Source: Anaerolineae bacterium (GTDB lineage Bacteria; Chloroflexota; Anaerolineae; DRVO01). From it: a stretch of DNA of 64,000 nt. The first letter of the stretch is position 1. The number at the start of each line of letters is the position of its first letter. The notes beneath the pieces were generated by a model. That model searched no databases, was not told the DNA's origin, and was given only the letters and a program-made list of their open reading frames with translations. Position numbers and translations under genes: made by a program. The DNA lies in the NCBI GenBank assembly GCA_040768685.1, contig JAXGMM010000001.1, positions 553,279 through 617,278 of the forward strand, written 5' to 3'. This document shows, one piece after another, positions 1-64,000 of this stretch.

Positions 1-824
1 GTGGCTCATTCATGAGGGATAACAGGCTGGATTGGCGCCAGGGGAAGGTGAACTGCAGCCCGGTGCGGTCGCTCACCGAGGTGGCGCGGCTGCAGGAAGC
101 GTTGGATGAGCGTATCGAGTTCATTGAGGACATGTCGCATGAACTGAGAGGCGGCCTCACCTTCGTCAGGGGATACGTGGACCTATTCCTCGCCGGCACC
201 CTCGGCCCGCTGGACGAGCGCCAAGAGCACGCCCTCCGCGTCATCGAGCGCCGAACCGAGGCCATAGTAGACCTTCTGGATCAGATGCTCTCGCTGGAGA
301 GGGCGCGGGCCGGTCATCTGGAGCTCTGCAGCGACGTCGACCTGTCCGAACTGGTGCACCACACTGTACAGGGGGCGGCAGTGGTTGCGCAGCAGGCGGG
401 CGTAGCGCTGAACGTATCGGCGCCGGACACCTGCTTTGTGGCCAAGGCCGACTCCCGGAGACTTGGGCAAGCCCTGGACAACCTCGTGAGCAACGCCATC
501 AAGTTCAGCGACAAGGGCAGCGAGGTGTCCATCCGTCTGCTGGACGGCGCTTCTACCGTGTCGCTATCGGTGGAGGACCACGGGATCGGCATTAGCCCTG
601 AGGACCTGAAGCACGTGTTCGAGCGCTTCTACCGCACCAACGAGGCTACCGGTAAGTCGTCCGGAAGCGGCCTCGGCCTGGTGATCAGCCGCGCCATTGT
701 TGAGGCTCACGGCGGCAGCATCTGGGCCGAGAGTACGCTGGGAGCGGGGACGACCTTCCACATCAGCCTGCCCAAGGCGGGACCCGGGAGCGACGAGCAG
801 ATCAGTGCCGCCGTTGTCGCTTAG
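1..824 (+). CDS. sensor histidine kinase, C-terminal DHp + HATPase_c portion (5' end upstream of window)
   Basis: H-box SHELRGGLT, ATP-lid boxes (NAIKFSD, GSGLGLVISRAIVEAHGGSIW); frame open to window edge; stop TAG 822-824. Confidence 0.85.
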   Translation, partial: GSFMRDNRLDWRQGKVNCSPVRSLTEVARLQEALDERIEFIEDMSHELRGGLTFVRGYVDLFLAGTLGPLDERQEHALRVIERRTEAIVDLLDQMLSLERARAGHLELCSDVDLSELVHHTVQGAAVVAQQAGVALNVSAPDTCFVAKADSRRLGQALDNLVSNAIKFSDKGSEVSIRLLDGASTVSLSVEDHGIGISPEDLKHVFERFYRTNEATGKSSGSGLGLVISRAIVEAHGGSIWAESTLGAGTTFHISLPKAGPGSDEQISAAVVA

Positions 825-1659
825 GGTAGGTTCCGTCCGTGCCTGGCTGTTGGATTGCGGCGTCTTCCGCTACGACGGCGGGCTGATCTTCGGTGCGGTG
901 CCCCGGGCCACCTGGGAGCGCCACTACGCCCCTAACCATCAACACCTGGTACCGATCGGGCTTCGACCGCTCCTTATACGCGATGGCTCGGACGTGATTC
1001 TAGTGGACACCGGCCTGCCGGCCGATGATCCGGGCATCCCCTTCGACCCCCCGGGGCATACTCCAGTGGCGCGGGCGCTCGATGACCTGGGCGTTGCTCC
1101 CGAGGAAGTCACAGCGGTGGTTCTAACGCATCTGCATCCGGACCACATCGGCGGCAACCTGACCGGCAAGGGCGAGGATGCCGGCCTGGCCTACCCGAAC
1201 GCACGCTATTACGTGCAGCGGGACGAAGCGGCGGCCTGCGCCTACCCCAACGAGCGAACCCGCGCCGACTACTCGCCCGAGCACCTGGCGACCCTGGCGG
1301 CCTCCGGCCGTCTGAGGGTGATCGCCGGCGCCTTTCGCTTGACGGAGCACGTCAGCTTGGCGCCGGCCAGGGGACACACCGCGGGGCACCAGGTTGTCCG
1401 CATCGACGACGAGGGAAGTTCGGCGCTCTATCTCAGCGACCTGGCCATCCTGCCCGTGCAGGCCGAGCGCCTGGCCTGGATCTCGGCGCTGGACGTGGAA
1501 CCGATGCAGACGCTGGAGAGCAAGCGGGAGATCCTCGGCCGGGCGATGGAGGAGGGCACGCTGCTGCTGTTCACGCATGAGCCCGACCAGGCCCGTTGTG
1601 CCGGATACCTGGAGCGACAGGGCAAGCGCCTGCGCTTCCGTCCCCAGCCCCTGACTTAG
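805..1659 (+). CDS. MBL-fold metallo-hydrolase (lactonase-like)
   Basis: VVLTHLHPDHIGG zinc motif; ORF track 697-1659 but first ~35 codons overlap the kinase and are low complexity; GTG 805 (GGAG 15 nt upstream) or TTG 850 more plausible starts. Confidence 0.8.
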   Translation: MPPLSLRVGSVRAWLLDCGVFRYDGGLIFGAVPRATWERHYAPNHQHLVPIGLRPLLIRDGSDVILVDTGLPADDPGIPFDPPGHTPVARALDDLGVAPEEVTAVVLTHLHPDHIGGNLTGKGEDAGLAYPNARYYVQRDEAAACAYPNERTRADYSPEHLATLAASGRLRVIAGAFRLTEHVSLAPARGHTAGHQVVRIDDEGSSALYLSDLAILPVQAERLAWISALDVEPMQTLESKREILGRAMEEGTLLLFTHEPDQARCAGYLERQGKRLRFRPQPLT

Positions 1660-1685
1660 CCGCCCCGTTCTGCCCGAGTCGCGGC

Positions 1686-2450
1686 TCAGCCGAGCAGCCA
1701 GAGGCTGAGCGCCATCAGAAACATCCCGGCCATTACCCCGAGGATGGGCAGGTGGCTATCGCACAGTGAGCAGGCCACCGGCACCAGTTCGTCCAGCGAG
1801 ATGAACACCATCACTCCCGCCACCCCGGCCAACACCACCCCGAGCAAAGCCGGGCTGAGGAACGGCATCAGGATCAGCGCCGTGAGAAGGGCGCCGAGCG
1901 GCTCGGACATGCCGGACACGAGTGACCATAGGAAGGCCTTGCGGCGGCTTCCGGTTGCGGCGTAGATCGGCCCGGAAACCGCCAGGCCCTCCGGTATGTT
2001 GTGGATGGCGACCGCGGTGGCGATCGCGAGGCCCAGCCTGGGGCTCTCCATGGCGCCGGCAAAGGTGGCCATCCCCTCGGGGAAGTTGTGGATCGCCACG
2101 CCCAGGGCGATGAACACGCCCGTGCGCAGGTAGGCGCCGTCGAGCCGCTCGCGTACCGCCGGCCTCTCTCCACCCAAGTACTGGTGCGGGATCAGCAGGT
2201 CTACCAGGAACATCAGCGCCATTCCGGCGAAGAAGGCGAAGTGGGCAGGCAGGAAGCCTATGGTGGCCACGCCGTGGGGCAGAAGCTCGGAGAAGGCGAC
2301 CAGGAGCATCACTCCGGCCGAGAAACCTAGAGTCAGGACCATGAACCGAGGACCGGGGTTCTTGACCGTGACGGCCAACAAGCTTCCGAGCACGGTGGAA
2401 AGACCGGCGATCGTAGCAAGCCCGAGCGCAACCAGCATCGGCTCAGTCAT
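1686..2450 (-). CDS. zupT: ZIP family zinc/metal transporter ZupT
   Basis: HNFPEGMA and HNIPEGLAV ZIP signature motifs, 8 TM helices; likely start MTEPMLVAL at 2450 forming ATGA overlap with upstream sulfatase stop. Confidence 0.85.
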   Translation of the reverse strand: MTEPMLVALGLATIAGLSTVLGSLLAVTVKNPGPRFMVLTLGFSAGVMLLVAFSELLPHGVATIGFLPAHFAFFAGMALMFLVDLLIPHQYLGGERPAVRERLDGAYLRTGVFIALGVAIHNFPEGMATFAGAMESPRLGLAIATAVAIHNIPEGLAVSGPIYAATGSRRKAFLWSLVSGMSEPLGALLTALILMPFLSPALLGVVLAGVAGVMVFISLDELVPVACSLCDSHLPILGVMAGMFLMALSLWLLG

Positions 2451-3829
2451 GGGCGGGTCAGTCCCTCCAGCAGTTGCCGGCGCGTCCACTCGTTGAGGAG
2501 TGGGTCGGCGGTCTCTTCCATCCATGCCGCCAGTCGGGTTCGGAGCGTGGCCGCCGTGTCGTCGAAGGCGGGTGCGGCAGCGAGGTTGTGTAGCTCGGGC
2601 GGGTCGTGGACGAGGTCGTAGAGTTCATCCTCGGCCGTGGCGTTCCAGATGTACTTCCAGCGCTCCGTCCTCACCATGCGCGAACTGTAAAGGCCGAACT
2701 GACTGCCGTGGTAGGTGGCGAAGGCCTCCGCCGACCGTGGCTGATGCTCGCCGCGGATGAGGGGAAGCAGGCTTCGGCCTTGGAAGGTCTCGGGCGACTC
2801 GACGCCGGCCGCCTCGCAGAAGGTAGCGGCCAGATCGAGCGCGTGCGAGACGAACGTATCGCAGGTCAGGCCGGCCTTCGCTCCCTCGGGCCAGCGCACG
2901 ATGAGGGGAACGTGCACCACGTCGTCGTACATGACGTGGTGCTTGTCCATCATGCCGTGTCCGCCGCAGAGGTCTCCGTGGTCGCAGGTGTAGATGACCA
3001 TCGTGTTGTGGGCGAGACCAAGGTCGTCCAGTTCCGCCAGGACGCGGGCGATCTGGGCGTCCATGAGCGTTATCTGCGCCAGGTAGCAGGCCACTACCGG
3101 AGCCCAGTCGCTCCACTGCCAGTGGTCCACGCCCCAGGTGCGTCGCATCTGCGCCTGGACGAACGGCTTGCCATGCAGGGGATCGGGGAAGCTGGGCCAG
3201 GGTTCGATCTGATCCGGCGGGTACAGGGAGAAGTACGGTTCGGGAACGACATTAGGCAGGTGCGGGCCGCTGGGGTCCCAGCGGATGAGGAACGGTGTTT
3301 TCTGCGCTGCGGCGGCGCGCAGCCGGTCGATAACGTGGCCTGCCTCCCAGCCGACCTGCGACTGCTCCGGGCCAACGTGGTGATCACGTCCGCCCAGCCA
3401 GCCGCCCTCGGTGGGAACCGGAGGAAGCCCCTGCGCCTCTCGCCACGCGCGGTAGCTCAACCCCGGCGTGTAGTCGTGGAAGCCGGCCTGCAATGGGTCG
3501 CCGGCGATGCCCCACTTGCCCACGTAGGAGAGGTGATAGCCCGCGCCGGCCAGCGCCTGGCTGAAGGTGGGCAGGCCATCCACGGCCGGCCGTCCCGCCT
3601 CGGTACCACGGTTGGCGATGGCGAGGTGGCGCGTAGGCCATACGCCGTACAGCAGGCTGTTGCGGGCGGGCGTGCAGACGGGGCTGGGAGTGAAGGCGTG
3701 GCGGAAGTTGACGCCCTCGGCGGCCAGGTGATCTAGGGTGGGCGTTTGCACGAGCGGGTGGCCGTTGGCACCGACGCAGTCGTACCGGTGCTGATCGGAG
3801 TGCACGAGAAGGATGTTGGGCCGGTCCAA
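2447..3829 (-). CDS. sulfatase (formylglycine-dependent; CTPAR motif present)
   Basis: NILLVHSDQHRYD metal site, PVCTPARNSLLYG CxPxR motif, YTCDHGDLCGGHG C-terminal sulfatase motif; ORF track start 4111 gives 94 junk residues, TTG 3829 with GGGGAGA SD more likely. Confidence 0.85.
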   Translation of the reverse strand: MDRPNILLVHSDQHRYDCVGANGHPLVQTPTLDHLAAEGVNFRHAFTPSPVCTPARNSLLYGVWPTRHLAIANRGTEAGRPAVDGLPTFSQALAGAGYHLSYVGKWGIAGDPLQAGFHDYTPGLSYRAWREAQGLPPVPTEGGWLGGRDHHVGPEQSQVGWEAGHVIDRLRAAAAQKTPFLIRWDPSGPHLPNVVPEPYFSLYPPDQIEPWPSFPDPLHGKPFVQAQMRRTWGVDHWQWSDWAPVVACYLAQITLMDAQIARVLAELDDLGLAHNTMVIYTCDHGDLCGGHGMMDKHHVMYDDVVHVPLIVRWPEGAKAGLTCDTFVSHALDLAATFCEAAGVESPETFQGRSLLPLIRGEHQPRSAEAFATYHGSQFGLYSSRMVRTERWKYIWNATAEDELYDLVHDPPELHNLAAAPAFDDTAATLRTRLAAWMEETADPLLNEWTRRQLLEGLTRP

Positions 3830-4152
3830 CCGGTCTGGTCTCCCCAGTTCGAAGTGACGGGCAGAGGAAGAATACGCAGAACCCGGCGGATGTCTAGGGC
3901 AACTAGCGTCACCGACGGCTGGCCCGCCGAGATTAGGCGATCCGTCGGTGCTTCTCTGCCGGGTCAGAGCGCCTGCCCGGCGTGGGCCGCGTGCGATTCG
4001 GCCGACACCGTTCTGGCCGCCTCCGCCGGAAGCGGATGCAGCCCTTGTCCAGCTGGATTCCCCGGACTGGTAGCGCCTCTCCGTGCCGGGCCGGCGCGCC
4101 GGCGTCAACACAGCGGCTCATGTAGTTCTTCTGGGAGGCGAAACCGGGACGG

Positions 4153-4950
4153 CTAGCGTGCACCCACGGCCTGGAGGCAGGCCTGCATGTGCCCGCGCGA
4201 CTCGGCGGCGATGATGCAGCACTGCTCCACCGGGTACTCTTTGGCCCCAATTATCTCGAGATCCAGGGGGCCGGTGTAGCCGTGCTTGTGGAGAACGCGG
4301 ATGTAGCCGACGAGGTCGATGTCGCCGCGGCCGTTGGCCTGCATCTCGGGCTTGCCCGGGTTCTGCTGGCGGCCCTTACAGTCGCGAATGTGGACGTGCT
4401 TGACGCGCGAGATCACGGCAGCGATGGCCTCCACCGGGTTCTCGCCGGCGCGGTGGATGTGCGAGGGGTCCATGTCGATGCCGAAGGCGGGCGAGTCGAT
4501 GTGCTCCATGAGGCGCAGAGTGCTAGGGGTGTTGTCGATGGCCGCCCCCACGTGGGCTTTCACACAGAGGGTGACACCGTACCTCTCAGCCATCCGCGAG
4601 AGCGAGGCCAGCGAATCGGCGCGCTCCTTGAAGCTCTCTTCGTCGCCCGTCTTGCCGCCGGGCCCGCAGTTGATGATGGGGATGCCGATCGCCACCGCTG
4701 CCTGGAACGCCGTTTCCATACGGACCGGGTCCTGAGAGGGCTGTTCCATGGCCAACAGCTCGAGCCCGTAGTCGCGCGAGAGGCGCTTGATCTCGGGAGC
4801 CAGTTCCTGCCAGCGGTCGAGCACCAGGTGCTCGCTCATTCCGTCGATGGCGGAGAGCTCGATGCCGTCATAGCCGGACATGGCGATGTACTTGAAGGCG
4901 GTCTCCATGTCGTGGCCGCCGAAGAGAACCGAATTGGCTCCTAGCTTCAT
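4153..4950 (-). CDS. sugar phosphate isomerase/epimerase (xylose isomerase-like TIM barrel)
   Basis: MKLGANSVLFGG...GYDGIELS N-terminus typical of AP_endonuc_2/xylose-isomerase-like TIM barrels; conserved His/Glu metal ligands. Confidence 0.8.
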   Translation of the reverse strand: MKLGANSVLFGGHDMETAFKYIAMSGYDGIELSAIDGMSEHLVLDRWQELAPEIKRLSRDYGLELLAMEQPSQDPVRMETAFQAAVAIGIPIINCGPGGKTGDEESFKERADSLASLSRMAERYGVTLCVKAHVGAAIDNTPSTLRLMEHIDSPAFGIDMDPSHIHRAGENPVEAIAAVISRVKHVHIRDCKGRQQNPGKPEMQANGRGDIDLVGYIRVLHKHGYTGPLDLEIIGAKEYPVEQCCIIAAESRGHMQACLQAVGAR

Positions 4951-4996
4951 GTTTTGCTCCTCATATGGTCGGTGTGGACCGTCCGGTCAATGACGG

Positions 4997-5404
4997 TCAC
5001 TCCGGCCTCAGCACCCGGACGGCGCCGGAGGCGCGGGCGAGCAGTTCGTCGTCCCAGGTGACGAGAGGCACATCGAGCTCCTTCGCTACGGCGACGTAGC
5101 AGGCATCCGCGCCACGGAGGCGCAAGTCGCCTGCCAACCTGGCGGCGAGGAGGCCCAACCGCTCATCAAGCCTGATCAGCTCGAGTTCGGGCAGTTCCAG
5201 CATCTCGGAAACGAGCATCTGCGCCAGCCATTGAGCGCATGAACGGCGTGAGACCGCGCCGGCTACCTCAGCGAGCAGAAGGCTGGGCCCATGGAGCGTC
5301 TGGTCGTGATCGGCGAACTGAGATCGCAGCCATCGCCGGCTGACCTCGTGATGCGCGTCGTCGGTCACGAAGTAGCCGACCCAGACGCTGGCGTCAACGA
5401 CCAT
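4997..5404 (-). CDS. vapC: PIN-domain toxin VapC
   Basis: MVVDASVWVGYF...D...E...D acidic PIN residues, 135 aa, 1-nt overlap with upstream antitoxin. Confidence 0.8.
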   Translation of the reverse strand: MVVDASVWVGYFVTDDAHHEVSRRWLRSQFADHDQTLHGPSLLLAEVAGAVSRRSCAQWLAQMLVSEMLELPELELIRLDERLGLLAARLAGDLRLRGADACYVAVAKELDVPLVTWDDELLARASGAVRVLRPE

Positions 5405-5667
5405 CAGAGCTCGCGCCGCTGCTCGCGGACGGCTTCAACAGCAGAAACTCCCTTAGGCCACACTGCGGAGACCTGCTTCGCCAGTTCGTCGAGTCGATCC
5501 CAAGCCTTCTGCGAGCGATCCCTCATTGCCTCCGGGGATTCCGGCGCCACGATCCGCGCTACTACCTCGCCTCTGTAGGTGATGTCGATCCCTTGGCCGT
5601 CCTCACGCACGCGGCGGATGATCTCGCTGGTGCGCTGCTTTAGTTCGCGTATCCCTACCGATTCCAT
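5404..5667 (-). CDS. Phd/YefM-type antitoxin (VapB partner)
   Basis: MESVGIRELKQRTSEIIRRV...ITYRGEVVARIV typical Phd/YefM N-terminus; start at internal ATG 5667 with GGAGG SD. Confidence 0.7.
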   Translation of the reverse strand: MESVGIRELKQRTSEIIRRVREDGQGIDITYRGEVVARIVAPESPEAMRDRSQKAWDRLDELAKQVSAVWPKGVSAVEAVREQRREL

Positions 5668-5744
5668 CGGTACGCCTCCGGGCCATTGTATCCACATATG
5701 TAGACACATTGTACCACGGGCCGGACTCGACCTGCTAGGCCGGT

Positions 5745-6737
<993 letters not shown>

Positions 6738-6850
6738 AGCGGACTCCTGATAGGTGACAAGGGATCAGTGGTTAGTGGTTAGTGGACAGTGGGGAGTGGC
6801 TAACAGCTTACTCTGCCGCCCACTGGCCACTGGTCACTATCCACTAGCCA

Positions 6851-7564
6851 CTACTCATAGCCGTAGTCGCGCATGGCCGGTTCGAGGAAGTCGAAGGTGT
6901 GCACGCCGGTGTCGGTGCGCCAGCGGCCTACCGCCTCGGGCCGCACCTTGATCTTGGCCAGGCGCATGCCCAGGTAGTCGCTCAAACGCTCGAGGGTCTC
7001 GTCCTGGCGGAGGACGAAGTCCTCGAAGCGGACGGTGATCCAGTTCTGCGGCTTGGGGGTCGTCCGTACCAGTAGGTCCTGGTAGAGCCAGGAGATCGCG
7101 CGCCGCCGGCGGATGTCATCGGTGAGCGGGTACTGGATGCCGAAGTCGCGCAGGTCGTCGGTCTTGTGCCCGGCCAGGATGCTGTCCCGCGGGTCGCGCA
7201 CCCAGAAGATGAACCTGGTCTCCGGCATGAGGCGGGCGATCCAAGGGAAGACGAGGGTAGTCTCGGGCAGCTTCCAGCCGCGGTTCTTGGCATCGCTGGC
7301 GAGGACGGAACGCAGGAAGACGCGCACCAGGTCGGTGAACTCCTTGGGGATGGCGCCGTCCAGGGCGCTCCAGTCCCAGGTGAGATCGCCGTTCCACTTT
7401 ACCTGGCGGGCGAGGACGTGGCAGGCATCGTACATGGCGAAGGGGGGCAGCAAGTCGCCGGAGCGATTCTGGGGTGCACCCATGTAGACGCCGCTGGCGG
7501 CGAGGGTATGCGACATGGCCCGGGTTCCCCCGTGCCCGCGCCCGATGACGGTGATCAGGCTCAT
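6851..7564 (-). CDS. PAPS-dependent sulfotransferase family protein (cytoplasmic)
   Basis: 5'-PSB loop VIGRGHGGTR near N-terminus and 3'-PB motif WVRDPRDSILAGH; no signal peptide. Confidence 0.7.
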   Translation of the reverse strand: MSLITVIGRGHGGTRAMSHTLAASGVYMGAPQNRSGDLLPPFAMYDACHVLARQVKWNGDLTWDWSALDGAIPKEFTDLVRVFLRSVLASDAKNRGWKLPETTLVFPWIARLMPETRFIFWVRDPRDSILAGHKTDDLRDFGIQYPLTDDIRRRRAISWLYQDLLVRTTPKPQNWITVRFEDFVLRQDETLERLSDYLGMRLAKIKVRPEAVGRWRTDTGVHTFDFLEPAMRDYGYE

Positions 7565-7685
7565 AGAGCAGTATCCTCAGACGGTGATGAGTGGATAGTG
7601 GACGGCGGCCAGCGGAGAGCCGAGCTCGCACGGGGGTGCGAACCCCTTGCGGAGAAACTCACCACTGGCCGCCGTCCACTGGTCA

Positions 7686-8696
7686 CTACAGCGTGACTAC
7701 CTCGCCGGTCTCCCAAGACTTGATGATGCCCTCAATGATGGTTTGGACGTGAAGGGCGTCCGCGCCGGAGGCATCGATCTGGTCGGGGGCGACGCCCTCG
7801 ACGTTCTGCTCGATCCAGCGGCCGATGCGGCTGCCGAACGTCTCGCCGAAGCTCATCATTCCGCCCACATAGTCGTAGGTGACAGTCTCACGGGAGAAGC
7901 GCGGGTAGAAGGTGAGGTGCTCGCAGGCGTCCACGAGGACAAAGCGCGCCTCGGAGCCCACCACCTCCAGTTCCTCGAGGCCATAGGAACCGCCGGCGTC
8001 GTAGGAGCCGGTGAGGTGGCCGAGGATGCCGTTCTTAAACAGCAGGTTCACCTGCACGTTGGACCAGCAGACGCGTCGGCCGCCGGGGCCGTCCTTGCGG
8101 GGGCCGCGCTTGAAGAAGGCCTGCACCTTCTCCACATCGCCGGCGTAGTAGCGCATCACGTCCAGCGAGTGGGGGTGGAGGGCGCGGATGTGGAACCAGG
8201 GCGAAGTCTCGTTGGGGTTGTTGATCCACATGCGCATGTTGACGATGTTGAGTTCGCCCAGCTTGCCTTTCTTGACCCACTGCTTGGCCATGAGGGCGGC
8301 GGGCGTGAAGCGGTGGTTGAGGTTGATGCCGTAGCGCAGCCCCTTGGCCTTCGCCAAGGCGACCATCTCGCGCGCCTCGTCCAGGTTGTTGGAGATGGGC
8401 TTCTCGCCCAGTACGGGGATGCCGGCGCCCAGCAACTGCATGGTGGGCTGGTAGTGGTCGCCGCCGTTCTCCTTACCCGCAGTGGTGACGCTGGCGGCGT
8501 CGATCTTCAGGCCGCCGGCGAGCATGTCGTCGACCGAGTAGAAGGCGCGGGCGCCGTACTTCTCGGCGGCGCGGTCGGCCTTCTCCTTGATGAGGTCGCA
8601 CACGGCGACGATCTCGGCGTCGGGGTGCTTCTGGTAGACGCCCGCGTGCGTATTGCCGATGTTGCCCATCCCTACGATGGCTACCTTCAGTGCCAT
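7686..8696 (-). CDS. Gfo/Idh/MocA family NAD(P)-dependent oxidoreductase
   Basis: MALKVAIVGMGNIGNTHAGVY Rossmann N-terminus; shares GEKPISN, LNHRFTPAA, SPWFxIxALHPH, LTGSYD blocks with 5745-6737; AGGAGAGG SD before ATG 8696. Confidence 0.85.
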   Translation of the reverse strand: MALKVAIVGMGNIGNTHAGVYQKHPDAEIVAVCDLIKEKADRAAEKYGARAFYSVDDMLAGGLKIDAASVTTAGKENGGDHYQPTMQLLGAGIPVLGEKPISNNLDEAREMVALAKAKGLRYGINLNHRFTPAALMAKQWVKKGKLGELNIVNMRMWINNPNETSPWFHIRALHPHSLDVMRYYAGDVEKVQAFFKRGPRKDGPGGRRVCWSNVQVNLLFKNGILGHLTGSYDAGGSYGLEELEVVGSEARFVLVDACEHLTFYPRFSRETVTYDYVGGMMSFGETFGSRIGRWIEQNVEGVAPDQIDASGADALHVQTIIEGIIKSWETGEVVTL

Positions 8697-8736
8697 TTCA
8701 TCCTCTCCTGATGACCTCTGAGAACCTCACCCCCTC

Positions 8737-8835
8737 GATACTCCGCTGTGCGGAGTATCTGTACCCCTCTCCGACACGGAGAGGGGTTCCGGAGCCCCCT
8801 TCCCGGCGCGGGAAGGGGGTTGGGGGTTAGGTCAC
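8737..8835. repeat. GC-rich triple-hairpin repeat element (copy A)
   Basis: three consecutive perfect hairpins GATACTCCGC-tgtg-CGGAGTATC, CCCCTCTCC-gacac-GGAGAGGGG, CCCCCTTCCC-ggcgc-GGGAAGGGGG followed by TTGGGGGTTAGGTCA; same core recurs at 33115, 36538, 41471. Confidence 0.6.
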
Positions 8836-10235
8836 TTTCTCGCCTCGGCCTGCAACTTGATGGCGGTCTGGATGCCGCCGATGTACAGCGTGTCGTAGGC
8901 CTGCTGCGACGTCTTGAAAGGGCCGACGCCTTCCTTCCCGTGCCAGTCGCCCTGGTGGTACATGGGGTTGGGCAGGCCCGTCTCGGCCTCGCGCTTGGCA
9001 ATGTAGGCGTGCATGCGCGCGCTCAGCGTCGCCACCATCTCCGGCTCGCTCTCGGCCAGGTTATGGTTCTCGCCCGGGTCCTGGATCAGGTTGTAGAGCT
9101 CCACCGGCGGCTTGAAGTGGAAGTCGGGCTCCAGCGCTTCTATCAGCTTCCATTCCGGGGTGCGCCAACCATGCTTGCGCATCCAGGTGCACTCGGTTAG
9201 GTAGATCTCGCTCTCGAAGGAGGGCGCCTCGCCGCGCACCAACTGCATGAGGCTCGGCCCATCCATCTGGTAGTCGCCCGGGTCGATCTCGGCCAGCTCG
9301 AGGATGGTGGGCAGCAGGTTCTTGTGCTGGTTGTAGCCGGGAACGCGCAGCCCCGCCGGCACCTTGCTCGGGTAGCGGATGATCAGCGGCACGTGCAGGG
9401 TGTTGTCGTAGATGCCGTGGTGATCAAAGTAGCAGTCGTGGTCGTAGAGCGTCTCGCCGTGATCGGAGTTGATGACCACGATGGTGTCGTCCAGGACGCC
9501 CAGGTCCTCCAGTTGGTGGAAGATGGTCTGGATACAGGCGTCCATGTAGGCCACCGAGCCGTCGTACTGGGCGATGATGTAGTCCTTGTCGGTGATTCCG
9601 GGCGGCATCCAGGAGGCGAAGAAGTCGCGGAAGGGCTTGAAGGCCATCACCGGGTCCATGGAACGGTTGTCCGGGTTGGTCTCGTTGCCGTGGTAGAAGG
9701 CCCGCTCGTAGGGGGGCGGCGGCAGGTAGGGAGAGTGCGGGTCCATGTGGCGCAGGAAGAGGAAGAAGGGCTTGCGCGACTTGGCCAGCCGGTCCAGCTC
9801 CGGCACGGCGACGTCGTTGAGGTTCTGCGCCTTGGGGCTGCGACCGTCGGCCCAGGAGCCCCAGCCGGGGAAGTCGATGTACTTGGCGAAGTCGCGCGCC
9901 GCCGCGTTGCCCTTGAAGCCGACGGAGGTGGTGTTGTAGCCGGCCTCGTTGCAGAACTGGGCCAGCGTCTTGGCCTCGGAGCGCATGGGGCCCTTGTGCC
10001 GCAGCGCCACCACCTGGGTGCCGAAGGCGTCGCGCCCGGTGAACATGCCGGCGTAGCCGCTGGTGGTGGGGATGTGAGGGCTGTAGGTGCGCTCAAACAG
10101 GGTTCCCCCCTGGGCGAAGCGGTCGATGTGGGGAGTGGTGAGGCGAGGGTAACCGTAGCACGACATGTGATCGGCCCGCAGGGAGTCGATCCCGAAAAGG
10201 AGAATGTTCGGTCTCCGACGGCGTCTCGGTGGCAT
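8832..10235 (-). CDS. sulfatase-like (alkaline phosphatase superfamily) hydrolase/transferase lacking the CxPxR motif
   Basis: NILLFGIDSLRADH and TPHIDRFAQGG align to sulfatase N-terminus but FGly position reads IPTTSGY (Thr-Thr instead of Cys-x-Pro); no signal peptide; SD GGAGG before ATG 10235. Confidence 0.8.
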   Translation of the reverse strand: MPPRRRRRPNILLFGIDSLRADHMSCYGYPRLTTPHIDRFAQGGTLFERTYSPHIPTTSGYAGMFTGRDAFGTQVVALRHKGPMRSEAKTLAQFCNEAGYNTTSVGFKGNAAARDFAKYIDFPGWGSWADGRSPKAQNLNDVAVPELDRLAKSRKPFFLFLRHMDPHSPYLPPPPYERAFYHGNETNPDNRSMDPVMAFKPFRDFFASWMPPGITDKDYIIAQYDGSVAYMDACIQTIFHQLEDLGVLDDTIVVINSDHGETLYDHDCYFDHHGIYDNTLHVPLIIRYPSKVPAGLRVPGYNQHKNLLPTILELAEIDPGDYQMDGPSLMQLVRGEAPSFESEIYLTECTWMRKHGWRTPEWKLIEALEPDFHFKPPVELYNLIQDPGENHNLAESEPEMVATLSARMHAYIAKREAETGLPNPMYHQGDWHGKEGVGPFKTSQQAYDTLYIGGIQTAIKLQAEARK

Positions 10236-10269
10236 GTGACCTCCAGGGTACGGTCGAGCTGGTGGGGCG

Positions 10270-10298
10270 ATTGTACTACCGCGGCGCGAGGGTGACTA
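10270..10298 (-). promoter_or_regulatory. candidate sigma70-type promoter of the sulfatase-like/Gfo operon
   Basis: minus strand reads TAGTCA-17nt-TACAAT about 30 nt upstream of ATG 10235. Confidence 0.35.
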
Positions 10299-10584
10299 GC
10301 GCGGCGTCTCCTATGGCGAGCAGTTGGTGTATGACATCGAGCGCCTGAAGCGCCACTTCCCGGCGGTACCGATCAAGGTCATCCTTGTCGACGCGGACTG
10401 AAGCAGGAACTAGCGATTCCTGACGTCCTACTTGACTCACGCAACAACGCCGGGACGCCAAGCAACACTCCCTTGGCGTCTCTGCGTCTTGGCGTGAGCC
10501 GTCCCCTCTCCTCCCCTTGATGCGCCGCCCCTTCACCGCTATCCTTCCTCCCGACCAAACCTGCCTGCTCGGGAGGCTTTCCCC

Positions 10585-11379
10585 ATGAGACCGAACCGGC
10601 TGCGTGAACTGCTGGACCAGGACCGGCCCAGCATCGGCACCCACGTCCAGTGCACCTGGCCCGCCATCGTCGAGCTCATCGGCCAGACGGGCATGTACGA
10701 CTACGTGGAACTGGTGGGCGAGTACGCACCTTACGATCTCTACTCCCTGGACAACTTCGGCCGCGCCGTGGACCTCTTCCCCAACTTCAGCGCTATGTTC
10801 AAGGTGGACCAGGAGCCCCGCGGCTACCTGGCGCAGAGGGCCATGGGCGCCGGAATCCAGAACCTCCTCTTCGCCGACATCCGCACGGTCGAGGACGCGC
10901 GCCGGTGCGTAAGCATCGTCCGGGCGGAGTCGCCGCAGACGGGCGGCATCCACGGGGTGCATATGCGCCGGTCGGTGGGGTACGTCCGGGACGTGGGCAA
11001 CGCCGCCTTCGTGCAGTCCCTGGAGGACGCCGTCGTCGCCCTCATGATTGAGAAGAAGGCGGCGGTGGAGAACCTGGAGGAGATACTCGAGGTGAAGGGC
11101 GTGGACATGGTGCAGTTCGGCCCCGCCGACTACTCCATGAGTCTGGGGATCCCCGGCCAGTGGAGCGATCCGCGGGTGTGGGAGGCGCAGAAGTTGACCA
11201 TCGAGACGGCGCTGAAGATGGGCGTGGCGCCGCGCGCGGAGATCGGCTCCGTGGACCAGGCCAAGCGCTTCTTGGACCTGGGCGTGAAGCACTTCTGCAT
11301 CGGCACCGATGTGGTGATCCTGTCGCAGTGGTGGAAGCAGACCGGCGATGACCTGCGCAAGCTGGTCGAGACCGCCTAA
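10585..11379 (+). CDS. HpcH/HpaI family 2-keto-3-deoxy-sugar acid aldolase
   Basis: N-terminus MRPNRLRELLDQDRPSIGTHV and size 264 aa typical of HpcH/HpaI class II aldolases (KDR/KDGlucarate aldolase-like). Confidence 0.8.
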   Translation: MRPNRLRELLDQDRPSIGTHVQCTWPAIVELIGQTGMYDYVELVGEYAPYDLYSLDNFGRAVDLFPNFSAMFKVDQEPRGYLAQRAMGAGIQNLLFADIRTVEDARRCVSIVRAESPQTGGIHGVHMRRSVGYVRDVGNAAFVQSLEDAVVALMIEKKAAVENLEEILEVKGVDMVQFGPADYSMSLGIPGQWSDPRVWEAQKLTIETALKMGVAPRAEIGSVDQAKRFLDLGVKHFCIGTDVVILSQWWKQTGDDLRKLVETA

Positions 11380-11394
11380 GAAGAGGGAGACTAT

Positions 11395-12186
11395 ATGGAC
11401 ATCAACCGCGTATCCTGCTGCTCGTACCCCATGCGCGCCCTGCCGCCGGAGCACTCCTTCCGCGCCCTCAGCGAGGCGGGGTACAAGAAGATCGACCTCT
11501 GGGGCGGCATGCCGCACTTCGACGTGAACAACCCCGAGTATGACTTCGACGCCGTGCTCGCTCTGTCGGAGAAGTACGGCGTGCGGATCGGCAACATCGG
11601 CTCCTACTGCGGCGCGGGCTTCACCAGTGAGGACGAGGCCGAGCGCGAAGCCGAAGTGGTGAAGACGACGAAGGTGCTGGACGCGGCTGCCCGCGCCGGC
11701 GCCCGTTCCGTGCGCAGCGTCCTGGGCCGGCCGGAGTCGCCGGAGCATCTGGCGCGCGTTCTACCCTACTACCAGCGCGTTGCCGAGTACGCTGAGAAGG
11801 TGGGCGTGTACATGGGGGTGGAGAACCACGGCGGCCCGTGCAGCGGCAATCCGCAATTGCTTGCCTGGTTCTTCGACAAGGTGGGCAGTAAGTACACCGG
11901 CGTCCTCTACGAGCCCTGCAACCTGATGTCGGCCGGGGTGGACTACAAGCAGGCCTTCGAGACGATGAAGGACTACATCACCCACATGCACATCAAAGAC
12001 TGCTACCCCATCAACGGCAAGATGCAGACGGTGTGGCTGGGAACCGGCATCATCGACTATCGCTGGGTGGTGGCGGCGCTGGAGGGTGCCGGCTACACCG
12101 GCGACTACCCGATCGAGTACGAGGTAGACGACGAGCCGCCGGAGCAGGGCATCGGCAAGTGGCTCGACATGTGGATGAAGATCTGA
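11395..12186 (+). CDS. sugar phosphate isomerase/epimerase (xylose isomerase-like TIM barrel)
   Basis: AGYKKIDLWGG...VENHGG...HMHIKD motifs of AP_endonuc_2 family; 16 nt after aldolase stop. Confidence 0.8.
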   Translation: MDINRVSCCSYPMRALPPEHSFRALSEAGYKKIDLWGGMPHFDVNNPEYDFDAVLALSEKYGVRIGNIGSYCGAGFTSEDEAEREAEVVKTTKVLDAAARAGARSVRSVLGRPESPEHLARVLPYYQRVAEYAEKVGVYMGVENHGGPCSGNPQLLAWFFDKVGSKYTGVLYEPCNLMSAGVDYKQAFETMKDYITHMHIKDCYPINGKMQTVWLGTGIIDYRWVVAALEGAGYTGDYPIEYEVDDEPPEQGIGKWLDMWMKI

Positions 12187-12261
12187 CCTGACCCGGCTGG
12201 CTCGTCACGCCAAGGGGCCGGCCCGGGTGGCCCCGACGAACCATCCGCATCGCCTCGGTAG

Positions 12262-12292
12262 GGGAGGGCCTCCGCGCCCTCCCTTGTTTTGT
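12262..12292 (+). terminator. rho-independent terminator
   Basis: GGGAGGGC-ctccgc-GCCCTCCC stem followed by TTGTTTTGT. Confidence 0.6.
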
Positions 12293-12355
12293 CGCAAACA
12301 TGCCTGTCTCAGCATGGTCAAAAGTGCGTGCTTGCCGTTTGCCTCAGGTATGCCA

Positions 12356-12385
12356 TTGACGGGTGTATACCGGCGCGCTTATGCT
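12356..12385 (+). promoter_or_regulatory. candidate sigma70 promoter for ABC transporter operon
   Basis: TTGACG-17nt-TTATGC(T) in a locally AT-richer stretch about 255 nt upstream of ATG 12641. Confidence 0.35.
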
Positions 12386-12640
12386 AGCACTATGCAGAGG
12401 CCTTGGCCGAGCGGCAATGCTGTTTGGCCCTCTTGGCTTGGACATTTCGGCTCGGCTACGCATGGTGCACTCTGCGTCCCGCCGCCAGGTGGGCTCTACG
12501 GCCGAGCCGGTCCCCTGCCCGTCTCACAGAGGAGGTGAATAAGCCCGGCGCGAGGGGAAGAGGAGTTGGGGGGGTCAAGAGGCGATCCGTAGCAGAGCGA
12601 TCAGCGCTGTAGCTTCGTTCATGCAAGGGGGCAGCAAGAG

Positions 12641-14629
12641 ATGAGTAGACCATTCACCCGACGTGACTTCCTGAACCTGGTAGCCTTGGGTAGCGCAGGA
12701 GCATTGGCGTCGTGTGCTCCGGCTACGCCTGGGGCAGTTGCAGGCGTGCCGGAGACGGCCGCGCCTGAAGCCGTCACCACCTTGGGGTTCCCCCGTGCCG
12801 AGACCGTCTTCGCCCAACAGTTGACGGGACGCAATGCCACTCCCAGCAACTTTAATTCTTGGGCCGGCTGGCGGCAGCGGGACCGCGGCATGCAGCAGGT
12901 CATGCACGAGCAACTATGGATCGACGACTTCGAGCGAGGCGAACTCATCGACGCGCTGGCCGTTGCCCCGCCGGAGTACAGCGACGACTTCAAGACGATG
13001 ACCTTCCAGATCCGCGAGGGCGTGTACTGGAGCGACGGCGTCGAGCTCACCGCTGAGGACGTTGCGTTCACCATCGACTTCACCCGGTTGGCTTCCGGCG
13101 CGTCGTTCAACGCCAGCGTGGCGGCGCAGGTCGAGAGTGTCGAGGCGACAGACGGCCAAACGGTGGTGGTTCAGCTCAAGGAGCCGAACCCGCGTTTTCA
13201 CTTTGAGAACCTTTGCGACCTGTGGGGCAGCCTGTGGGTGATGCCGAAGCATGTGTTCGGGCAGTTCCTGAAGGATGGCGAGGTTGACACGGAGGGCTTC
13301 TTTGCCTTCGAGTACAATCCTCCCCTCAGCAGCGGGCCCTACAAGCTGCACAGCTTCGATCCGGCCGGCAATTGGACGGCGTGGGAGAAGCGCGAGGATT
13401 GGCAACGCACACCTACCGGGATGCTCTTCGGCGAGCCCAAGCCGAAGTACGTGGTGTTCGTGGACTATGGCGACTTCACGGCCCGCGTCATCGCCATGAC
13501 TCGGCACGAGGTCGATCAGGTCGACCTTGACTTGCCTGCCATCAGAGCCGCCACCAAGGCGGAACCGACCGCCCGCGGCTACTATGCCGATCAGGGGTTC
13601 CCCTGGCTGCAGTCCAACCGCCACCCGGGCGTCGGTGGGACGGTGTTCAATACCCTCAAGCCTCCGTTCGATAACCCGGACGTCCGCTGGGCACTTGCCC
13701 TGGCCATTGAGCCGGTCTCCTACAGCACGACGGCGTACGACGGGTGTGCCGCCATGAACCCGCTGCCCATCGTCGTCAACGCCCCGCAGATGCAGGAGCC
13801 CTTCATCAAGCCACTTATGGCGTGGCTGGAGGACTTGACCATCGATGTAGGCGGCGGGGAGATGGTCAACGTGTGGGACCCCACGGCGCCGATGCGATTG
13901 GTGGAGGATGCGCGGGAGCGAGGCTTCGAGTTCCCGGATGACCCGGACCTGATTAGGTCGGCGTTCGGCTATGGCTCGTGGCAGTACAACCCCGATGCGG
14001 CCACCAAGCTGCTCAAGAAGGCGGGCCTACAGCAGGACGCCGACGGCAAGTGGCTCCTAGCGGACGGCACGCCCTGGCAGTTCAGCGTCTACACGGACAC
14101 CATCCCCGGTCGCTGGTCCTACCAGAACGCGCAGGCAGCGTACGTGGAGTGGCAGCGGTTTGGGCTGGATGTGAGGTTCGAGGTAGGCGACGCCGGTCAG
14201 CTGCGGATCGAGCACGGCAACTTCGACGTCTGCGGCGCCCAGACGCACGGCAGCAACTACCTGGAGAACCCCGATCTCTTCAGAACGTTCACTGCCTTCC
14301 ACTCGTCGTATCTGCAGCCGGTTCTCGGCGAACGCCAGTGGGGCCATCCCTCACGCTGGACGGACAGCACGGTGGATGCGCTGCTCGACGAGATCCGGGT
14401 AACAAACCCGATCGACCTCGAAACGCTGCAGCCACTGGGTCTGGAACTGCTCAAGACCTGGATAATGGCCATGCCTGCCATCTCGGGCACTACTTCGCTG
14501 GACCCGTATGCGGTCTCGAGCTACTACTGGACCGGCTGGCCGAGTGCTGAGGATCACTTCATAGTGCCTTACCATCACTATCCGAACTTCAAGTACCTCC
14601 TCACCTTCCTGAAGCCGGCAGCCGGCTAA
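12641..14629 (+). CDS. ABC transporter substrate-binding protein, family 5 (peptide/oligosaccharide), Tat signal lipoprotein
   Basis: MSRPFTRRDFLNLVALGSAGALASC twin-arginine motif plus lipobox Cys; length 662 aa typical SBP_bac_5. Confidence 0.85.
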   Translation: MSRPFTRRDFLNLVALGSAGALASCAPATPGAVAGVPETAAPEAVTTLGFPRAETVFAQQLTGRNATPSNFNSWAGWRQRDRGMQQVMHEQLWIDDFERGELIDALAVAPPEYSDDFKTMTFQIREGVYWSDGVELTAEDVAFTIDFTRLASGASFNASVAAQVESVEATDGQTVVVQLKEPNPRFHFENLCDLWGSLWVMPKHVFGQFLKDGEVDTEGFFAFEYNPPLSSGPYKLHSFDPAGNWTAWEKREDWQRTPTGMLFGEPKPKYVVFVDYGDFTARVIAMTRHEVDQVDLDLPAIRAATKAEPTARGYYADQGFPWLQSNRHPGVGGTVFNTLKPPFDNPDVRWALALAIEPVSYSTTAYDGCAAMNPLPIVVNAPQMQEPFIKPLMAWLEDLTIDVGGGEMVNVWDPTAPMRLVEDARERGFEFPDDPDLIRSAFGYGSWQYNPDAATKLLKKAGLQQDADGKWLLADGTPWQFSVYTDTIPGRWSYQNAQAAYVEWQRFGLDVRFEVGDAGQLRIEHGNFDVCGAQTHGSNYLENPDLFRTFTAFHSSYLQPVLGERQWGHPSRWTDSTVDALLDEIRVTNPIDLETLQPLGLELLKTWIMAMPAISGTTSLDPYAVSSYYWTGWPSAEDHFIVPYHHYPNFKYLLTFLKPAAG

Positions 14630-14647
14630 CATAGCCGCACAAGAGCG

Positions 14648-14684
14648 CCCGCGAGCAAGCCGTAGTGCCTGCTCGCGGGTTGCC
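14648..14684 (+). promoter_or_regulatory. intercistronic stem-loop between SBP and permease genes
   Basis: CCCGCGAGCA-12nt loop-TGCTCGCGGG perfect 10-bp stem then TTGCC; typical partial terminator/mRNA stabiliser placement. Confidence 0.4.
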
Positions 14685-14709
14685 ATGGACAACGCAGTCT
14701 GGGGGAAGA

Positions 14710-15717
14710 ATGAGATTCGTGAGGCGCTACCTGATCCCGCGGTTGATCCAATACGTGGGGGTGACTGTCCTCGGGATCACCATGATCTTCATGCTGCCTA
14801 GGCTTATGCCCGTAGGCCCGGTGGAGAAAGCGGTCGCGCAGGTGATGGCTCGAGGCACCTACTCCGACCCCAAGGCGGCCGAAGAGACGGTACGGGCGCT
14901 CCGCGAGATGTACGGATTGGACCAAGGGCTGCTGCAGCAGTACCTGGGGTTCTGGCGCCGGTTGTTCACAGCTGATTTCGGGCCGTCGCTGGTGGCGTTT
15001 CCCGCTCCGGTGAATGACCTCATAGCTGCCTCTCTTCCGTGGACGATGGGTCTGCTGTTCACGACGACGGTGCTGGTGTTCATCATCGGCAACCTCACCG
15101 GCGGATTGGCGGGGTTCTTCAGTCGGAGTCGGACCATGCAGGTTGTGGACGCGATGGCCATGGTCCTGGCTCCGATGCCGTACTACATTGTCGCCCTCAT
15201 GTTGATCATCTTGTTCGCGCATATCCTGCCCGTCTTTCCTGTGGGTGGCGCCTACACCATCGGCGCCAGGATCGAGCTCTCTCGGGGTTTCGTGATCGAC
15301 GTTCTGCGGCATGCGTTCCTTCCGGCCGTGTCTCTCGTGGTCCTCGGCGTGGCCACTACCCATCAGGTGATGCGGCTTATTGTGCAGGGCGTCCGAGAGG
15401 AGGACTACGTTCGCTATGCTCAGATCGCCGGCGTGAACCGCTGGACGATCTTCACACGCTACGTGATGCGGAACGCCATGCTGCCTCAGATCACGCGTTT
15501 TGCCCTGGGCTTCGCATCTTTGTTTAGCGGTGCACTGATCACCGAGATCGTCTTCGCTTATCCTGGAGTGGGCCTGCTCACCTACAAAGCCATCCTCTCA
15601 TCGGACTACAACGTGCTCATGGGCGTCACAACCTTGTCGATCGTGGCCCTGACGACCAGCACCCTGATCATGGACCTTCTGAACCCGCTCTTCGATCCGC
15701 GGATCAGGTTGACGTGA
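14710..15717 (+). CDS. ABC transporter permease (DppB/OppB type)
   Basis: BPD_transp_1 EAA-like loop, 6 TM; start at internal ATG 14710 (MRFVRRYLIPRL) preceded by GGGGGAAG. Confidence 0.85.
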   Translation: MRFVRRYLIPRLIQYVGVTVLGITMIFMLPRLMPVGPVEKAVAQVMARGTYSDPKAAEETVRALREMYGLDQGLLQQYLGFWRRLFTADFGPSLVAFPAPVNDLIAASLPWTMGLLFTTTVLVFIIGNLTGGLAGFFSRSRTMQVVDAMAMVLAPMPYYIVALMLIILFAHILPVFPVGGAYTIGARIELSRGFVIDVLRHAFLPAVSLVVLGVATTHQVMRLIVQGVREEDYVRYAQIAGVNRWTIFTRYVMRNAMLPQITRFALGFASLFSGALITEIVFAYPGVGLLTYKAILSSDYNVLMGVTTLSIVALTTSTLIMDLLNPLFDPRIRLT

Positions 15718-15733
15718 GAGGAGAGCGTCTCAG

Positions 15734-16588
15734 ATGAAGACACTAAGGGCCTTCTTCAGGGACCGGCGTTTCAGCATCGGCGCGGCACTGATGGCGGGGC
15801 TGCTCTTCCTGGCCTGTCTCTCGTTTCTGTCACCCTACAACCCGACCGTCTGGCGAGTTGTGCCTCGTGACCTCGCGCCTTCATCGGCGCACTTGCTGGG
15901 GACTACTTCCCTGGGCCAGGACGTGTTCTGGCAGCTCACCGCCGCCATACGCAACTCGCTGCTCCTGGCTGTCTTCTCGGCGATGATATCGAGGTTAATC
16001 GCCCTCTTCGTAGGGCTGGTGGCCGGCTACGTCGGTGGGATGGTGGACCGGGCGCTGATGTTTATCAGCGACGGTTTCATAGTGCTGCCTCTGCTGTTGG
16101 TGCTCGTGATGCTGGCGATCCTCATTCAGGAGCAACTGAGCCTACTAACCATGGGGTTGCTCTTCGCGCTGTTTGGGTGGGCGCTAGACGCTCGGTTCAT
16201 ACGCTCGCAGATACTCAGCCTCAGGGAGAGGGAGTTCACGTACACCGCTATCCTCTCAGGCACCCCCCCACTCAGGCTGATCTTCAACGAGTATCTCCTC
16301 TTCGTGGTGCCACTGACGACAGCGACGCTCATCGGGAACATGATCTGGGTGACCGGTATGGAAGTCACTCTGGCCTACCTGGGCCTGACGGACATTGCCG
16401 TCCCTACACTAGGCACCATGCTGCACTTCGCCCTCAACTACCAGGCGGTGCTGCTGGGGCTGTGGTGGTGGATCTTCACCCCTATCGGAGCGGCTGTGGT
16501 GCTTTTCGTCGCGCTGTACCTTCTGTCGATCAGCATCAGCGAGTACCTTGATCCACGGGCCCGCATCCAGCGAGTGGGCGGGAGATAG
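15734..16588 (+). CDS. ABC transporter permease (DppC/OppC type)
   Basis: N-terminal OppC-like region, BPD transporter signature, 284 aa. Confidence 0.85.
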   Translation: MKTLRAFFRDRRFSIGAALMAGLLFLACLSFLSPYNPTVWRVVPRDLAPSSAHLLGTTSLGQDVFWQLTAAIRNSLLLAVFSAMISRLIALFVGLVAGYVGGMVDRALMFISDGFIVLPLLLVLVMLAILIQEQLSLLTMGLLFALFGWALDARFIRSQILSLREREFTYTAILSGTPPLRLIFNEYLLFVVPLTTATLIGNMIWVTGMEVTLAYLGLTDIAVPTLGTMLHFALNYQAVLLGLWWWIFTPIGAAVVLFVALYLLSISISEYLDPRARIQRVGGR

Positions 16589-16597
16589 GGGCGGGCC

Positions 16598-17599
16598 ATG
16601 TGGGTGATCAAGGCAGAGAGGTTAGAGGCATCGTACTTCCTGGACATGCTGGGAACCAGGAGGGTCGTAACAGCGGTCAACGGTGTCGATCTGGAGGTCC
16701 GGGCAAACGAGATCTATGGGATAGCGGGGGAGAGTGGCTGCGGCAAGACGACTCTGGTCAAGACACTGCTCGGGGATGTCCAGCCGCCGCTGCGAGTGGT
16801 CGGCGGCAAGGTGCACTACCGCGTCGATGGAGAGGATCTCGATCTGTATTCGCTGAAGCCGGAGCTGCGACAGCGGCTTCGTTGGTCGTTCATCTCCTAC
16901 GTGCCCCAGAGTTCAATGAGCAATCTCAACCCGGTGGCCAAGCTGAAGGGCTCCTTCAGGGACTTCCTGAGAAGCCACGTGGGGCGTCGCGATGGTGGAG
17001 AGCTGCTGGAAAAGGCACGACAGCACCTGATGCACCTTGGGCTGCCCCCGAACGTGCTGGAGGCCTATCCGCACCAGTTATCAGGGGGCATGCGCCAGCG
17101 GGTGGTGATCGCTCTGGCTACTGTGCTCTCGCCTCGCGCTGTGGTCACCGACGAGCCGGTTACGGCTCTGGACGTGGTCGTTCAGCGGGGTGTGCTTCAG
17201 CTTCTACGGGAGGTGCAGCAGGAGCAGCAGAACGCCTTGGTGATGGTCACTCATGACATGGGGGTGCTGGCCAACATCGCCGATCGCGTCGGGATCATGT
17301 ACGCTGGGAGGATCATAGAGGAAGCGCTCGTCGAGGCCATCTTCAGGCAGCCACGACACCCGTATACCCAGTACCTGATCAACTCCTTACCCAAGTTCGG
17401 GGACAAGACGATGCGGGAAAGCGCCCCCGGGGCGCCTCCGTCTCTGGCCGATCTTCCCAAGGGATGCCCCTTCCATCCTCGCTGTCGGTACGCCATGGAC
17501 ATGTGCAGGGAGGCTGTGCCGCCCTCCGTGACCATCGCCGATCAGCATAGGGTGTCCTGTTGGCTGACCCAGGAGGGAGACGATAGACGCCATTCTTGA
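16598..17599 (+). CDS. ABC transporter ATP-binding protein (DppD/OppD type)
   Basis: Walker [20 protein letters not shown] signature, C-terminal oligopeptide ABC extension with Cys-rich [14 protein letters not shown]. Confidence 0.85.
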
Positions 17600-17627
17600 G
17601 GTCCAGAACGTAAGCAGAATCTTCCAC

Positions 17628-18566
17628 ATGGGCAGCGTCTTCTCGCGGCTCCGCATCACAGCCGTGGAGAAGGTGTCCCTGAGTGTGCACCGGGGCGAGA
17701 TCTTCGGGTTGGCGGGTGAGAGCGGTTGCGGCAAGAGCACCCTGGCGAAGATGATTCTCGGGTTCGAGGAGCCCAGCGAGGGTGAGATCATCCACCGGGG
17801 CCGGAGCGGAGAGAGCATCACCGGCAAGAACGCCTGGAGACGGGCAGGCGTGCAGCTGGTCTCCCAGAACCCGTTTGAGGCCTTCAATCCCCTGCGTCAG
17901 GTCGAGGCCTACTTCTTTGAGGGAGTGCGCAACTTCCGGCTGGCGGGCAACCGAAAGGACGCGTTAGCAGCCATCGATGGGGTGCTTCGGCTGGTCGGCA
18001 TGAGCTACGATGAGATCGCCGGCCGCTACCCGGCGGAGTTCTCGGGCGGACAACTGCAGCGAGTCTCGATTGCCAGGTCGCTTCTCAGCGGGCCTCTGTT
18101 GTTGATTGCCGACGAGCCGGTGTCGATGGTAGACGCCTCGCTACGAATGTCCATCATGAACCTCTTTCGGGAGTTGAAGGACAGACTCGGCCTAGGCATC
18201 GTGTATATCACGCATGACTTGGCGTCCGCGTACTACGTTTGCGACCGCATAGCCATCATGTTTCGAGGCAATGTCGTCACCATGGGTGATGTGGATAAGG
18301 TGCTGCTGGAGCCCAGGCACCCCTACGTGAAGCTGTTGCGCGAGTGCATCCCCGAGCCGGAGCCGGACAAGCGCTGGACCAGCAAGATACGCCTGGCCGA
18401 GAGCGAGGCACAGGAGTACTTGCGGACGGGCTGCAAGTTCGCCGGTCGGTGCGCACAGGCCATGGAGATATGCATGCGCGAGGCCCCAGAGTGCACCGAG
18501 GTCGATGGCACTCTTATCCGGTGCCATCTGTACGCCGGCGAGATTGCCAAGGAGAGCGTCTGCTAG
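17628..18566 (+). CDS. ABC transporter ATP-binding protein (DppF/OppF type)
   Basis: Walker [14 protein letters not shown], signature FSGGQLQRVSIAR, Walker B LLIADEP. Confidence 0.85.
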   Translation: MGSVFSRLRITAVEKVSLSVHRGEIFGLAGESGCGKSTLAKMILGFEEPSEGEIIHRGRSGESITGKNAWRRAGVQLVSQNPFEAFNPLRQVEAYFFEGVRNFRLAGNRKDALAAIDGVLRLVGMSYDEIAGRYPAEFSGGQLQRVSIARSLLSGPLLLIADEPVSMVDASLRMSIMNLFRELKDRLGLGIVYITHDLASAYYVCDRIAIMFRGNVVTMGDVDKVLLEPRHPYVKLLRECIPEPEPDKRWTSKIRLAESEAQEYLRTGCKFAGRCAQAMEICMREAPECTEVDGTLIRCHLYAGEIAKESVC

Positions 18567-18749
18567 GTCAGAAGGGCGGGCATTAGCACAGCGGGACGAA
18601 TGCACCGCCCGCTCCACAGCAGGCGTCTCTGCGACAGGCGCAGGGCGGCCGCTCTGGCGGCGGTCGGGCGCAGATCGCGATGCGCGGTCCCGTCTGTGTT
18701 TGTAGCCAGAGACACTAGGGCACGGGGAGCCAATTCCGGGAGGGATTGC

Positions 18750-19820
18750 ATGTCAGAGCGCATGACGACTAGAGAGCGGATCCAGCGGATGTTCGATCAC
18801 AAAGAGGCCGACCGAGTGCCTATCGTGGATACGCCCTGGGAGTCTACCATCGCCCGATGGCACCGGGAGGGTATGCCGGCCGGCGTCAACTGGTCCGAGT
18901 ACCTCGGCGCGGACTGCGTCCGCTTCATCACGACTGACAACAGTCCGCGCTATCCACGGCGGATGGTCGAGGAGACCGATGAGTACCGGATATACACCAC
19001 TGAATGGGGCGCGACGCGCAAGGACTACCACGACCAGAGCGGCGCGTTAGGCTATCTCGAGTACACGGTGAAGGACCGCGCCTCGTGGGCCGAGGCCAAG
19101 GAGCGGATGCAGCCGAGCCGCGACCGCATCGATTGGGACCAACTGCGGCGCGACTATCGGCGCTGGCGCGAGCGGGGCGACTGGGTGATGGGAGTCCTCT
19201 GGTTCAACTTCGAGGTGACCTACTCCCACATGGTGGGCCCGCAGTTGTTCCTGGCCATGGCCGAGGACCCGGAGTGGGTCATGGACATCGTTCACACAAT
19301 GCTTGACAGCAGCATCGTCTTACTCGAGATGGTGTGGGACGCCGGGTACCACTTCGATGGTGTCCAATGGTACAACGACATGGGTTTTAAGGGAAAGCAG
19401 TTCATGTCCGTACCCATGTATCGTGAGCTCTTCAAGCCGGCCGACAAGCGCGCGGCCGAGTGGGCCCACGCCAAGGGGCTTCCCGTCTACTACCACTCCT
19501 GCGGGAACCTAGGCCCCTTGGTTCCGGAACTGATTGATGCCGGCGTGGACATGCTCAACCCGCTGGAGGTGAAGGCGGGGATGGACCCGCTTGCCTTGAA
19601 GGCGGAATACGGTAATCGGCTGGCGTTCCACGGAGGGCTGAACGCGATGCTCTACGAGCAACCGGAGAGCATGTGGGCGGAGATGGAGCGCGTCATCCCG
19701 ACGATGATGAAGGACGGGGGCTACATCATCGGCACCGACCACTCGGTGCCGGACAGTGTCGGCCTGGAGCAGTACCGCGAGTTCATCAGGCGGGCTAAGG
19801 AACTGGGCAGGTACTCCTAG
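18750..19820 (+). CDS. uroporphyrinogen decarboxylase (URO-D) family protein, MtaA/CmuA-like
   Basis: MSERMTTRERIQRMFDHKEADRVPIVDTPW N-terminus and C-terminal GGYIIGTDHSVP block typical of URO-D/MtaA fold; GGGAGGG SD before ATG 18750; last gene of the ABC operon. Confidence 0.7.
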   Translation: MSERMTTRERIQRMFDHKEADRVPIVDTPWESTIARWHREGMPAGVNWSEYLGADCVRFITTDNSPRYPRRMVEETDEYRIYTTEWGATRKDYHDQSGALGYLEYTVKDRASWAEAKERMQPSRDRIDWDQLRRDYRRWRERGDWVMGVLWFNFEVTYSHMVGPQLFLAMAEDPEWVMDIVHTMLDSSIVLLEMVWDAGYHFDGVQWYNDMGFKGKQFMSVPMYRELFKPADKRAAEWAHAKGLPVYYHSCGNLGPLVPELIDAGVDMLNPLEVKAGMDPLALKAEYGNRLAFHGGLNAMLYEQPESMWAEMERVIPTMMKDGGYIIGTDHSVPDSVGLEQYREFIRRAKELGRYS

Positions 19821-19873
19821 GCTGCCCTGGCGGCAGCAGACAGGGAATGCCTCCCTGAGCGTGTAGCATCATC

Positions 19874-19902
19874 GGGCCCAGGCCGGAACGAGGCCTGGGC
19901 CC
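19874..19902. terminator. bidirectional terminator hairpin between convergent genes
   Basis: GGGCCCAGGCC-ggaacga-GGCCTGGGCCC perfect 11-bp stem then TGTGTCGTC. Confidence 0.6.
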
Positions 19903-19964
19903 TGTGTCGTCACGATGGCGCCTGCGGCTGTAGGCTTCGGGGCGGCGTGCCGGCGACGGCAGGC

Positions 19965-21110
19965 TCACTTGTCCCGCGGTGCGACGTCGACCGCTTCCAG
20001 TGGAACGCCGGCGCGCACAGTCAGAGCGGCCACGAGCCGTCGGTGCAGCACTTCAGGGACGCCCTCACAGTCCTCCAGGGGGAATTCCCCATCCTCCTCG
20101 CGCAGCACGGCGACATCGGCGCAGGCGCCCTCCCGTAGGGTGCCGATCTCGTCCTGCATGCCCAGCATGGCGGCCGGGGCGGCGGTGGACAGCCGCACCA
20201 CCTCGGCGAGGTCCATGCCCAGGTGGAGGAACTTGCTCATCACCGACGTCATACCGAAGGCGGGCCCGTTGATGCTGCCGGTGTGGACGTCGGTGGAGAT
20301 GGAGTCGGGCGGGAAGCCTTGCTCCAATGCGTACCGCGCCACCTGCCAGGAGAAGCTGCCGGCGCCGTGGCCGACGTCGAATAGGACGCCGCGTTCCCGC
20401 GCTTCCCAGGCCTCCGGCCGGACTCTTCCCCCGTGGATGACCAGGCAGCCGGTGCGGCCCTTGTAGGCGTGGGTGATGATGTCGCCCGGGCGCATGATCG
20501 GGAGGATGGCCCAGAGGCCCGGAGGTGGAACGCCGATGTGGCACATGACCGGCAGGTTGACGGCCTCGCCAACCTCGCGCGCGATGCGAACCGGCGTTAG
20601 GTCGTTGGCGCCCACCTGCAGGCCGCTGGCCAGCACCTTGATGCCCTTGATGAGGTCGCGGTTGGCCTGCACCGTGTCGTAAGCGGCGTCGGCGTTGTAG
20701 TGGTGCACGTTCTCGTGCGCGCCGCTATAGGCGGTGAGCCCCGGTGTCGAGATGTTCAGGTAGGGCGCGATGCGAACGGTGGACGGCTCGATGAGGAACC
20801 GCCGGAAGCCGGCGAAGTTGCTCGCCCCGGCAGAGCCGGCGTCCACCCAGGTGGTGGCGCCGCTGCCGGGAGCGTGCTTGTCGGCCTCGAGATTAAGGTA
20901 CCCGGCGCCCCAGTACACGTGGGTATGCATGTCAATGAGGCCGGGCGTCACCAGGCAGCCGGATGCGTCGAAGGTGCGTTCCGCCTCGGCGACGATGGCG
21001 GTGGCCACCCGAGCGATGCGGCCGTCGAAGATGGCGACGTCGGCTCGTTCATTCCGCCCGGTCGACGGGTCAAGGACGCGGCCATTGCGGATAACGAGTT
21101 GATAGCGCAT
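19965..21110 (-). CDS. amidohydrolase family metallo-hydrolase (deacylase/dihydroorotase-like)
   Basis: GLIDMHTHVYWG metal-binding HxH, DVGHGAGSF, 381 aa; paralog of adjacent gene. Confidence 0.75.
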   Translation of the reverse strand: MRYQLVIRNGRVLDPSTGRNERADVAIFDGRIARVATAIVAEAERTFDASGCLVTPGLIDMHTHVYWGAGYLNLEADKHAPGSGATTWVDAGSAGASNFAGFRRFLIEPSTVRIAPYLNISTPGLTAYSGAHENVHHYNADAAYDTVQANRDLIKGIKVLASGLQVGANDLTPVRIAREVGEAVNLPVMCHIGVPPPGLWAILPIMRPGDIITHAYKGRTGCLVIHGGRVRPEAWEARERGVLFDVGHGAGSFSWQVARYALEQGFPPDSISTDVHTGSINGPAFGMTSVMSKFLHLGMDLAEVVRLSTAAPAAMLGMQDEIGTLREGACADVAVLREEDGEFPLEDCEGVPEVLHRRLVAALTVRAGVPLEAVDVAPRDK

Positions 21111-21196
21111 TCGGTCTCTCCCGCCGGGCGGATGGTCGCAGTGTATGCCGGCGGGGGTTCCGTGCCAACGGAAGCGGTCTTGGGCGACGAGGCCGC

Positions 21197-22315
21197 CTAG
21201 AGTCGCTCTCCGCTCCGGATGGTGTGCACCGGCACAAGCCTCTCGGTCACGATCTCCGTGACGCCCTCAGTGTCGGTGAGGGGGAAGCGACCGTCTTCTA
21301 AGCGCAGGATGCTCACATCGGCCTCGGCGCCCAAGCGCAGGTGACCCAGGGAGTCTGACATGCCAAGGGCGTGTGCGGGCGCGGTGGTCGCCAGACGCAC
21401 CACTTTGGGCAGCGAGAGGCCCAGGTGGAGGAACTTCGTCATCACCGACGGCAGGCTGATGGCCCCGCGCGCCACGCTGGCGACGTGGAGATCGGTGGAG
21501 ATCACGTCCGGCGGGAAGCCCTGGGCCAGCGCCGCCCGCGCCACGCTCCAGGAGAAGCTGCCCGCCCCATGCGCCACGTCGAAGAGCACCCCGCGCTGCC
21601 GGGCGGCCCACGCTTCGTCGCGCACCCGATCGCCCTCCACCAGCAGACACCCCTTCCGGCCCTTGTAGCAGTGGGTGATGATGTCGCCGCCGCGCATCAG
21701 GGGAAGCATGTCGCCCAGACCGGGCGGGGGCGCGCCGATGTGGCACATCACCGGCAGGCCGGTGGCCTTGCCCGCCTCTAGGGCGGTCCGCAACGGAATG
21801 AGGCCGCTGGGGCCGACGCGCATCGCGCAACTGAGCACTTTGATGCCGCGGATCAGGTCGCGGTTGTCCTCCACGGTGCGCCAGACGGAGTCCACATTCA
21901 GGTGCTCGATGACGCCGTGGACTACCTCCAAGCAGGTGAGGCCGGGCTCGGATATGTTGAGGAAAGGCACGATCCGAGCCCGAGCCGGCTCGATCACGTA
22001 GTGCCGGAAGGCGCGGAAGTTGGCCGATCCGGCACTGCCCGCGTCCACCCAGGTGGTGACGCCGGCCGCGGCCGCGTGGGCGTCGGCGTCGAGGCTCAGG
22101 TCGTCAAGACGGTGCGCTACGTGCGTGTGCAAGTCGACCAGGCCGGGAACGACCAGGCAGCCGGAGGCGTTCAGGCGATTGCTGGCCTCGGCCGCAGAGA
22201 GGTCCGGCGCGATGTCCGCCACCCGACCGTCGACTACAGCCACGTCGGCCACTTCATCGCGCCCTTGAGCCGGGTCGAGGACGCGCCCGCCGGTGATCAG
22301 GAGGTCGTAGCGCAT
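21197..22315 (-). CDS. amidohydrolase family metallo-hydrolase (paralog)
   Basis: MRYDLLITGGRVLDP, GLVDLHTHV, DVAHGAGSFSW; colinear similarity to 19965-21110. Confidence 0.75.
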   Translation of the reverse strand: MRYDLLITGGRVLDPAQGRDEVADVAVVDGRVADIAPDLSAAEASNRLNASGCLVVPGLVDLHTHVAHRLDDLSLDADAHAAAAGVTTWVDAGSAGSANFRAFRHYVIEPARARIVPFLNISEPGLTCLEVVHGVIEHLNVDSVWRTVEDNRDLIRGIKVLSCAMRVGPSGLIPLRTALEAGKATGLPVMCHIGAPPPGLGDMLPLMRGGDIITHCYKGRKGCLLVEGDRVRDEAWAARQRGVLFDVAHGAGSFSWSVARAALAQGFPPDVISTDLHVASVARGAISLPSVMTKFLHLGLSLPKVVRLATTAPAHALGMSDSLGHLRLGAEADVSILRLEDGRFPLTDTEGVTEIVTERLVPVHTIRSGERL

Positions 22316-22342
22316 GCGGTCTCCCGAGGGCTGCCGTTCGCT

Positions 22343-24064
22343 CTAGTCGGCGCCCGCGTCGATGTAGGCGTACTGAAGGATGGGGACCACCATCGATGGG
22401 TGCGGCAGGTCCCTTACGTAAGGCTTGGTCAGCCGGTACTCCACGTCGTGGTAGAGGGGGATCACCGGGGACTCGGCAAGGACGGTCTTCTCCGCTTCCA
22501 GGTAGAGGAGGTGGCGCGTCTCCAGGTCCATCTCCAGCCCTGCCTCGCCGAGGAGCCGGTCCACCTCCGGGTTGGAGTAGCCGCTATGGTTGTCGTAGCT
22601 GGCGCTGTCGAAGAGGACCTTCAGGAAGTTCTCCGGGTCCGGATAGTCGGCGATCCATCCGAGGACGTACATCTGGTAGGGGTGGTGCGGATCGTCCAGG
22701 CCCTCGAGGAAGTCGCGCCAGTCGCTCTGTTCGACCTCCAAGGTGATGCCCAGGTTCTCCTCTAGCGTGACCGCGATCGCCTCGGCCACTGAGTCAGTCT
22801 GGGGGGCGGTGTTCGCCACGTGTAGGGTGATGGTGGGCAGCCGTTCCGCCCCGCCGTAGCTGGACTGCGCCAGCATCTCCAAGGCGGCGGCAGGGTCGTA
22901 CTCGGGGCCGACTATGCCCGCGTTGTCGTAGTGAGGCATGCCCGGAGGGATGATGGTGGAAGCCGCCGGCACGGTGCTCTGGTAGAGCATGTCCACGATC
23001 CGCTGCCGGTCCAGCGCCATGGCGAAGGCCTGCCGCACCTCGGGCTCGTCGAAGGGGGCGGTGTCGCAGCGCAGGCCGACGTAGAAAGTGGCCAACTGAT
23101 CGATGATCGACAACTCGTCGTTCAGGCCCTGCTCGGGATCGGTGATTCGAGGCAGGTTGCTGATGCCGACGCCGGTCACATCAAGCTCGCCGTTCTCGTA
23201 CATGGTGACGCCCTCGCCCCCGCCCAGCATGAACACCACCCGGTCGAGCGCCGGCTGGGGGTCGCGGTAGTAGTTGCGGTTGGCGAGCAGGGTGATCTGG
23301 GAGCCCGGCACCACCTCGCCCAGCCTGAAGGGTCCGGTGCCGTTGAAGCGCTCCAGGACGTCTTTCGAGTCCAGCGACCGGCGGTCGACGACGAAGGCGA
23401 CCGGGTGCGACAGCTTGGCCAGGAAGGAGGGACGCGGGGCGTCGATCTCTATCTCGAGAGTGTAGTCGTCCAAAACTCGGACGCCCTCAAGGTGATCGGC
23501 GTCGCCCGCGAGCATGGCCTGGGCGCCGACGATGTCGCCCAAGTAGGTGGAAGCGATGGGCGAACCGGTGGCAGGGTCGCACGAGCGCTCAAGGGAGAAC
23601 CGGAAGTCCTCGGCGGTTACGGGCGTGCCGTCATGGAAGACGACATTGGTGCGCAGGTGGAAGGTGTAGACGGTACCGTCCTCGCTGACCTGATAGGACT
23701 CGGCGATGTCAGGCGTCAGCGCCAGGTCGGCGCCGGCGGTGACGAGACCGCTGTAGATCTCGACGATGTACTGGGCTGAGGTGCTGTCCTGGCTCATGGC
23801 CGGGTCGAGCGTGGGGGGCATGGAGCCCGGGAGGCGGAGTTCGCCGCCGATGGGACGGCCGTCCGTGGTGAAGGCGCCGGGCGTCGGGCCGGGGACGGCT
23901 CGCGTCGCGATGACGCCGGTGGCACGCATCTCGAGGCCATCGTAGGACAACTCACCCGGGCGGATCGACATGAGGGTAAGGCCGGCGCAGCCGCCGCAAA
24001 GAACCAGGCAGCCGCACGCGAGGGCAATCACGAGCAGAATCACGATCGGCGAACGTTTTCCCAT
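22343..24064 (-). CDS. ABC transporter substrate-binding protein, family 5, lipoprotein
   Basis: signal peptide with LACGC lipobox; SBP_bac_5 length; start ATG 24064 has AAGGGAG SD (alternative 24088). Confidence 0.8.
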   Translation of the reverse strand: MGKRSPIVILLVIALACGCLVLCGGCAGLTLMSIRPGELSYDGLEMRATGVIATRAVPGPTPGAFTTDGRPIGGELRLPGSMPPTLDPAMSQDSTSAQYIVEIYSGLVTAGADLALTPDIAESYQVSEDGTVYTFHLRTNVVFHDGTPVTAEDFRFSLERSCDPATGSPIASTYLGDIVGAQAMLAGDADHLEGVRVLDDYTLEIEIDAPRPSFLAKLSHPVAFVVDRRSLDSKDVLERFNGTGPFRLGEVVPGSQITLLANRNYYRDPQPALDRVVFMLGGGEGVTMYENGELDVTGVGISNLPRITDPEQGLNDELSIIDQLATFYVGLRCDTAPFDEPEVRQAFAMALDRQRIVDMLYQSTVPAASTIIPPGMPHYDNAGIVGPEYDPAAALEMLAQSSYGGAERLPTITLHVANTAPQTDSVAEAIAVTLEENLGITLEVEQSDWRDFLEGLDDPHHPYQMYVLGWIADYPDPENFLKVLFDSASYDNHSGYSNPEVDRLLGEAGLEMDLETRHLLYLEAEKTVLAESPVIPLYHDVEYRLTKPYVRDLPHPSMVVPILQYAYIDAGAD

Positions 24065-24233
24065 CAAGAACGCGGCTCCCTTAACCATCGGGTCTGTACG
24101 GATTCATGAGGCAACGGGCGTCATTCTATGGGCCGTTCCCGGCAACGGCAAAGCCCGGCCCCTCTTGATTCGGCGTGACGGTCCGGCTACACTCGACTCC
24201 AACGATGATGAATGATCAACTGAGGGCCGAGCC

Positions 24234-25067
24234 GTGAAGATCACCTGTTTGGTAGAGAACTCGGTGTCCCGGGGCAAGGTCTGGGCGGAGCACGGACTGT
24301 CCCTGTTGGTGGAGGGCCGAGGAGGCCGCGTTCTCTTCGACGTAGGGGATAGCGGCACGGTGTTGAAGCACAACGCCGCCGTCCTGAAGGCGGACCTGGC
24401 CGCGGTGGATGCCGTGGTGTTCAGCCACGGCCACACGGATCACACGGGGGGTATGGAAGCGTTGGCGGGGCTGCTTTCGGGCAAGCCGCTGGTGGCCCAT
24501 CCAGACGTATTCGTGGAGCGGTTCAGCGGGCGCGACCGGCAGTCCATCGGGCTCAATCCGGAGCGTGGCCGCACGATCGGCCAGGCCCTGCGCCCTCAAC
24601 TGGATGCCGCGCCGCGCGAGGTCGTGCCGGGGGTGCGCACTACCGGCGAGATCACCGCGAGGCCATTCCCCGAGGGACGGGGCAAAGACCACGTCGTGCG
24701 CTCGGGTGAGGATTATGTCCCCGACCCCTATCGGGATGACCTCTCGCTGGTGCTGACGGTGCGAGACGGGTTGGTGCTGGTGCTCGGCTGCGCCCACTCC
24801 GGCCTGCTCAACATCCTTGCGACCGTCCGCGGGCAGTACGACTCGCCTCTCCTAGCGGTGATCGGCGGAACTCATCTGGGCGGGGCAGACCGGGACACGC
24901 TGCGGCTGGTGGCGCGGGAGATCGAGGCCGCCGGCTCGCCCAAGCTCTACCTCAACCACTGTACCGGGGCGGACTCACTTTTCCATCTCCGCTATCTCCT
25001 GCCCGATCTGGTTCGGCCGTTCGGCGTGGGGGCGCAGTTGGAGTTCGCCGACGAAGCCCTGGCCTAG
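24234..25067 (+). CDS. MBL-fold metallo-hydrolase
   Basis: VVFSHGHTDHTGG HxHxDH motif, GTVLKHN, 277 aa. Confidence 0.75.
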   Translation: MKITCLVENSVSRGKVWAEHGLSLLVEGRGGRVLFDVGDSGTVLKHNAAVLKADLAAVDAVVFSHGHTDHTGGMEALAGLLSGKPLVAHPDVFVERFSGRDRQSIGLNPERGRTIGQALRPQLDAAPREVVPGVRTTGEITARPFPEGRGKDHVVRSGEDYVPDPYRDDLSLVLTVRDGLVLVLGCAHSGLLNILATVRGQYDSPLLAVIGGTHLGGADRDTLRLVAREIEAAGSPKLYLNHCTGADSLFHLRYLLPDLVRPFGVGAQLEFADEALA

Positions 25068-25083
25068 CGACGGCCGGTCGCCG

Positions 25084-25827
25084 CTAACCGGGCCGGGTGC
25101 GGTGGAAGTCCACCTGATACCAGCAGGCCTTGGCGCCCTCCGGGTGCCGCACCTCCACCACGGGCGAGATCTGGTTGCCCAAGGAGTCCACCACCACGAC
25201 GTAGTAAGTGGCGGCGCCGGTACCGAGGATCACGTCGTAGTAGCCGGCGTCCGGCGGTTGCTTGGTGATGGTGGGGAAGTTGTGATTCCACGGGTCGTAG
25301 ACCCTCAGTTGCACCCCCGGCAACGGCTGGCCCCCTTCGTCGCGCACGTATCCGAACACCGCGCCCACGAAGCATCCCCGCTCCTCCACGCCGACGGGCG
25401 CCGCCGCTACGTACAAGTAGGCCGACCGGGTAGGCGTCGGCGAAGGCGAGGCAGTTGCGGTCGGGCCGGTCGGTGTGACGGAGGGCGTAGCCGGGTTGCT
25501 GGGCGCTCCGCCAGGGGGCGGGGTAGCCGCCGATGGCGGTGGGTACGTCGGTGCTTCGGCGGTGGGCGCGGGCGCCTGCGTCGGCACGGGAAGGGTGGGC
25601 CAGGGTGTCTGTACTGCCACTGCCCCGCCGGGCAGAGTGGGCGAGGGTGTGATCAGCCGGGCCTGCACGCTCGCGTAGGTCGGCGTCGGCGAGACAAGGC
25701 GCTCCAGCACCGCCAAGGGCTCGATAGGCCCTATGCGGACGCTGCTCGCGACCACGTAACCGACCGCGACGGCGGCCCCAATGACGACCAGGAAGAGCAG
25801 TCCGTACAGCGGGTTGCTTCGCCTCAA
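25084..25827 (-). CDS. membrane-anchored protein with Pro/Thr-rich linker and C-terminal carboxypeptidase-regulatory-like beta-sandwich
   Basis: N-terminal TM LYGLLFLVVIGAAVAVGYVV; PTPT/APAPTAEAPTYPPP linker; C-terminal GGQPLPGVQLRVYDP...YYVVVVDSLGN. Confidence 0.55.
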   Translation of the reverse strand: MRRSNPLYGLLFLVVIGAAVAVGYVVASSVRIGPIEPLAVLERLVSPTPTYASVQARLITPSPTLPGGAVAVQTPWPTLPVPTQAPAPTAEAPTYPPPSAATPPPGGAPSNPATPSVTPTGPTATASPSPTPTRSAYLYVAAAPVGVEERGCFVGAVFGYVRDEGGQPLPGVQLRVYDPWNHNFPTITKQPPDAGYYDVILGTGAATYYVVVVDSLGNQISPVVEVRHPEGAKACWYQVDFHRTRPG

Positions 25828-25862
25828 CGGGGACCCCTTCCGCCGGGCCTGCCGGCTGCTTG

Positions 25863-25892
25863 TTGCCGCTGGGTTGCGCGGCTACCTATAAT
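25863..25892 (+). promoter_or_regulatory. sigma70-type promoter, leaderless configuration
   Basis: TTGCCG-18nt-TATAAT ending 6 nt before ATG 25899. Confidence 0.5.
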
Positions 25893-25898
25893 CGCCGC

Positions 25899-28250
25899 AT
25901 GTCGGCCCACAGCACCATAATAAAGACGGCCTCCAGCCCTCGCCAGTTCCACATTCGTGGGCCGGTGCAGGCTGTGGCCCTGGCGGCAGTGGCGGTGGCC
26001 GCCGTGGCGCTGCGGTTCGGCGGCCTCAGCCGGCAAAGCCTGTGGGCCGACGAGGGTAACTCCTGGGGCATGGCCATTCGGTCGCTGGGCGAGATCGGCC
26101 CGGCGGCGGCGGGCGACATCCACCCCCCGTTGTACTACTACCTACTGAATCTCTGGTGCCGGCTCTTCGGGACCTCCGAGGCCGGCATGCGGTCGCTCTC
26201 GGCCCTGTTCGGCTGCCTCACGGTACTGGTCATCTACCTGTGGGCGCGGCGGATAGCGGGAGACTGGGCCGGAGTGGGGGCCGGGGTGCTGGCCGCTATC
26301 TCGCCGTTCGCCGTCTACTACTCGCAGGAAGCGCGCGCCTATGCGCTAGTCGCCCTCCTCACCGCCGTCGGATGCTGGACGCTCACGGAGTGCTTTCTTG
26401 CTCACGGCGAGGGGCGCCGGTGCCGCCGCTGGATGGTCGGCCACGTGCTGGCGACCGCCGGTCTCCTCTGGTCGCACTACCTGGGACTCGTGGTTCTGGT
26501 TCTGTACAACCTGGTGGCGGCTGCGTGGCTCTGGGGTCGGCTGGACCGGAGCGTGCGGCTGAAGGAATGGGCAGCGATGCAACTGGCGGCCGTCATCGTC
26601 TTCGTGCCTTGGCTGCCGCAGATGCTCGGGAGCGCCGGTTCCTGGCCGGCCATCAGCGCCCACGAGCCCCTGAGCTTCTATCTCTCGGAGCTGGCCCGCC
26701 TGTACACCTTGGGGCCGGGCGCGGAGGGCATGACGCGATGGGCTTGGCTGGCCCTAGCGCCGGCGGCCGTGGGCGTCGTAGCGGGGATGATGCGGGGACG
26801 TCACCGCCTTCTGTGGTCGCTGGTGATCCTGGCGGCGCTATGGCCTGCCCTGGCTCTGTGGTTGCTTTCGTTTCTCCGTCCTGCCTACCGCGCAAAGTTC
26901 CTGCTGCTCGGCCTTCCCGCCTATCATGTGTTGGCGGGTGCGGGGATGGCCGGGCCGGCGCTGTGGTCCGGGCGGCGCCGGGGCTGGGCTCTAGGTCTCC
27001 TGGTAGGTGCGGCGCTGGGAGCCCTGGCGTTTCCCGCCTCATGTAGCGGGCTCACCGGCTACCTTAGCGGTCGCCAGTCGGTGAAGGACGACTACCGAGG
27101 CCTGGCAGCGTACATCACCGCCGCGGCCGGATCGGACGGGGCGGTGGTGGTCAACGCGCCCGGCCAGATGGAGGTCTTCTCTTACTACTACCGCGGCGAG
27201 GCTCCCCTCTACGCCCTGCCGAGCAGTCGGCCGCCCGACGCCGCCACGCTGGAAGGGGAACTGGCCGCGATCGCCGCGGGCCATCCGCGCATCTTCTCGG
27301 TCATCTGGGCCACCGCGGAGAGTGATCCCGAAGGCGTCATGGAGCGGTGGCTTGACGCCCACGCCTACAAGGCATCGGACGTCTGGTTCGGCAACGTGCG
27401 CCTCACGCTCCATGAGACGCCCTCGTCCATGCCGCGGGAGCGTGAGACCCACGCCATCTTCGGCGACATCATCGCTCTCGAGTCGTATGCTCTGTCTGAG
27501 GCCGGCGTTCGTCCGGGGACGGCGGCGCCGGTGAGCCTGGTGTGGCGCCGCAGCGGCGTGGTAGCCGACGAGTACGCGCTGTTTGTTCAGGTCCTGGACG
27601 AGCGCAGCAACATCGTGGGCCAACGAGACGCGGCTCTCTCGGAGCGGCGGTCTGTGGCCGAGTGGCTTCCCGACGAAGAGATCGACGACAAGCAGGCGGT
27701 GCCCATCATGCTGGGGACGCCGCCGGGCGCCTACGCAGTGGTGGCGGGGTTATACAGCTTGACGACGGGCGCACGCTTGACGTTGCCCGACGGCAGCGAC
27801 CGGATGCAGTTGGGCACGGTGGAGGTGCTGCCCACGCAGGTGCTATCAGCCGGCGCGTTGCGAGCCACGCAGACTCAGGAGGTCGGGCTGGGCCCGCTGA
27901 GGCTGATGGCCTGGGATGTCTCGCCGCTGGGAGGCGCGCCGGGCGTGCAGGTGGAGACGGCGGCCGGTGCGCCGTTGTCGCTGGTGTTCTACTGGCGTGT
28001 CCTGGAGCCGGCAGAGGCACAGATGGAGTTCCTGCTCGACGCGGGCGGCCAGAGCCGACCCATCGGGCAGGTTCCGGCGCTCTCTCAGGCTCTGGCCCTG
28101 GGGCGGTGGGAAGTGGGGCAGACCTACCGCGATCCCCACATCGTGTTCCTTCCCGGCGACCTACAACCCGGCGAGTACCGGCTGTCGGTGGTGGCCAACG
28201 CGGGCGGCGGTCAGGGCCAGGTGGACCTGGGCCGCGTCCTGATCCGCTGA
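25899..28250 (+). CDS. GT-C fold glycosyltransferase, family 39/ArnT/PMT-like, with C-terminal duplicated beta-rich domain
   Basis: LWADEGNSW, HPPLYYYLL motifs of GT39/GT83 N-terminal loop; about 12 TM then about 330-aa soluble region containing two related domains (VSLVWRR...; LSLVFYWRV...). Confidence 0.75.
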   Translation: MSAHSTIIKTASSPRQFHIRGPVQAVALAAVAVAAVALRFGGLSRQSLWADEGNSWGMAIRSLGEIGPAAAGDIHPPLYYYLLNLWCRLFGTSEAGMRSLSALFGCLTVLVIYLWARRIAGDWAGVGAGVLAAISPFAVYYSQEARAYALVALLTAVGCWTLTECFLAHGEGRRCRRWMVGHVLATAGLLWSHYLGLVVLVLYNLVAAAWLWGRLDRSVRLKEWAAMQLAAVIVFVPWLPQMLGSAGSWPAISAHEPLSFYLSELARLYTLGPGAEGMTRWAWLALAPAAVGVVAGMMRGRHRLLWSLVILAALWPALALWLLSFLRPAYRAKFLLLGLPAYHVLAGAGMAGPALWSGRRRGWALGLLVGAALGALAFPASCSGLTGYLSGRQSVKDDYRGLAAYITAAAGSDGAVVVNAPGQMEVFSYYYRGEAPLYALPSSRPPDAATLEGELAAIAAGHPRIFSVIWATAESDPEGVMERWLDAHAYKASDVWFGNVRLTLHETPSSMPRERETHAIFGDIIALESYALSEAGVRPGTAAPVSLVWRRSGVVADEYALFVQVLDERSNIVGQRDAALSERRSVAEWLPDEEIDDKQAVPIMLGTPPGAYAVVAGLYSLTTGARLTLPDGSDRMQLGTVEVLPTQVLSAGALRATQTQEVGLGPLRLMAWDVSPLGGAPGVQVETAAGAPLSLVFYWRVLEPAEAQMEFLLDAGGQSRPIGQVPALSQALALGRWEVGQTYRDPHIVFLPGDLQPGEYRLSVVANAGGGQGQVDLGRVLIR

Positions 28251-28254
28251 TGGG

Positions 28255-28614
28255 TCAGGCGTTACGGCGGAAGAGGGTCTCGCTCGGGCCCACGGAGGGC
28301 TCGCTCTGGCCGGGCGGCAGTCGCATGGCGATGATCACTGCTCCGCGGTGGGCGGCCTGGAGGCGGTCGAGTTCCTGCTGGGTAGGCGCGGTGAAGGTGG
28401 CCACCCAGACCCGGAGGGCAGTCGGGTCGCCGCTAGTGTCCACGCTGACATAGCGGACCTCCGGACGGGTCAGGCACGCGGCTAGAACTTCGGTCGTCAC
28501 GGAGACGGCACTTTCGGACCGGCGCAGATCGGCTGGTGAGGTCGTCTCCCAACCGGAAGGGAACCGGTCCGCCAGAGAAGCAGGCTCGGCAGCGGATGGA
28601 TGATCGCCGGACAT
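28255..28614 (-). CDS. hypothetical protein (weak call)
   Basis: 120-codon ORF from ATG 28614; C-terminal half non-repetitive (VSVDTSGDPTALRVWVATFTAPTQQELDRLQAAHRGAVIIAM); no recognisable domain. Confidence 0.25.
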   Translation of the reverse strand: MSGDHPSAAEPASLADRFPSGWETTSPADLRRSESAVSVTTEVLAACLTRPEVRYVSVDTSGDPTALRVWVATFTAPTQQELDRLQAAHRGAVIIAMRLPPGQSEPSVGPSETLFRRNA

Positions 28615-28811
28615 AGCGGATGCTCCGAGTTGAGCGTGATGCCTTGCCGATCGAACGGTGCTATCGTAAGGCTTAGGCGCTTCGGGGAACAGCGCGGCCG
28701 GTGTATGCGTCTGCACAGAGGGAGTGGACGGCCGGATCGGATCGCCGGTGAGCGAGTCCGGCCTTGGCGTGAGGATGCTCTCACAAGGGCGGCAAGGACG
28801 CAGGTGGAACG

Positions 28812-29819
28812 GTGAACTCGCGGATAGAAGAAGAGAACGGCAACACCTGGATTCTGGTACTGGCGTTGGTGGCGGCCCTGGCATTGGTGGTCGCGTTTGT
28901 CATCCTACCTGCTCTCCGCAGGCAACCACCGCCGGCTCCGGCTACAGCTGTGGCCACTCTGGCGGCGGCGCCGGCACAAACCGGCCCGTCCCTGCGGGTG
29001 CAGGAGCACAGCGCCGGCGGCTTCGCCATCCTGGGCGAGGGCTGGCCGCGCGACGCCGCCGTCACGCTGCTGATCACCTCCAATCGGGGCGCGTCCGACT
29101 ATTGGCTCGGCCGGCTCCTGGCCGACTCGAATGGAGCCTTCCGGCGAGACGTTGCCTGGCGCAATGACTATCCAACCGGCGCGGGCGTCGAACTGGTGGC
29201 TCGCACGAGCGAGTTCGAGGTCAGGGCGCCGTTCGAGCTGCGCTCGGGCAGCCTCGATCCAGCTGTTCCTACCGCGACCGGCACCGCCGCACCCGGTGAC
29301 GCGACCGCGACTGCCACGCCGACCGTCACACCGACTGCGCTGCCGTCTCCGACGGCGTCGCCCACCGCCACGGTGACGCCAACTGCGACTCCCAGCCCGA
29401 GCCCGACGCCGCCGGCGACCCCGGCTGTGTTCTTCGGCTGGAAGGGGGAGTACTTCAACAACACCGATGTGAGCGGTGCTCCGGCGGTGGTCCGCGACGA
29501 CGAGATGATCGCCTTCGACTGGGGACAGGCCTACCCACTGCCCGGCGTGGGCGTGGACAACTTCAGCGTCCGCTGGACCAGGGAACTGGAGCTGCCGGCG
29601 GGCACCTACCGCTTCACATTGCGCGCCGATGACGGGGTGCGGCTGTGGGTGAATGAGGCGCTGCTGATCGACCGGTGGACGGCGGGGTATGCGACCACAG
29701 AGAGCGTGGTGCAACTGCCGGCCGGGGTGCACACGGTGCGAGTGGAGTACTTCGAGGCGACGGGCGAAGCACGGGTCTTTCTGGAGTGGGGCAGCGTGCT
29801 GTCGCTGCCGGCCCAGTAG
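28812..29819 (+). CDS. membrane-anchored protein with Pro/Thr/Ala linker and C-terminal PA14 domain
   Basis: N-terminal TM WILVLALVAALALVVAFVILPAL; linker TATGTAAPGDATATATPTVTPTALPSPTASPT; PA14 signature FFGWKGEYFNNTDVSGAP...DNFSVRWTRELELPAGTYRF...DGVRLWVNEALLIDRW. Confidence 0.7.
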   Translation: MNSRIEEENGNTWILVLALVAALALVVAFVILPALRRQPPPAPATAVATLAAAPAQTGPSLRVQEHSAGGFAILGEGWPRDAAVTLLITSNRGASDYWLGRLLADSNGAFRRDVAWRNDYPTGAGVELVARTSEFEVRAPFELRSGSLDPAVPTATGTAAPGDATATATPTVTPTALPSPTASPTATVTPTATPSPSPTPPATPAVFFGWKGEYFNNTDVSGAPAVVRDDEMIAFDWGQAYPLPGVGVDNFSVRWTRELELPAGTYRFTLRADDGVRLWVNEALLIDRWTAGYATTESVVQLPAGVHTVRVEYFEATGEARVFLEWGSVLSLPAQ

Positions 29820-29824
29820 CGGAG

Positions 29825-30160
29825 TCAGGGCGTTGGGGCCTCTGCCAGGCGGTAGAGCCACCAGCGCGATTTGCCGCGCCGCTGCTGCCTGTCGCAGTAG
29901 ATGACCATCCGTTGGCCGGCGGTGGTGCGCAGGTCAAGATAGTGCCGCCGCACATACGTCTCACCGTCGGCGCGCCCACCCTCGCGGGCGGTGCCTTTCC
30001 AGCGATCCAGTACCGCCGCTACTTCGTAGGCCTCCCCACGCCAGAGGAAACGCATGGGCACGCCCGGCTCGCCCAGCGGCATCCCCGCCAGATCGATCCG
30101 GTCGCGATCCGGGAAGATGGGCTCACTTACGAGACGCCACTTGGGTTCCTGCCCGCTCAT
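29825..30160 (-). CDS. small conserved hypothetical protein, translationally coupled to SDR
   Basis: 111 aa, ATGA overlap with upstream SDR stop; non-repetitive sequence FLWRGEAYEVAAVLDRW...YVRRHYLDLRTTAGQRMVIYCDRQ. Confidence 0.5.
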   Translation of the reverse strand: MSGQEPKWRLVSEPIFPDRDRIDLAGMPLGEPGVPMRFLWRGEAYEVAAVLDRWKGTAREGGRADGETYVRRHYLDLRTTAGQRMVIYCDRQQRRGKSRWWLYRLAEAPTP

Positions 30161-31395
30161 GTCTGTAGCCTCTCCAGGAGCTCGGACAGGGAGTCGATGA
30201 CGGCGACTCGCTCCGCGCTTTGCTCAGAGACGTAGCGGAGGCCTTCCTCGTCGCGCGAGAGACGAGAACACTCCTCGGGCGCCTCGGCGTAGTACCGGCG
30301 GAGGGTCTGCAAGCCCTCCAGCACGCCGGCGTGCTCGCGCTTGCCGCGGTCCTGCCCGGAGATGAGCATGCGATCGGCCCGGCGCAGGCGTCCTTGGAGG
30401 TCAGTGAGCAGGCGCGCCCAGTACTCCGGGTCCTGGCCCGTCCTGCGGCGGAAGCCGCGCTTGGCCAGGGGCCGCGCCAGCACGGGCGCGCGGTCTAGCT
30501 CGGTCACGGTGTGGTCGAGGATGGCCTGTAGGCGGGCGGTGAGGCGTTGCGCTTCCCCGATGAGTTCGGAGCGGGTGCGGAAGTCGCTGACCGGATGGGC
30601 CGGGGCGGGGATCTCCGAGCCGGGTTCGGGGGGCGCCTCCTCGGCCGCAACCCGGTCCAGAACGGTCTGGCCGGTCACAACCTGTCCGTGGTACTCGATG
30701 CTGTAGCGACCGATGAGATGCACGGCGGCTGCGGCGGCCCGATCGGCGGGGACGGCCGGCTCCATGAACTGCGTGAGCGTAAGGCCCAGGCGGGGCGCGA
30801 GGACGCGACCCGTCTCCCGCAGGCCGGGTGTGTCGACAATCCCCGGGTCAAAGGCGACCACGCAGATCCCCTGCTCGCCTACCTCGGCGGCCAGGGACTG
30901 AGTTAGCCCCAGCAGCCCTTGCTTGGAGGCGATGTAGGCGGACGCAAAGGGCATAGCAGCGCCGCTGACTAGGTTCACGATGATGCCGGAGCCACGCTCC
31001 AGCATGCCGGGCAGGAAGGCGCGGCACATCAGGTAGGGGCCGCGCAGGTTCATCGCCAGGGCGCGGTCCCACTCGCCGGGGTCCATCTCCACCACGGACG
31101 CTACCGGCCAGACTCCGGCTCCGTTCACCAGAACGTGAGGAGCGCCGACGTATGCCGTCACCTCGCGAGCCAGGCGCTCTACGCTGTAGGGATTGGCCAC
31201 ATCTGCGCGCACCTGCCTGGGTCGCGCGGGGACGTCCGCTTGGTCCGGCTCGTCGCCCTCGGGGAAGGCGCTGTCCACGGCCACCACCGTGGCCCCCCGG
31301 AGCGCCAGCGCTCCGGCCAAGGCGCGTCCGATGCCTTCCCCGGCGCCGGTGACCAGGACGCTCCGGCCCTCAAGGTCCATCTCCACTTCCGACAT
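30157..31395 (-). CDS. SDR family oxidoreductase with about 160-aa C-terminal helical extension
   Basis: VLVTGAGEGIGRALA Rossmann motif, YxxxK region; extension rich in Arg/Glu/Leu with no recognisable domain. Confidence 0.75.
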   Translation of the reverse strand: MSEVEMDLEGRSVLVTGAGEGIGRALAGALALRGATVVAVDSAFPEGDEPDQADVPARPRQVRADVANPYSVERLAREVTAYVGAPHVLVNGAGVWPVASVVEMDPGEWDRALAMNLRGPYLMCRAFLPGMLERGSGIIVNLVSGAAMPFASAYIASKQGLLGLTQSLAAEVGEQGICVVAFDPGIVDTPGLRETGRVLAPRLGLTLTQFMEPAVPADRAAAAAVHLIGRYSIEYHGQVVTGQTVLDRVAAEEAPPEPGSEIPAPAHPVSDFRTRSELIGEAQRLTARLQAILDHTVTELDRAPVLARPLAKRGFRRRTGQDPEYWARLLTDLQGRLRRADRMLISGQDRGKREHAGVLEGLQTLRRYYAEAPEECSRLSRDEEGLRYVSEQSAERVAVIDSLSELLERLQT

Positions 31396-31477
31396 TGATC
31401 TTCCTCGTTCTGTGGCTCAGTCGGCTACAGGCCGGACATGCCGTGGCGCGGCGAACGCTGTCCAGTGCAGCAGCGGT

Positions 31478-32974
31478 CTACTTGAACGCGGCAGCGAACT
31501 CGCGGGTAAGCTGAAGATAGAGATCGCCATACTGGGCGCTCGGCTCGACATAAGTCCCCTCCACCCACTCATTCCAGCTTTGCACCAGCAGCCAGTCTGG
31601 GCCGCTGGCCGCAGCGGCGTCGTAGGTGGCGCGATAGAACGAGCCGGAGTCGCGCTCTCGCCGCTGGGCGGCCGAAGGAACGCGGGCGTCGGACCGGCAG
31701 CCGGCGCGGGTGTCGTCGTAGCCGGGCGAGATGGTGCCGACCCAGAGCTTAGGGCTGCCATACGTCGCCTCGGCGGCCCGCACCGACTCCGCCCAACGGC
31801 CGGCCTTGGCATAGCAGGCGGGATCGGTGGCGTGGGTGATCTTGTAGACGTAGAGGCCATCGAAGACCGAGAGGTAGGACGGATCAAGGCCCTCGACGAT
31901 CCACCAGGTCTGCCGCTGGGGGTCCACGCGATCGCGGATGGCCCGCCAGGCCTCGACAGGGCTGCCGCCGGGCACGCGCTGCATGTCCGCGAAGAAGATG
32001 ACCGGCTTACCATCCAGACGCAGGAAGTTGGGGTGTCCGCCGTACGTGCCGATGAGGTAGGAGAGCGCCTCAACCAGGCTGTCCTGCGATGGGCCGGGCG
32101 AGCCGTGCCACAGGTGGCGCAGGAAGACAACCGAGGACTGGAAGCCGGTGCCGCCCGATTGGGCCAGCAACTGGGCCATGTTGGCGTCGGTGCGTTCTCC
32201 GGGCGCGAACCAGTGGAGCAGGAAGCCGTCGATGCCGGCGCCAAGGGCCTGCTGGACATGGCGGCCGATGGCGGCCGGGTCGTCGGAGCCGTAGGGCTCG
32301 GCCGGCCGGTCGCCGCCGCTGATGTTGCAGTCGTCCCAGCCGTCCGCGTCGTACCAGGCCAGATAGGAGGCCAGCACCAGGCGGGGAACCTGCGGGTGGG
32401 CGGCGGCCGCCGGCTCTACGGGCGGCGCGGCCTCTGGCGCAGGCGCTTCGGCTTCAGGCGCGGGCGCCACGGTAGGCTCGGGAGTGGCGTCGGCTTGGGC
32501 CACGGTCTCGGGCGCGGAAGTGCGCAAGGCGGCCGCGGCTTCGGCGGTGGCGGAAGCCGCGGCCGCCGCGGCCGTCGCCTCAGCGAGGCTCTGCGCGGTG
32601 GCTTCCTGCCTCAGACGGGCCTCGGCGGTGTAACGGGCTACGGTAGTAGCGGCTTGGGTGACCCGAGCGGCGGTGGTGGCGCCGGCCTGGGCTACCTGGG
32701 TCGCGCGGAAGCCGGCGGCGGCTGCTGTTTCCGTGGCCGGTAGGTCGGCGGTCGGCGACGGAGTGGCGGTGGGCTCCGGCGGAACCGTTGCCGGGGCGAT
32801 GACGGTCGCGCCCGCCGTCGCAGCGGCGGTGGCGAGCGAAGCCGAGGGCGGCGTCACTACCGGCGCGGACGACAGCAATGAAAGCAGCACGAGGCTCATC
32901 CCGAACACGCTAGCGGTGAGCAGCCCCGAGGCGGGCGAGTGAGTTCGGTCTGTCGGCGTCTGCGGGCCGGACAT
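31478..32974 (-). CDS. secreted/membrane-anchored glycoside hydrolase, GH99-like, with Ala/Pro/Glu/Thr low-complexity linker
   Basis: N-terminal signal anchor; linker PEPTVAPAPEAEAPAPEAAPP; catalytic-domain blocks ASYLAWYDADGWD and LLVQSWNEWVEGTYVEP (E-x-x-E pair as in GH99 endo-alpha-mannosidases). Confidence 0.55.
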   Translation of the reverse strand: MSGPQTPTDRTHSPASGLLTASVFGMSLVLLSLLSSAPVVTPPSASLATAAATAGATVIAPATVPPEPTATPSPTADLPATETAAAAGFRATQVAQAGATTAARVTQAATTVARYTAEARLRQEATAQSLAEATAAAAAASATAEAAAALRTSAPETVAQADATPEPTVAPAPEAEAPAPEAAPPVEPAAAAHPQVPRLVLASYLAWYDADGWDDCNISGGDRPAEPYGSDDPAAIGRHVQQALGAGIDGFLLHWFAPGERTDANMAQLLAQSGGTGFQSSVVFLRHLWHGSPGPSQDSLVEALSYLIGTYGGHPNFLRLDGKPVIFFADMQRVPGGSPVEAWRAIRDRVDPQRQTWWIVEGLDPSYLSVFDGLYVYKITHATDPACYAKAGRWAESVRAAEATYGSPKLWVGTISPGYDDTRAGCRSDARVPSAAQRRERDSGSFYRATYDAAAASGPDWLLVQSWNEWVEGTYVEPSAQYGDLYLQLTREFAAAFK

Positions 32975-33114
32975 GGCTGGTCCTGTGGGCGAATGTGAGG
33001 CCGGAGTATACCAGCCGCACCGTCCATTGGGGTAGGCGGGGCTGTGTGGGTTGGCATCTGCTCCGACCGGTACGGCCTGGTGGGCCCTGGCGGCCGGACC
33101 CGACCCCCGCTGGT

Positions 33115-33224
33115 GGTCTCCAAGAGCGAGACCACTGCTCCCTTTCCCCAGGAAGGAAGGGGCCGGAGAGACCGATTCCGTTTCCCCCTTCCCGCGTAGG
33201 GAAGGGGGCTAGGGGGTTGGGTTC
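33115..33224. repeat. GC-rich hairpin repeat element (copy B)
   Basis: GGTCTC-caagagc-GAGACC, then CCCCCTTCCC-gcgta-GGGAAGGGGG CTAGGGGGTTGGGTTC; near-identical to 36538-36726. Confidence 0.6.
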
Positions 33225-33354
33225 TTTCCCCGCAGGCACCCTCCGTCGGCTCCGACCACGACTAGGTTGGAGCACATGAGTCGGCTTATTGGCTATCGGC
33301 CCCGTGTTTACCGCCGCCATGCGCAATGCCGGTGCGCGCCAGGCCTATCTGCGG

Positions 33355-33383
33355 TTGATTCTCGGCCCTTGGGCGCCTATAAT
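33355..33383 (+). promoter_or_regulatory. sigma70 promoter
   Basis: TTGATT-17nt-TATAAT, 45 nt upstream of ATG 33428 which has GGTAGGAGG SD. Confidence 0.55.
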
Positions 33384-33427
33384 CGGGTCTGTACCGTATG
33401 CGGCTCATACTGGGTAGGAGGCATCAC

Positions 33428-34132
33428 ATGGATCTCGGCAAGTCATTCACCTTCATGTTCGAAGACAAAGACTGGGTGGGCAAGATCCTCATAGGGGCGC
33501 TCTTCGCGCTGCTCAGCTTCGCGCTCGTGGGCGTTCCGTTCATCGTGGGGTATGTCCTGGAGTTGGTGCGCCGGGTGGCGGCCGGGCGAGACGACGTCCT
33601 CCCCGCCTGGGACGACCTAGGCGACAAGTTCGTCCAGGGGCTGGTCCTGCTGGTGATACTGTTCGTGTTCATGCTGCCGGCGACGCTTCTCAGCGGTTGT
33701 GTAGGCGCCTTCCTGGGCACGATGGCCGACACCGTGCGGAGCGACGCGGGGGCAACGATGTTCGGGCTGGGCTCAGGGCTCGTCGGGCTGCTGGCGGCGG
33801 CTTACGGGTTTGTTATCTGTCTGCTCACGCCTGCCATCGCTATCCGCTATGCGATGACGCGCGATTTCGGCGCCTCGTTCAACCTGGGCCAGATCTGGCG
33901 CATCGCGAGCGCCAACCTCGGCAACTACATCGTCGTGCTTCTCGTGACCTGGGTGGCCGGGCTGATCTCCGGCTTCGGAGTGATCGCCTGCCTCATCGGC
34001 GTGTTCGTGACCTACTTCTGGGCCATGCTGGTCCAGGGGCACCTCTACGGTCAGTACTGGCGCGAGCACCTCGCGGACGCGGCTCCGGCGCCCGCCGAGA
34101 CCACTCTCCCCAGCGAGCCGCTGAGCTTCTAG
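33428..34132 (+). CDS. DUF4013-like polytopic membrane protein
   Basis: MDLGKSFTFMFEDKDWVGKILIGALFALLSF...GYVLELVRRVAAG pattern and 4-6 TM helices; start at internal ATG with strong SD. Confidence 0.6.
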   Translation: MDLGKSFTFMFEDKDWVGKILIGALFALLSFALVGVPFIVGYVLELVRRVAAGRDDVLPAWDDLGDKFVQGLVLLVILFVFMLPATLLSGCVGAFLGTMADTVRSDAGATMFGLGSGLVGLLAAAYGFVICLLTPAIAIRYAMTRDFGASFNLGQIWRIASANLGNYIVVLLVTWVAGLISGFGVIACLIGVFVTYFWAMLVQGHLYGQYWREHLADAAPAPAETTLPSEPLSF

Positions 34133-34157
34133 CGATCGTATCGCATTACCACCCACA

Positions 34158-34192
34158 GGGGGCGAGCCTCTCCGGTTCGCCCCCTCTCTGTT
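34158..34192 (+). terminator. rho-independent terminator
   Basis: GGGGGCGA-11nt loop-TCGCCCCC then TCTCTGTTG. Confidence 0.55.
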
Positions 34193-34426
34193 GCCCATGT
34201 CCCAATGCCGGCCGATCACGGAAAGCGCATCCGCCAGGCGGCGCCGGCCGGCGGCATTCGCTCTCGCCGTGACGGACGGGAGTGTCCGTCGATGACGAGC
34301 GCGGAACGGCGCATCTCGGCAGCAGCGCCTGGGCTCAGGCCTCCTCGAAGGGGATTGTGGCGCTCCGGCGCCAGACCGTCGCTGACCGCCAAGGGTTCGC
34401 ATCGGCTTCGCCGGGGCGGGGTTCTA

Positions 34427-34455
34427 TTGTGTGAGTCGCCGCCATTGTCTACTAT
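34427..34455 (+). promoter_or_regulatory. candidate promoter, leaderless configuration
   Basis: TTGTGT-17nt-TACTAT ending 6 nt before ATG 34462. Confidence 0.4.
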
Positions 34456-34461
34456 GGGGCC

Positions 34462-35046
34462 ATGGACGACGCTAGCGACAGTGCCGACCGCGACGAAATG
34501 CAGGCGATGGAGGCGGCGAAGACCGACCCGCAAGCCTTCGGAGCCCTGTACGAACGTTTCGTGGGGCGCATCTACAACTACGTGTACTACCGGGTGGGCA
34601 ACCGGTACGACGCCGAGGACCTGACGGCCCGGACGTTCCAGCGGGCGCTGGCCAACGTGGCCGGCTTTGAGGCGCGGGGCGTGCCGATATCGGCCTGGTT
34701 CTACCGGATCGCTCACAACCTGGTGGCCAACTTCTACCGCGATCGGTCGCGCCGGCAGACCATACCGCTGGAGAGCCTGGTAAGCCAGCGAGCCGACCTG
34801 GAGTCTGCCGCAACGGCGGCGGAGCGCAACGAGCGGTCGGAGGCCCTGCTGCAAGCGATCCGGCGGCTGCCGGACGATAGACAGCAGTTGTTGCTGCTCA
34901 AGTTCAACGAGCACCTGTCGAATGCCGAGATAGGACAGGCGATGGGGAAGACCGAGAGTGCGGTCAAGTCCCTTTACCATCGCACTTTGATCGCCTTGCG
35001 GCGCGAACTGGAAGACAGCGGTTTCGCGCCCAATGATGGGGACTAG
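34462..35046 (+). CDS. RNA polymerase sigma-70 factor, ECF subfamily
   Basis: region 2 RIYNYVYYRVGNRYDAEDLTARTF and region 4 HTH LSNAEIGQAMGKTESAVKSLYHRTL. Confidence 0.85.
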   Translation: MDDASDSADRDEMQAMEAAKTDPQAFGALYERFVGRIYNYVYYRVGNRYDAEDLTARTFQRALANVAGFEARGVPISAWFYRIAHNLVANFYRDRSRRQTIPLESLVSQRADLESAATAAERNERSEALLQAIRRLPDDRQQLLLLKFNEHLSNAEIGQAMGKTESAVKSLYHRTLIALRRELEDSGFAPNDGD

Positions 35047-35067
35047 GGGGGTCCTGGAGGCGTCCTT

Positions 35068-35475
35068 ATGAGGGTATGGAGCGCAGTCGACGACAGGGAA
35101 AGGTTCGCGGAGAGGAGAGAGTCGAACCTGCTGGACGAGCACTCTCAGCTTCTGATCGCGGGCCGCACGAGCGAGGCAAGGTCCATGCAGCATGCTCAGG
35201 CCGATGACTTGGCCGCCCTAATGGCCTTGGCGGAGCAAGTGTCGCTGGCAGTGGCGCCGGTGGCGGCCGGTGAGGAGTCTCTGGCGCGCATTCGACGGTT
35301 GGTAGACCGCGCCTGGAGCGAGGTCGGCCTGGAACGGGTGGCGGCCTCGGTGCGCATGCCGGGTAGAAACACCGTGCTGCGGGCGGCCATCGTGGGGACG
35401 GCGGCGGTCTCGTTGGGGCGGTTCGCCCTGAACTACCACCGCAAGCGGCAAGAGCAGGTCACAACTACGAACTGA
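35068..35475 (+). CDS. putative anti-sigma factor (single TM near C-terminus)
   Basis: immediately downstream of ECF sigma, 135 aa, hydrophobic segment VLRAAIVGTAAVSLGRFAL. Confidence 0.4.
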   Translation: MRVWSAVDDRERFAERRESNLLDEHSQLLIAGRTSEARSMQHAQADDLAALMALAEQVSLAVAPVAAGEESLARIRRLVDRAWSEVGLERVAASVRMPGRNTVLRAAIVGTAAVSLGRFALNYHRKRQEQVTTTN

Positions 35476-35557
35476 GTGGCCGGGGAGGACCAGCGCCCCG
35501 CGACACGCGGAGTCCCCAGCGCCGACTGCCCTCGCCGGAGCCGGCGCTTTTCATTCC

Positions 35558-36496
35558 CTACGGCATGGCGGCTAGGTGTAGCGCCTCGTCGAACGTGGGG
35601 GCGCCTTCCATGGGACCCAGGCGAGTGACCGACAGAGCGCCCACGGCGTTGGCAAACCGAGCCACGCGGGGCAGGTCCCAGCCCCTCAGTAAGCCCACTA
35701 GGAAGGCGGCGCCGTAGCAGTCGCCGGCCCCCGTTGGATCCACCTCGGTGACGGCGAAAGAGGAAACGGCGAACTCTTGGTCGCCGCAGTAGACCGCGCT
35801 GCCGGCCGCGCCTCGCTTCAGGGCCACGATGCGTCCCTGGCCGGCCAGAGCGCGGGCGGCCGCTTCATCGCTCTCCGCCCCGGTGAGCATGCGCGCCTCC
35901 GCTCCCGAAGGCAGTACGACGTCGGCCGCCTCCAGCACCGGTGCACACACTTCCCGCACCCGCTCCAGCCCAAGCAGTTCGGGGCGCAAGTTGGGGTCCA
36001 GGCTGACGCGGGCGCCGGCGGCTTTGGCCAGACGCACGGCCCGATAGCAGGCCTCCCGCGACGTGTCGCTGAGGGCGAGCGCGGAGCCCATGACGTGCAG
36101 GAAGCGACTGCCCTGGAAGTACGGCTCCGGTACGTCCGCGGGGGCCAGTGTGCCCGCGGCGGCGTGGCGGAGGTGGAAGAGGAAGCGGCGACTGCCGTCC
36201 TGGAAGTAGGCCACGAAGGCACAGGCGGTGGTGTGGGTCGTGGAGACGCGGAGACAGCTGAGATCCAGGCCGTCCTCGGCCAGGCGGCGGTGCACGCAGA
36301 GTCCGAAGTCGTCGTCGCCGACCACGCCGATGAAGCCGGTGCGCGCGCCCAGACGGGCGGCAGCGTCGGCGAAGATGGCGGGCGCGCCACTGGGGAAGGG
36401 ACCGACGAAGGGCCCGGGCCGGTCGAGCGCCAGCTCGCGTTCCGGCCGCATGATCTCCACCAAGGCTTCACCGATGGCGATGATGTCGAGGGGCAT
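35558..36496 (-). CDS. PfkB family carbohydrate kinase
   Basis: DIIAIGEALVE N-terminal GG-like region and DPTGAGDCYGAAF anion-hole motif; start at internal ATG 36496. Confidence 0.8.
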   Translation of the reverse strand: MPLDIIAIGEALVEIMRPERELALDRPGPFVGPFPSGAPAIFADAAARLGARTGFIGVVGDDDFGLCVHRRLAEDGLDLSCLRVSTTHTTACAFVAYFQDGSRRFLFHLRHAAAGTLAPADVPEPYFQGSRFLHVMGSALALSDTSREACYRAVRLAKAAGARVSLDPNLRPELLGLERVREVCAPVLEAADVVLPSGAEARMLTGAESDEAAARALAGQGRIVALKRGAAGSAVYCGDQEFAVSSFAVTEVDPTGAGDCYGAAFLVGLLRGWDLPRVARFANAVGALSVTRLGPMEGAPTFDEALHLAAMP

Positions 36497-36537
36497 GCCG
36501 TCTCCTGTTAGGGCGCGGAACCTGACCTCGCTCGTGG

Positions 36538-36726
36538 TCTCAAAGAGCGAAACTACCGCTCCCCTTCCCCAACAAGGGAGGGGGTCCGGAAGCCGCGCCG
36601 GTGCCGCAGAGGCCAATTCCGGTTCCCCCTTCCCGCGCAGGGAAGAGTCGGGCTGGGCCTTCGTGCCACTGTACAGTCCCCGGTTCCCCCTTCCGCGTCG
36701 GGAAGGGGGCTAGGGGGTTAGGTCAG
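36538..36726. repeat. GC-rich hairpin repeat element (copy C, internally duplicated)
   Basis: GGTCTCAAAGAGCGAAACTACCGCTCCCCTTCCCC...; two units CCGGTTCCCCCTTCCCGCGCAGGGAAG and CCGGTTCCCCCTTCCGCGTCGGGAAGGGGGCTAGGGGGTTAGGTCA. Confidence 0.6.
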
Positions 36727-36772
36727 TCCCCCAGGCCGAATTGGCCGGAGCAGATGGACGCGATGGCTATCC

Positions 36773-37716
<944 letters not shown>

Positions 37717-37720
<4 letters not shown>

Positions 37721-38253
37721 TGTCCTTCCTCTCCGGTCAAGCGGAATTGCGATTGCAGGATGCCCATGACGACGATGTCGTCATATCTGCCGTCTTTGTA
37801 GACGGCCTCGCGCAGAACGCCCTCGCGAACGAAGCCGCACTTCTCATAGGAGCGCTGGGCACGATGGTTGCCGGCGTAGACATGGAGGCACACGCGATGC
37901 AGGTTCAGTTGGTCGAAGCCGAAGGCCAGCAACAGACGCATGGCGTCGGTGCCGTAACCCTTCCCCCAAAAGTCGCGCTCGCCAATGAAGATGCCCGCCT
38001 CGGCGGAACGGTACCGGGGATGGATGCGGTGCAGCCCGGTATTGCCGATGTGGCGCCCCTCGAGAGTCTCGATGGCAAAGACTTCCTGGTCGCCGGCCTT
38101 ACCGAGGCCTTCCAGCCAGTGCTCCTCGTCCGCCAGCGAGACGGGACGGTAGAAGCCGAGGAAGCGGCGCACCTCCGGGTCGGCGATCCAGGCCACGATG
38201 CCCGGGAGGTCCTCTCGCGTGACGGGCCGTAGACGCACCAGCGAGCCTTCCAT
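37717..38253 (-). CDS. GNAT family N-acetyltransferase (RimJ/RimL-like)
   Basis: acetyl-CoA motif GNHRAQRSYEKCGFVREG, 178 aa. Confidence 0.75.
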
Positions 38254-38405
38254 GTCCGGGCACCCCTTCCACCAGGATCTGGGCAGCGGACGCTACCACG
38301 AACGGACATTATAGACCGGGGCGCCCCAGGTGAGAAATGGCAAAGGCGGCAGTAGAGCGCCGGCTCCGGCGCGCCGGGACCGGGAAGCAGGGCGGGGAAT
38401 GAAGG

Positions 38406-38427
38406 CGGCCGGACCCGAAGGTCCGGC
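38406..38427 (-). terminator. stem-loop downstream of permease gene (weak terminator)
   Basis: GGCCGGACC-cgaa-GGTCCGGCC perfect 9-bp stem; no strong U-tract. Confidence 0.3.
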
Positions 38428-38453
38428 CGCGATCGCGCGAGGGATCGGAGAGG

Positions 38454-39812
38454 CTAGATCAGCTTCTCGATGGCGGGCATGGCCAAGTAGACGAGGAAGG
38501 CCAGCGAGGTCACGTAGAGCAGAGCGCTCACCTGGCGACCCTTGCCCATGACCAGCTTCAGGAAGACGTAGGAGACGAAGCCCCAGGCTATGCCGTTGGT
38601 GATGGACCAGGCGAAGGGCATGAGCATGATGGTGAACAGGGCGGGGACGCCGTCTTCGACCGTGCCGAAGGGGATGTCCTTGATCTGCTGAACCATCAAG
38701 AAGCCGACCAGAATCAGCGCGGGGGCGGTGGCCTCTTGCGGCACCACGCCGGCGAGCGGCGACAGGAAAACGCAGAGCAAGAAGAGGATGCCGACTACAA
38801 CTGAGGTGAGGCCGGTGCGTCCGCCTTCCTCGACGCCTGCGGCGCTCTCGATGTAGGTGGTGGCGCTGCTGGCGCCGGCGAGACCGCCGACCATGGCGGC
38901 TACGGAATCGACAATCAGGACTTCGCGCAGGCGGGGCATGGTGCCCGTCTTCTCGTCCACCCAGCCGCCCTGGGAGCCGATGCCCACGACGGTGCCCATA
39001 GTGTCGAAGAAGTCGGAAAGCATGAAGGAGAAGACGGTCAGCGCGGCGGAGATAACGCCCAACTTGCCGAAGGCGCCGAAGTTGAGGCCGGCGCCGAAGG
39101 TCTCAAAGGAGGGCATGGACACGATGCTGGAAGGGAGGACGGCAGCGCTCTCCACCACGGACACCGGGTTGCCGGTGATAGCCCGCAGGACCATGGCGAA
39201 GACGGTGGTGCCCAGGATGCCCCAGAGGAGGGCGCCCTTTACCTTCCTGGCCATGAGCAGGACGGTGAAGAGCAGGCCAATGGTGGCCACCAGGATGGGG
39301 ACGCTGTCGTAAGTGCCCAAGGTGGTGAGGGTGCCGATGCCGGCCTTGATGAAGCCGGCGTTGTTGAGGCCGATGAAGAGGATGAACATGCCGATGCCGA
39401 CGGAGATGGCCCGCTTCAGGCCCATGGGGATGGCGTTCATGATGGCTTCCCGCAGGCCGGTGAGCACCAGGATGGTGATCAGCACACCCTCGAGGAAGAT
39501 CACCCCCATGCCTTCCTGCCAGGTTAGGCCGAGCTCGGGCCGGGATACTACCAGCGCCACGAGCGCGGAGTTGATGCCCATGCCCGGGGCAAGCGCGTAG
39601 GGGTAGTTGGTGAACAGGCCCATGGCCAAACTCATCAGGCCGGCGACGACGCAGGTGGCAACCAGGGCCGGGCCGAAAGGCACTCCGGCGGACGACAGGA
39701 TCGAGGGGTTAACGAAGATGATGTAGGCCATGACCATGAACGTGGTCAGGCCGGCTCCGATCTCCGTCCCCACAGTAGTACGGTGCTCTTTCAACCTGAA
39801 GAACGCCTCCAT
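38454..39812 (-). CDS. NCS2 family purine permease (AzgA/PbuG-like adenine/guanine/hypoxanthine)
   Basis: FFRLKEHRTTVGTEIGAGLTTFMVMAYIIFVNPSIL N-terminus diagnostic of AzgA family; ATG 39812 with GGAGGAGAGGAG SD. Confidence 0.8.
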   Translation of the reverse strand: MEAFFRLKEHRTTVGTEIGAGLTTFMVMAYIIFVNPSILSSAGVPFGPALVATCVVAGLMSLAMGLFTNYPYALAPGMGINSALVALVVSRPELGLTWQEGMGVIFLEGVLITILVLTGLREAIMNAIPMGLKRAISVGIGMFILFIGLNNAGFIKAGIGTLTTLGTYDSVPILVATIGLLFTVLLMARKVKGALLWGILGTTVFAMVLRAITGNPVSVVESAAVLPSSIVSMPSFETFGAGLNFGAFGKLGVISAALTVFSFMLSDFFDTMGTVVGIGSQGGWVDEKTGTMPRLREVLIVDSVAAMVGGLAGASSATTYIESAAGVEEGGRTGLTSVVVGILFLLCVFLSPLAGVVPQEATAPALILVGFLMVQQIKDIPFGTVEDGVPALFTIMLMPFAWSITNGIAWGFVSYVFLKLVMGKGRQVSALLYVTSLAFLVYLAMPAIEKLI

Positions 39813-39840
39813 CTCCTCTCCTCCGGCGGGCACGGCTCCA

Positions 39841-39861
39841 GGTCACAACAACGTTGTGACC
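39841..39861. promoter_or_regulatory. perfect 9-3-9 inverted repeat immediately upstream of purine permease
   Basis: GGTCACAAC-aac-GTTGTGACC, 29-49 nt upstream of start codon. Confidence 0.4.
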
Positions 39862-39995
39862 ATGCCGCGTCCAATGTGGGTTTGTGGCGCGAGCATTCTA
39901 TGCACATGGGCGGCGCGCGTCCAAGCCAAATGGGCTCTGAATTGCACGTGCCGAGGCACAGAAACGGATCCCGTCGAGCCGGATCATGGGGTGAT

Positions 39996-42290
39996 CTACT
40001 GAGCGGTGAGGGGGAGCTCGACCCGGGCAGCGCCGTCGGCGAGCGGCAGGGCCTGGCCGCCCTCCAGAGCGTACATGCCGATCCTGAGCGCGACCACCGG
40101 GGCGCCGGCGGGCAGCAGCAGTGCGTGCCGGTCCTCAACCTCCTCGCCGGGCGCCCAGGTATCGGTGGGGCGCGTCCAGCCGGCGGGCACGGCGTCGCTC
40201 TGGGCGATGACGGCGCCGCTCGAGTCCAGCGCATGCACGAAGACCTTGTAGGAACGCGAGGGCGTCGCCTTGGCGCGCCAGTGCAAGCGCACGAGAACGG
40301 TGTCGCCTTCGACGGCGAAGGCCGTCTCCCTGAGGGTGATGCCGTCCGCGAACTCGGCATGAACACCGGACGCGGTCATGGCCTCGGGCGCTAAGGCGTA
40401 GAGGGTCAGGCGACGCTCGCCGGCGCTCTCCTGAAGGGCGCGGTAGCCGATTCCTGCCAGCCAGTCCCCAGTGGCTGAAGAGAATCCCTGGTCGAGGACC
40501 CAGAAGCGGCTGTACTCGGCTGCCAGCCGGTCCGCTACATCGTGCGGATAATCCGGCAGGGAGCAGGTAGCCAATCGGCCCCGGTAGCGATCAGAGACCA
40601 GCGTGGCGTCGCCGGGCGTGGTGGTGATGATCACATCGCCGGCCCTCTCCCGCTGCGCAATGGTCGCCAAGAGGCCGTCGAGAGGGAGCGAGCCGGCCGC
40701 GTGGGAGCGGGCGAGCGTGAAGGCGAGAGAACCTACCACCGCGAGGGCGGCGACGGCGGTGAGGATGGTTCCGTGGCCGGCCAGGGTGGAGCGAACCGCC
40801 ATGACCGACAGGACGAGGCCGGCAAGCAGCGCCCCCAAGCTCAGAGCGTCGACGGTACCGGCGGACGCCCAGGCGAAGTCCAGTGTGCCGAGGCCTAGGT
40901 GCGACCACTGGCCGACCAGGGGAGAGAAGCGCGGCGCCCAGAAGGTGCGCGGGTCGAACAGGGGCAGGCCGGTGCTGAGCAAGCTGTCCTGGAAGGGAGC
41001 AAAGTGGACGAGCGAGCCGGGTAGGTTCAGGACGAAGCCGACGGCCGCCAGTGCCGGCAGGCCGCTTCGCCAATGGCCGCCGCGCTCCCAGATGGAAGCT
41101 AGGCCGAGGGCGAGGAACGGCATGGCGGGGGCGAGGAAGCGGGGCCCCCAGCAGTACCCCCCGTGCCACATGAACCACTTGCCGTAGATGAGAACGTGGG
41201 CGGCGGCGATGGCCAGTGCCCCCCAGGCGACGTCCCGGTGTCGCCGCGTCAGGTCGCGGAAGCCGAAGAGGGCGAGGGCGAGCACGGGAGCGTACAGGAA
41301 GAGGCCGCGGCCGGGGCTGATGAGCAGACCGCTCACACCCTCCACGAGGTTGGCGCTGAACGACTCCTGGGCCAGGTAGCCGCTGGTGAGGGGGTTGCCG
41401 AAGCGAAGGTAGTTGAACCAGCCGGAGAGGGCCACGAACACGCCGAGGCCAACGGAGAAGGCGAGGATGTGGGGCAGACCTCTCCCCCGATCTCTCTCCC
41501 ACGGGGAGAGGGGAGCCTCTCCACCCCCTTCCTTCCCAGGGAAGGGGGCCAGGGGGTGGGGCAGACCTCTCCCCCGACCCCTCTCCCACGGTGAAAGGGG
41601 GGCCTCTCCACCCCCTTCCTTCTCAGGGAAGGGGGCCAGGGGGTTAGGTCTACCTACCCAGATCGCCAGGGCAAAGACGGGCGTCAGCGCGAGAGAGGTG
41701 GTGCGGGTGAGAGCGGCGAAGCCCAGACCGGCGCCCACACCGAGGGCCGCCGCCAGCGATGGCCGCCGGCGGAAGGCCAGCCAGGCAGCGAACGCGGCCA
41801 GCAGGGCCAGGCCGGTCAGGGGATCGCTGAAGTCGTGCTTGCCGTAGGGCAGCAGGGGCGTGGCGAGGGAAAGCGCCAAGGCGGCGGCCAACGAGGCTCC
41901 GGTCGAGTAGCCGAGAAGCGCCAAGCAGCGGTAGAGCAGCCAGCCGGTGGCGGCGGCCACCAAGGGGCTTGCCAGCAGTGCCGCCTGCAGGAGGCCGATC
42001 GCCCCTGCCCGCAGGCCGAGCCAGGCCAGGGGCAGGGCGGCGACGGTCTGGCCGAGGCCCTTGCGCGAGTAGAGGTCGCCGTCGGGGCCGAAGGTGCCTT
42101 GCTGCAGGCCCATCCAGCGATAGGCGTTCATGTCCAGGTCGCCGCGGCGGGCGAGGCTCTCGGTGGTGGCCAGCATGGCTAGGCCATCGCTGGAGTGGGG
42201 TACGCCGCTGAAGTTCAGGAATTGGACGGCGAGCAGGAAGACGAACAGCGCCAGCCCCACCCGGCGCCGGGTGCAGCGGTCGGCGCTCAT
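39996..42290 (-). CDS. GT-C fold membrane glycosyltransferase (ArnT/PMT-like) with C-terminal beta-rich domain; carries in-frame repeat insertion
   Basis: N-terminal FLNFSGVPHSSDGLAMLATTESLARRGDLDMNAYRW loop like GT39/GT83; about 13 TM; C-terminal domain similar to those of 25899-28250 and 42287-44389; start ATG 42290 overlapping upstream stop (ATGA). Confidence 0.7.
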   Translation of the reverse strand: MSADRCTRRRVGLALFVFLLAVQFLNFSGVPHSSDGLAMLATTESLARRGDLDMNAYRWMGLQQGTFGPDGDLYSRKGLGQTVAALPLAWLGLRAGAIGLLQAALLASPLVAAATGWLLYRCLALLGYSTGASLAAALALSLATPLLPYGKHDFSDPLTGLALLAAFAAWLAFRRRPSLAAALGVGAGLGFAALTRTTSLALTPVFALAIWVGRPNPLAPFPEKEGGGEAPLSPWERGRGRGLPHPLAPFPGKEGGGEAPLSPWERDRGRGLPHILAFSVGLGVFVALSGWFNYLRFGNPLTSGYLAQESFSANLVEGVSGLLISPGRGLFLYAPVLALALFGFRDLTRRHRDVAWGALAIAAAHVLIYGKWFMWHGGYCWGPRFLAPAMPFLALGLASIWERGGHWRSGLPALAAVGFVLNLPGSLVHFAPFQDSLLSTGLPLFDPRTFWAPRFSPLVGQWSHLGLGTLDFAWASAGTVDALSLGALLAGLVLSVMAVRSTLAGHGTILTAVAALAVVGSLAFTLARSHAAGSLPLDGLLATIAQRERAGDVIITTTPGDATLVSDRYRGRLATCSLPDYPHDVADRLAAEYSRFWVLDQGFSSATGDWLAGIGYRALQESAGERRLTLYALAPEAMTASGVHAEFADGITLRETAFAVEGDTVLVRLHWRAKATPSRSYKVFVHALDSSGAVIAQSDAVPAGWTRPTDTWAPGEEVEDRHALLLPAGAPVVALRIGMYALEGGQALPLADGAARVELPLTAQ
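41471..41643. repeat. tandem duplicated hairpin repeat (2 x about 87 nt) inserted in-frame within CDS
   Basis: two units GGGGCAGACCTCTCCCCCGA..CTCTCCCACGG.GA.AGGGG..CCTCTCCACCCCCTTCCTT.CAGGGAAGGGGGCCAGGGGGT; encodes PLAPFPEKEGGGEAPLSPWERGRGRGLPH twice. Confidence 0.65.
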
Positions 42291-44389
42291 CGCGGCACGA
42301 CTTGGGGGGCAGGGCCGACGGTCACGTCGGCGAGGACGCACGAGTCGCTGCCGGCGGCCGTAAGCAGACGATCGCCGGTCTCCGGATCGTACACGCCCAG
42401 GAGCAACCGGTACGTCTCGGGCGAGGACCCACCGAGGTCGATAGCGTGCCGATCCAGGACGTACCCGTTGCTCCACGCCGGGACGCTGTCGCTCTGCGCC
42501 AGGGGGCGGAGGTCCGGGCCTGCCAGATGGACGAAGACGGAGAGACCGTTGGCTACCGCGCTGCCCTGCCAGACGAGGGTCAGATTGAGGCGGTCGTCCC
42601 GGATCGTGGACTCCCAGCCCACCAACGTGGTCGCATCCGCGAACCGTACCTGCGCCGCCCTAAGGGCCGAGCGCGGGATCCAGTGGCTGAGGCTGTACGC
42701 GGCGAACTCGGTCTCGCCCACGAGATAGGCCAGGCGGCCAAGCGAGTCGAGGACGGCTGTCGACAGGCCGGAGTCGTCGCCGGATGCGAGCACGAGCCAG
42801 ATGCCTTTCGGCTGCAGGTCGACGACTTGCCGGTCGAGATGGGACGCGAGGTCGCCATCGGGGGCGCGGTCGTCCACGGTGCGGAGCGCCAGGCGGCGGT
42901 GCAAGTGGGGGTAGAAGCGCCCCAGGTCCGGCTGGCGGAGGAAAAGCAGCGTCTCCCCCGGTTCACTCACTTGGCCGAGGTACTCGATAGCGGGACGTGC
43001 CGGCTCGACCTGGTAGCGGGAGCGTGCGTAGGCGTCCAACAGCCGCCAGGAGAGCAGAGCCAGGGCGATGCCGGCCGCCGCGCCGGCCCACGGCGCCAGT
43101 CGGCGCAGATGGGCGGTGGGCCAGGGCTTGTCGAGATAGTCCAGGAGCAGGCCGCCGGCCAGGAGGGCGAGGAGACCGGTGCGCGCGGTGGTGGTGAGCA
43201 CGAGGAGCCAGGTCTCGCCGGGCAGCAGGATGAAGAATCCATGCGATTCCAGGTAGTTGAAGAAGGTGAGGCTGAGGGCCAACACCACTCCCCGCCAGTC
43301 GGGCCAGAGCACGGCGACGAAGGGCAGAAGGTAGAGCAGGTACTGCGGGCTCCAGCCTTTGCTGAGCAGGAAGAGCAGGGTGAAGCTCAGGCCGGTGAAG
43401 GCAACGGCGGTGCGGGGGCGGTCCCAGCGGGCGCGGGCCAGGTACAGCCGCACGTAGACCGCGACCAGGACCAAGCTCAACAGGCCGTAGGGCACGCGGC
43501 CGTCCCAGGCGGGGCCGCTCAGGGCGGCCAGGTCGCGGACGTCGGCGGGGGCGACGCCGAAGCCGTAGTAGCCGTCCAGCAGCGCCCAGATCGTCTGCCA
43601 GGGCGGCCGGATGCGCTGGATGTCCAGCGGGGCCAGTAGCAGACGCGGGTTGTGCGCCAGGAAGGGCGCGGCGACGGCGATGACGGCGGCCCCACCCGCG
43701 ACTAGGTAGCGCAGGCCGCGGCCCCAGTGAAACCCGCGCCATCGCCGGGGCAACTCCGGCGCCAGTCGCCTGAGGCCCACGGGGAACACCAGGGCGGGGA
43801 GCAGCTTCGTCATTACGCCCAGGCCGCCGGCCACCCCGGCTAACAGCCAGCGCTGCTCCAGGACCAGCCAGAGCGCGAGCATGACCAGGAAGGTGGGCAG
43901 GCTGTCGAAGTGGGCCTGGGCGGTGTAGGCGGGCAGGAAGAGGAGGGCGTAGAACACAGCCGAGCGGAGGGCGACCGCTCGCCCCCGCATCCGGTCAGCG
44001 AGAGCGTACACCAGGGCGAGCGTGCCCGCCTCGGCGGCGATGAGCACCGAGCCGAGCAGGAGGTCGAAGATCAGTTGCGGCTGCTCCCAGGGGGGCAGGA
44101 GGAGGGAGAGCCGATAGAGCCCGACCAGCAGCCAGGGGAAGATGGGTGGGTAAGGGCTCCAGATATTGACATAAGGGTACAGGCCGCGGTCGGAGAGGGC
44201 GGCGAACTCACGGTAGTAGTAGTAGTCGGAGAAGTCGGCGAGGAAGCCGCCCGGCCGCAGCAGCCACAGCGAACCGAGACGGAAGGCGACCAAGAGAGTC
44301 AGAAGCAGAAGGAAGTCGCGGCGGTGATTGTCGGCGGCGGTCCTGGGGTTCACGGCGCCACTGTACAAGCGTGAGCGGGCCGCTGGCAA
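42287..44389 (-). CDS. GT-C fold membrane glycosyltransferase (DUF2029/GT87-like) with C-terminal beta-rich domain
   Basis: multiple TM, Tyr-rich N-terminus YYYYREFAALSDRGLYPYVNIWSPYPP, MTKLLPALVFP; C-terminal LTLVWQGSAVANGLSVFVHLAG...LLLGVYDPETGDRLL related to other two GT-C genes; start codon uncertain (TTG 44389). Confidence 0.65.
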   Translation of the reverse strand: MPAARSRLYSGAVNPRTAADNHRRDFLLLLTLLVAFRLGSLWLLRPGGFLADFSDYYYYREFAALSDRGLYPYVNIWSPYPPIFPWLLVGLYRLSLLLPPWEQPQLIFDLLLGSVLIAAEAGTLALVYALADRMRGRAVALRSAVFYALLFLPAYTAQAHFDSLPTFLVMLALWLVLEQRWLLAGVAGGLGVMTKLLPALVFPVGLRRLAPELPRRWRGFHWGRGLRYLVAGGAAVIAVAAPFLAHNPRLLLAPLDIQRIRPPWQTIWALLDGYYGFGVAPADVRDLAALSGPAWDGRVPYGLLSLVLVAVYVRLYLARARWDRPRTAVAFTGLSFTLLFLLSKGWSPQYLLYLLPFVAVLWPDWRGVVLALSLTFFNYLESHGFFILLPGETWLLVLTTTARTGLLALLAGGLLLDYLDKPWPTAHLRRLAPWAGAAAGIALALLSWRLLDAYARSRYQVEPARPAIEYLGQVSEPGETLLFLRQPDLGRFYPHLHRRLALRTVDDRAPDGDLASHLDRQVVDLQPKGIWLVLASGDDSGLSTAVLDSLGRLAYLVGETEFAAYSLSHWIPRSALRAAQVRFADATTLVGWESTIRDDRLNLTLVWQGSAVANGLSVFVHLAGPDLRPLAQSDSVPAWSNGYVLDRHAIDLGGSSPETYRLLLGVYDPETGDRLLTAAGSDSCVLADVTVGPAPQVVPR

Positions 44390-44538
44390 GGGGAGATGGG
44401 AGATGGGGATTGGCCACGGAGGTCACGGAGGACACGGAGAAGCAGGAGACGTGCAGGGAGCAGAGAAGGAATCGCGCGACGCATGGGCCCGGTGCCGCCG
44501 GTCACACTGGTCGCTGTGTGGGCCGAGCGCAGCCACGA

Positions 44539-44982
44539 ATGACGACAATCACCTTCTGGCAGGAGGCGGCGCTGTGGACGGGCAACGACGTGGCGGCGCA
44601 GCTCTCCATGATCGTGAGCACCGCTGCCTGGCGCCGGCTGGTGCGGCCTCACCTGGAGCCGCTCTTCGCTGCCGGGAAAGCGCGTGGCCTGTGGGTGGCC
44701 TTTCACTGCTGCGGGCCGGTCATCGGCGACCTGGCGGGGATGGGCCTGGACGTGCTCAATCCCATCCAGCGCAACTGCCCGGGAATGGACCCCTTCGAGC
44801 TGAAGGCGGAGTTTGGGGAGCGCCTGGCCTTCATGGGCGGGGGACTGATCCTGGCCGCGTCGCACACCGTGCCGCCGGAGGTACTGGGCGGCCGACGTCC
44901 GGCGGAGGTTGGGGTAGGGCGGGGGTGGAGATCCTTCACTTCGTTCAGGATGGCGTGTTTGGGCGTTTGGGGCGACGCATGA
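44539..44982 (+). pseudogene. remnant of URO-D family (MtaA-like) gene, C-terminal ~40% only
   Basis: SMIVSTAAWRRL...GLWVAFHCCGPVIGDLAGMGLDVLNPIQ...MDPFELKAEFGERLAFMGGGL aligns with C-terminal part of 18750-19820 (YYHSCGNLGPLVPELIDAGVDMLNPLE...MDPLALKAEYGNRLAFHGGL); N-terminal region absent. Confidence 0.4.
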
Positions 44983-45066
44983 GGGGTGCAGGGTGACACC
45001 GGGAGACACGGGGGAGGCCGGGGATGTTCGGCCCCCACCCATCACCTGCCCGGTGCTGCAGCGTTC

Positions 45067-46416
45067 CTACAGCACGGCTTGGAGCGCCTCGGCTGCCGCC
45101 TTCACCAGCGTGCCGAACCCCTCCGCACTAACGTTGGCGACCTCGGCCTCGTAGCCGCCCTGGGCGTAGGACTCGGGCGTGGGCACGTAGCCGAGGGTGT
45201 AGTCCACCGGCGCGACCGGCATCAGCCGCAGGTCGGGGAAGCGATCCCAGAGGGCGCGCGCGATCTCGAGGAAGCACTCGCCGGGGAGGAAGGCAGCTGC
45301 GAAGCTGCCCCAGCGCAGGGCGGCCACCTCGGTGGGCAGGAAGTCGCCCTCAGTAAGGGCGCGAAGCTGGAGCTTGTGCGCGAGACGGCGTATGTCGCCT
45401 CCTCCGGGCAGGCGGCGGCCCTCGGCCTTGGCGGAGCGATAGACCCCCACCGCCTCTGCGAGGCTCGACTCCAGTTCGTCTCGCGAGGGGAGTTCCGCCC
45501 GGATGGGCATTCGGACCGCGCGAGAAGCGAACTGAAGACCGTCGCCTTCGATGGGCTCCAGGTCGCGGAGGGCAGCGCGAATCCCTTCCGCCAGGCGACT
45601 GCCGAGCAGACGGACGTCGCGCACGCGGTCGGCGGGTTCCTGCCCGTCGCCCACGTACTTGCCCGGGTTCACGTTGCCGCACGGCCCGGTGAAGTAGGTG
45701 CAGGCGCGGCCGGGGCGCTCCGCCTCCAGGAGGTGCATGGCCTCGCCGGGGAAGTCGGCGGTGACGTACCACTCTTCGTCGCCGCCGGCGGCGGTGGGAT
45801 GGCAGCAGTAGTGGAGCAGCAGCACCTCGCGTTGGCCATCGACCTCGCCCAGCCGCAGCACCCGCACCCAGGGATCGAAGTCGCCCTCGGGATAGGCGCG
45901 CATGGCGGCGTCGGGCCGGCTACCGCGCAGGCGCGCCTTGCCTTGCTCGTTGAGAATGCGACGGTTGCTGGCCACGCCGCTGACTCGCCCGCGTCCACAG
46001 CTCGCCTCCGCGTCGAACATGCCGGCAACTGCCTGGCGAGCGGCCTCGGCGGCTCGATCAAGGAACAGCCGGTAGTATTTGGGGTCGGCGAACTGGAGGT
46101 CATAGGGTTCCAGGGGCACGTTGTTGGCTACCTGCACCGTGGGCGACTCGTGGCTGTGGGTGGCGTGGGCGACGATGCGCTCCCGCGGCACGCCGGTGGC
46201 GGCGCTGAGGGCGCTCTTCACGTCCCGCTGGTTCCGCTGCTGCAGTCCGATGAGGTCGGTGGAGAGAAGCAGCACCGGCTCGCCGCCGTCCTGCAGGGCG
46301 AGGACGCGCACGAAGGGCGGGTCGAAGACCTCCTGGGCCTCGTCGTCCAGGCCCAGGCTGCAAGGCGTACCCAGGGCGGGGGTGATGTCTTGGCGGGCGA
46401 ATCCGACTCGTAGCAT
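45067..46416 (-). CDS. neutral/alkaline ceramidase-like family hypothetical hydrolase
   Basis: N-terminal ARQDITPALGTP and IVAHATHSHESP resemble ceramidase_alk N-domain (DITP...ATHTHSGP). Confidence 0.5.
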   Translation of the reverse strand: MLRVGFARQDITPALGTPCSLGLDDEAQEVFDPPFVRVLALQDGGEPVLLLSTDLIGLQQRNQRDVKSALSAATGVPRERIVAHATHSHESPTVQVANNVPLEPYDLQFADPKYYRLFLDRAAEAARQAVAGMFDAEASCGRGRVSGVASNRRILNEQGKARLRGSRPDAAMRAYPEGDFDPWVRVLRLGEVDGQREVLLLHYCCHPTAAGGDEEWYVTADFPGEAMHLLEAERPGRACTYFTGPCGNVNPGKYVGDGQEPADRVRDVRLLGSRLAEGIRAALRDLEPIEGDGLQFASRAVRMPIRAELPSRDELESSLAEAVGVYRSAKAEGRRLPGGGDIRRLAHKLQLRALTEGDFLPTEVAALRWGSFAAAFLPGECFLEIARALWDRFPDLRLMPVAPVDYTLGYVPTPESYAQGGYEAEVANVSAEGFGTLVKAAAEALQAVL

Positions 46417-46470
46417 AGCGGCGCTCCCAGGCGTGTCGGCGGAACCCCGATTGTCGCAACGACGGACCGG

Positions 46471-47418
46471 CTACTGCAGCGATTCCAGCAGTGTCTGAAT
46501 GACGCGGCCGACGCGCTCCAGGGCCAGCGGCGACACTTTGTCGATGGTGTCGGCGGTAGTATGCCAGTAGGGGTAATCGAAGTCGATGAGGTCCACGGCC
46601 GCGATGCCGCGCTCCAAAAACGGAGTGTGGTCATCGAGCATGGAGTACTTGTACTCGTCGATGAAGAAGTCCGCGTAGCCGAGGTCGGCCGCCAGGGCCC
46701 AGATGCGGTCCTGGAGAGCGACGGTGGAGTTTCGCTCGCGGTAGATCCGCTGGTCGGCGTCGCCGATCATGTCGGCGATGACGACGAACTCCGGCGTCTC
46801 GGTCAGGTTGGCGGCGAAGTAGCGCGAGCCGGCGATGAACTCCCAGCCGTCCAAGCGACCGTTGTCCTCGGCGTCGAAGAAGACGAGCCACACCTGGTGG
46901 GACAGGGTTTCCGGCTCCAGCACACGGGCCAACTCGAGCAGCACGGCGACGCCGCTGGCGCCGTCGTTGGCGCCGGGAACAGGCCGCGCGCGCAGGGCTG
47001 GGTCGGGATCGTTGTCGGCTTGGCGGCGGGTGTCGTAGTGGGCGCCGATCAGGGCAATGGGGCCGCTCCCGCGCTTGGCGATGATGTTGCGCGCCGGAGT
47101 GTCGAGATAGGTGTAATCCTGGAACTCGACCGTCCAGCCGAGGGAGCGCAGGTGTTCGGCGATGTAATCGGCGGTGCGGCGGGAGCCCTCCGAGCCGGTG
47201 GGACGGTCGCCGATGTCCATCTGCGCCTGCACGTGGGCGAAGGCAGCCTCGCCGTCGAAGACCAGGGGCTCCGGCGTGGGGCTGGGCATCGCCGTGGGGG
47301 TGGCGGTGGCCGCGATGAAGGCGTCGGTGGCGGCAGGCGCCGGGGCGGCGGTGCAGGCGACCGTCAGCAGCGCGGCGGTGAGTAGGGCTAGGGCGGCGAG
47401 GTTGCGGTGGCGGTTCAT
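46471..47418 (-). CDS. M28 family aminopeptidase, lipoprotein
   Basis: signal LLTAALLTVAC; IALIGAHYDTR, PGANDGASGVAVLLE, VWLVFFDAED zinc-ligand blocks; ATGA overlap with def. Confidence 0.8.
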   Translation of the reverse strand: MNRHRNLAALALLTAALLTVACTAAPAPAATDAFIAATATPTAMPSPTPEPLVFDGEAAFAHVQAQMDIGDRPTGSEGSRRTADYIAEHLRSLGWTVEFQDYTYLDTPARNIIAKRGSGPIALIGAHYDTRRQADNDPDPALRARPVPGANDGASGVAVLLELARVLEPETLSHQVWLVFFDAEDNGRLDGWEFIAGSRYFAANLTETPEFVVIADMIGDADQRIYRERNSTVALQDRIWALAADLGYADFFIDEYKYSMLDDHTPFLERGIAAVDLIDFDYPYWHTTADTIDKVSPLALERVGRVIQTLLESLQ

Positions 47419-47948
47419 TTGGCCTCCAGGAGCGCTCGCTGGCTGCGCAGGGCGAAGGAACGCCCGTCGACGGCCCGCGACACGGCCAGCACGCCGTCCA
47501 GATGGTCGCATTCGTGCTGCAGCAGCTCAGATAGGTCGCCCTCCAGGTCCCAGGCCCGTGGCTGCCAGTCCGGGTCGAGGTACTCCAGCCGACACGCGCG
47601 GTGACGCTGCACCCGCACCAGCAACTCGGGGAAGCACATGCAGTCGTCCCAGACGGTCATCATCTGGTCGCTGTGGCGAGTAAGGGTGGGGTTGGAGAGG
47701 GCGATGGGGCTGCCGGCCAGGCGAGCGGAGGGGGTGCCGTCCACGTGAACGTAGACCAGCCGCTTCATCACCCCGATCTGAGGCGCGGCTGTGGCGCGGC
47801 CCGCCCCCCAACGGCGGCGGAAGGCGAGCAGAGTGTCGCGAGGGTCCGCCGCCACAGGCAGCAGGTCACTGACTTTGTCGCGGGTCACCGGTTCGCAGAC
47901 CTCGTAGAGCCTCGGGTTACCCAGCAGCAGGATCTCGCGTTCGGCCAT
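47415..47948 (-). CDS. def: peptide deformylase
   Basis: motif 1 GAGRATAAPQIG, motif 2 DDCMCFP, motif 3 QHECDHLDG. Confidence 0.8.
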   Translation of the reverse strand: MAEREILLLGNPRLYEVCEPVTRDKVSDLLPVAADPRDTLLAFRRRWGAGRATAAPQIGVMKRLVYVHVDGTPSARLAGSPIALSNPTLTRHSDQMMTVWDDCMCFPELLVRVQRHRACRLEYLDPDWQPRAWDLEGDLSELLQHECDHLDGVLAVSRAVDGRSFALRSQRALLEAK

Positions 47949-47968
47949 GGCCTAGCTGAGCCTCACTG

Positions 47969-49693
<1,725 letters not shown>

Positions 49694-49743
49694 GGGTCCT
49701 CCGGAAGTGGTCTTGTCGTCTCAGTAGCTGTCAGCCAGTCGCC

Positions 49744-50151
49744 TCATGACCTTGCCGCTTCGGGCAGCGACTGGCAGACAAGATCGAACACAAAGCGGGC
49801 CGCCTCGAACGCTGCCACGAACTCCTCGGTTCCGGGATCCTCAACGTCGCCAGGGTACCGGAACATGACCGCGTACGGCGTAAGCAGTTCTGCCGCATCA
49901 AAGCAGGCGGCGAATGAACTGCCTAGCGCCACTGCTTGCTGGACCAATACGCTCAGATCGTGCGTCTTGCCAAACCTGATGTCATGGTGGGTCAGGTACG
50001 CTTTGAGGGACTTCTCCGCTGCCTGCTGACAGTGAAAGACCGCGACATCCAGGTACGGGTCGCGAGGAGATGCCAGCCTTTCGGCGGCGCCCAGATCACG
50101 CTGAGCCTTCAGCAACCATGCGCGTACTTGCTCCAGCTTGGCGTCGTCCAT
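49744..50151 (-). CDS. HEPN domain protein (HepT-like toxin)
   Basis: Rx4H motif IRFGKTHDL, AEKSLKAYL; start at internal ATG 50151; overlaps MNT gene by about 56 nt. Confidence 0.65.
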   Translation of the reverse strand: MDDAKLEQVRAWLLKAQRDLGAAERLASPRDPYLDVAVFHCQQAAEKSLKAYLTHHDIRFGKTHDLSVLVQQAVALGSSFAACFDAAELLTPYAVMFRYPGDVEDPGTEEFVAAFEAARFVFDLVCQSLPEAARS

Positions 50152-50440
50152 AGAGAGACCGACCCTCCTCACTGATCCTGGCCTCCAGAGAGGCATGGAC
50201 TCGTCTTGACAGCTCGTACTCCCTGCGGGTCCGAACGAGTACGTCCACGGCGGTGTCTAGGCCCCGCAGCGATCGATAGGCGCGGGTAGCCCGACGAGCC
50301 GGCTTTTCATCACTCTCCGAGACAATCACCATCACGTCGATGTCGCTGTCTTCACCGGGGACGCCCCAGGCCTGCGACCCAAACAGGAGGATCTCCTCGG
50401 GCTGGAACTCAGCCACCAGGCGACGGACAATCTCGCTCAT
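50096..50440 (-). CDS. nucleotidyltransferase (MntA-like antitoxin)
   Basis: LFGSQAWGVPGEDSDIDVMVIV GS-x9-DxD motif. Confidence 0.65.
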   Translation of the reverse strand: MSEIVRRLVAEFQPEEILLFGSQAWGVPGEDSDIDVMVIVSESDEKPARRATRAYRSLRGLDTAVDVLVRTRREYELSRRVHASLEARISEEGRSLYGRRQAGASTRMVAEGSA

Positions 50441-50615
50441 GACTTGATCGCCTACCTCGTACATGGCTCAATCTCCGACGTGACCATCTACGGCGGCCGG
50501 CCTCAGGACCAGCCTTTGGGGTGAGTGCGCCCCTCACCGCTTCCACAGCATTATACACTGCTCTTGGGCCGGACACGCTCTCGTCGCCGTGTCCTGTGCC
50601 CGGGCGCGGGGCCAT

Positions 50616-50645
50616 TGTGGCACGAAAGACGCCGGTGCTATAATC
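50616..50645 (+). promoter_or_regulatory. sigma70 promoter of tig-clpP-clpX
   Basis: TTGTGG-18nt-TATAAT; AGGAG SD 10 nt before TTG 50676. Confidence 0.55.
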
Positions 50646-50675
50646 TGGGCCGAATCCTGCCAGGAGCGACACCAG

Positions 50676-52061
50676 TTGAAGGTTACTACCCAGCAGACGG
50701 AAGATTGCGTCACTAGCCTCACCATCGAAGTCGACGACGAGACGATGGCCGCCGCCAAGCGGAAGGCGGCTCAGGAAGCCTCGGGTCGTTTCCAGATACC
50801 CGGGTTCCGCAAGGGCAAGGCCCCGTATGACGTGATCGTCCGTCTGATGGGTGACGATTACCTCACCCACGAGGCGCTCGAGAACGTGGCTCCCGAGTTG
50901 GTGGCGAATGCCATCGAGGAGCAGGAGATCAAGCCTTACAGCCGACCGGAGCTAACCGAACTGGAGGCGCATCCCCCGCGCATCGTCGTCGCCATCCCGA
51001 CCGAGCCGGTGGTTGAGCTGGGAGACTACCGCTCTTGCAAGGTGGAGCGTCAGCCGGTGGAAGTGACTGAGGAGGCGCTGGAGGAGTACCTGCAGGAGCT
51101 TCGCCGCCAGCGCGGCCACCTTGAGCCCATCGAGCGCCCGTTGCAGGTGGGCGACATCATCAGCGGCCGGATGCTGATCCAAGTCGAAGATGGCCCCACC
51201 GATGACGATGAGAAGGCACGATTCCCGGTGCCCACGGCTGAAGAGGAGGGCGTTCCCGGACTCTCCGAGCACTTGGTGGGGGCCACCGTAGGCGATGTTG
51301 TCGAGTTCGACACCGTCTTCCCGGTGGATCACCCGAACGGCGAGGTCGCGGGCAAGAACGCCCACGTAACCGTGGAGCTCAACGAGACGCATACCCTGGT
51401 GCTGCCGGATCTGAACGACGAGTTCGCGATCATGATGGGCGACTACGACGACCTCGCCGCCCTGCGGCAGGAGATGCGCCAGCGGCTTGAGGTTCAGGCC
51501 AAGGAGAGCGCGGACGAGAAGGTGCGCCGGGACGCCGTCGAGGCGCTGGTGGCTGGGGCGAGCATCAAGTATCCCAAGGCGGCGGTCGAAGACGAACTGG
51601 ACCGGCTGATGGCTAACCTGGAGCAGAGGCTGCGCCAGCAGCGCATCAGCCTGGAGGCTTACTTCCAGGCTCTGAAGACGACACGAGAAGAAGTGCGTGA
51701 ACGGCAGCGCTCCGTGGCCGAGCAGAACGTGCGTGAGGGCCAGGCCCTGCGGAAGCTGATTGAGGCGGAGAAGATCGAAGCCACCGACGAGGAACTGACG
51801 GCGCGCATCAACCGCATGGCGCAGGACATCGGCGCCGCTGCCGGTGGGGCGGCAGATTACCTGCATAGCGCGGAGTTCCGCGCCCGGGTAGCCGCCAGCC
51901 TGATGATGGAACGCGGCATGCGTCGTCTGGTCAGCATCGTCACCGGTGAGCCCGAGCCTCCGGAGGAGGAATTGCCTCTCGAGGACATGCCGGCGCCTGC
52001 TGTCGAGGTGATCGAGGCCGCCGAAGGGGAGGACGGGACTTCAACTCCGAAGGAAGAGTAA
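50676..52061 (+). CDS. tig: trigger factor
   Basis: [21 protein letters not shown]-terminus, FRKGKAP ribosome-binding motif; ORF track start 50589 is upstream of the promoter so TTG 50676 preferred. Confidence 0.85.
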
Positions 52062-52063
52062 GC

Positions 52064-52711
52064 ATGAATAGCCTCATTCCCATGGTTATTGAGAGCACCG
52101 GTCGGGGCGAGCGCGCCTACGACATCTACTCGCTGTTACTGCGCGAACGTATCATCTTCCTGGGCACACCGATCAACGACCAGGTCTCGAACCTGGTTGT
52201 GGCGCAACTGCTTTACCTGGACCGGGAAGACCCGGAAAGGGAGATCTCGATCTACATCAACTCGCCTGGTGGAGAGATCTACCCCGGCTTGGCGATGTAC
52301 GACACCATGCAGATCATCGAGGCCCCGGTGAGCACCATCGCCGTGGGCTGGACGGCGAGCCTGGGCACGCTCATTCTCGCCGCGGGCACAAAAGGCCGCC
52401 GGTATGCTCTCCCCAACGCCACGGTGCACATGCACCCGGCGGGAGGCGGCGCGCGGGGCTACGCTCCGGACGTGGAGATCGCGGCCAAAGAACTGCTGCG
52501 GATGCAGGGCCGCCTTCACCAGATTCTGGCGAGGCACACCAAACAGACGGTGGAGCAGATCGCGCTGGACTTCCAGCGGGATCGGTTCATGTCGGCGGAC
52601 GAGGCCGTAGAGTACGGCCTTGTCGACCAGGTCCTGAGCGTCAACGACAAGAAGCTCGAGTTGCTCAACGCCGCGGGCGGCACGCCCTCGGAGGGTAAGG
52701 CGGATGGATAG
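52064..52711 (+). CDS. clpP: ATP-dependent Clp protease proteolytic subunit
   Basis: [10 protein letters not shown], catalytic Ser/His/Asp context ([13 protein letters not shown]). Confidence 0.9.
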
Positions 52712-53981
52712 CCCTCGGAGCATGCAGTTCTGCTCATTCTGCAGCCGGCGCCAGGACCAGGTGGGTCGGCTGATAGCCGGGCCGGACGGCGTCTTCATCT
52801 GCGACGAGTGCGTGGATCTGTGCCGGGATATCCTGGAGGAGGAGCGCGGCGCCAAGGTGCAGCCGGCGCCCACGAGCATGCAGTTGCCCTCGCCCAAGGA
52901 GCTGTACCGGCGAATCAACGAGTATGTCGTGGGTCAGGACCAGGCCAAGAAGGTCCTGTCCGTAGCGGTGTACAATCACTACAAGCGCATCAGCGACGAC
53001 CGCCCAGACGACGGTGTGGAGTTGCAGAAGAGCAACGTCCTCCTCATCGGCCCCACCGGCTGCGGCAAGACGCTCTTGGCGCAGACGCTGGCGCGAATCC
53101 TGAACGTGCCGTTTTGTATCGCCGACGCCACATCGCTGACCGAGGCCGGCTATGTGGGTGAGGACGTGGAGAACATCCTCCTGCGTCTCATCCAAGTGGC
53201 GGACTTCGACATAGCACGGGCGGAGAAGGGCATCGTCTACATCGACGAGATCGACAAGATCGCGCGGAAGGCGGGCGACAACCCTTCGATTACGCGCGAC
53301 GTTTCCGGCGAGGGTGTGCAGCAGGGCCTCCTCAAGATCATTGAGGGGACCCTGGCCAACGTCCCGCCCCAGGGCGGCCGCAAGCACCCGCATCAGGAAT
53401 TCCTGCAGATCAACACCGGCAAGATACTTTTCATAGTCGGGGGCGCCTTTGATACCCTCGACGAGATCGTGGCGCGGCGCGTAGGCGCCAAGGGACGCGT
53501 AGGCTTCCCCAAGGGCGAAGCAATGCGTCATAACCGCACCGCCGAGTTGGGCGAGCTCCTGCGCCAGGTGGCGCCCGATGACCTGCTCGAGTTCGGGCTG
53601 ATCCCCGAGTTCGTCGGGCGTCTGCCCGTCGTGGTGAGCGTCGATCCGCTCGACCGTGACACCCTCATCGAGATCCTCACCCAGCCGAAGGACGCGGTGC
53701 TGAAGCAGTACCAACGCCTTTTCGCCATGGACAACGTGGAGTTGGTGTTCACCGAGGATGCCCTCAGCGCCATCGCCGACAAGGCGCTGGGACGGAAGAC
53801 AGGCGCCCGCGGCCTACGCACCATCGTGGAAGAGATACTGCTGGATGTGATGTACGAGATCCCCTCCCGCAAGGACGTCCGCAAGTGCATCGTCAGCGGC
53901 GATACGGTACAGCTGGGCAATCCACCGCTCCTACTGACCCAGTCGGAGCGTCCGGTGGATTGGCTGGAGGAGATAGCTTAG
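52704..53981 (+). CDS. clpX: ATP-dependent Clp protease ATP-binding subunit ClpX
   Basis: zinc finger CSFCSRRQ...CDECVDLC, Walker [17 protein letters not shown]. Confidence 0.9.
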
Positions 53982-54089
53982 GCTGGTCTCCCATTTGAGG
54001 CATGTAGCAGGTTCGTTCCGGGGCGCGGGGTCTCTCCCGCGCCCTTTGACTTGTGCCCGCCCTCGAGGCGGAGAGCGTAGGAGGGTACC

Positions 54090-55145
54090 GTGAACGCGAG
54101 AGAGCGCTTCCTGGCGGTGTTGGACGGGGTGCAGCCGGACCGGGTCCCTACCTTTGAGATTCTCATCCATCCAACGGTGGTGAAGGGGCTGTGCCCCGGA
54201 GGAAGCTACGCCGACTTCGTGGAAGCGATGGACATTGAGGGCGCCATCACGGGGACGCCATCGTCGCTGTACGCCAAGACGGTGGTGGACGCGGATAGGC
54301 ACATCGTGCGGGACGAGTGGGGCGTCACCCGCGGAGTGGGGACGGAGGTGGTGCCCATGCCCATGGGCGGCCCCATCGAGACCATAGACGACCTGCACGG
54401 CTACCGCGCCCCCGATCCCTGGTCCCCGGGGCGGTTGCGCCAGCTGGAGGAGTTGGCGGCCCGCTTTCGCGGCCAGCGTGCCCTGGGCGTCCATCTGCAC
54501 GACTCCTTCAGCTACCCGACCTATCTGATGGGCATGGACAAGCTGCTGATGGCGTTCCACCTGGACCCTGACCTGGTCCGGGCATTGGTCGACCTGTCTA
54601 TCGAGCACACACTGGGGATGATCGAGCATGCGTCCAAGTTGGGCGCCGACTTCGTGCTCTTCGGCGACGACTACGCCGCTACCTCCGGCCCGCTGATGAG
54701 CCCCAACACCTTTGAGGAGTTTCTGCTTCCCGGGCTACGCACGGTGGTGCGGGCGGCCAAGGAGCGGGGATTGCGGGTGATCAAGCACACCTGCGGCCGC
54801 ATCACGCCGCTGCTGGATATGATCGTGGACACGGGGATCAACGCCCTCCATCCGTTGGACGCGGCGGCGGGGATGGATATGGCGGCGGTGAAGCGAGAGT
54901 ACGGTGGACGCATCGCCGTATGCGGGGGCATCAACTGCGGCGAGGTGCTTAGCGACTGGACGCCCGAGCAGGTCCGGACCGAGGTGCGACGTCGCCTGGA
55001 GGAACTGATGCCGGGCGGCGGCTACATCCTGTGCTCGAGCAACTCCATCCACTCGCGCGTGCGCCCGGAGAACTACGGCGCCATGATCGAGGCGCTACAC
55101 GAGCACGGCGTCTATCCAGACCGATTGGCCCGCCCTTCCCAATAG
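54090..55145 (+). CDS. URO-D family protein (MtaA/CmuA-like)
   Basis: MNARERFLAVLDGVQPDRVPTFE N-terminus, IKHTCGRITPLLDMIVDTGINALHPLD, GGYILCSSNSIH C-terminus. Confidence 0.7.
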   Translation: MNARERFLAVLDGVQPDRVPTFEILIHPTVVKGLCPGGSYADFVEAMDIEGAITGTPSSLYAKTVVDADRHIVRDEWGVTRGVGTEVVPMPMGGPIETIDDLHGYRAPDPWSPGRLRQLEELAARFRGQRALGVHLHDSFSYPTYLMGMDKLLMAFHLDPDLVRALVDLSIEHTLGMIEHASKLGADFVLFGDDYAATSGPLMSPNTFEEFLLPGLRTVVRAAKERGLRVIKHTCGRITPLLDMIVDTGINALHPLDAAAGMDMAAVKREYGGRIAVCGGINCGEVLSDWTPEQVRTEVRRRLEELMPGGGYILCSSNSIHSRVRPENYGAMIEALHEHGVYPDRLARPSQ

Positions 55146-55166
55146 GGGCAAGGGACGGCGTCGGGC

Positions 55167-55303
55167 CGAGGTCCGCCGCTGGAGGCGCTGCGCGCCGGGG
55201 CGCGTGGTGCGGTAGGCTCTCTTGGCCGCGGTCCCCAAGGCGATGGGCGTTCGGGTTGGGGAGGCGGCGGATCGAGGTCCGCCGCTGGAGGCGCTGCGCG
55301 CCG
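55167..55303 (+). repeat. two identical 31-bp direct repeats in operon leader
   Basis: CGAGGTCCGCCGCTGGAGGCGCTGCGCGCCG at 55167-55197 and 55273-55303; contains palindrome GGCGCTGCGCGCC. Confidence 0.55.
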
Positions 55304-55327
55304 AATGAGTATGCAGGCTTCCAGCGG

Positions 55328-55356
55328 TTGACATGTCCGGTGATCCGATGCATAAC
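55328..55356 (+). promoter_or_regulatory. candidate promoter downstream of the direct repeats
   Basis: TTGACA-17nt-CATAAC; weak -10. Confidence 0.3.
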
Positions 55357-55421
55357 CGCGACATCGCGCTCCTGGGGGTTGGGCAGCGCCTGCGACCCCG
55401 GCGAGCAGCAGTGGAGGCACC

Positions 55422-56414
55422 ATGGCTGACAAGGTTCGCATAGGGTTCATCGGTTCCGGCGGCATCGCCATCGGGCATGCCATGCGGCTGCACGAGAGCG
55501 CCCTGGCGGAAGTTGTGGCGCTCGCCGATCCCAGCGAGGCTAGCTTGAACCGGATGAAGGAGTGGCGGCCGGAACTGGCGGGCGTGGCCACCTTCGTCGA
55601 CTATCGGGAGATGCTGGACAAGGCCAATCTGGATGCCGTCCAGATTCACTCGCCCCACTGCTATCATGCCCAGCAGATGATCGACTCACTGGACGCCGGC
55701 AAGCACGTCCTCTGCGAAAAGCCGATGACCTCGACGGTAGAGGACGCTCGGAGAGTCATCGCCAAGCGCGATGAGACGGGGAAGATCCTGGTGATCTCGT
55801 ATCAGCGGCACTACGAGGGCACCTACCGCCTTATCCGGCAGATGGCACAGGGCGGCGAACTGGGCAAACTCCAGATGGTGGCGCTGATTCTCAGCCAGGA
55901 GTGGCTGAACGCCACCCGAGGCAAGTGGCGCCAGAGCATGAAGCTATCATGCGGCGGTCAGCTCAACGACTCCGGCAGCCACTTGGTCGACATGATGCTG
56001 TGGACCACCGGCCTGCAGCCGGAGCGCGTCTTCGCCGAGATCAACTACTTCGATGCCGAGGTGGACATCGACAGCGCCATCTCGGCACGGTTCGCCGGCG
56101 GCGCGCTGGGCAACGTGACTATCATGGGCGGCTCGCCTACGCCTTTCTGGGAGTTTTTCGGCGTTTGGGGCTCCACGGGAGCGGTCATCTACGACCGCAT
56201 CAACGGCCTGCAGGTCCTTCGCGAAGGGAAGGAGACGGTGAGGCCGGAACTGCCTCCCTCGGCGGGAGACCCGGACACCAACTTCGTTCGCGCCATACTG
56301 GGGCTGGAAGAGCCGGGCGTGCCTGCCGAGTGTGGGTTGCGAGTCAGCGAGTTTACTGAAGCGGCCTGGCGCTCGCAGAAGAGCGGGCTTCCCGTGCGCG
56401 TGCGGGACATGTGA
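55422..56414 (+). CDS. Gfo/Idh/MocA family oxidoreductase
   Basis: MADKVRIGFIGSGGIAIGHAMRL Rossmann N-terminus, CEKPMT. Confidence 0.85.
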   Translation: MADKVRIGFIGSGGIAIGHAMRLHESALAEVVALADPSEASLNRMKEWRPELAGVATFVDYREMLDKANLDAVQIHSPHCYHAQQMIDSLDAGKHVLCEKPMTSTVEDARRVIAKRDETGKILVISYQRHYEGTYRLIRQMAQGGELGKLQMVALILSQEWLNATRGKWRQSMKLSCGGQLNDSGSHLVDMMLWTTGLQPERVFAEINYFDAEVDIDSAISARFAGGALGNVTIMGGSPTPFWEFFGVWGSTGAVIYDRINGLQVLREGKETVRPELPPSAGDPDTNFVRAILGLEEPGVPAECGLRVSEFTEAAWRSQKSGLPVRVRDM

Positions 56415-57397
56415 TGACCCGGCTGGCCATCCTCACCAGCGGGGGGGACTCCCCGGGGACCAACGCCGCCATCGAGGCGGTGGTCCGGCACGCCCGGCGG
56501 CAGGGCGCCGAGGTGCTCGGCGTCCGCCGGGGCTTCGTGGGCCTCGCTGCCGGCGACCTCTTCCCGCTGACCGTTGAGGATGTGGACGGCATCGCAGCCC
56601 GCGGCGGCACGGTTCTGGGCACGTCGCGGGACCGCGCCGTCGGGGAGGCCGACGGTCAAGAGCGTATGCGGGCGGTGGTGCGGAGCGAGTCCATCGACGG
56701 CATCATCGTCGTCGGCGGCGACGGAAGCATTCGCTACGGCGCCACCGCCCTGAGCGACATGGGGACGGCTTGCGTCGCCATCCCCTGCACCATCGATAAC
56801 GATGTACCGGAGACGGAGCGCACGCTTGGGTTCGACACGGCCTGCAACCGGGCCATTGGGCTGGCGGACGGTATCCGGGACACGGCCCAGGCTCTGCACG
56901 GCCGCATGTTCGTCCTGGAGACGCTGGGTGGGAGCACCGGGCACATCGCCGTGGCCGTGGCGGAGGCGGTGCATGCCGACTTAGTGCTCGTGCCCGAGGT
57001 CACCCTGGACCTGGACTACGGCGCGGCCCGCATGGCGGCGGCGGTCGCGCGCCAGGGGTATGCCCTGGCGGTGGCCTCCGAGGGCGCCGGCGACGTTCAT
57101 GCTATGGCTGCCTACCTAGGGGAGGCCGCCGGTCATCGGGTGCGTTTGACCACGCTCGGCCACGCGCAGCGAGGGGGGGCGCCAGGCTACCTGGATCGAT
57201 GGCTGGCGGAGCGATTCGCACTGTTGGCTGTGGAGCGTCTGTTGGCGGGTCGGGGAGGCTGCATGACGGCCTGCCACGGATTGCGAGTGGAGGCCGTACC
57301 GCTCGCCAAGGTCGCCGCCGGGCAACGGAAGCTGGATCTCATCACGTACCGGGACATCAACGGCCTGCCGCCGGAAGGTTCGACTGACGGGCACTAG
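56411..57397 (+). CDS. PFK-family (PfkA-like) sugar-phosphate kinase with non-canonical substrate motif
   Basis: GGDSPGTNAAI, GGDGS, PCTIDNDVPETERTLGFDTA, LGHAQRGGAPG conserved; canonical MGR replaced by LETLGGSTGH; GTGA/ATGA overlap with upstream gene. Confidence 0.8.
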   Translation: MMTRLAILTSGGDSPGTNAAIEAVVRHARRQGAEVLGVRRGFVGLAAGDLFPLTVEDVDGIAARGGTVLGTSRDRAVGEADGQERMRAVVRSESIDGIIVVGGDGSIRYGATALSDMGTACVAIPCTIDNDVPETERTLGFDTACNRAIGLADGIRDTAQALHGRMFVLETLGGSTGHIAVAVAEAVHADLVLVPEVTLDLDYGAARMAAAVARQGYALAVASEGAGDVHAMAAYLGEAAGHRVRLTTLGHAQRGGAPGYLDRWLAERFALLAVERLLAGRGGCMTACHGLRVEAVPLAKVAAGQRKLDLITYRDINGLPPEGSTDGH

Positions 57398-57509
57398 TTG
57401 CCCGCTTCACGATTTGACAAGCCGGTTCGGCCGGTATCATAGTGAAACCTGTCCTCGGGGGGTGGCGTTTCGCGTCGCCCGCATCGACAGAAAGCGAGAG
57501 GGGAGCTTG

Positions 57510-58832
57510 ATGAACGAGCAGGGGAAGAGAGTACTGATCCTCGGTGGAAGCTATGGAGGGCTGTACTGCGCTGAGTTCCTGCACGACTTGGCGAAGAAGA
57601 GCAGTGCTCCGAAGCCCAGAATCACCGTCATCGATCGCAAGAACTACGTCCTGTACCACGCGTTTCTGGCCGAACTGGTGAGCAACCAGGTGAACCCGCT
57701 CAGCATCGCACCTTCGATCCGGCGAGTGTTGGCCAAGAGAGACGTGGAGTTCATTCAGGCCGAGATCCTCGAGATCGACCTCGAGAACAAGCGGGCCGTC
57801 ACCGATAACGGCACCTACGAGGGCGACGTGCTGGTTCTGGCTTTGGGCGGCGTCACCGGCTACTTCGGCAACGCCGACTTCGAGAAGTACGGTTACCCCT
57901 GCAAGGAGATGGAGGACGGCCTTCGTCTGCGCAATCACATCATCGAGTGCCTCGAACTGGCCGATCGTTCCCGTGACCAAGAGGAACGGCGCCGGCTCTT
58001 GACCTTCGTGCAAGCGGGCGCCGGCGCCACCGGGCTGGAGGTGCTCACCGAGGCCGCCGACTACATGCGCAAGGTGTGCGGCAAGTTCTACAAGTCGCTC
58101 AACTACCGGCGCGACGTCCGCCTCATCCTGGCGGAGGGTATGGAGCGAGTCCTCTGCACGCTGGACCCGGAGATGTCCGCGGAGGCAGACCAGAGGATTC
58201 GGAAGCTGGGGATCGAGGTGCACTGCGGCACCTTCGTCACCGGCGCGGGCGACGGGTATGTGGACCTGAAGAGCGGCGGCGAGGTGACCCGCGTCCCTAC
58301 GGACACCCTCATCTGGGTGACGGGTATTCTGGCGAGCCCACTGATCGCTAAGCTGCCGGTGGAACACGACAAGATGGGCCGGGTGAAGGTCGACAAGCTG
58401 TTCCAGGTCGCCGGTTACCCCGACGTGTATGCGGTGGGCGATAATGCCCACGTTCCCGACGAGAGCGGCACTGCCCCGCTGGGCACGACCGCCCAGGTCG
58501 CCGTTCAGGCCGGGCCGGCGCTGGCCCGCAACCTCCTGGCCAAGTGGGAAGGCCGCGAGATGACGCCCTTCAAGTACTGGAACCGCGGCGAGATGGTGAG
58601 CGTCGGCACGCTGGATGCAGTGTGCTCGCCTTTCGGCAAGAAGGTCTATGGCCCTCTCGCGTGGATGCTGTACAAGTACGTCCACTTCAGCAAGATGCCC
58701 ACCTGGCACGCCCGTCTTCGCACCATGTCGGACTGGCTGCTTAACTGGACCAGCGGCCCGAACATCTGCACCGTGGACTACCGCGGCTGGATGCAGGACA
58801 AGAGGGAACGTCAGGAGTACATGAAGCAGTAG
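57510..58832 (+). CDS. type II NADH dehydrogenase / FAD-dependent pyridine nucleotide-disulfide oxidoreductase
   Basis: two dinucleotide folds VLILGGSYGGLY and VQAGAGATGLEV; start at internal ATG 57510. Confidence 0.75.
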   Translation: MNEQGKRVLILGGSYGGLYCAEFLHDLAKKSSAPKPRITVIDRKNYVLYHAFLAELVSNQVNPLSIAPSIRRVLAKRDVEFIQAEILEIDLENKRAVTDNGTYEGDVLVLALGGVTGYFGNADFEKYGYPCKEMEDGLRLRNHIIECLELADRSRDQEERRRLLTFVQAGAGATGLEVLTEAADYMRKVCGKFYKSLNYRRDVRLILAEGMERVLCTLDPEMSAEADQRIRKLGIEVHCGTFVTGAGDGYVDLKSGGEVTRVPTDTLIWVTGILASPLIAKLPVEHDKMGRVKVDKLFQVAGYPDVYAVGDNAHVPDESGTAPLGTTAQVAVQAGPALARNLLAKWEGREMTPFKYWNRGEMVSVGTLDAVCSPFGKKVYGPLAWMLYKYVHFSKMPTWHARLRTMSDWLLNWTSGPNICTVDYRGWMQDKRERQEYMKQ

Positions 58833-58866
58833 CGCGTGGCCGGCCGCAGGCCACATCTGCCAGCGT

Positions 58867-58908
58867 GACGGGCGCCGGTGGGAGACCACCGGCGCCCGTC
58901 TTTCGTCG
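58867..58908 (+). terminator. rho-independent terminator
   Basis: GACGGGCGCCGGTGG-gaga-CCACCGGCGCCCGTC perfect 15-bp stem then TTTCGTCGCT. Confidence 0.65.
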
Positions 58909-59109
58909 CTCTGGTGAGATCGATGGGGCCGAGATTTCGAACAGGCATTGCATCTGCGCCAGGTGTCGACTAGACTCGAGGCACCTGAGCCGGACGAGGG
59001 GGACCGGTACGGACAGCGGAGGCATCGCCGACCGCCCACTCCCGCGCGAGGTCCGGGCCTGTGGGCCGTATGCTCCTCGCCGTGAGCAAGCATAGTCTCG
59101 AGGAGGGCA

Positions 59110-61086
59110 GTGATGTTGGATCGAGTGAACCGACGAGGGTTCCTGCGGGTGACGGCGATGGCAACGGCCATGGGGGCGGTTGCTGCCTGCGGCGGAGGCC
59201 CCGCCCCGACCCAAGCACCAGCCGAGCCGGCGGCTACTACGGCGCCGGCAGCCACAGCCGCGCCCGTTGAGACCGCGGCCAAGTACGCAGAGTCGCCCAC
59301 ACTGGCAGATCAGGTCGCCGCCGGCACGCTCCCGCCGGTGGCGGAGCGGCTGCCGCTGGAGCCGCTGGTTGTCCAGGCGGTGGATCGCCCCGGCGAGTAT
59401 TGCGGGGACCTGCATCGGGTGCTGACGGGCCCGACCGACATGGGCGGCTACACGTGTATGATGCGCGAGAGTTTCGCCGGATGGGACTTCCGCAGCGGCA
59501 GCATTGAAGTGATCCCCAACATGGCCACGGGTTGGGACGTCAGCGAAGACACCAAGGTGTATACCTTCCACATGCGCAAGGGCATGCGATGGTCGGATGG
59601 CGAGCCGTTCACTGCGGACGACTTGGTCTTCTGGTACCAGGATATTGCCCTGAACAGCGAGCTGACCCCATCGTTCCCGGCCTGGCTGAAGGTGGGCGGG
59701 GAGCCGGTGGTGGTGGAGAAGGTCGACGACTACACGGTGAAGTTCACCTTCGCGGCTGCCTACGGCATCCTCTTGGAGTACTTGGCTTTCCGCGGTGAGG
59801 CCCTGATGGCCCCCAAGCACTACCTGAGCCAGTTCCACCCCACCTACGCCGACGCGGACGAGTTGGCGGCCAAGATCAAGGACGCCGGCTTCGAGCACTG
59901 GTACGAGCTGTTCGCCAACCGCAACTCCTATACCACCAATCCTGATCTGCCGGTGCTGTGGAGCTGGAAGGTGGAGACGCCCTTCCCAGGGCAGCGGATG
60001 GTGTCGGTGCGGAACCCCTACTACTGGAAGGTAGACAGCAACGGCAAGCAGCTCCCGTATTTCGACCGACTGGTCAACGACCTGGCCGAGAACAACGAAG
60101 TCATCATGATGAAGACCATCGCCGGTGAAGTCGACTACCAGTACCGGCACATGGGCTTTGCCAACTACTCCCTGATGATGGAGAACGAGGAAGGCGGCGA
60201 CTACAAGGTCCTTGAATGGATCGGCGGGCCGTTCCCCTGTGTGTACGTGAATCAGAGCTACGGCGACCTGCCCGTCCGCGAGTTGCTACAGACCACCGAG
60301 TTCCGCCACGCGCTTTCCTACGGCATCAACCGCGATGAAATGAACGACCTCTTCTGGTACGGCCTGGCTGTTCCGGGGAATCCGGTGGCCGGCTCGCGCG
60401 ACCCGTACTGGGAAGAGGGCTTCGGCACGACGGCGATCGAGTTCAACCCGGAGAAGGCCAACGAGCTGTTGGACAGCATAGGGCTGGACAAGAAGGATGT
60501 GGACGGTTTCCGGTTACGTCCCGACGGCGAGCGGCTCACCCTGTTACTGGAGTGCTACCCCAGCGAGGGGGGCGTGCCCGCAATTGACGTCTTCAGCCAG
60601 GTCGCCATGTACTGGCAGGAGCTCGGAATCGATGCGCAGGCCAAGGAGATCGAGCGGTCTCTCTGGACGCAGCGGGCACTGGCCAATGAGCTAATGATGC
60701 CTTCGTACGATATCGCCAAGGTCCTCTGGGTGATAGACCCGGTGTGGTTCGTGCCGTACGGCACCTGCTACTGGGCAATGGCATATGCTCAGTGGGCGAC
60801 CAGCGACGGCACAGCGGGCGAGGAGCCTCCGGAGGACATCAAGCAGATCATCCAGTGGTATGAGGCCATGCGCTCCGAAGGCGATGCCGCCAAGCGGTTG
60901 GAGCTCGGCCGGAACATCCTCCGGCGGCACCACGAGGAGGTGTACGTCATCGGCACGTGCACTATCGATCTGCAGCCGTTCATCAAGAAGAACGATCTGG
61001 TGAATGTTATCGAACACGCCGTGGCCGAGAACCGGACCAATCACGAGCAGATCAGCTGGCCGTGGCAGGTTTGGCGCCCGGCTTAG
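59110..61086 (+). CDS. ABC transporter substrate-binding protein, family 5, Tat signal lipoprotein
   Basis: MLDRVNRRGFLRVTAMATAMGAVAAC twin-arginine + lipobox; 658 aa. Confidence 0.85.
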   Translation: MMLDRVNRRGFLRVTAMATAMGAVAACGGGPAPTQAPAEPAATTAPAATAAPVETAAKYAESPTLADQVAAGTLPPVAERLPLEPLVVQAVDRPGEYCGDLHRVLTGPTDMGGYTCMMRESFAGWDFRSGSIEVIPNMATGWDVSEDTKVYTFHMRKGMRWSDGEPFTADDLVFWYQDIALNSELTPSFPAWLKVGGEPVVVEKVDDYTVKFTFAAAYGILLEYLAFRGEALMAPKHYLSQFHPTYADADELAAKIKDAGFEHWYELFANRNSYTTNPDLPVLWSWKVETPFPGQRMVSVRNPYYWKVDSNGKQLPYFDRLVNDLAENNEVIMMKTIAGEVDYQYRHMGFANYSLMMENEEGGDYKVLEWIGGPFPCVYVNQSYGDLPVRELLQTTEFRHALSYGINRDEMNDLFWYGLAVPGNPVAGSRDPYWEEGFGTTAIEFNPEKANELLDSIGLDKKDVDGFRLRPDGERLTLLLECYPSEGGVPAIDVFSQVAMYWQELGIDAQAKEIERSLWTQRALANELMMPSYDIAKVLWVIDPVWFVPYGTCYWAMAYAQWATSDGTAGEEPPEDIKQIIQWYEAMRSEGDAAKRLELGRNILRRHHEEVYVIGTCTIDLQPFIKKNDLVNVIEHAVAENRTNHEQISWPWQVWRPA

Positions 61087-61100
61087 TGCGCGGGCGACTC

Positions 61101-61136
61101 GAGAGGGGCGGCACAGTCCGCCCCTCTTCCGTTTCC
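61101..61136 (+). terminator. rho-independent terminator
   Basis: GAGAGGGGCGG-cacagt-CCGCCCCTCTTC then CGTTTCC. Confidence 0.55.
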
Positions 61137-61205
61137 GATGTCCGTGCCGGTCTCTTTAGTAGTTCCGAGCACACTGACCGCGCGGCGCGAAGTGAGGTGC
61201 AGGGA

Positions 61206-61898
61206 ATGGCATCCAGGACTATGGGCAGTGGGAAGCAAACGAAGCAGTGGCTCGAGGCCGAGGCCAGGATACCGGTCCGGCTGGGCTACTTGCTGCACCT
61301 GCCGGGCGACTATCGGAAGGATCCGGACAAGCGGTGGCCGCTCATCCTCTTCCTGCACGGGATGGGGGAGCGGGGAGACGACCTGGAGAAGGTCAAGATC
61401 CACGGCATCCCCAAGTTGGCCGACAAAAACCCGGACTTCCCCTTCGTGACCGTCTCGCCTCAATGCCCGGCCGACTCGGTGTGGACGGCGCAGCTCCCGG
61501 CGCTGGAGGCACTGCTGGACTTGGTGCTCGATCATTATGCCGTGGACCCGGCGCGCGTGTACCTGACCGGCCTGAGCATGGGCGGCTACGGGTCGTGGGC
61601 GTTGGGGTCGCAGTCGCCGCAACGTTTCGCGGCGGTGGTGCCCATTTGCGGCGGCGGCCGGACGGAGGCAGGCTTCCCGGCCAAGGTCGCGGCCCTCAAA
61701 GGAGTGCCCGTGTGGGCCTTCCATGGCGCTGATGACGCCGTCGTACCGTTGGCGGAGTCGGAGAAGCTGGTGGACCATCTGCGATCGGTCGGCGGAGACG
61801 TCCGGTTGACGGTGTACCCGGACTGTGGGCACAACTCCTGGGAACGGACCTACGACAACCCGTATCTCTATCGCTGGCTGCTCAAGCACCATCGCTGA
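61206..61898 (+). CDS. alpha/beta hydrolase, phospholipase/carboxylesterase (PHB-depolymerase-like esterase) family
   Basis: LILFLHGMGERGDD, nucleophile elbow GLSMGGYGSW; ORF track start 60957 overlaps SBP and terminator so ATG 61206 with GAGGTG SD preferred. Confidence 0.7.
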   Translation: MASRTMGSGKQTKQWLEAEARIPVRLGYLLHLPGDYRKDPDKRWPLILFLHGMGERGDDLEKVKIHGIPKLADKNPDFPFVTVSPQCPADSVWTAQLPALEALLDLVLDHYAVDPARVYLTGLSMGGYGSWALGSQSPQRFAAVVPICGGGRTEAGFPAKVAALKGVPVWAFHGADDAVVPLAESEKLVDHLRSVGGDVRLTVYPDCGHNSWERTYDNPYLYRWLLKHHR

Positions 61899-61937
61899 GA
61901 GGGGCGCGGCTGAGGGCGCCTGCGGCTACCTAAGAGG

Positions 61938-62306
61938 TCAGTAGGCGCCTAGTTCGTGCAGGCGGTCGTCGTCGATGCCGAAGTGGTGGGCGATCTCGTG
62001 CCGCACCACCCGTCGCACCAGTTGCCGCATCTCGTGGCGGTTACGCGCCTGGCGCTCGATCGGGCCCTGGTAGATGGTGATGGTGTCGGGCGCAACCAGG
62101 CCGTAGCCGTGGCCCCGGTTGGCGAGCGGCACGCCGTGGTAGAAGCCGAGCAGGTGGTAGGGCGAGCGCGCTCGGGCGAGGCTCAGGGTGTGCCGGTCGG
62201 CCCAGTCCTCGACCAGCACGGCGACGTTCTCCAAGCGCTCCTGGAACTCCGGCTCCAGCGATTCTAGGGCTTCCTCGACCAGCGCGACGAAGTCGTCTCG
62301 TTCCAT
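61938..62306 (-). CDS. zincin-like metallopeptidase family protein (HExxH)
   Basis: VVRHEIAHHFGIDDDRLHELG; N-terminus MERDDFVALVEEALESLEPEF; TACAAT -10 element 7 nt upstream of ATG 62306 (leaderless). Confidence 0.6.
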   Translation of the reverse strand: MERDDFVALVEEALESLEPEFQERLENVAVLVEDWADRHTLSLARARSPYHLLGFYHGVPLANRGHGYGLVAPDTITIYQGPIERQARNRHEMRQLVRRVVRHEIAHHFGIDDDRLHELGAY

Positions 62307-62344
62307 GGGCGGCATTGTAGCACGAGCGTCGGGTGTGGTGCGCC

Positions 62345-63199
62345 TCAGCGACCCTGAGCAGGCTCCTCGAAGCAGAGCATCACCGAGTCGGCAATGGCGC
62401 GGTAGCCGATCTCCTGGTAAATGTGATTCGACGTAGGGTTGGCGAGGTCGGTGTAGAGGAAGCAGAACCGTCGTCCTTGGTCCAGCAGCATCCGGCTGAG
62501 GGCCGCCACGCAGGCGCTGGCATAACCCCGCCGGCGCCACTCGGGCGGAGTGTACACCGCGCCGACGCGGTCACCGTGGGGGGTGGCGGCGATGTGGCCG
62601 GCCATGGAGACGGGCTCGCCGTCCTCCCACAGGTACAGCCCCCGCGACTGCGTCGTCAGGAACCGATCCACCGACTTCTCCGGATCGCCGCCGGGGTCGG
62701 CATCGTGGAAGAAGCCGGTGAACCACTCCCTCAGAAGTGGCCGGTCTGCTTCCGTGGCCCGCCGCAAGTGGCCGGGCACATCGACCGGCCAACGCACCTT
62801 CTCCAGCTCGTAGATGCGCTGACCCATGGCGAGCCGCGCCTTGTGGCCGGTCTTCTCCTGCCAGAGGCCGGCAAATGCTTCTGACACCACTGGCGAACCG
62901 GTGACGCCCGGGACACCGTAACCTGACCGCAACAGGTCCTCGACAAGCAAGGGCAGCGCCTCGAGCGACTCGGTGTGGGAGAGGAGCAGGTTGTGGGGCG
63001 GCGTCATGATGGCGGCGAGGACGGGGTCGCTGCCCGCGAGCGCTAGAGCCAGGTACGGGGGCGGGTCCACCCATTCGCGCCCGGAGGCGATGCCCGCCAG
63101 GATCCCCAGGATGAGGTTGTGCTCCGCTTCGCGGCCCAGTAGGAGGGGTTCGGTGCGAGCCCGAAACTCGGCGGCGTTGGCGTAGCGCACCAGGTCCAT
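62345..63199 (-). CDS. GNAT family N-acetyltransferase (two-lobed)
   Basis: RRRGYASACVAALSRMLLDQGRRFCFLYTDLANPTSNHIYQEIGY acetyl-CoA binding region. Confidence 0.7.
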   Translation of the reverse strand: MDLVRYANAAEFRARTEPLLLGREAEHNLILGILAGIASGREWVDPPPYLALALAGSDPVLAAIMTPPHNLLLSHTESLEALPLLVEDLLRSGYGVPGVTGSPVVSEAFAGLWQEKTGHKARLAMGQRIYELEKVRWPVDVPGHLRRATEADRPLLREWFTGFFHDADPGGDPEKSVDRFLTTQSRGLYLWEDGEPVSMAGHIAATPHGDRVGAVYTPPEWRRRGYASACVAALSRMLLDQGRRFCFLYTDLANPTSNHIYQEIGYRAIADSVMLCFEEPAQGR

Positions 63200-63223
63200 G
63201 TCGGGTCGCCTCCGTTCTCCTTC

Positions 63224-63967
63224 CTACCAGTCCTTGCGCGCCCAGATGAAGAGCCAGGCGGGGCCGGAGCGGATGTTGCGGATTTGGAAGGGCGAGGCCT
63301 CCAGCATGTCCGACACCTCCTGGGGGGTGTAGCTGGCCAGAATGGAACCGGACGGCTCGTTGATCTCCCTCATGGCGCCGGGGACCAGGAACTGGCGGGC
63401 AAAGACGGTGGCCCAGTAGAACGCCCGCCGAGTGTCGCGCCGGCCGTCGAAGAGAAGCATCTGCCCGCCGGGCTTGAGCACGCGGTGGATGTCTTTCAGG
63501 GCCTTTCCCGGTTCGGACCAGTGATGCAGGGAGAGCGAGCTAACCACGAAGTCGACGCTGTTGTCGCCGAAGGGCAGGTTCTGAGCTTCGCCTTGGCGGA
63601 ACTGCAGCTGCCGGAGGCCGGCTTTGTTAGCGTTCCGGCGGCCTGCCTCGACCATATCTGCGGAGGCATCGATGCCGACCAGACGCAGGAAGGGATGCGC
63701 CAGGGCGATCTGGATGAGCAGGTGACCGGGGCCGCTGCCGACGTCGATCAGAGTACCCTCGGGACTATACTGGTCAAGCTCGTTGACGACCATCCGATGG
63801 ATGGCCTGGAACTGGGGCATGCGAATGACCTGGTCGTAGGCCTGAACCAGTTCCCGGCCCTCGAAACCCTCGCGGCCAACCTTGCGGGCGGCTCGGAGGC
63901 GAGGAGTCCCCAGGTAGCCAAGAACGGCTCCCACGATCACCGGTAACGACAGCAACTTACGGTGCAA
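63224..63967 (-). CDS. class I SAM-dependent methyltransferase
   Basis: motif I LIDVGSGPGHL, motif post-I VGIDAS, LKPGGQMLLFD. Confidence 0.8.
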   Translation of the reverse strand: MHRKLLSLPVIVGAVLGYLGTPRLRAARKVGREGFEGRELVQAYDQVIRMPQFQAIHRMVVNELDQYSPEGTLIDVGSGPGHLLIQIALAHPFLRLVGIDASADMVEAGRRNANKAGLRQLQFRQGEAQNLPFGDNSVDFVVSSLSLHHWSEPGKALKDIHRVLKPGGQMLLFDGRRDTRRAFYWATVFARQFLVPGAMREINEPSGSILASYTPQEVSDMLEASPFQIRNIRSGPAWLFIWARKDW

Positions 63968-64000
63968 AGGTTACCTCCAACGACAGATCTATGATAAGAA

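Follow-up and report, generated by a model that had tools for sequence, protein, structure and literature searches.

When two units of a palindromic DNA repeat lie head-to-tail inside an intact gene for a membrane protein, the question arises of how they came to be there and what has allowed the reading frame to pass through them. This situation is found in the window, a 64,000-nt stretch of the genome of an Anaerolineae bacterium (contig JAXGMM010000001.1), where two 87-nt units are contained in the minus-strand gene at 39996-42290. We consider it probable that a selfish repeat similar to the Rickettsia palindromic elements (RPE) inserted into this gene once, was tolerated in a permissive loop of a GT-C protein, and was later tandemly duplicated.

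Tandem Repeats Finder places the repeat at 41469-41644 of the window (period 87, 2.0 copies, 93% matches, score 310). Unit A occupies nt 41556-41642 of the minus strand and encodes residues 217-245 (PLAPFPEKEGGGEAPLSPWERGRGRGLPH), while unit B occupies nt 41469-41555 of the same strand and encodes residues 246-274 (PLAPFPGKEGGGEAPLSPWERDRGRGLPH); the two are identical at 81 of 87 nt and 27 of 29 amino acids, and four of their six nucleotide differences are synonymous. By codon listing, the whole repeat-derived segment at 41469..41651 (-) specifies residues 214-274, that is RPN followed by the two 29-residue units; GGGEAPLSPWER is an example of a peptide that its translation would yield. The initial annotation had reported two units of about 87 nt from one family within the coding sequence and an unbroken frame, and both statements hold, as the frame is uninterrupted from 42476 to 39996 (with the 764-aa product starting at 42290) and homologs can be aligned in that frame to either side of the units. 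Its statement that the peptide occurs twice is correct as to the number of units and only approximate as to their sequence, given the 27 identical residues.

Both units derive from a GC-rich, dispersed double-hairpin element, full copies of which are 82-96 nt long, with larger spacers in the longer copies. The element consists of GACCYCTCCCC, a first hairpin (hairpin 1, CCCCTCYCC/GGRGAGGGG), a spacer, a second hairpin (hairpin 2, CCCCCTTCCC/GGGAAGGGGG) and then GGGGGTTAGGTC, and its consensus folds into two hairpins plus an outer stem, forming a three-way-junction palindrome. In hairpin 1, C-G pairs are replaced in a compensatory manner by U-A in 19 and 5 sequences, and terminal inverted repeats are present, since RACCYCTCCCC pairs with GGGGGTTAGGTY in an imperfect outer stem that has two conserved internal mismatches. 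Repeat motifs occur in the window far above the level of dinucleotide shuffles (three matches against 0.03 expected for one, two against 0.00 for another).

Three further copies in the window, located with nhmmer among other methods, all lie outside the long ORFs that were taken as genes. The copy at 33141..33222 (+) is intergenic, has a variant hairpin 1, ends in GGGGGTTGGGT and belongs to a larger composite repeat that is common to 36525-36724. The latter region includes a half element at 36683..36724 (+), made up of hairpin 2 and the GGGGGTTAGGTC tail, and a hairpin-2-like module at ~36621-36645, just downstream of the end of the ORF at 35558..36616. The third copy, at 8762..8833 (+), is intergenic and abuts a sulfatase gene at 8832-10235 with its terminal GGTC. 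This repeat end had been said to supply the stop codon of the sulfatase gene, and it does contribute two of the three bases, as the TGA is read from the complementary strand at 8832-8834, where the element terminus GACC provides its GA. Truncation or extension of the sulfatase by the repeat was considered and rejected, since homologs are of the same length (464-469 aa) and the relatives L123 and L124, which end in ARK-TAG without the element, stop at the same codon position.

Within the glycosyltransferase gene, the complete copy of the element is 89 nt long and lies at 41563..41651 (+) (nhmmer 41565-41649, model positions 1-88, E 3e-17; alignment A2). It begins with AGACCTCTCCCCC, followed by hairpin 1 at 41578-41600 with a degenerate right arm, the spacer GCCTCTCCA, hairpin 2 (CCCCCTTCC/GGGAAGGGGG) at 41611-41635 and the 3' tail CCAGGGGGTTAGGTCT, and it encodes RPN plus most of unit A, the C-terminal LPH of which lies in 41556-41564. 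The second copy, at 41476..41557 (+) (nhmmer 41478-41557, model positions 1-83, E 1.5e-14), has the same 5' end and both hairpins and encodes most of unit B, whose own C-terminal LPH lies in 41469-41477. At its 3' terminus, TTAGGTCT is replaced by TGGGGCAG, which is duplicated host flank. Thus, the second unit is without the first 8 nt of the element (AGACCTAA) and has instead ~9 nt derived from the host flank (GCCCCAC, which specifies LPH), an arrangement which indicates local tandem duplication rather than a second insertion; two separate transpositions can be dismissed as the origin of the tandem for the same reason. The duplication junctions have a 2-nt microhomology, AC, in common, and a syntenic ortholog (L001) has one unit, so the earlier description of a tandem insertion of two units is not borne out. 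Judged from its sequence anatomy, the second unit arose when an older single insertion was duplicated locally, in an event of the microhomology type.

Nor does the exact length of 29 codons per unit signify selection for the reading frame, as had been proposed, since family copies vary from 82 to 96 nt and the 87-nt period shows only that in-frame events survive. Of the six frames of the element, four lack stops in 54-85% of copies, the one read in the host gene being open in 85%, so an open frame needs no special selection.

The host gene encodes a polytopic membrane protein that is 100% identical to database protein P0001, which has 476 homologs, some with precomputed PF02366 or PF13231 assignments; the homologs are affiliated with Anaerolineae/Chloroflexota MAGs. 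For the protein itself, no Pfam match at E<=0.01 and no PDB match by sequence were found. Its AF2 model (pLDDT 84, pTM 0.85) has a GT-C glycosyltransferase fold followed by a C-terminal beta-rich domain, and the top 35 Foldseek matches in the PDB are all GT-C enzymes with a probability of 1.00, the best being ArnT (5ezm, E 1.9e-7) and the others including EmbA/B/C, AglB, STT3, PglB, ALG12/9/3, Pmt4 and DPY19. The assignment of the gene to the GT-C glycosyltransferases therefore agrees with the match of the predicted structure to ArnT, Emb and STT3/PglB. The motif H32-S33-S34-D35-G36 (HSSDG) and D53 are invariant in 21 homologs and are located in the first external loop, after helix 1 and before the membrane helix that follows; D35 and D53 are putative catalytic residues.

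The repeat-derived residues 214-274 fall between helices 197-212 and 275-297, as expected from the initial description of a Pro/Gly/Glu-rich loop between transmembrane helices, and the loop is Arg-rich as well. Insert residues 217-257 have a pLDDT below 50, and across 21 homologs the insert loop averages 5.2 Lys plus Arg, against 1 or fewer in the short external loops; the loop is thus predicted to be disordered and is basic, and by the positive-inside rule it is probably on the cytoplasmic side. In the predicted topology, it and the conserved loops taken as external are on different sides of the membrane, and it is long and variable across the family, with unrelated extra sequence present at the same place in P0007, P0008 and P0009. 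The Arg-rich end of the segment, RGRGRG-LPH, occupies the place of RRR(L/F)(P/R)H in other homologs, so that the native RRR(L/F) is absent from the window protein and the element-encoded RGRGRG stands in its place. A native Pro/Gly-rich linker was also considered as the source of this segment and rejected, since its DNA matches intergenic copies of the element and the family is found in both orientations.

Comparison with homologs bears on the history of the insertion. The segment is absent from 19 of 20 aligned homologs (alignment A1), in which P0002 has a single unit and P0003-P0115 have none. In ortholog L001 (67% amino acid identity), one unit occupies the corresponding codon position and contains the private spacer that is also seen in the window copy; ortholog L002 and ~18 more distant homologs are without the element. 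Both L001 and L002 keep the gene order of an unknown 690-700-aa gene, the glycosyltransferase gene and a xanthine-uracil permease gene. The presence of the segment in orthologs from unrelated taxa had been put forward as an observation that would speak against a repeat insertion; an ortholog does carry it, in one related lineage only, and there it is still plainly a member of the family. Each unit in the window is identical to the L001 unit at 68 of 78 nt (87%), when nucleotide identity over the whole gene is 72%.

The proposed explanation is that a non-autonomous double-hairpin repeat would have inserted once into DNA for a variable, basic and probably cytoplasmic GT-C loop, likely in an ancestor common to the window and L001 lineages. 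It would have been read through as ~29 extra Pro/Gly/Glu/Arg-rich residues, which could be tolerated because the element is nearly stop-free and the loop is long, variable and on the opposite side of the membrane from the conserved loops. Later, and in the window lineage only, the 87 nt made up of the shortened element and its host flank would have been tandemly duplicated, likely by replication slippage aided by the hairpins, and the duplication would have survived owing to its in-frame length. The segment now appears to evolve, presumably neutrally, as a disordered linker, and the element itself may be spread by an enzyme.

A different history, in which site-directed insertions occurred independently at the same codon in the window and L001 lineages and L002 never had the element, is unlikely. 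It would account for the protein tree by identity, (window,(L001,L002)) with values of 67%, 67% and 72%, in which L001 and L002 group together to the exclusion of the window, so that a single ancestral insertion requires clean loss in L002; no element remnant was found in the L002 loop, where the alignment score is no better than that of shuffles. The receptiveness of this loop to unrelated sequence in other homologs and a second family copy elsewhere in the L001 gene also point in this direction. However, the spacer GCCTCTCCA and the loop variants are common to the window and L001 copies and absent from 48 other aligned copies and from the other copies in the window, the N-terminal-side junction is identical in both genes, and the family is flanked by no conserved target sequence, all of which favor a single insertion. 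It is very improbable that the duplication, or the insert as a whole, was created from the repeat family during assembly: GC-rich, repetitive hairpin sequence invites such errors and no other assembly of this species turned up (the closest ortholog is 63% identical by BLASTP), but the contig is 2.09 Mb long, the frame and flanking homology are intact, and the six differences between units, together with the element at the same codon in the independent ENA assembly of L001, argue against an assembler-made copy.

It is conceivable, if rather improbable, that the insert has been domesticated, with the loop or the mRNA or DNA hairpins having gained a function that selection keeps and that favored the duplication. 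The loop might act as a flexible, basic tether in the cytoplasm that takes over from the native RRR motif, it might bind a partner, or the insert might serve as a site of translational pausing. Such a function would be consistent with retention of the insert in two lineages whose proteins are only 67% identical, with the loss of RRR(L/F) in favor of RGRGRG, and with the stability of the mRNA-strand fold (-120 kcal/mol, z = -2.8). In addition, the somewhat higher conservation of the insert relative to the gene average and the predominance of synonymous differences between units hint at some constraint rather than pure neutrality. Yet the 87% identity is within the range of the gene itself, below the 95th percentile (89.7%) of its 29-codon windows, the insert is missing from L002 and from every more distant homolog, the model predicts disorder for the segment, and hairpin 1 is degenerate in both unit A and unit B (alignment A2). 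A Nostoc U32 peptidase insert of the same family also changes mostly non-synonymously and has an in-frame deletion.

The latter protein illustrates that the glycosyltransferase gene is one of many hosts. Because composition filters and short length defeat peptide searches (for the 61-aa segment, a word-indexed search was empty and phmmer against 1.84 billion representatives returned the protein itself and one weak match), the census of the family was made on DNA. Exact matches to the 3' motif were found in more than 120 genome stretches, including Cyanobacteria, Chloroflexota, Planctomycetota and other phyla, and 35 of 161 sampled copies (about one-fifth) lie in-frame within ORFs that extend for at least 80 aa to either side. 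In-gene hosts include NB-ARC, U32 peptidase, PseudoU synthase, PSD1, NRPS (AMP-binding_C), PKS, caspase and GT-C proteins, and a Pfam scan of nine hosts placed domains flanking or enclosing the insert in most of them. These observations suggest that the same element has become protein sequence across many phyla, with NRPS and PKS modules among the recipients. The old in-gene copy in the Nostocales U32 peptidase has lost its palindrome and is decaying in-frame; with hairpin 1 decaying in both units of the window gene as well, the earlier view that the element co-evolves with coding sequence appears too strong, and the DNA, once inserted, seems to change in the manner of ordinary linker-coding sequence. 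It is possible, though we hold this only tentatively, that a single family extends across Cyanobacteria, Chloroflexota, Planctomycetota, Armatimonadota, Desulfobacterota and other phyla, repeatedly becoming coding in large enzymes as a pan-bacterial counterpart of RPE. If so, the outer-stem mismatches and the lineage-specific compensation in hairpin 1 would point to a trans-acting enzyme or host factor that recognizes folded DNA or RNA.

Mobility of the element is inferred from its presence and absence, since searches for a transposase, a target-site duplication and an autonomous parent were negative. Direct repeats of at least 2 nt were absent from the boundaries of 61 of 65 full copies, boundary shifts of 1-2 nt gave only chance-level 2-nt matches, and no conserved target sequence was found beside the family copies. 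All-against-all clustering of 1254 ORFs from the 8-kb flanks of 120 loci yielded no linked transposase, the recurrent families being histidine kinase, ABC, methyltransferase, WD40 and similar proteins, and these flanks contained no pair of 5' and 3' ends 0.5-3 kb apart. Against Rfam 15, the complete window gave no hit that reached a gathering threshold (only chance-level eukaryotic miRNA/scaRNA models at E<=1); the window also contains no tRNA or tmRNA, and literature searches by sequence string and keyword found no published description of the element.

This locus has implications beyond a single gene. In annotation, the 58-residue repeat-derived loop should be kept as protein and not treated as a frameshift, pseudogene or misassembly, and gene calling in GC-rich metagenome-assembled genomes is affected, since such repeats also create spurious ORFs; low-complexity inserts likewise affect homology searches by breaking alignments. 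The gene offers a dated two-step example of the path from selfish palindromic DNA to protein, through insertion, in-frame duplication and palindrome decay, and it bears on what mobilizes small palindromic repeats that encode no transposase. The insert loop may also be a permissive site for engineering.

Several known systems resemble this element in part. REP/BIME and REPIN sequences are hairpin modules mobilized by RAYT transposases (PMC3116915, PMC3733652). The present element is similar in that its modules occur singly, in pairs and as mosaics between genes, half elements are common and there is no target-site duplication; it differs in that the GTAG and CGTC tags are absent from consensus A2, the 8-kb flanks hold no recurrent transposase-like ORF, and up to about one-fifth of sampled copies lie inside long ORFs, whereas REPs are essentially extragenic. 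In Nostocales, the element core is enclosed by inverted repeats of 20 nt (TTTTCACGGTATCTGGAAAA ... TTTTCCACATAACGTGAAAA), which would resemble the nested arrangement of small dispersed repeats (SDR) and MITEs that Elhai et al. 2008 and Wolk et al. 2010 reportedly described in cyanobacteria. The descriptions of these repeats, of Nezha and of MITEa-e of Anabaena PCC 7120 reportedly concern cyanobacteria and neither Chloroflexota nor Planctomycetota. According to a review, ORFs are present in some Anabaena MITEs (PMC10969869). As in MITEs, terminal inverted repeats are present here, but a target-site duplication (65 full copies) and a related autonomous IS (8-kb flanks) were not found. PATEs (palindrome-associated elements), which derive from IS200/IS605, are small, have different subterminal hairpins near each end and produce no target duplication. 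The present element would be like them in its small size, its hairpin near each end and its lack of target-site duplication, and unlike them in that no conserved 5' target tetranucleotide, nearby TnpA/TnpB or gene-sized interval between its ends was found.

The nearest parallel is with RPE. These are short palindromic dispersed repeats that are intergenic and also in-frame in many unrelated genes (Ogata et al. 2000 Science 290:347, summarized in PMC10969869); they encode no transposase and add a conserved extra peptide reportedly compatible with protein fold and function. RPE are ~100-150 nt long and are not known outside Rickettsia. The present element likewise lies both between genes and in-frame in unrelated genes with known domains, and has no transposase. 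It appears to be unrelated to RPE in sequence, being GC-rich and shorter, at 82-96 nt, with two specific hairpins that have G/C-run tails, and it differs in the occurrence of its motif in many phyla, and in the secondary tandem duplication within a host gene. By analogy, then, the element would work like RPE, and given its different composition and length we claim for it a similar mode of action and not membership in the RPE family.

Two head-to-tail copies of an 87-nt unit lie in frame within the gene at window positions 39996-42290 (minus strand). Tandem Repeats Finder, run on the window, reports an 87-nt period at 41469-41644 (two copies, 93% matches, score 310), and the minus-strand frame around the repeat is open from 42476 to 39996, so the in-frame tandem described in the initial annotation is real and was correctly read in outline. 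In gene orientation, unit A encodes PLAPFPEKEGGGEAPLSPWERGRGRGLPH (residues 217-245) and unit B encodes PLAPFPGKEGGGEAPLSPWERDRGRGLPH (residues 246-274), with RPN immediately N-terminal to the pair; the units are identical at 81 of 87 nt, with four synonymous changes among the six differences. Sub-motifs of the repeat unit are far commoner in the window than in dinucleotide shuffles.

The 764-aa product (start at 42290) matches at every residue the database protein P0001, which is encoded on a 2.09-Mb NCBI contig, and has 476 homologs, the named ones mostly from Anaerolineae/Chloroflexota MAGs. A Pfam scan of the protein gave no match, and a profile built from 21 homologs found no PDB sequence. 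AlphaFold2 models the protein with confidence (mean pLDDT 84, pTM 0.85), and the top 35 PDB hits that Foldseek gives for the model are without exception GT-C glycosyltransferases, including ArnT (5ezm, E 1.9e-7), EmbA/B/C, AglB, STT3, PglB, ALG12/9/3, Pmt4 and DPY19. In a 21-protein alignment of the family (A1), the first external loop contains an invariant HSSDG (D35) and an invariant D53, and LYxRK directly before the next helix is invariant too; conserved residues of this kind are expected of a GT-C fold. Support for the earlier naming of the host as a GT-C glycosyltransferase comes from the predicted fold and not from curated sequence-family membership, although some homologs carry PF02366 or PF13231. 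The upstream gene (42287-44389, minus strand, 700 aa), whose stop codon at 42287-42289 directly adjoins the host start codon, has no Pfam match; its C-terminal region resembles that of the host gene (..LLGVYDPETGDRLL.. vs ..RIGMYALEGGQALPL..), and it probably encodes a membrane glycosyltransferase paralogous to the host and in tandem with it.

The insert had been placed in a loop between TM helices, and the model agrees: it is flanked by helices 197-212 and 275-297, the latter continuing a helix that starts in unit B (residue 263), and pLDDT is below 50 at residues 217-257. Counted over 21 homologs, this loop carries a mean of 5.2 K+R in 26 residues and groups with a basic set (N-terminus, 173-179, 344-353 and 402-408, each with 2-3 K+R in 7-10 residues), and the alternating short loops have at most one; by the positive-inside rule, the insert loop is predicted to be cytoplasmic. 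Given that orientation, the most conserved loops (26-78, 149-157, 298-334, 376-389 and 428-481) would lie outside and would be expected to include the active site. This topology needs helix 79-94 to be juxtamembrane and not spanning, which we take to agree with the ArnT structure. The insert loop is length-variable in the alignment (after ..LTRTTSLALTPVFALAIWVG and before ..(RRRLPH)LLAF), and unrelated extra sequence in three more distant homologs (P0007, P0008 and P0009; A1 columns about 250-330) indicates that it is permissive; it seems to be a hotspot for insertions. The P0007 insert is about 70 aa, and the P0008 loop holds ..VILSEAKNPSRKRGW.., presumably a translated copy of another widespread repeat. 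The window protein lacks the native RRR(L/F), and element-encoded RGRGRG stands directly before LPH; a functional substitution of one for the other is speculation.

The insert belongs, as initially proposed, to the hairpin-repeat family found elsewhere in the window, with three further loci treated as intergenic (8762-8832; 33141-33222; and 36683-36723, with a further half module near 36621-36645). A consensus built from window copies and copies in other genomes begins with (R)ACCYCTCCCC and 2-3 nt, and continues through hairpin 1 (CCCCTCYCC, a 4-5-nt loop, GGRGAGGGG), a variable spacer of about 8-20 nt, and hairpin 2 (CTCCCCCTTCCC, loop, GGGAAGGGGG) to a 3' end of 3 nt followed by GGGGGTTAGGT(Y). 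RNAalifold folds 51 copies into an outer stem and two hairpins, with compensatory C-G to U-A changes in hairpin 1 in 19 and 5 sequences; no Rfam family matches the element. Full copies measure 82-96 nt, a bigger spacer giving a longer copy, so 87 nt is no family constant, and the exact 29 codons, earlier read as selection to keep the reading frame, show only in-frame survival.

Other repeats occur in the window. Copies at 33100-33225 and 36525-36724 share a larger composite unit that begins with another hairpin (GGTCTCcaagagcGAGACC) and also has a variant hairpin (CCCTTTCCCC/GGAAGGGG), which suggests a genome-specific mosaic of several hairpin modules. A different intergenic palindrome at 6763-6853 and 7579-7687, with heptamers AGTGGTT/AGTGGAC facing CCACTGG/CCACTAG that we take to be reminiscent of cyanobacterial STRR heptamers, flanks paralogous oxidoreductase-like genes (5745-6737 and 7686-8696). 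Direct repeats at 20274-20968 and 21476-22170 (about 72% identity, spacing 1202 nt) are adjacent paralogous genes, 19965-21110 and 21197-22315, both on the minus strand.

The junctions of the tandem bear on how it arose. In gene orientation, unit A starts with the element terminus (AGACCTAA-CCCCCTGG); unit B starts with GTCTGCCCCA-CCCCCTGG, lacks the element's first 8 nt, and in place of the terminus repeats the host flank encoding LPH (the RRRLPH of ortholog P0003), which is not the pattern of two transpositions. The duplicated block combines about 78 nt of element with some 9 nt of host DNA, and the dinucleotide AC occurs at each junction; this points instead to local duplication, by a mechanism that would be microhomology or slippage. 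Of the two-unit insertion first described, the two in-frame units therefore stand, and the second is a later local duplication. Such an 87-nt duplication would have been kept since only an in-frame length survives in an essential part of the gene.

Whether the first unit was gained once or twice can be weighed with the two closest orthologs. P0002 (63% BLASTP, 67% alignment identity; contig L001) has a single unit, placed at the identical codon and reading RPNPLAPFPKKEGGGEASLSAWERGWGRGL before RRRFRH; at the DNA level this copy is a complete element (AGACCTAACCCCC...GGGGGAGAGGTCT); P0003 (63% BLASTP, 66% alignment; contig L002) and all more distant homologs in the 21-protein alignment are without the insert. 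Both contigs are syntenic with the window (a 690-700-aa gene of unknown kind, the GT gene and a xanthine/uracil permease), and thus P0002 and P0003 are true orthologs; a PMT_2 gene lies 3' of the permease on both. Pairwise amino acid identities of 67%, 67% and 72% give the tree (window,(L001,L002)), and no element remnant was detected in the L002 loop, so there was either a clean loss in L002 or two gains at one site. The tree and the clean L002 loop favor separate gains in window and L001. Against these stand the spacer (GCCTCTCCA) and loop variants common to the window units and the L001 copy, which occur in none of 48 other aligned copies and in none of the window's other copies, and which favor one ancestral insertion. 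Each window unit matches the L001 unit at 68 of 78 nt (87%), against a gene-wide nucleotide identity of 72%; this is high, yet does not reach the 95th percentile for 29-codon windows taken along the gene (89.7%). On these sequences a single ancestral insertion appears the more likely history and two gains the less likely. The P0002 gene (L001 863-3187) has a second in-frame family copy at 2288-2362 (hairpin 2 and tail, gene strand, encoding ..REGSFRPPLPAQGRGQGGLG..), in the short loop joining the final two membrane helices; the window protein is without it.

A second locus concerns a stop codon. The sulfatase gene 8832-10235 ends ...ARK-TGA, the GA being the element terminus (T|GACCTAACC...), and relatives without the element read ...ARK-TAG at the same position (sulfatase homologs of 464-469 aa), so insertion took place within or right at the stop codon, and the element restored a stop. 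The initial annotation was right that the element supplies the stop; co-evolution with coding sequence gives way to a survival filter on insertions. Relatives L123 (4405-4626) and L124 (3913-4146) carry an unrelated inverted repeat of ~190 nt 3' of the sulfatase (CGCAGAGAGCGCAGAG ... CTCTGCGCTCTCTGCG), so one spacer holds different palindromic elements by lineage.

The element is probably mobile, to judge by presence or absence at two sites: the GT loop (present in the window and L001, absent from L002) and the sulfatase 3' end (present in the window, absent from L123 and L124, 91-93% identical in protein). No recurrent transposase-like ORF family was found near copies in 120 loci with 8-kb flanks, nor paired element ends at a gene-sized interval; 61 of 65 full copies have no target-site duplication, and no flank is conserved. 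The palindrome often reaches a few lineage-specific bases past the core.

Exact matches to the 3' motif GGGAAGGGGGNNNGGGGGTTAGGT were sought in one genome per species and found in at least 120 genome stretches from many phyla. Among the matches listed are Cyanobacteria (Nostoc, Calothrix, Anabaena, Scytonema, Coleofasciculus and others, several being isolates or complete genomes), Chloroflexota (Anaerolineae, Dehalococcoidia, Chloroflexia, Thermomicrobiales, Ktedonobacterales), Planctomycetota (Gemmata sp. IIL30, Gemmataceae MAGs), Armatimonadota, Desulfonema, Bipolaricaulota/Acetothermia, Abditibacteriaceae and others. The motif stands out as a GC island in AT-rich Nostocales genomes. It also occurs in 21 IMG/VR viral-contig stretches, and phage carriage is possible. 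The 5' half is conserved though outside the query, with compensated, lineage-specific variants (CCTCTCTCC/GGAGAGAGG in Nostocales; CCCCTCCCC/GGGGAGGGG in Planctomycetota).

Across the window, L001, L002 and the 120 genome loci, an nhmmer profile found 161 copies that do not overlap; 35 of these sit within an open frame that runs for 80 aa or more to either side, and in high-GC genomes some of these frames may be spurious. Four of the six frames are stop-free in 54-85% of copies, and three recur: RPNPLTPFPxREGGxxxPLSxxERGxGRG (used in the window), DLTPQPPSLxGKGExxSPLLAGEGLGxRS and NLSPNLSPxRREALNSPPSLxGKGAGGLG. Of nine host ORFs scanned, eight had Pfam matches: an NB-ARC/TPR protein (insert inside NB-ARC), a Peptidase U32, a pseudouridine synthase, a PSCyt2/PSD1 protein (inside PSD1), an NRPS (inside AMP-binding_C), a PKS (in a linker), a caspase-family (Peptidase_C14) protein and a UvrD helicase (before the first domain, perhaps upstream of the true start); the ninth (L097) had none. 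The U32 copy is orthologous in three Nostocales genomes (Nostoc / Anabaena; L059 4280-6907, minus strand, L062 and L089), and these resemble successive stages in the decay of a palindrome within a coding gene: Anabaena minutissima has a decayed hairpin-1 half and has lost 15 nt, with the frame kept. Such in-frame decay suggests that, once inserted, element DNA evolves as ordinary, weakly constrained coding sequence.

No description of the element was found in the literature searched; the Nostocales form, nested in a longer inverted-repeat element, may be a small dispersed repeat or MITE already named by Elhai et al. 2008 or Wolk et al. 2010. In this sample the element differs from MITEs in having neither target-site duplication nor parent IS, and from REPs in lacking a REP tag and a transposase-like gene near copies. 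Rickettsia palindromic elements (RPEs) are palindromic repeats inserted in-frame within numerous unrelated genes, where they are translated into additional peptides (PMC10969869). The element described here appears to fall outside that family on composition, length and host range, but it too is palindromic and in-frame in unrelated genes, which makes RPEs the closest system by mode of working. It is conceivable, if somewhat improbable, that the element represents a family without a name as yet, spread across phyla, whose copies habitually turn into coding sequence. The GT insert itself resembles an RPE: a palindromic repeat, in-frame in the gene of a GT-C enzyme, that later underwent an in-frame duplication.

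Follow-up and report, generated by a model that had tools for sequence, protein, structure and literature searches.

The DNA analysed here is a 64-kb stretch of an Anaerolineae genome (hereafter the window); by its homologs, the organism falls among uncultured members of this class. Around the locus of interest its genes all lie on the plus strand: tig, clpP, clpX, a URO-D-family gene, a gap of 276 bp, and then genes for a Gfo/Idh/MocA oxidoreductase (Gfo), a phosphofructokinase (PFK), an NDH-2-like oxidoreductase and a family-5 solute-binding protein. The gap runs from the URO-D stop codon (TAG 55143-55145) to the Gfo start codon (ATG 55422) and contains both copies of the repeat examined in this work. 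The features of the locus are as follows, in window coordinates:

54090-55145, plus strand: URO-D-family gene (uroporphyrinogen decarboxylase/methyltransferase-like), 351 aa (Pfam PF01208, E=9.5e-33)
55136-55151: left junction of the deletion of an aldo-keto reductase (AKR) gene, from BLAST and alignment with the related loci L004 and L003
55152-55197, plus strand: repeat copy 1 (46-nt unit), with the exact 31-mer at 55167-55197 and a mini-palindrome at 55184-55196 (nhmmer E=2e-10)
55162-55267: 106-bp segment (one repeat period) without a counterpart in the related contig L125, from alignment; the gap could be placed equally well elsewhere within the repeat
55198-55257: spacer of unique sequence, 60 nt between the 46-nt units (75 nt between the exact 31-mers)
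55258-55303, plus strand: repeat copy 2 (46-nt unit), with the exact 31-mer at 55273-55303 and a mini-palindrome at 55290-55302 (nhmmer E=4.6e-11)
55317-55327, minus strand: short inverted remnant of the unit, GCTTCCAGCGG, 13 nt past copy 2 and abutting the -35 element; its counterpart in the related locus L002 is AGGCCTCCAGCGG
55328-55356, plus strand: promoter of the Gfo/PFK operon, with -35 TTGACA (55328-55333), a 17-nt spacer, -10 CATAAC (55351-55356) and a TG before the -10
55366-55406, plus strand: conserved 5'-UTR stem GCGCTCCTGGGG / CCCCGGCGAGC (55366-55377 / 55396-55406), from alignments and RNAalifold
55422-56414, plus strand: Gfo (Pfam PF01408/PF22725/PF02894)
56411-57397, plus strand: PFK (Pfam PF00365), whose start overlaps the Gfo stop

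A sequence-only reading of this DNA had reported two identical 31-bp direct repeats 106 bp apart, each containing the palindrome GGCGC-tgc-GCGCC, in the leader of the Gfo/PFK operon and just upstream of a TTGACA element. The repeats are indeed present: the exact 31-mer CGAGGTCCGCCGCTGGAGGCGCTGCGCGCCG lies at both positions on the plus strand, 106 bp start to start, and has only these two matches in the window even when up to three mismatches are allowed, against 0.00 expected from 100 dinucleotide-preserving shuffles. Similarity runs 15 nt further 5', which gives units of 46 nt with 89% identity that begin 7 nt past the URO-D stop codon. The palindrome is found in each copy as claimed, yet this 13-mer alone is unremarkable in a window of 66% G+C (2 found against 1.48 expected at up to one mismatch). 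The TTGACA hexamer is likewise where it was said to be, 24 nt past the end of copy 2. The assignment of the repeats to the leader, however, has to be given up. Both copies are upstream of the -35, in the URO-D/Gfo gap; barring read-through from URO-D, they are thus no part of the leader that is transcribed with the Gfo/PFK operon.

The promoter itself is well preserved. An alignment of upstream regions recovers TTGACA-N16/17-(TG)CATAA[C/A] in eight lineages (the window, L125, L002, L003, L004/L124/L126-129, L005, L130 and L131), that is, in every relative found and down to 66% Gfo protein identity. It is located at 5913-5941 in L005, at about 4927-4956 in L130 and at about 4903-4932 in L131. 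The loci that carry it differ fully in their upstream neighbour, which may be URO-D, AKR, a transposase or NUDIX. The sequence 5' of the -35 is unrelated between lineages (L003 and L004-type loci), and L130, where the unit is entirely absent, has its URO-D stop codon 17 nt from the -35. As judged from these alignments, the promoter would need nothing upstream of its -35. A consensus scan for promoters and terminators called no promoter and 0 terminator sites; the real promoter was missed because the last base of its -10 is C.

Between the -10 and the ribosome binding site GGAGG (55413-55417), the stem GCGCUCCUGGG / CCCGGCGAGC is invariant in the window, L002, L003 and L004, with a variable loop (RNAalifold). 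Its pairs show no covariation among these four sequences. An Rfam scan of 54800-55800 returned noise only, with best matches of 10-14 bits against thresholds of 42-153 bits and E>6. This 5'-UTR stem, and not the repeats, appears to be the best candidate for a real leader element of the operon.

The gap in which the repeats are found is the scar of a gene loss. In L002, L003, L004 and L126-129 an AKR gene is present on the minus strand directly upstream of Gfo and has its own conserved minus-strand promoter, TTGACC-N16-TAGAAT. URO-D is visible on the far side of AKR in L003, L004 and L126-129, whose contigs reach that far. AKR is absent from the whole 64-kb window (tblastn). A neighbour-joining tree of Gfo has the form ((window, L002), (L004, L003)), L005, L130, L131; it makes the window sister to L002 inside the AKR-bearing clade, so that the AKR-less state is a derived deletion, and the alternative would need two identical independent insertions. 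The AKR-less L130 had raised the possibility that this state is ancestral, which we rejected because the tree nests the window within the AKR-bearing clade; L130 itself falls outside that clade. Alignment of the URO-D 3' end with L004 and L003 indicates that the ancestral stop codon TGA (L004 4301-4303) is CGA in the window and in L125. The open reading frame in the window is 7 codons longer (…DRLARPSQ; 55123-55145) and reaches the deletion junction, where it ends at the TAG, and homology with L004 stops at about 55140, 12 nt short of copy 1.

Other rearrangements are seen around these genes in the relatives. In L005 (GCA_013178015.1, contig JABLXR010000017.1; 79% identity), a DDE transposase gene and two genes for PRC-domain proteins (4578-5774) lie between AKR and Gfo, an arrangement that marks the operon neighbourhood as prone to rearrangement. 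L005 and L130 also have a second URO-D paralog downstream of PFK on the opposite strand. Upstream of tig, the window carries a gene for a HEPN-domain protein (49744-50196, minus strand) and L126-type relatives carry a gene for a PIN-domain protein with a small upstream partner (L126 823-1439); the position seems to be taken by toxin-antitoxin-like cassettes that differ between the two.

We searched for the unit with an nhmmer profile built from four clear copies, covering the 64-kb window and about 80 kb from relatives. The profile detected the two direct copies in the window, one direct and one inverted copy in L002 (E=5e-10 and 1.5e-9) and a single copy in L125 (E=1e-8). It found nothing elsewhere in these sequences, the next-best matches having E>1 in the window and the first relatives and E=0.04 in L130. 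The unit is missing from L003, L004, L124 and L126-129, which keep the promoter and the leader, and also from L005, L130 and L131 despite their conserved promoter. It is therefore present in three of the eight lineages with the promoter, each time with a different copy number and orientation. The sequence-only reading was to fall if the motif proved to be a repeat dispersed over many non-regulatory positions; within the window and about 80 kb of relatives we found the unit at one locus only, and over that span it appears to be locus-specific.

Wider searches added little. A degenerate version of the 31-mer had 0 matches in JGI metagenome contigs, and a scan of JGI metagenomes for the promoter signature recovered only L124, which belongs to the L004 lineage. 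A 27-mer from the repeat had 0 matches in viral contigs, leaving a phage att origin unsupported. The 22-mer core has at least 117 single matches in GTDB genomes, in unrelated high-G+C taxa. In one frame this core reads P-L-E-A-L-R-A, and the lone Anaerolineae match among those listed (L017) is inside a LysM-type coding sequence; these are single chance matches and are uninformative on the dispersal of the unit. Searches with a C-terminal URO-D fragment and with the partial cluster member P0248 yielded no further assemblies of the window lineage.

Palindromes of another kind are dispersed in the same DNA. The motif CCCTTCC-N(2-16)-GGAAGGG has five copies in the window against 0 expected:

8797-8817: CCCTTCC-N(2-16)-GGAAGGG
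33186-33206: CCCTTCC-N(2-16)-GGAAGGG
36688-36707: CCCTTCC-N(2-16)-GGAAGGG
41526-41546: CCCTTCC-N(2-16)-GGAAGGG
41613-41633: CCCTTCC-N(2-16)-GGAAGGG

In relatives, palindromes of this kind fill the spacer between the convergent URO-D and AKR genes (L004 4440-4560, L002 1-60), and the family may be a REP-like element or a bidirectional terminator of these Anaerolineae. At 41449-41622 there are two tandem 87-nt units, 85% identical, each containing CCTCTCCCC...GGGGAGAGG and CCCTTCC...GGAAGGG. With a seed of 14 and a distance of up to 1 kb, no close direct repeat besides this tandem and the 31-mer pair turned up in the 64-kb window.

The copies in L002 help to interpret those in the window. L002 is the sister lineage (Gfo 93% identical in amino acids and 87.6% in nucleotides), and its direct copy (1273-1318) and inverted copy (about 1337-1390) lie about 20 nt apart and form a long imperfect hairpin. 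This pair is located between the back-to-back promoters of AKR and Gfo, so the DNA there is probably untranscribed. The direct copy has GGCGC-TCC-GCGCC, with the arms of the palindrome kept, and the inverted copy has GGCC-TTC-GGCC in that place. In the window, the right flank of copy 2 with its inverted remnant matches AGGCCTCCAGCGG of L002 (p~0.004 against shuffles), which identifies copy 2 and its right flank as the ortholog of the L002 direct copy and inverted arm. Global alignment also suggested a third degenerate direct copy beside the L002 promoter, and that the spacer of the window is a decayed inverted copy of the unit; neither was significant against shuffles.

The remnant GCTTCCAGCGG can pair with CCGCTGGAGGC (55282-55292) of copy 2 in an 11-bp stem of ten Watson-Crick pairs and one G-U pair. 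The fold of this hairpin has z=-2.7, with 3 of 200 shuffles as stable, and the L002 pair has z=-1.9/-3.2. The region of copy 1 folds no better than shuffles (z=+0.47). In L125 an A>G change at 55323 produces a U-G pair within the stem.

L125, a contig from the Søholt wastewater plant metagenome, represents a near-identical strain. Its identity with the window is 99.8% across 3,642 nt, three real substitutions being found at 51556-55160, and it shares with the window both the 351-aa URO-D and the AKR-less URO-D/Gfo junction. L125 has a single hybrid copy of the repeat, whose left flank is that of copy 1 and whose right flank is that of copy 2, and exactly 106 bp are missing. This is the structure expected as the product of slippage or recombination between two direct repeats. 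Short direct repeats are known to bound deletions and duplications that arise by slipped-strand mispairing or RecA-independent illegitimate recombination, as is established for deletions in E. coli lacI. The locus resembles such cases in that a perfect 31-bp direct repeat (31/31 at both ends) brackets the segment and L125 lacks one repeat together with the intervening sequence. It differs from them in that a single metagenome contig, of low quality, is the source of the one-copy allele, and the difference may be either a gain in the window lineage or a loss in L125. To trace where the spacer came from, we compared it with AKR and its flanks in L002, L003 and L004 and with the rest of the window; no Smith-Waterman score exceeded those of dinucleotide shuffles.

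L125 has to be read with some caution. Upstream of the repeat it diverges from the window by about 0.1%, downstream by about 4%: six substitutions fall within 75 nt from the repeat onward, and the last 405 nt are 96.0% identical. The contig is old and scaffolded from metagenome data, contains N runs and has a 5-nt deletion that frameshifts Gfo (L125 4913-5141, corresponding to window 55524-55528), which reflects a pseudogene or, more likely, an assembly or sequencing error. The N runs and the frameshift limit the weight of the evidence from this contig, and its single-copy state may be a recombinant, a strain-chimeric join or an assembler's collapse of the repeat and not a real allele.

The age of the copies can be judged from their differences. 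The two 31-mers of the window are identical at all 31 positions, against 4/31 differences from L002 and 2/31 from L125. The neighbouring promoter block is about 84% identical to L002, and the 31-mer diverges no slower. Because it diverges like neutral DNA between lineages, the identity of the two copies reflects recent copying; had they been independent since before the window/L002 split, zero differences would be expected with a chance of about 0.01-0.02. All five mismatches of the 46-mer fall within its first 15 nt (p=0.002), which marks a sharp boundary of the copied tract, and these 15 nt still match at 10 of 15 positions, above chance (p~0.005). The pattern would fit an older duplicated unit with a recently homogenised 31-nt core, or recent copying of 31 nt beside a pre-existing similar G-rich sequence. 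The sequence-only reading had taken what it called perfect conservation as a sign of either recent duplication or paired binding sites for a looping factor. The first of these is borne out by the divergence of the 31-mer from L002 and L125 and by the single copy in L125. The unit is not conserved across lineages, and its identity within the window stems from recent copying.

We thus favor, with a probability of about 0.6, the view that the pair derives from a quasi-palindromic unit confined to this locus, whose copies arose or were homogenised recently at the scar of the deletion and would bound a repeat-mediated 106-bp indel at the strain level. The starting point would be a lineage-specific, GC-rich quasi-palindromic unit of about 46-50 nt in fast-evolving DNA just 5' of a conserved promoter. 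Loss of AKR and its promoter in the window lineage, the step that the alignments document, brought the URO-D stop codon to within a few bases of this unit. One 31-nt core would have been copied recently from the other, either through a local duplication or, if the paralogous copies are older, through gene conversion over a short tract. The resulting perfect direct repeats could serve as substrates for replication slippage or recombination, giving a one-copy product of the L125 type. Judging from their poor conservation, the repeats are most likely selectively neutral, and a lineage-specific function may exist. As a candidate side-effect we see only that URO-D transcripts would carry at their 3' end the stable hairpin that copy 2 forms with the inverted remnant.

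This hairpin leads to an unlikely alternative, in which the units act as a terminator without a U-tract, or as a 3'-end stabiliser of the URO-D transcript, and insulate the Gfo promoter from read-through after the loss of AKR. Such "I-shaped" intrinsic terminators and 3' stabilising hairpins occur in high-G+C bacteria and, like the units here, are stable GC-rich hairpins a few bases past a stop codon. The short distance to the URO-D stop codon and the retention of the copy 2 stem in L125 and L002 are consistent with this role. Both changes in the stem (the GCUUCC arm of the window and the A>G of L125 at 55323) result in G-U or U-G wobbles, which keep the pairing only in plus-strand RNA, although the argument rests on two substitutions that are both common transitions. 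The CCCTTCC...GGAAGGG palindromes in the URO-D/AKR spacer of L004-type relatives are lost here in the window. On the other hand, there is no U-tract and the terminator scan found 0 sites, so that a canonical intrinsic terminator is not seen, and only one of the two window copies takes part in a hairpin that beats shuffles. The same hairpin is found in L002 in DNA that is probably untranscribed, unlike in I-shaped terminators, and URO-D of L130 ends next to the -35 without any hairpin, so insulation is unneeded there. A role in termination or insulation is possible as a by-product and would be compatible with our preferred explanation of the origin of the unit.

The other proposal of the sequence-only reading, paired operators, fares less well and we consider it improbable. 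Here a dimeric or tetrameric transcription factor would bind the palindrome or the whole 31-mer, loop the 106 bp and regulate the Gfo/PFK promoter. Dual-operator looping is well known from lac (O1-O3 at 92 bp) and gal (OE-OI at about 113 bp), and the present locus resembles these systems in having two identical sites, each with a 5+5 palindrome, about 10 turns apart near a real promoter. The spacing of 106 bp corresponds to 10.1 helical turns and would place both sites on the same face of the helix. The centre of the copy 2 palindrome is about 67 nt 5' of the predicted start site, which is compatible with activation, and the palindrome arms are kept in the L002 direct copy, with a different palindrome in the same place in the inverted copy. 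In contrast to lac and gal, both sites are upstream of the -35 (nearest edge 24 nt) and neither overlap nor flank the promoter. They are absent from L003, L004, L126-129, L005, L130 and L131 despite the conserved promoter, and their number and orientation vary by lineage, from two direct copies in the window to one in L125 and one direct plus one inverted in L002. Where the sites are present, they diverge at the neutral rate. No further site, and so no sign of a regulon, is seen within the window, and we detected no HTH or other regulator domain in the open reading frames scanned from 42 to 64 kb. Only the helical phasing really fits this proposal.

A very improbable variant makes the unit a functional, lineage-restricted element. 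It could be a self-propagating, low-copy REPIN-like hairpin element that undergoes local duplication and inversion in uncultured Anaerolineae, or a pair of in-phase sites, newly evolved in this strain alone, that loops the DNA upstream of the Gfo/PFK promoter. Were this the case, Anaerolineae would have their first mobile palindromic element on record or a looping operator of recent origin; none of our findings points there.

No more credible is the insertion or duplication here of a small, self-propagating palindromic element of the REP/REPIN or MITE type. REP, BIME and REPIN are extragenic palindromic repeats, and the unit is like them in being extragenic, GC-rich and an imperfect palindrome with nested quasi-palindromes (GCGGCGGAT-cgag-GTCCGCCGC and GGCGC-tgc-GCGCC). 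The hairpins of copy 2 and of the L002 pair are of the kind that defines such repeats, the inverted copies of L002, about 20 nt apart, have a REPIN-like architecture, and copy number and orientation differ between close lineages. The unit is unlike these families in that all its copies are at one locus within the window and about 80 kb of relatives, where many dispersed copies would be expected. Within the 64 kb of the window the genuinely dispersed CCCTTCC...GGAAGGG was found five times, which shows that a dispersed family would not have escaped notice. The absence of matches in JGI (degenerate 31-mer) and viral (27-mer) contigs, with chance matches only among the listed GTDB hits to the 22-mer, points the same way. 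There is neither a short target-site duplication nor terminal inverted repeats around a defined insert, and we saw no RAYT (IS200/IS605-like) transposase among the open reading frames scanned.

There is an even slimmer chance that the pair is an assembly artefact of the source, in which the assembler would have stuttered over 106 bp or joined strains in a chimeric loop at a 31-mer node. The exact repeat size of 31 is a common de Bruijn k-mer size, L125, the only other assembly of the lineage that spans the region, has one copy, and the break at 55410 in a Logan contig of this Gfo gene suggests a complex graph nearby. However, the source contig of 2.09 Mb implies a long-read or finished assembly, in which single reads span the 137-bp structure. 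The two copies have different and individually sensible flanks, the spacer is unique and a copy of neither flank, and the signs of poor quality (N runs, frameshift) are in L125 and not in the window.

Finally, a CRISPR array would show three or more repeats of 23-50 nt at regular intervals, separated by unique spacers similar in length (about 26-72 nt), and usually cas genes. A mini-array was rejected on the two repeats, the spacer of 75 nt (60 nt between units), the single repeat in the close strain and the lack of cas domains among the scanned open reading frames, while an integron attC site and iterons were rejected on architecture.

The repeat pair, which we take to have arisen by recent copying at the deletion scar, is thus a real but ordinary feature and matters little beyond its own locus. 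For annotation, the value lies in the conserved promoter TTGACA-N17-CATAAC and the 5'-UTR stem, which appear to be the real regulatory features of the Gfo/PFK operon. More generally, the locus offers a small, clean example of how misleading perfect identity within a genome can be: at this scar it reflects recent copying in GC-rich, unstable intergenic DNA, and not purifying selection on a regulatory site.

Follow-up and report, generated by a model that had tools for sequence, protein, structure and literature searches.

A predicted non-allosteric ketose-phosphate 1-kinase of the PfkA family, with an ETLGG loop in place of MGR, co-encoded with a Gfo/Idh/MocA oxidoreductase in Anaerolineae

The Gfo-kinase locus

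The window analyzed here is a stretch of 64,000 nt from the Anaerolineae bacterium assembly GCA_040768685.1 (contig JAXGMM010000001.1, positions 553,279-617,278, forward strand), and all coordinates below refer to it. It encodes a PfkA-family kinase of an "ETLGG" subfamily (56411..57397, plus strand), which consists of 328 aa if translated from GTG 56411 or 327 aa from ATG 56414; the corresponding database protein, P0001, begins at the ATG. The gene is translationally coupled to that of a Gfo/Idh/MocA NAD(P)-dependent oxidoreductase (55422..56414, plus strand, 330 aa). The initial annotation held that the GTG/ATG start of the kinase overlaps the Gfo stop, and this can be read directly from the junction ATG TGA TG (56409..56416, plus strand): the Gfo frame closes with GAC ATG TGA, its stop occupies 56412-56414, and the overlap is 4 nt for the GTG start and 1 nt for the ATG start.

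The oxidoreductase contains the N- and C-terminal domains of its family (PF01408, 86.9 bits; PF22725, 71 bits; PF02894, 37.2 bits), and its translation shows the EKP motif (LCEKPM) and an N-terminus of the GxGxxG type. The top NCBIfam match, IolG, has 120.6 bits vs a cut-off of 355, which gives no equivalog-level assignment, and the nearest solved structures (DgpA, WlbA-like proteins, GFOR and inositol dehydrogenases) place the protein at the family level only. The overlapping junction is kept in five related Anaerolineae contigs (L007, L008, L009, L010 and L099), and Gfo orthologues with 66-88% identity lie directly 5' of the kinase in L007, L008, L009 and L099. In L009, a transposase is found upstream and the flanks are rearranged, yet the junction persists.

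The local genes around the pair are of the housekeeping kind (tig, clpP, clpX and NDH-2), and related Anaerolineae share the block tig-clpPX-UROD-Gfo-PFK-NDH2 in synteny. In the window, the pair is not flanked by an aldolase, a transporter or a first kinase, and a tblastn search with the Bacillus stearothermophilus PFK identifies ORF 56411-57397 as the sole match there, that is, no second PFK. The window has no Rfam matches and the surroundings of the pair no terminator-like sites; the sole promoter-like site nearby lies right after the kinase stop, 5' of NDH-2. A URO-D-like gene and a substrate-binding protein (SBP) gene had also been pointed out close to the pair, and the proximity is real. 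The URO-D/MtaA-like gene (54090..55145, plus strand; PF01208, 9.5e-33, under every NCBIfam cut-off) is represented by orthologues with 74-91% identity ahead of the pair in L007 and L099, whose counterpart in L009 and L099 is a paralogue with 33-39% identity located downstream and on the other strand. The gene is a syntenic neighbor, and its functional tie to the pair is uncertain. The SBP_bac_5 gene (59110-61086) was rejected as a functional partner, given that it has no adjacent permease genes, is missing at that position in L009 and L099 and is thus not conserved with the pair.

Family, fold and catalytic residues of the kinase

The kinase ORF matches pfam model PF00365 (PFK) over profile positions 1-275 of 277 (4.6e-76, 256.3 bits vs a cut-off of 30.9). 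Among the NCBIfam models, it passes NF002872, a broader subfamily model (272.5 vs 253), does not reach the equivalog TIGR02482, PFKA_ATP (260.8 bits vs 371.35), and is far under the cut-offs of all PPi-PFK models. The identity to B. stearothermophilus PFK is about 40%. A Foldseek search started with the AF2 model (pLDDT 96.6) detects B. stearothermophilus PFK (4I36, 6PFK, 3PFK) with a TM score of 0.92 and rmsd of 1.7-2.0 Å, i.e., the two-domain PfkA fold.

All the ATP-site and catalytic motifs listed in the initial annotation (GGDSPG, GGDGS, TIDND and HxQRGG) are located in the ORF, on the plus strand. The SGGDSPG nucleotide-binding loop (aa 10-16, 56438..56458) carries G11 and D12 in the B. 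stearothermophilus (Bs) numbering; GGDGS (aa 102-106, 56714..56728) carries D103, G104 and S105, with Gly104 as the ATP-type determinant; and CTIDND (aa 126-131, 56786..56803) carries C124, T125, D127 and D129, which include the catalytic base and a Mg2+ ligand. The segment GHRVRLTTLGHAQRGG (aa 241-256, 57131..57178) includes the GHAQRGG motif, a clade-specific Arg243 and the retained Arg245, His251 and Arg254; these four residues correspond to Bs 241, 243, 249 and 252, respectively.

ATP-type PFKs follow the rule of Gly104, a small residue at 108 and no Lys124 (PMC10339645). The kinase has Gly at 104, Gly at 108 and Cys at 124; the presence of G104 without K124 or D104 assigns it to the ATP type, and position 124, not being Lys, excludes the PPi type. 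The PPi-dependent PFKs, including those that use sedoheptulose 7-phosphate (S7P), belong to the same superfamily and are typically non-allosteric (PMC12203962) but have Asp104 and Lys124, and R162 and H249 are altered in the S7P users (PMC10339645); the window kinase has Gly105, Cys126, Arg165 and His251 (window numbering) at these four positions.

The ETLGG subfamily

Replacement of the MGR motif by L-E-T-L-G-G, as originally noticed, is confirmed by alignment to the B. stearothermophilus and Escherichia coli PFKs. The LETLGGSTGH loop (aa 169-178, 56915..56944, plus strand) takes the place of (I/V)EVMGRxxGD, and LETLGG aligns exactly with (I/V)EVMGR, which amounts to V168T, M169L and R171G (window T171, L172, G174 and T176 are Bs 168, 169, 171 and 173). 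Of the 120 best homologues, 76 have Gly171, and the group accounts for about 23 of the ~2,800 family representatives. The group is monophyletic in 50/50 bootstraps of an NJ tree computed with the signature columns removed; the substitution is thus not a one-off but is shared by a whole subfamily. The clade changes are V168T (75/76), M169L (71/76), R171G (76/76), A/C173T (71/76) and E241R/K (76/76); the signature states occur in 0/41 canonical enzymes, all 41 of which have R or K at position 171. Among the 17 further clade representatives, 12 have R241 and one with TLGG has E241. Another small group, in which position 171 is Ala (ETMGAG), also keeps E241.

The residues G11, D12, R72, T125, D127, D129, R162, E222, R243, H249 and R252 (Bs numbering) are kept in essentially all 76 clade members, and those of TIDND in 74-75 of them, the exceptions being a single Ser at 125 and one truncated sequence with gaps. 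At position 103, 33/76 members have N or G in place of Asp, which the window kinase retains. This clade-wide retention of the working residues implies purifying selection on catalysis and the phosphate pocket. Decay to a pseudogene was considered and rejected on account of the intact ORF, the high-confidence model and the retention of the catalytic residues across the clade. Judging from the sequence, the gene encodes a full-length, intact PfkA-family sugar-phosphate kinase.

Compared to PfkA (4PFK/6PFK from B. stearothermophilus, 1PFK from E. coli), the kinase shares the fold, the length, Asp127, TIDND, GGDGS, SGGD, Arg72, Glu222 and the four 6-phosphate ligands discussed below, but differs in LGG for MGR, V168T, A173T, E241R, altered Arg21, Glu187, Lys213 and His215, placement in a separate clade and a score below the TIGR02482 equivalog cut-off. 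The clade members are proteins from metagenome-assembled genomes (MAGs) named 6-phosphofructokinase by annotation pipelines. No characterized member was found in the databases and literature searched, and a 2025 review of the superfamily makes no mention of such a group (PMC12203962). Taken at the level of sequence, the kinase is a member of a separate, old and so far uncharacterized PFK subfamily.

The C-terminal, fructose-2,6-bisphosphate-binding half of the eukaryotic PFKs resembles the clade in having ET-M-G-G at the equivalent loop. That half has lost its catalytic residues, whereas the window kinase keeps them, and position 241 is presumably not Arg in mammals, going by the rabbit muscle sequence. 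The clade HMM is favored by 0/75 N-terminal and 4/75 C-terminal eukaryotic halves; otherwise, the canonical HMM scores higher. Common descent with the regulatory half of the eukaryotic enzymes was therefore rejected, and the likeness of ETMGG and ETLGG is attributed to convergence.

Sugar-phosphate pocket and effector site

In the initial annotation, the Arg of MGR was taken to contact the 6-phosphate of fructose 6-phosphate (F6P), and its loss was the reason for a substrate that is probably not F6P. In the 1PFK/4PFK structures, the full set of 6-phosphate ligands presumably comprises Arg162' and Arg243' of the neighboring subunit together with His249 and Arg252 (Bs numbering), and Arg171 is not known to be one of them; as far as the crystallography goes, that reason falls. 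All four ligands are present in the kinase and invariant in 76/76 clade members. Published analyses name Arg162' as one of four phosphate ligands (PMC12203962) and R162 and H249 as 6-phosphate ligands (PMC10339645). The residue pattern does not indicate loss of the F6P site and argues for a substrate with a terminal phosphate or other anion.

Arg171 itself is annotated in canonical enzymes as a substrate-binding and transition-state residue. Work by Shirakihara & Evans (1988) and Berger & Evans (1990/1992) is said to place it on the C1, or transferred-phosphoryl, side, and the R171S substitution reportedly lowers kcat only a few-fold. Loss of this residue could reduce activity by more than is assumed here. 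Literature searches on the role of Arg171, the MGR motif and the combination of lyxose isomerase with PFK yielded nothing usable.

A compensating Arg elsewhere in the protein, which had been raised as a possibility, has a candidate in position 241, where Glu is replaced by R/K in 76/76 clade members vs 0/41 canonical enzymes. This position precedes the ligand Arg243 (Bs numbering) by two residues and belongs to the same β-strand of the AF2 model, E242-247 in the P0001 numbering, which includes both arginines. The new residue, Arg243' in the window numbering, may replace the charge of Arg171 or provide an extra anion contact. Independent covariation of positions 171 and 241 is not supported, as E241 is kept in the ETMGAG group and in one TLGG representative, so that the compensation idea derives mainly from one evolutionary event and the strand geometry.

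The effector site was compared at Arg21, Arg25, Arg154, Glu187, Lys213 and His215, and the kinase differs by R21E, E187D, K213Q and H215Y. Arg21, which 41/41 canonical enzymes have, is missing from 76/76 clade members and 17/17 further representatives; residue 187 is Asp and His215 is replaced by Tyr in the clade. In E. coli PfkA, E187D is sufficient to make the enzyme PEP-insensitive (PMC10339645). The usual ADP/PEP effector site of the subfamily is lost or degenerate, and the enzyme is predicted to be non-allosteric.

Gene neighborhoods of distant clade members

The genes of distant clade members are found next to those for ketose-bisphosphate aldolases, ribose-type ABC transporters, PfkB kinases, lyxose/mannose isomerases and glycosidases, among the latter a GH38 mannosidase. 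A recurrent operon combines a ribose-type ABC transporter, the kinase, an aldolase, PfkB and a D-lyxose/D-mannose isomerase. The aldolase directly 3' of the kinase is of class II in L002 (TIGR00167, 266 vs a cut-off of 215.6), of the LacD (tagatose-1,6-bisphosphate) type in L014 (416 vs 184) and of the DhnA/Cgl0159 type in L102 and L103; L101 has both class II and DhnA-type aldolases there, along with a Gfo gene unrelated to that of the window. In L002, the order is ROK kinase, PFK-like gene and class II aldolase, with an XylB-like FGGY kinase close by. About 4 kb from the kinase, L014 carries a PfkB gene with a tagatose kinase as the best match (252 bits, under the 420 cut-off); the clade member near this gene, P0084, has an ABC transporter on one side and a LacD-type tagatose-bisphosphate aldolase on the other. 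IolC-like PfkB genes and Cgl0159-type aldolases are also present in these operons, and in L016 the kinase is followed by an Ldh_2 2-hydroxy-acid dehydrogenase.

In L011 and L012, which represent one arrangement on two contigs, 3 nt separate the clade member from the gene for a RuBisCO-like protein upstream of it. Alignment to Thermococcus kodakarensis RbcL indicates that the carbamyl-Lys/metal and proximal phosphate sites are retained in this protein, which is without K177, R295, H327 and K334 and hence without the distal-phosphate site; its second-best NCBIfam match is the 3-oxo-isoapionate-4-phosphate enzyme OiaX. On the whole, the neighborhoods point to a non-allosteric ATP-dependent ketose-phosphate 1-kinase.

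Predicted function

We predict that the kinase, of the PfkA fold, is active, ATP-dependent and non-allosteric, acts as a ketose-phosphate 1-kinase and represents a separate, old and uncharacterized subfamily, and assign this reading a probability of about 0.5. By homology and given the retained residues, Asp129 (Bs 127) would deprotonate the C1 hydroxyl of a ketose phosphate, and the SGGD, GGDGS and Arg73 elements would hold MgATP, which donates its gamma-phosphate. The terminal phosphate of the substrate would sit in the unchanged pocket formed by His251 and Arg254 together with Arg165' and Arg245' of the neighboring subunit. Beside Arg245' on the same strand, Arg243' (Bs 241) might stand in for the charge of Arg171 across the subunit interface or contribute an anion contact. 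The enzyme probably still makes a sugar bisphosphate, in this scheme a ketose 1,6-bisphosphate to be cleaved by an aldolase, and turnover of F6P is to be expected. The Gfo/Idh/MocA oxidoreductase, co-translated in the Anaerolineae lineage, probably supplies the ketose or ketose phosphate to the kinase. As to the role of the kinase: Three features, namely the conserved remodeling of the sugar loop, the loss of the effector site and the operon contexts, suggest that it works in catabolism as a feeder kinase on ketohexose 6-phosphates (F6P and/or epimers such as tagatose 6-phosphate) and not as the regulated valve of glycolysis. The predicted chemistry, in which C1 of a ketohexose 6-phosphate is phosphorylated before aldol cleavage, is that of the tagatose-6-phosphate kinase LacC, which has the PfkB fold, unlike the window kinase. 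Canonical, MGR-containing enzymes already accept tagatose 6-phosphate, as a side activity of Mycobacterium tuberculosis PfkA (cited in PMC10339645).

More tentatively, the physiological substrate may have changed, either to a non-fructose ketose phosphate such as tagatose 6-phosphate or to a keto-sugar acid made by the Gfo enzyme, with Arg171 traded for an Arg of the neighboring subunit (Bs 241) and the product fed to dedicated aldolases or, in certain lineages, a RuBisCO-like enzyme. Of the original proposal that the substrate is probably not F6P, what persists is the distinct subfamily, the remodeled loop, the Gfo coupling and the operons, not the loss of the F6P site by which it was justified; a specialized, possibly non-F6P substrate is plausible.

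An ordinary glycolytic ATP-PFK, with F6P as the sole relevant substrate, the loop as a lineage-specific solution and the Gfo adjacency as inherited synteny, is a less likely reading, although a good deal fits it. All sugar-hydroxyl and phosphate ligands except M169 and R171 are kept, NF002872 is passed, the housekeeping context and the syntenic block are accommodated equally well, the gene set of L002 resembles a glycolytic mini-cluster, and a route from mannose through fructose and F6P to fructose 1,6-bisphosphate agrees with the isomerase/PfkB/aldolase operons and the GH38 neighbor. However, five positions close to the active site are fixed differently over a deep clade, the clade is without the allosteric site by which flux-controlling PFKs are typically regulated, distant members reside in dedicated, transporter-linked operons with their own aldolases, which a central metabolite would not need, and the Gfo-kinase junction outlasts rearrangement of its flanks.

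Phosphorylation of a keto-sugar acid, a sharpened version of the proposal in the initial annotation, is improbable. Such a kinase would act on the primary alcohol beside the keto group of an unphosphorylated dehydrogenase product, with the carboxylate bound by the Arg cluster including Arg243'. IolC and the DUF1537 kinases (OtnK/OiaK) phosphorylate a primary alcohol next to a ketone, after a dehydrogenase and before an aldolase or a RuBisCO-like enzyme; their folds are unrelated to that of the window kinase, so that the likeness is a functional analogy only, echoed by the Gfo and RuBisCO-like contexts. The translational coupling to Gfo, the RuBisCO-like neighbor with its missing distal-phosphate site and OiaX match, the Ldh_2 gene and the IolC-like and Cgl0159-type genes are in line with this activity, but full conservation of H249, R252, R162 and R243 is a phosphate-pocket signature, in most of the informative contexts another kinase (PfkB, ROK or FGGY) could add the first phosphate and the aldolases are of the bisphosphate type, and the RuBisCO-like link, on which the analogy rests, is a single gene arrangement.

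A role as S7P kinase in place of transaldolase, on the pattern of the SBP variant of the pentose phosphate pathway, is very improbable: the activity is known among PFK-family enzymes (PMC12203962, PMC10339645) and L002 has an XylB-like FGGY kinase close to its kinase-aldolase pair, but R162 and H249, which the clade keeps invariantly, are replaced in the PPi-PFKs that use S7P (PMC10339645), and no pentose-pathway genes recur in the neighborhoods. A non-catalytic ligand-binding or regulatory paralogue, comparable to the eukaryotic C-terminal half, is hardly credible: mammalian C-terminal halves read ETMGGYCGYLA at the equivalent position and D103 varies across the clade, but D127, D129, T125, R72, G11 and D12 are essentially invariant and present in the kinase, which also retains Asp103, and there is no specific HMM affinity to the eukaryotic halves.

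Under the preferred reading, a ketose-phosphate 1-kinase, the clade is a natural experiment in which the transition-state Arg is dispensable or supplied by another subunit and a PFK operates without the classical allosteric site. The annotation of its members as 6-phosphofructokinase is counted as evidence for complete glycolysis when the metabolism of Anaerolineae and further uncultured groups is reconstructed from MAGs; should the preferred substrate or role differ, these reconstructions are wrong at a key step, and the transporter-linked sugar operons gain a functional anchor. Should the substrate have changed, the PFK fold would acquire a new enzyme activity, and one or more unrecognized sugar-catabolic routes would be expected in Chloroflexota, Bacillota, Deinococcota and Armatimonadota. 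The subfamily is a modest lead for enzyme discovery.

A metagenome scan with the clade alignment identifies a single clade member, L035, among the 80 loci listed, the matches listed being dominated by the generic SGGD pattern. A tblastn search against plasmids detects no clade members, only canonical MGR enzymes. One of the plasmids, from Meiothermus, carries pfkA beside GAPDH, about 6.5 kb from an FBA gene.

A distinct subfamily of PFK-like kinases

The PF00365 profile covers the kinase ORF (56411–57397, + strand, 328 aa) end to end (4.6e-76), and the protein, identical to database entry P0001 encoded on a 2.09 Mb NCBI contig, shows about 40% identity to B. stearothermophilus PFK. Its translation contains the motifs SGGDSPG, GGDGS, CTIDND and GHAQRGG, in agreement with the initial annotation, as well as LETLGG (aa 169–174), which aligns where canonical enzymes read (I/V)EVMGR. 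By its fold and donor determinants, the kinase belongs to the ATP-type bacterial branch of the Phosphofructokinase superfamily, but it differs from the classical PfkA equivalog in three features, namely the MGR loop, the TIGR02482 score (260.8, with a cut-off of 371.35) and the effector site.

G170-G171 (B. stearothermophilus numbering, used hereafter unless stated otherwise) is present in 76 of the 120 best homologues, nearly always as ETLGGxTG[HFY], and these sequences are monophyletic in 50 of 50 neighbour-joining bootstraps with the nine signature columns removed. Searching 1.84 billion representatives with a profile yields 2,802 PFK-family matches at E ≤ 1e-30; the best 150 of these include about 23 single-domain TLGG representatives, and canonical MGR enzymes dominate beyond. 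Given the monophyly and the small number of TLGG representatives relative to all family matches, the clade is real, deep and small, accounting for about 1% of PFK-family diversity at 50% identity. The closest relatives of the window kinase are MAG proteins labelled Anaerolineae; labels elsewhere in the clade include Bacillota, Armatimonadota, Phycisphaerales and Deinococcota. The group is not described in the 2025 PFK superfamily review, and pipelines name every member 6-phosphofructokinase, so that these kinases call for caution in glycolysis calls in MAGs. The top match to the clade profile, P0130 (2,620 aa, eight PFK-matching stretches), may represent several PFKs fused together, or else an artefact of assembly or gene calling.

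The C-terminal halves of mammalian PFKs carry an ETMGG loop at the site of ETLGG. A common origin of the two loops was rejected, as the canonical HMM outscores the clade HMM on either eukaryotic half; judging from these scores, the resemblance is convergent.

Substitutions in the active and effector sites

Compared with 41 canonical sequences, the clade shows A to S at position 71; V to T at 168 (75/76; V in 40/41 canonical sequences); M to L at 169 (71/76; M in 41/41); R to G at 171 (76/76; R or K in 41/41); A/C to T at 173 (71/76; T in 3/41); Asp at 187 (69/76; 2/41); a one-residue deletion at 212 (62/76; gap in 3/41); E/D to a basic residue at 241 (R in 71 and K in 5, i.e., 76/76; 0/41); and V/I to A at 250 (63/76; A in 3/41). 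G104 is retained and position 124 is not Lys.

The lost MGR arginine had been interpreted as the holder of the 6-phosphate, which is wrong because the phosphate ligands are other residues. From 1PFK/4PFK crystallography, we take the four 6-phosphate ligands to be R162', R243', H249 and R252, and Arg171 presumably touches the 1-phosphate or the transferred phosphoryl group. All four ligands are essentially invariant in the clade, along with G11, D12, R72, T125, D127, D129 and E222, so the phosphate pocket is intact. Arg162' has been described as one of four F6P phosphate-binding residues (PMC12203962), and R162 and H249 as 6-phosphate ligands that are both replaced in PPi-PFKs accepting sedoheptulose-7-phosphate (PMC10339645).

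The clade-specific Arg at position 241 (Arg243 of the window ORF) lies two residues ahead of Arg245 (position 243) on the same β-strand (242–247 in P0001 numbering; predicted model, pLDDT 96.6), so that the two side chains should face alike, towards the neighbouring subunit's active site. R241 is present in 12 of 17 further TLGG representatives. A swap of Arg171 for this arginine can reasonably be inferred. A second small group of PfkA variants, ETMGAG (P0089, P0090, P0092 and P0114), has Ala at position 171 yet retains E241 together with the phosphate pocket; it reads TIDNN (D129N, an Mg2+ ligand) and could represent a further PFK lineage that is altered or inactive.

The effector-site Arg21 is found in 41/41 canonical sequences vs 0/76 in the clade (Glu in the window kinase); residue 215 changes from His to Tyr, Lys213 varies and Asp occupies position 187, a pattern shared by 17 of 17 extra representatives. 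E. coli PfkA with E187D is PEP-insensitive (PMC10339645). Classical PEP/ADP control is very probably absent from the clade.

Two other PFK loci lie outside these groups. Plasmid pMtWR-220 (271 kb) of Meiothermus taiwanensis (2652–12039 of locus L018) encodes a canonical MGR pfkA, clustered with FBA, GH57, glgP and type II GAPDH genes, that reads GGGGS instead of GGDGS, so that Asp103 is not an absolute requirement, even among canonical-looking enzymes. A metagenome contig (L053, 8959–10936) carries a tandem pair of PFK-family genes, neither of the ETLGG clade.

Genomic context

In the window (G+C about 66%), the kinase gene is preceded on the + strand by genes for trigger factor (tig, 50589–52061), ClpP (52064–52711), ClpX (52704–53981), a URO-D/MtaA-like protein (54090–55145) and a Gfo/Idh/MocA oxidoreductase (55422–56414), and followed by those for a type II NADH dehydrogenase (57414–58832), an orphan SBP_bac_5 solute-binding protein (59110–61086) and an esterase (60957–61898 as a mechanical ORF of 313 aa, the 5' part overlapping the SBP gene end). 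The esterase probably starts at an internal Met near 61200, since orthologues in two related loci (L007 and L009) are 223–230 aa long. The kinase start overlaps the Gfo stop, as originally noted (TGA at 56412–56414; GTG at 56411 or ATG at 56414). Around the pair there are housekeeping genes but no linked aldolase or transporter, and tblastn with B. stearothermophilus PFK finds no second PFK within the 64,000-nt window.

In five close relatives (loci L007, L008, L009, L010 and L099; kinase identity 62–77%), a Gfo orthologue (66–88% identity) lies directly upstream with the same overlapping junction. The pair is flanked by URO-D-like genes in all five and is kept despite otherwise differing flanks (in L009, a transposase upstream and a LysM gene downstream).

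Distant members (kinase identity 41–49%) occur in other contexts. In L002, the kinase precedes a class II ketose-bisphosphate aldolase, with divergent ROK and FGGY kinases. L014 (5108–10264) encodes a ribose-type SBP, permease, ATPase, the kinase and a LacD-type tagatose-1,6-bisphosphate aldolase (416 bits, cut-off 184); a nearby PfkB gene best matches tagatose kinase (252 bits, under the 420 cut-off). L101 (4839–14013) combines a ribose-type transporter, the kinase, class II and DhnA-type aldolases, a non-orthologous Gfo, PfkB and a D-lyxose/D-mannose isomerase, and L102 and L103 (5162–11371) a ribose-type ABC transporter, the kinase, a DhnA/Cgl0159 aldolase, PfkB and the same type of isomerase, with a ROK regulator divergent from the operon in all three. 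The recurrent operon of L014, L101, L102 and L103 appears to be a pathway complete in itself, leading from an aldohexose to triose phosphates. In L013, L017 and L035, the kinase lies inside glycoside-hydrolase clusters (GH129/DUF5696, GH38, GH42, GH67, GH101-like), and in L016 it precedes an Ldh_2 dehydrogenase. In L011 (6712–9032) and L012 (2049–4369), between DUF2252 and DUF5996/MFS genes, an ETLGG-type kinase gene follows 3 nt downstream of one for a RuBisCO-like protein (428 aa). The latter retains K175, K201, D203, E204, H294 and the S379–G381 loop and lacks K177, R295, H327 and K334, and is thus of form IV, with no distal-phosphate site. Such a pairing with a PFK-fold kinase appears to be undescribed.

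Predicted function

The catalytic apparatus and the phosphate pocket are conserved, aldolase genes lie immediately downstream in four independent arrangements, and these operons also encode a second kinase. Together, these features indicate a functional ATP-dependent enzyme that would add the 1-phosphate to a ketose already bearing a terminal phosphate, the resulting bisphosphate going to aldol cleavage. We put the probability of such a specialised, non-allosteric ketose-phosphate kinase at about 0.5. Fructose-6-phosphate fits as the substrate, e.g., in a mannose to fructose to F6P to FBP route in the isomerase operons; given the L014 context, tagatose-6-phosphate, already accepted by the canonical PfkA of M. 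tuberculosis (PMC10339645), also fits.

The housekeeping surroundings of the window pair would suit an ordinary glycolytic PFK, a less likely reading: a specialised catabolic role has a slight edge over a purely housekeeping one because, across the clade, the remodelled sugar loop is fixed and the effector site is lost, and because some distant members lie in transporter-linked operons. The initial proposal that the substrate is probably not fructose-6-phosphate, and may be made by the dehydrogenase, is partly supported but loses its Arg/6-phosphate rationale; its kinase of keto-acid sugars is retained as an improbable reading, to which mainly the RuBisCO-like (L011/L012) and Ldh_2 (L016) contexts point. 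With R162, H249 and the catalytic residues conserved, a sedoheptulose-7-phosphate kinase is highly improbable and a non-catalytic paralogue slightly more so. The ETLGG kinase is a clean, testable enzyme-function lead, though no surprising new system.

Other genes in the window

URO-D-like genes, whose products in the window are neither HemE nor MtaA, recur near family-5 SBPs: besides 54090–55145 with the orphan SBP_bac_5, a second (18600–19820, 406 aa) ends an Opp/Dpp-type ABC transporter operon (12641–19820, +; SBP_bac_5, two permeases, two ATPases). Between nadE (47969–49693) and tig lies an NTP_transf_2 nucleotidyltransferase and HEPN pair (49744–50464, −) resembling a toxin–antitoxin module; in syntenic L007 and L008, a PIN-domain gene and a small ORF occupy this slot, which makes it a variable islet of toxin–antitoxin type. 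Two tandem amidohydrolase-family genes after another SBP_bac_5 gene (19965–24088, −) may form a peptide or amide utilisation cluster.
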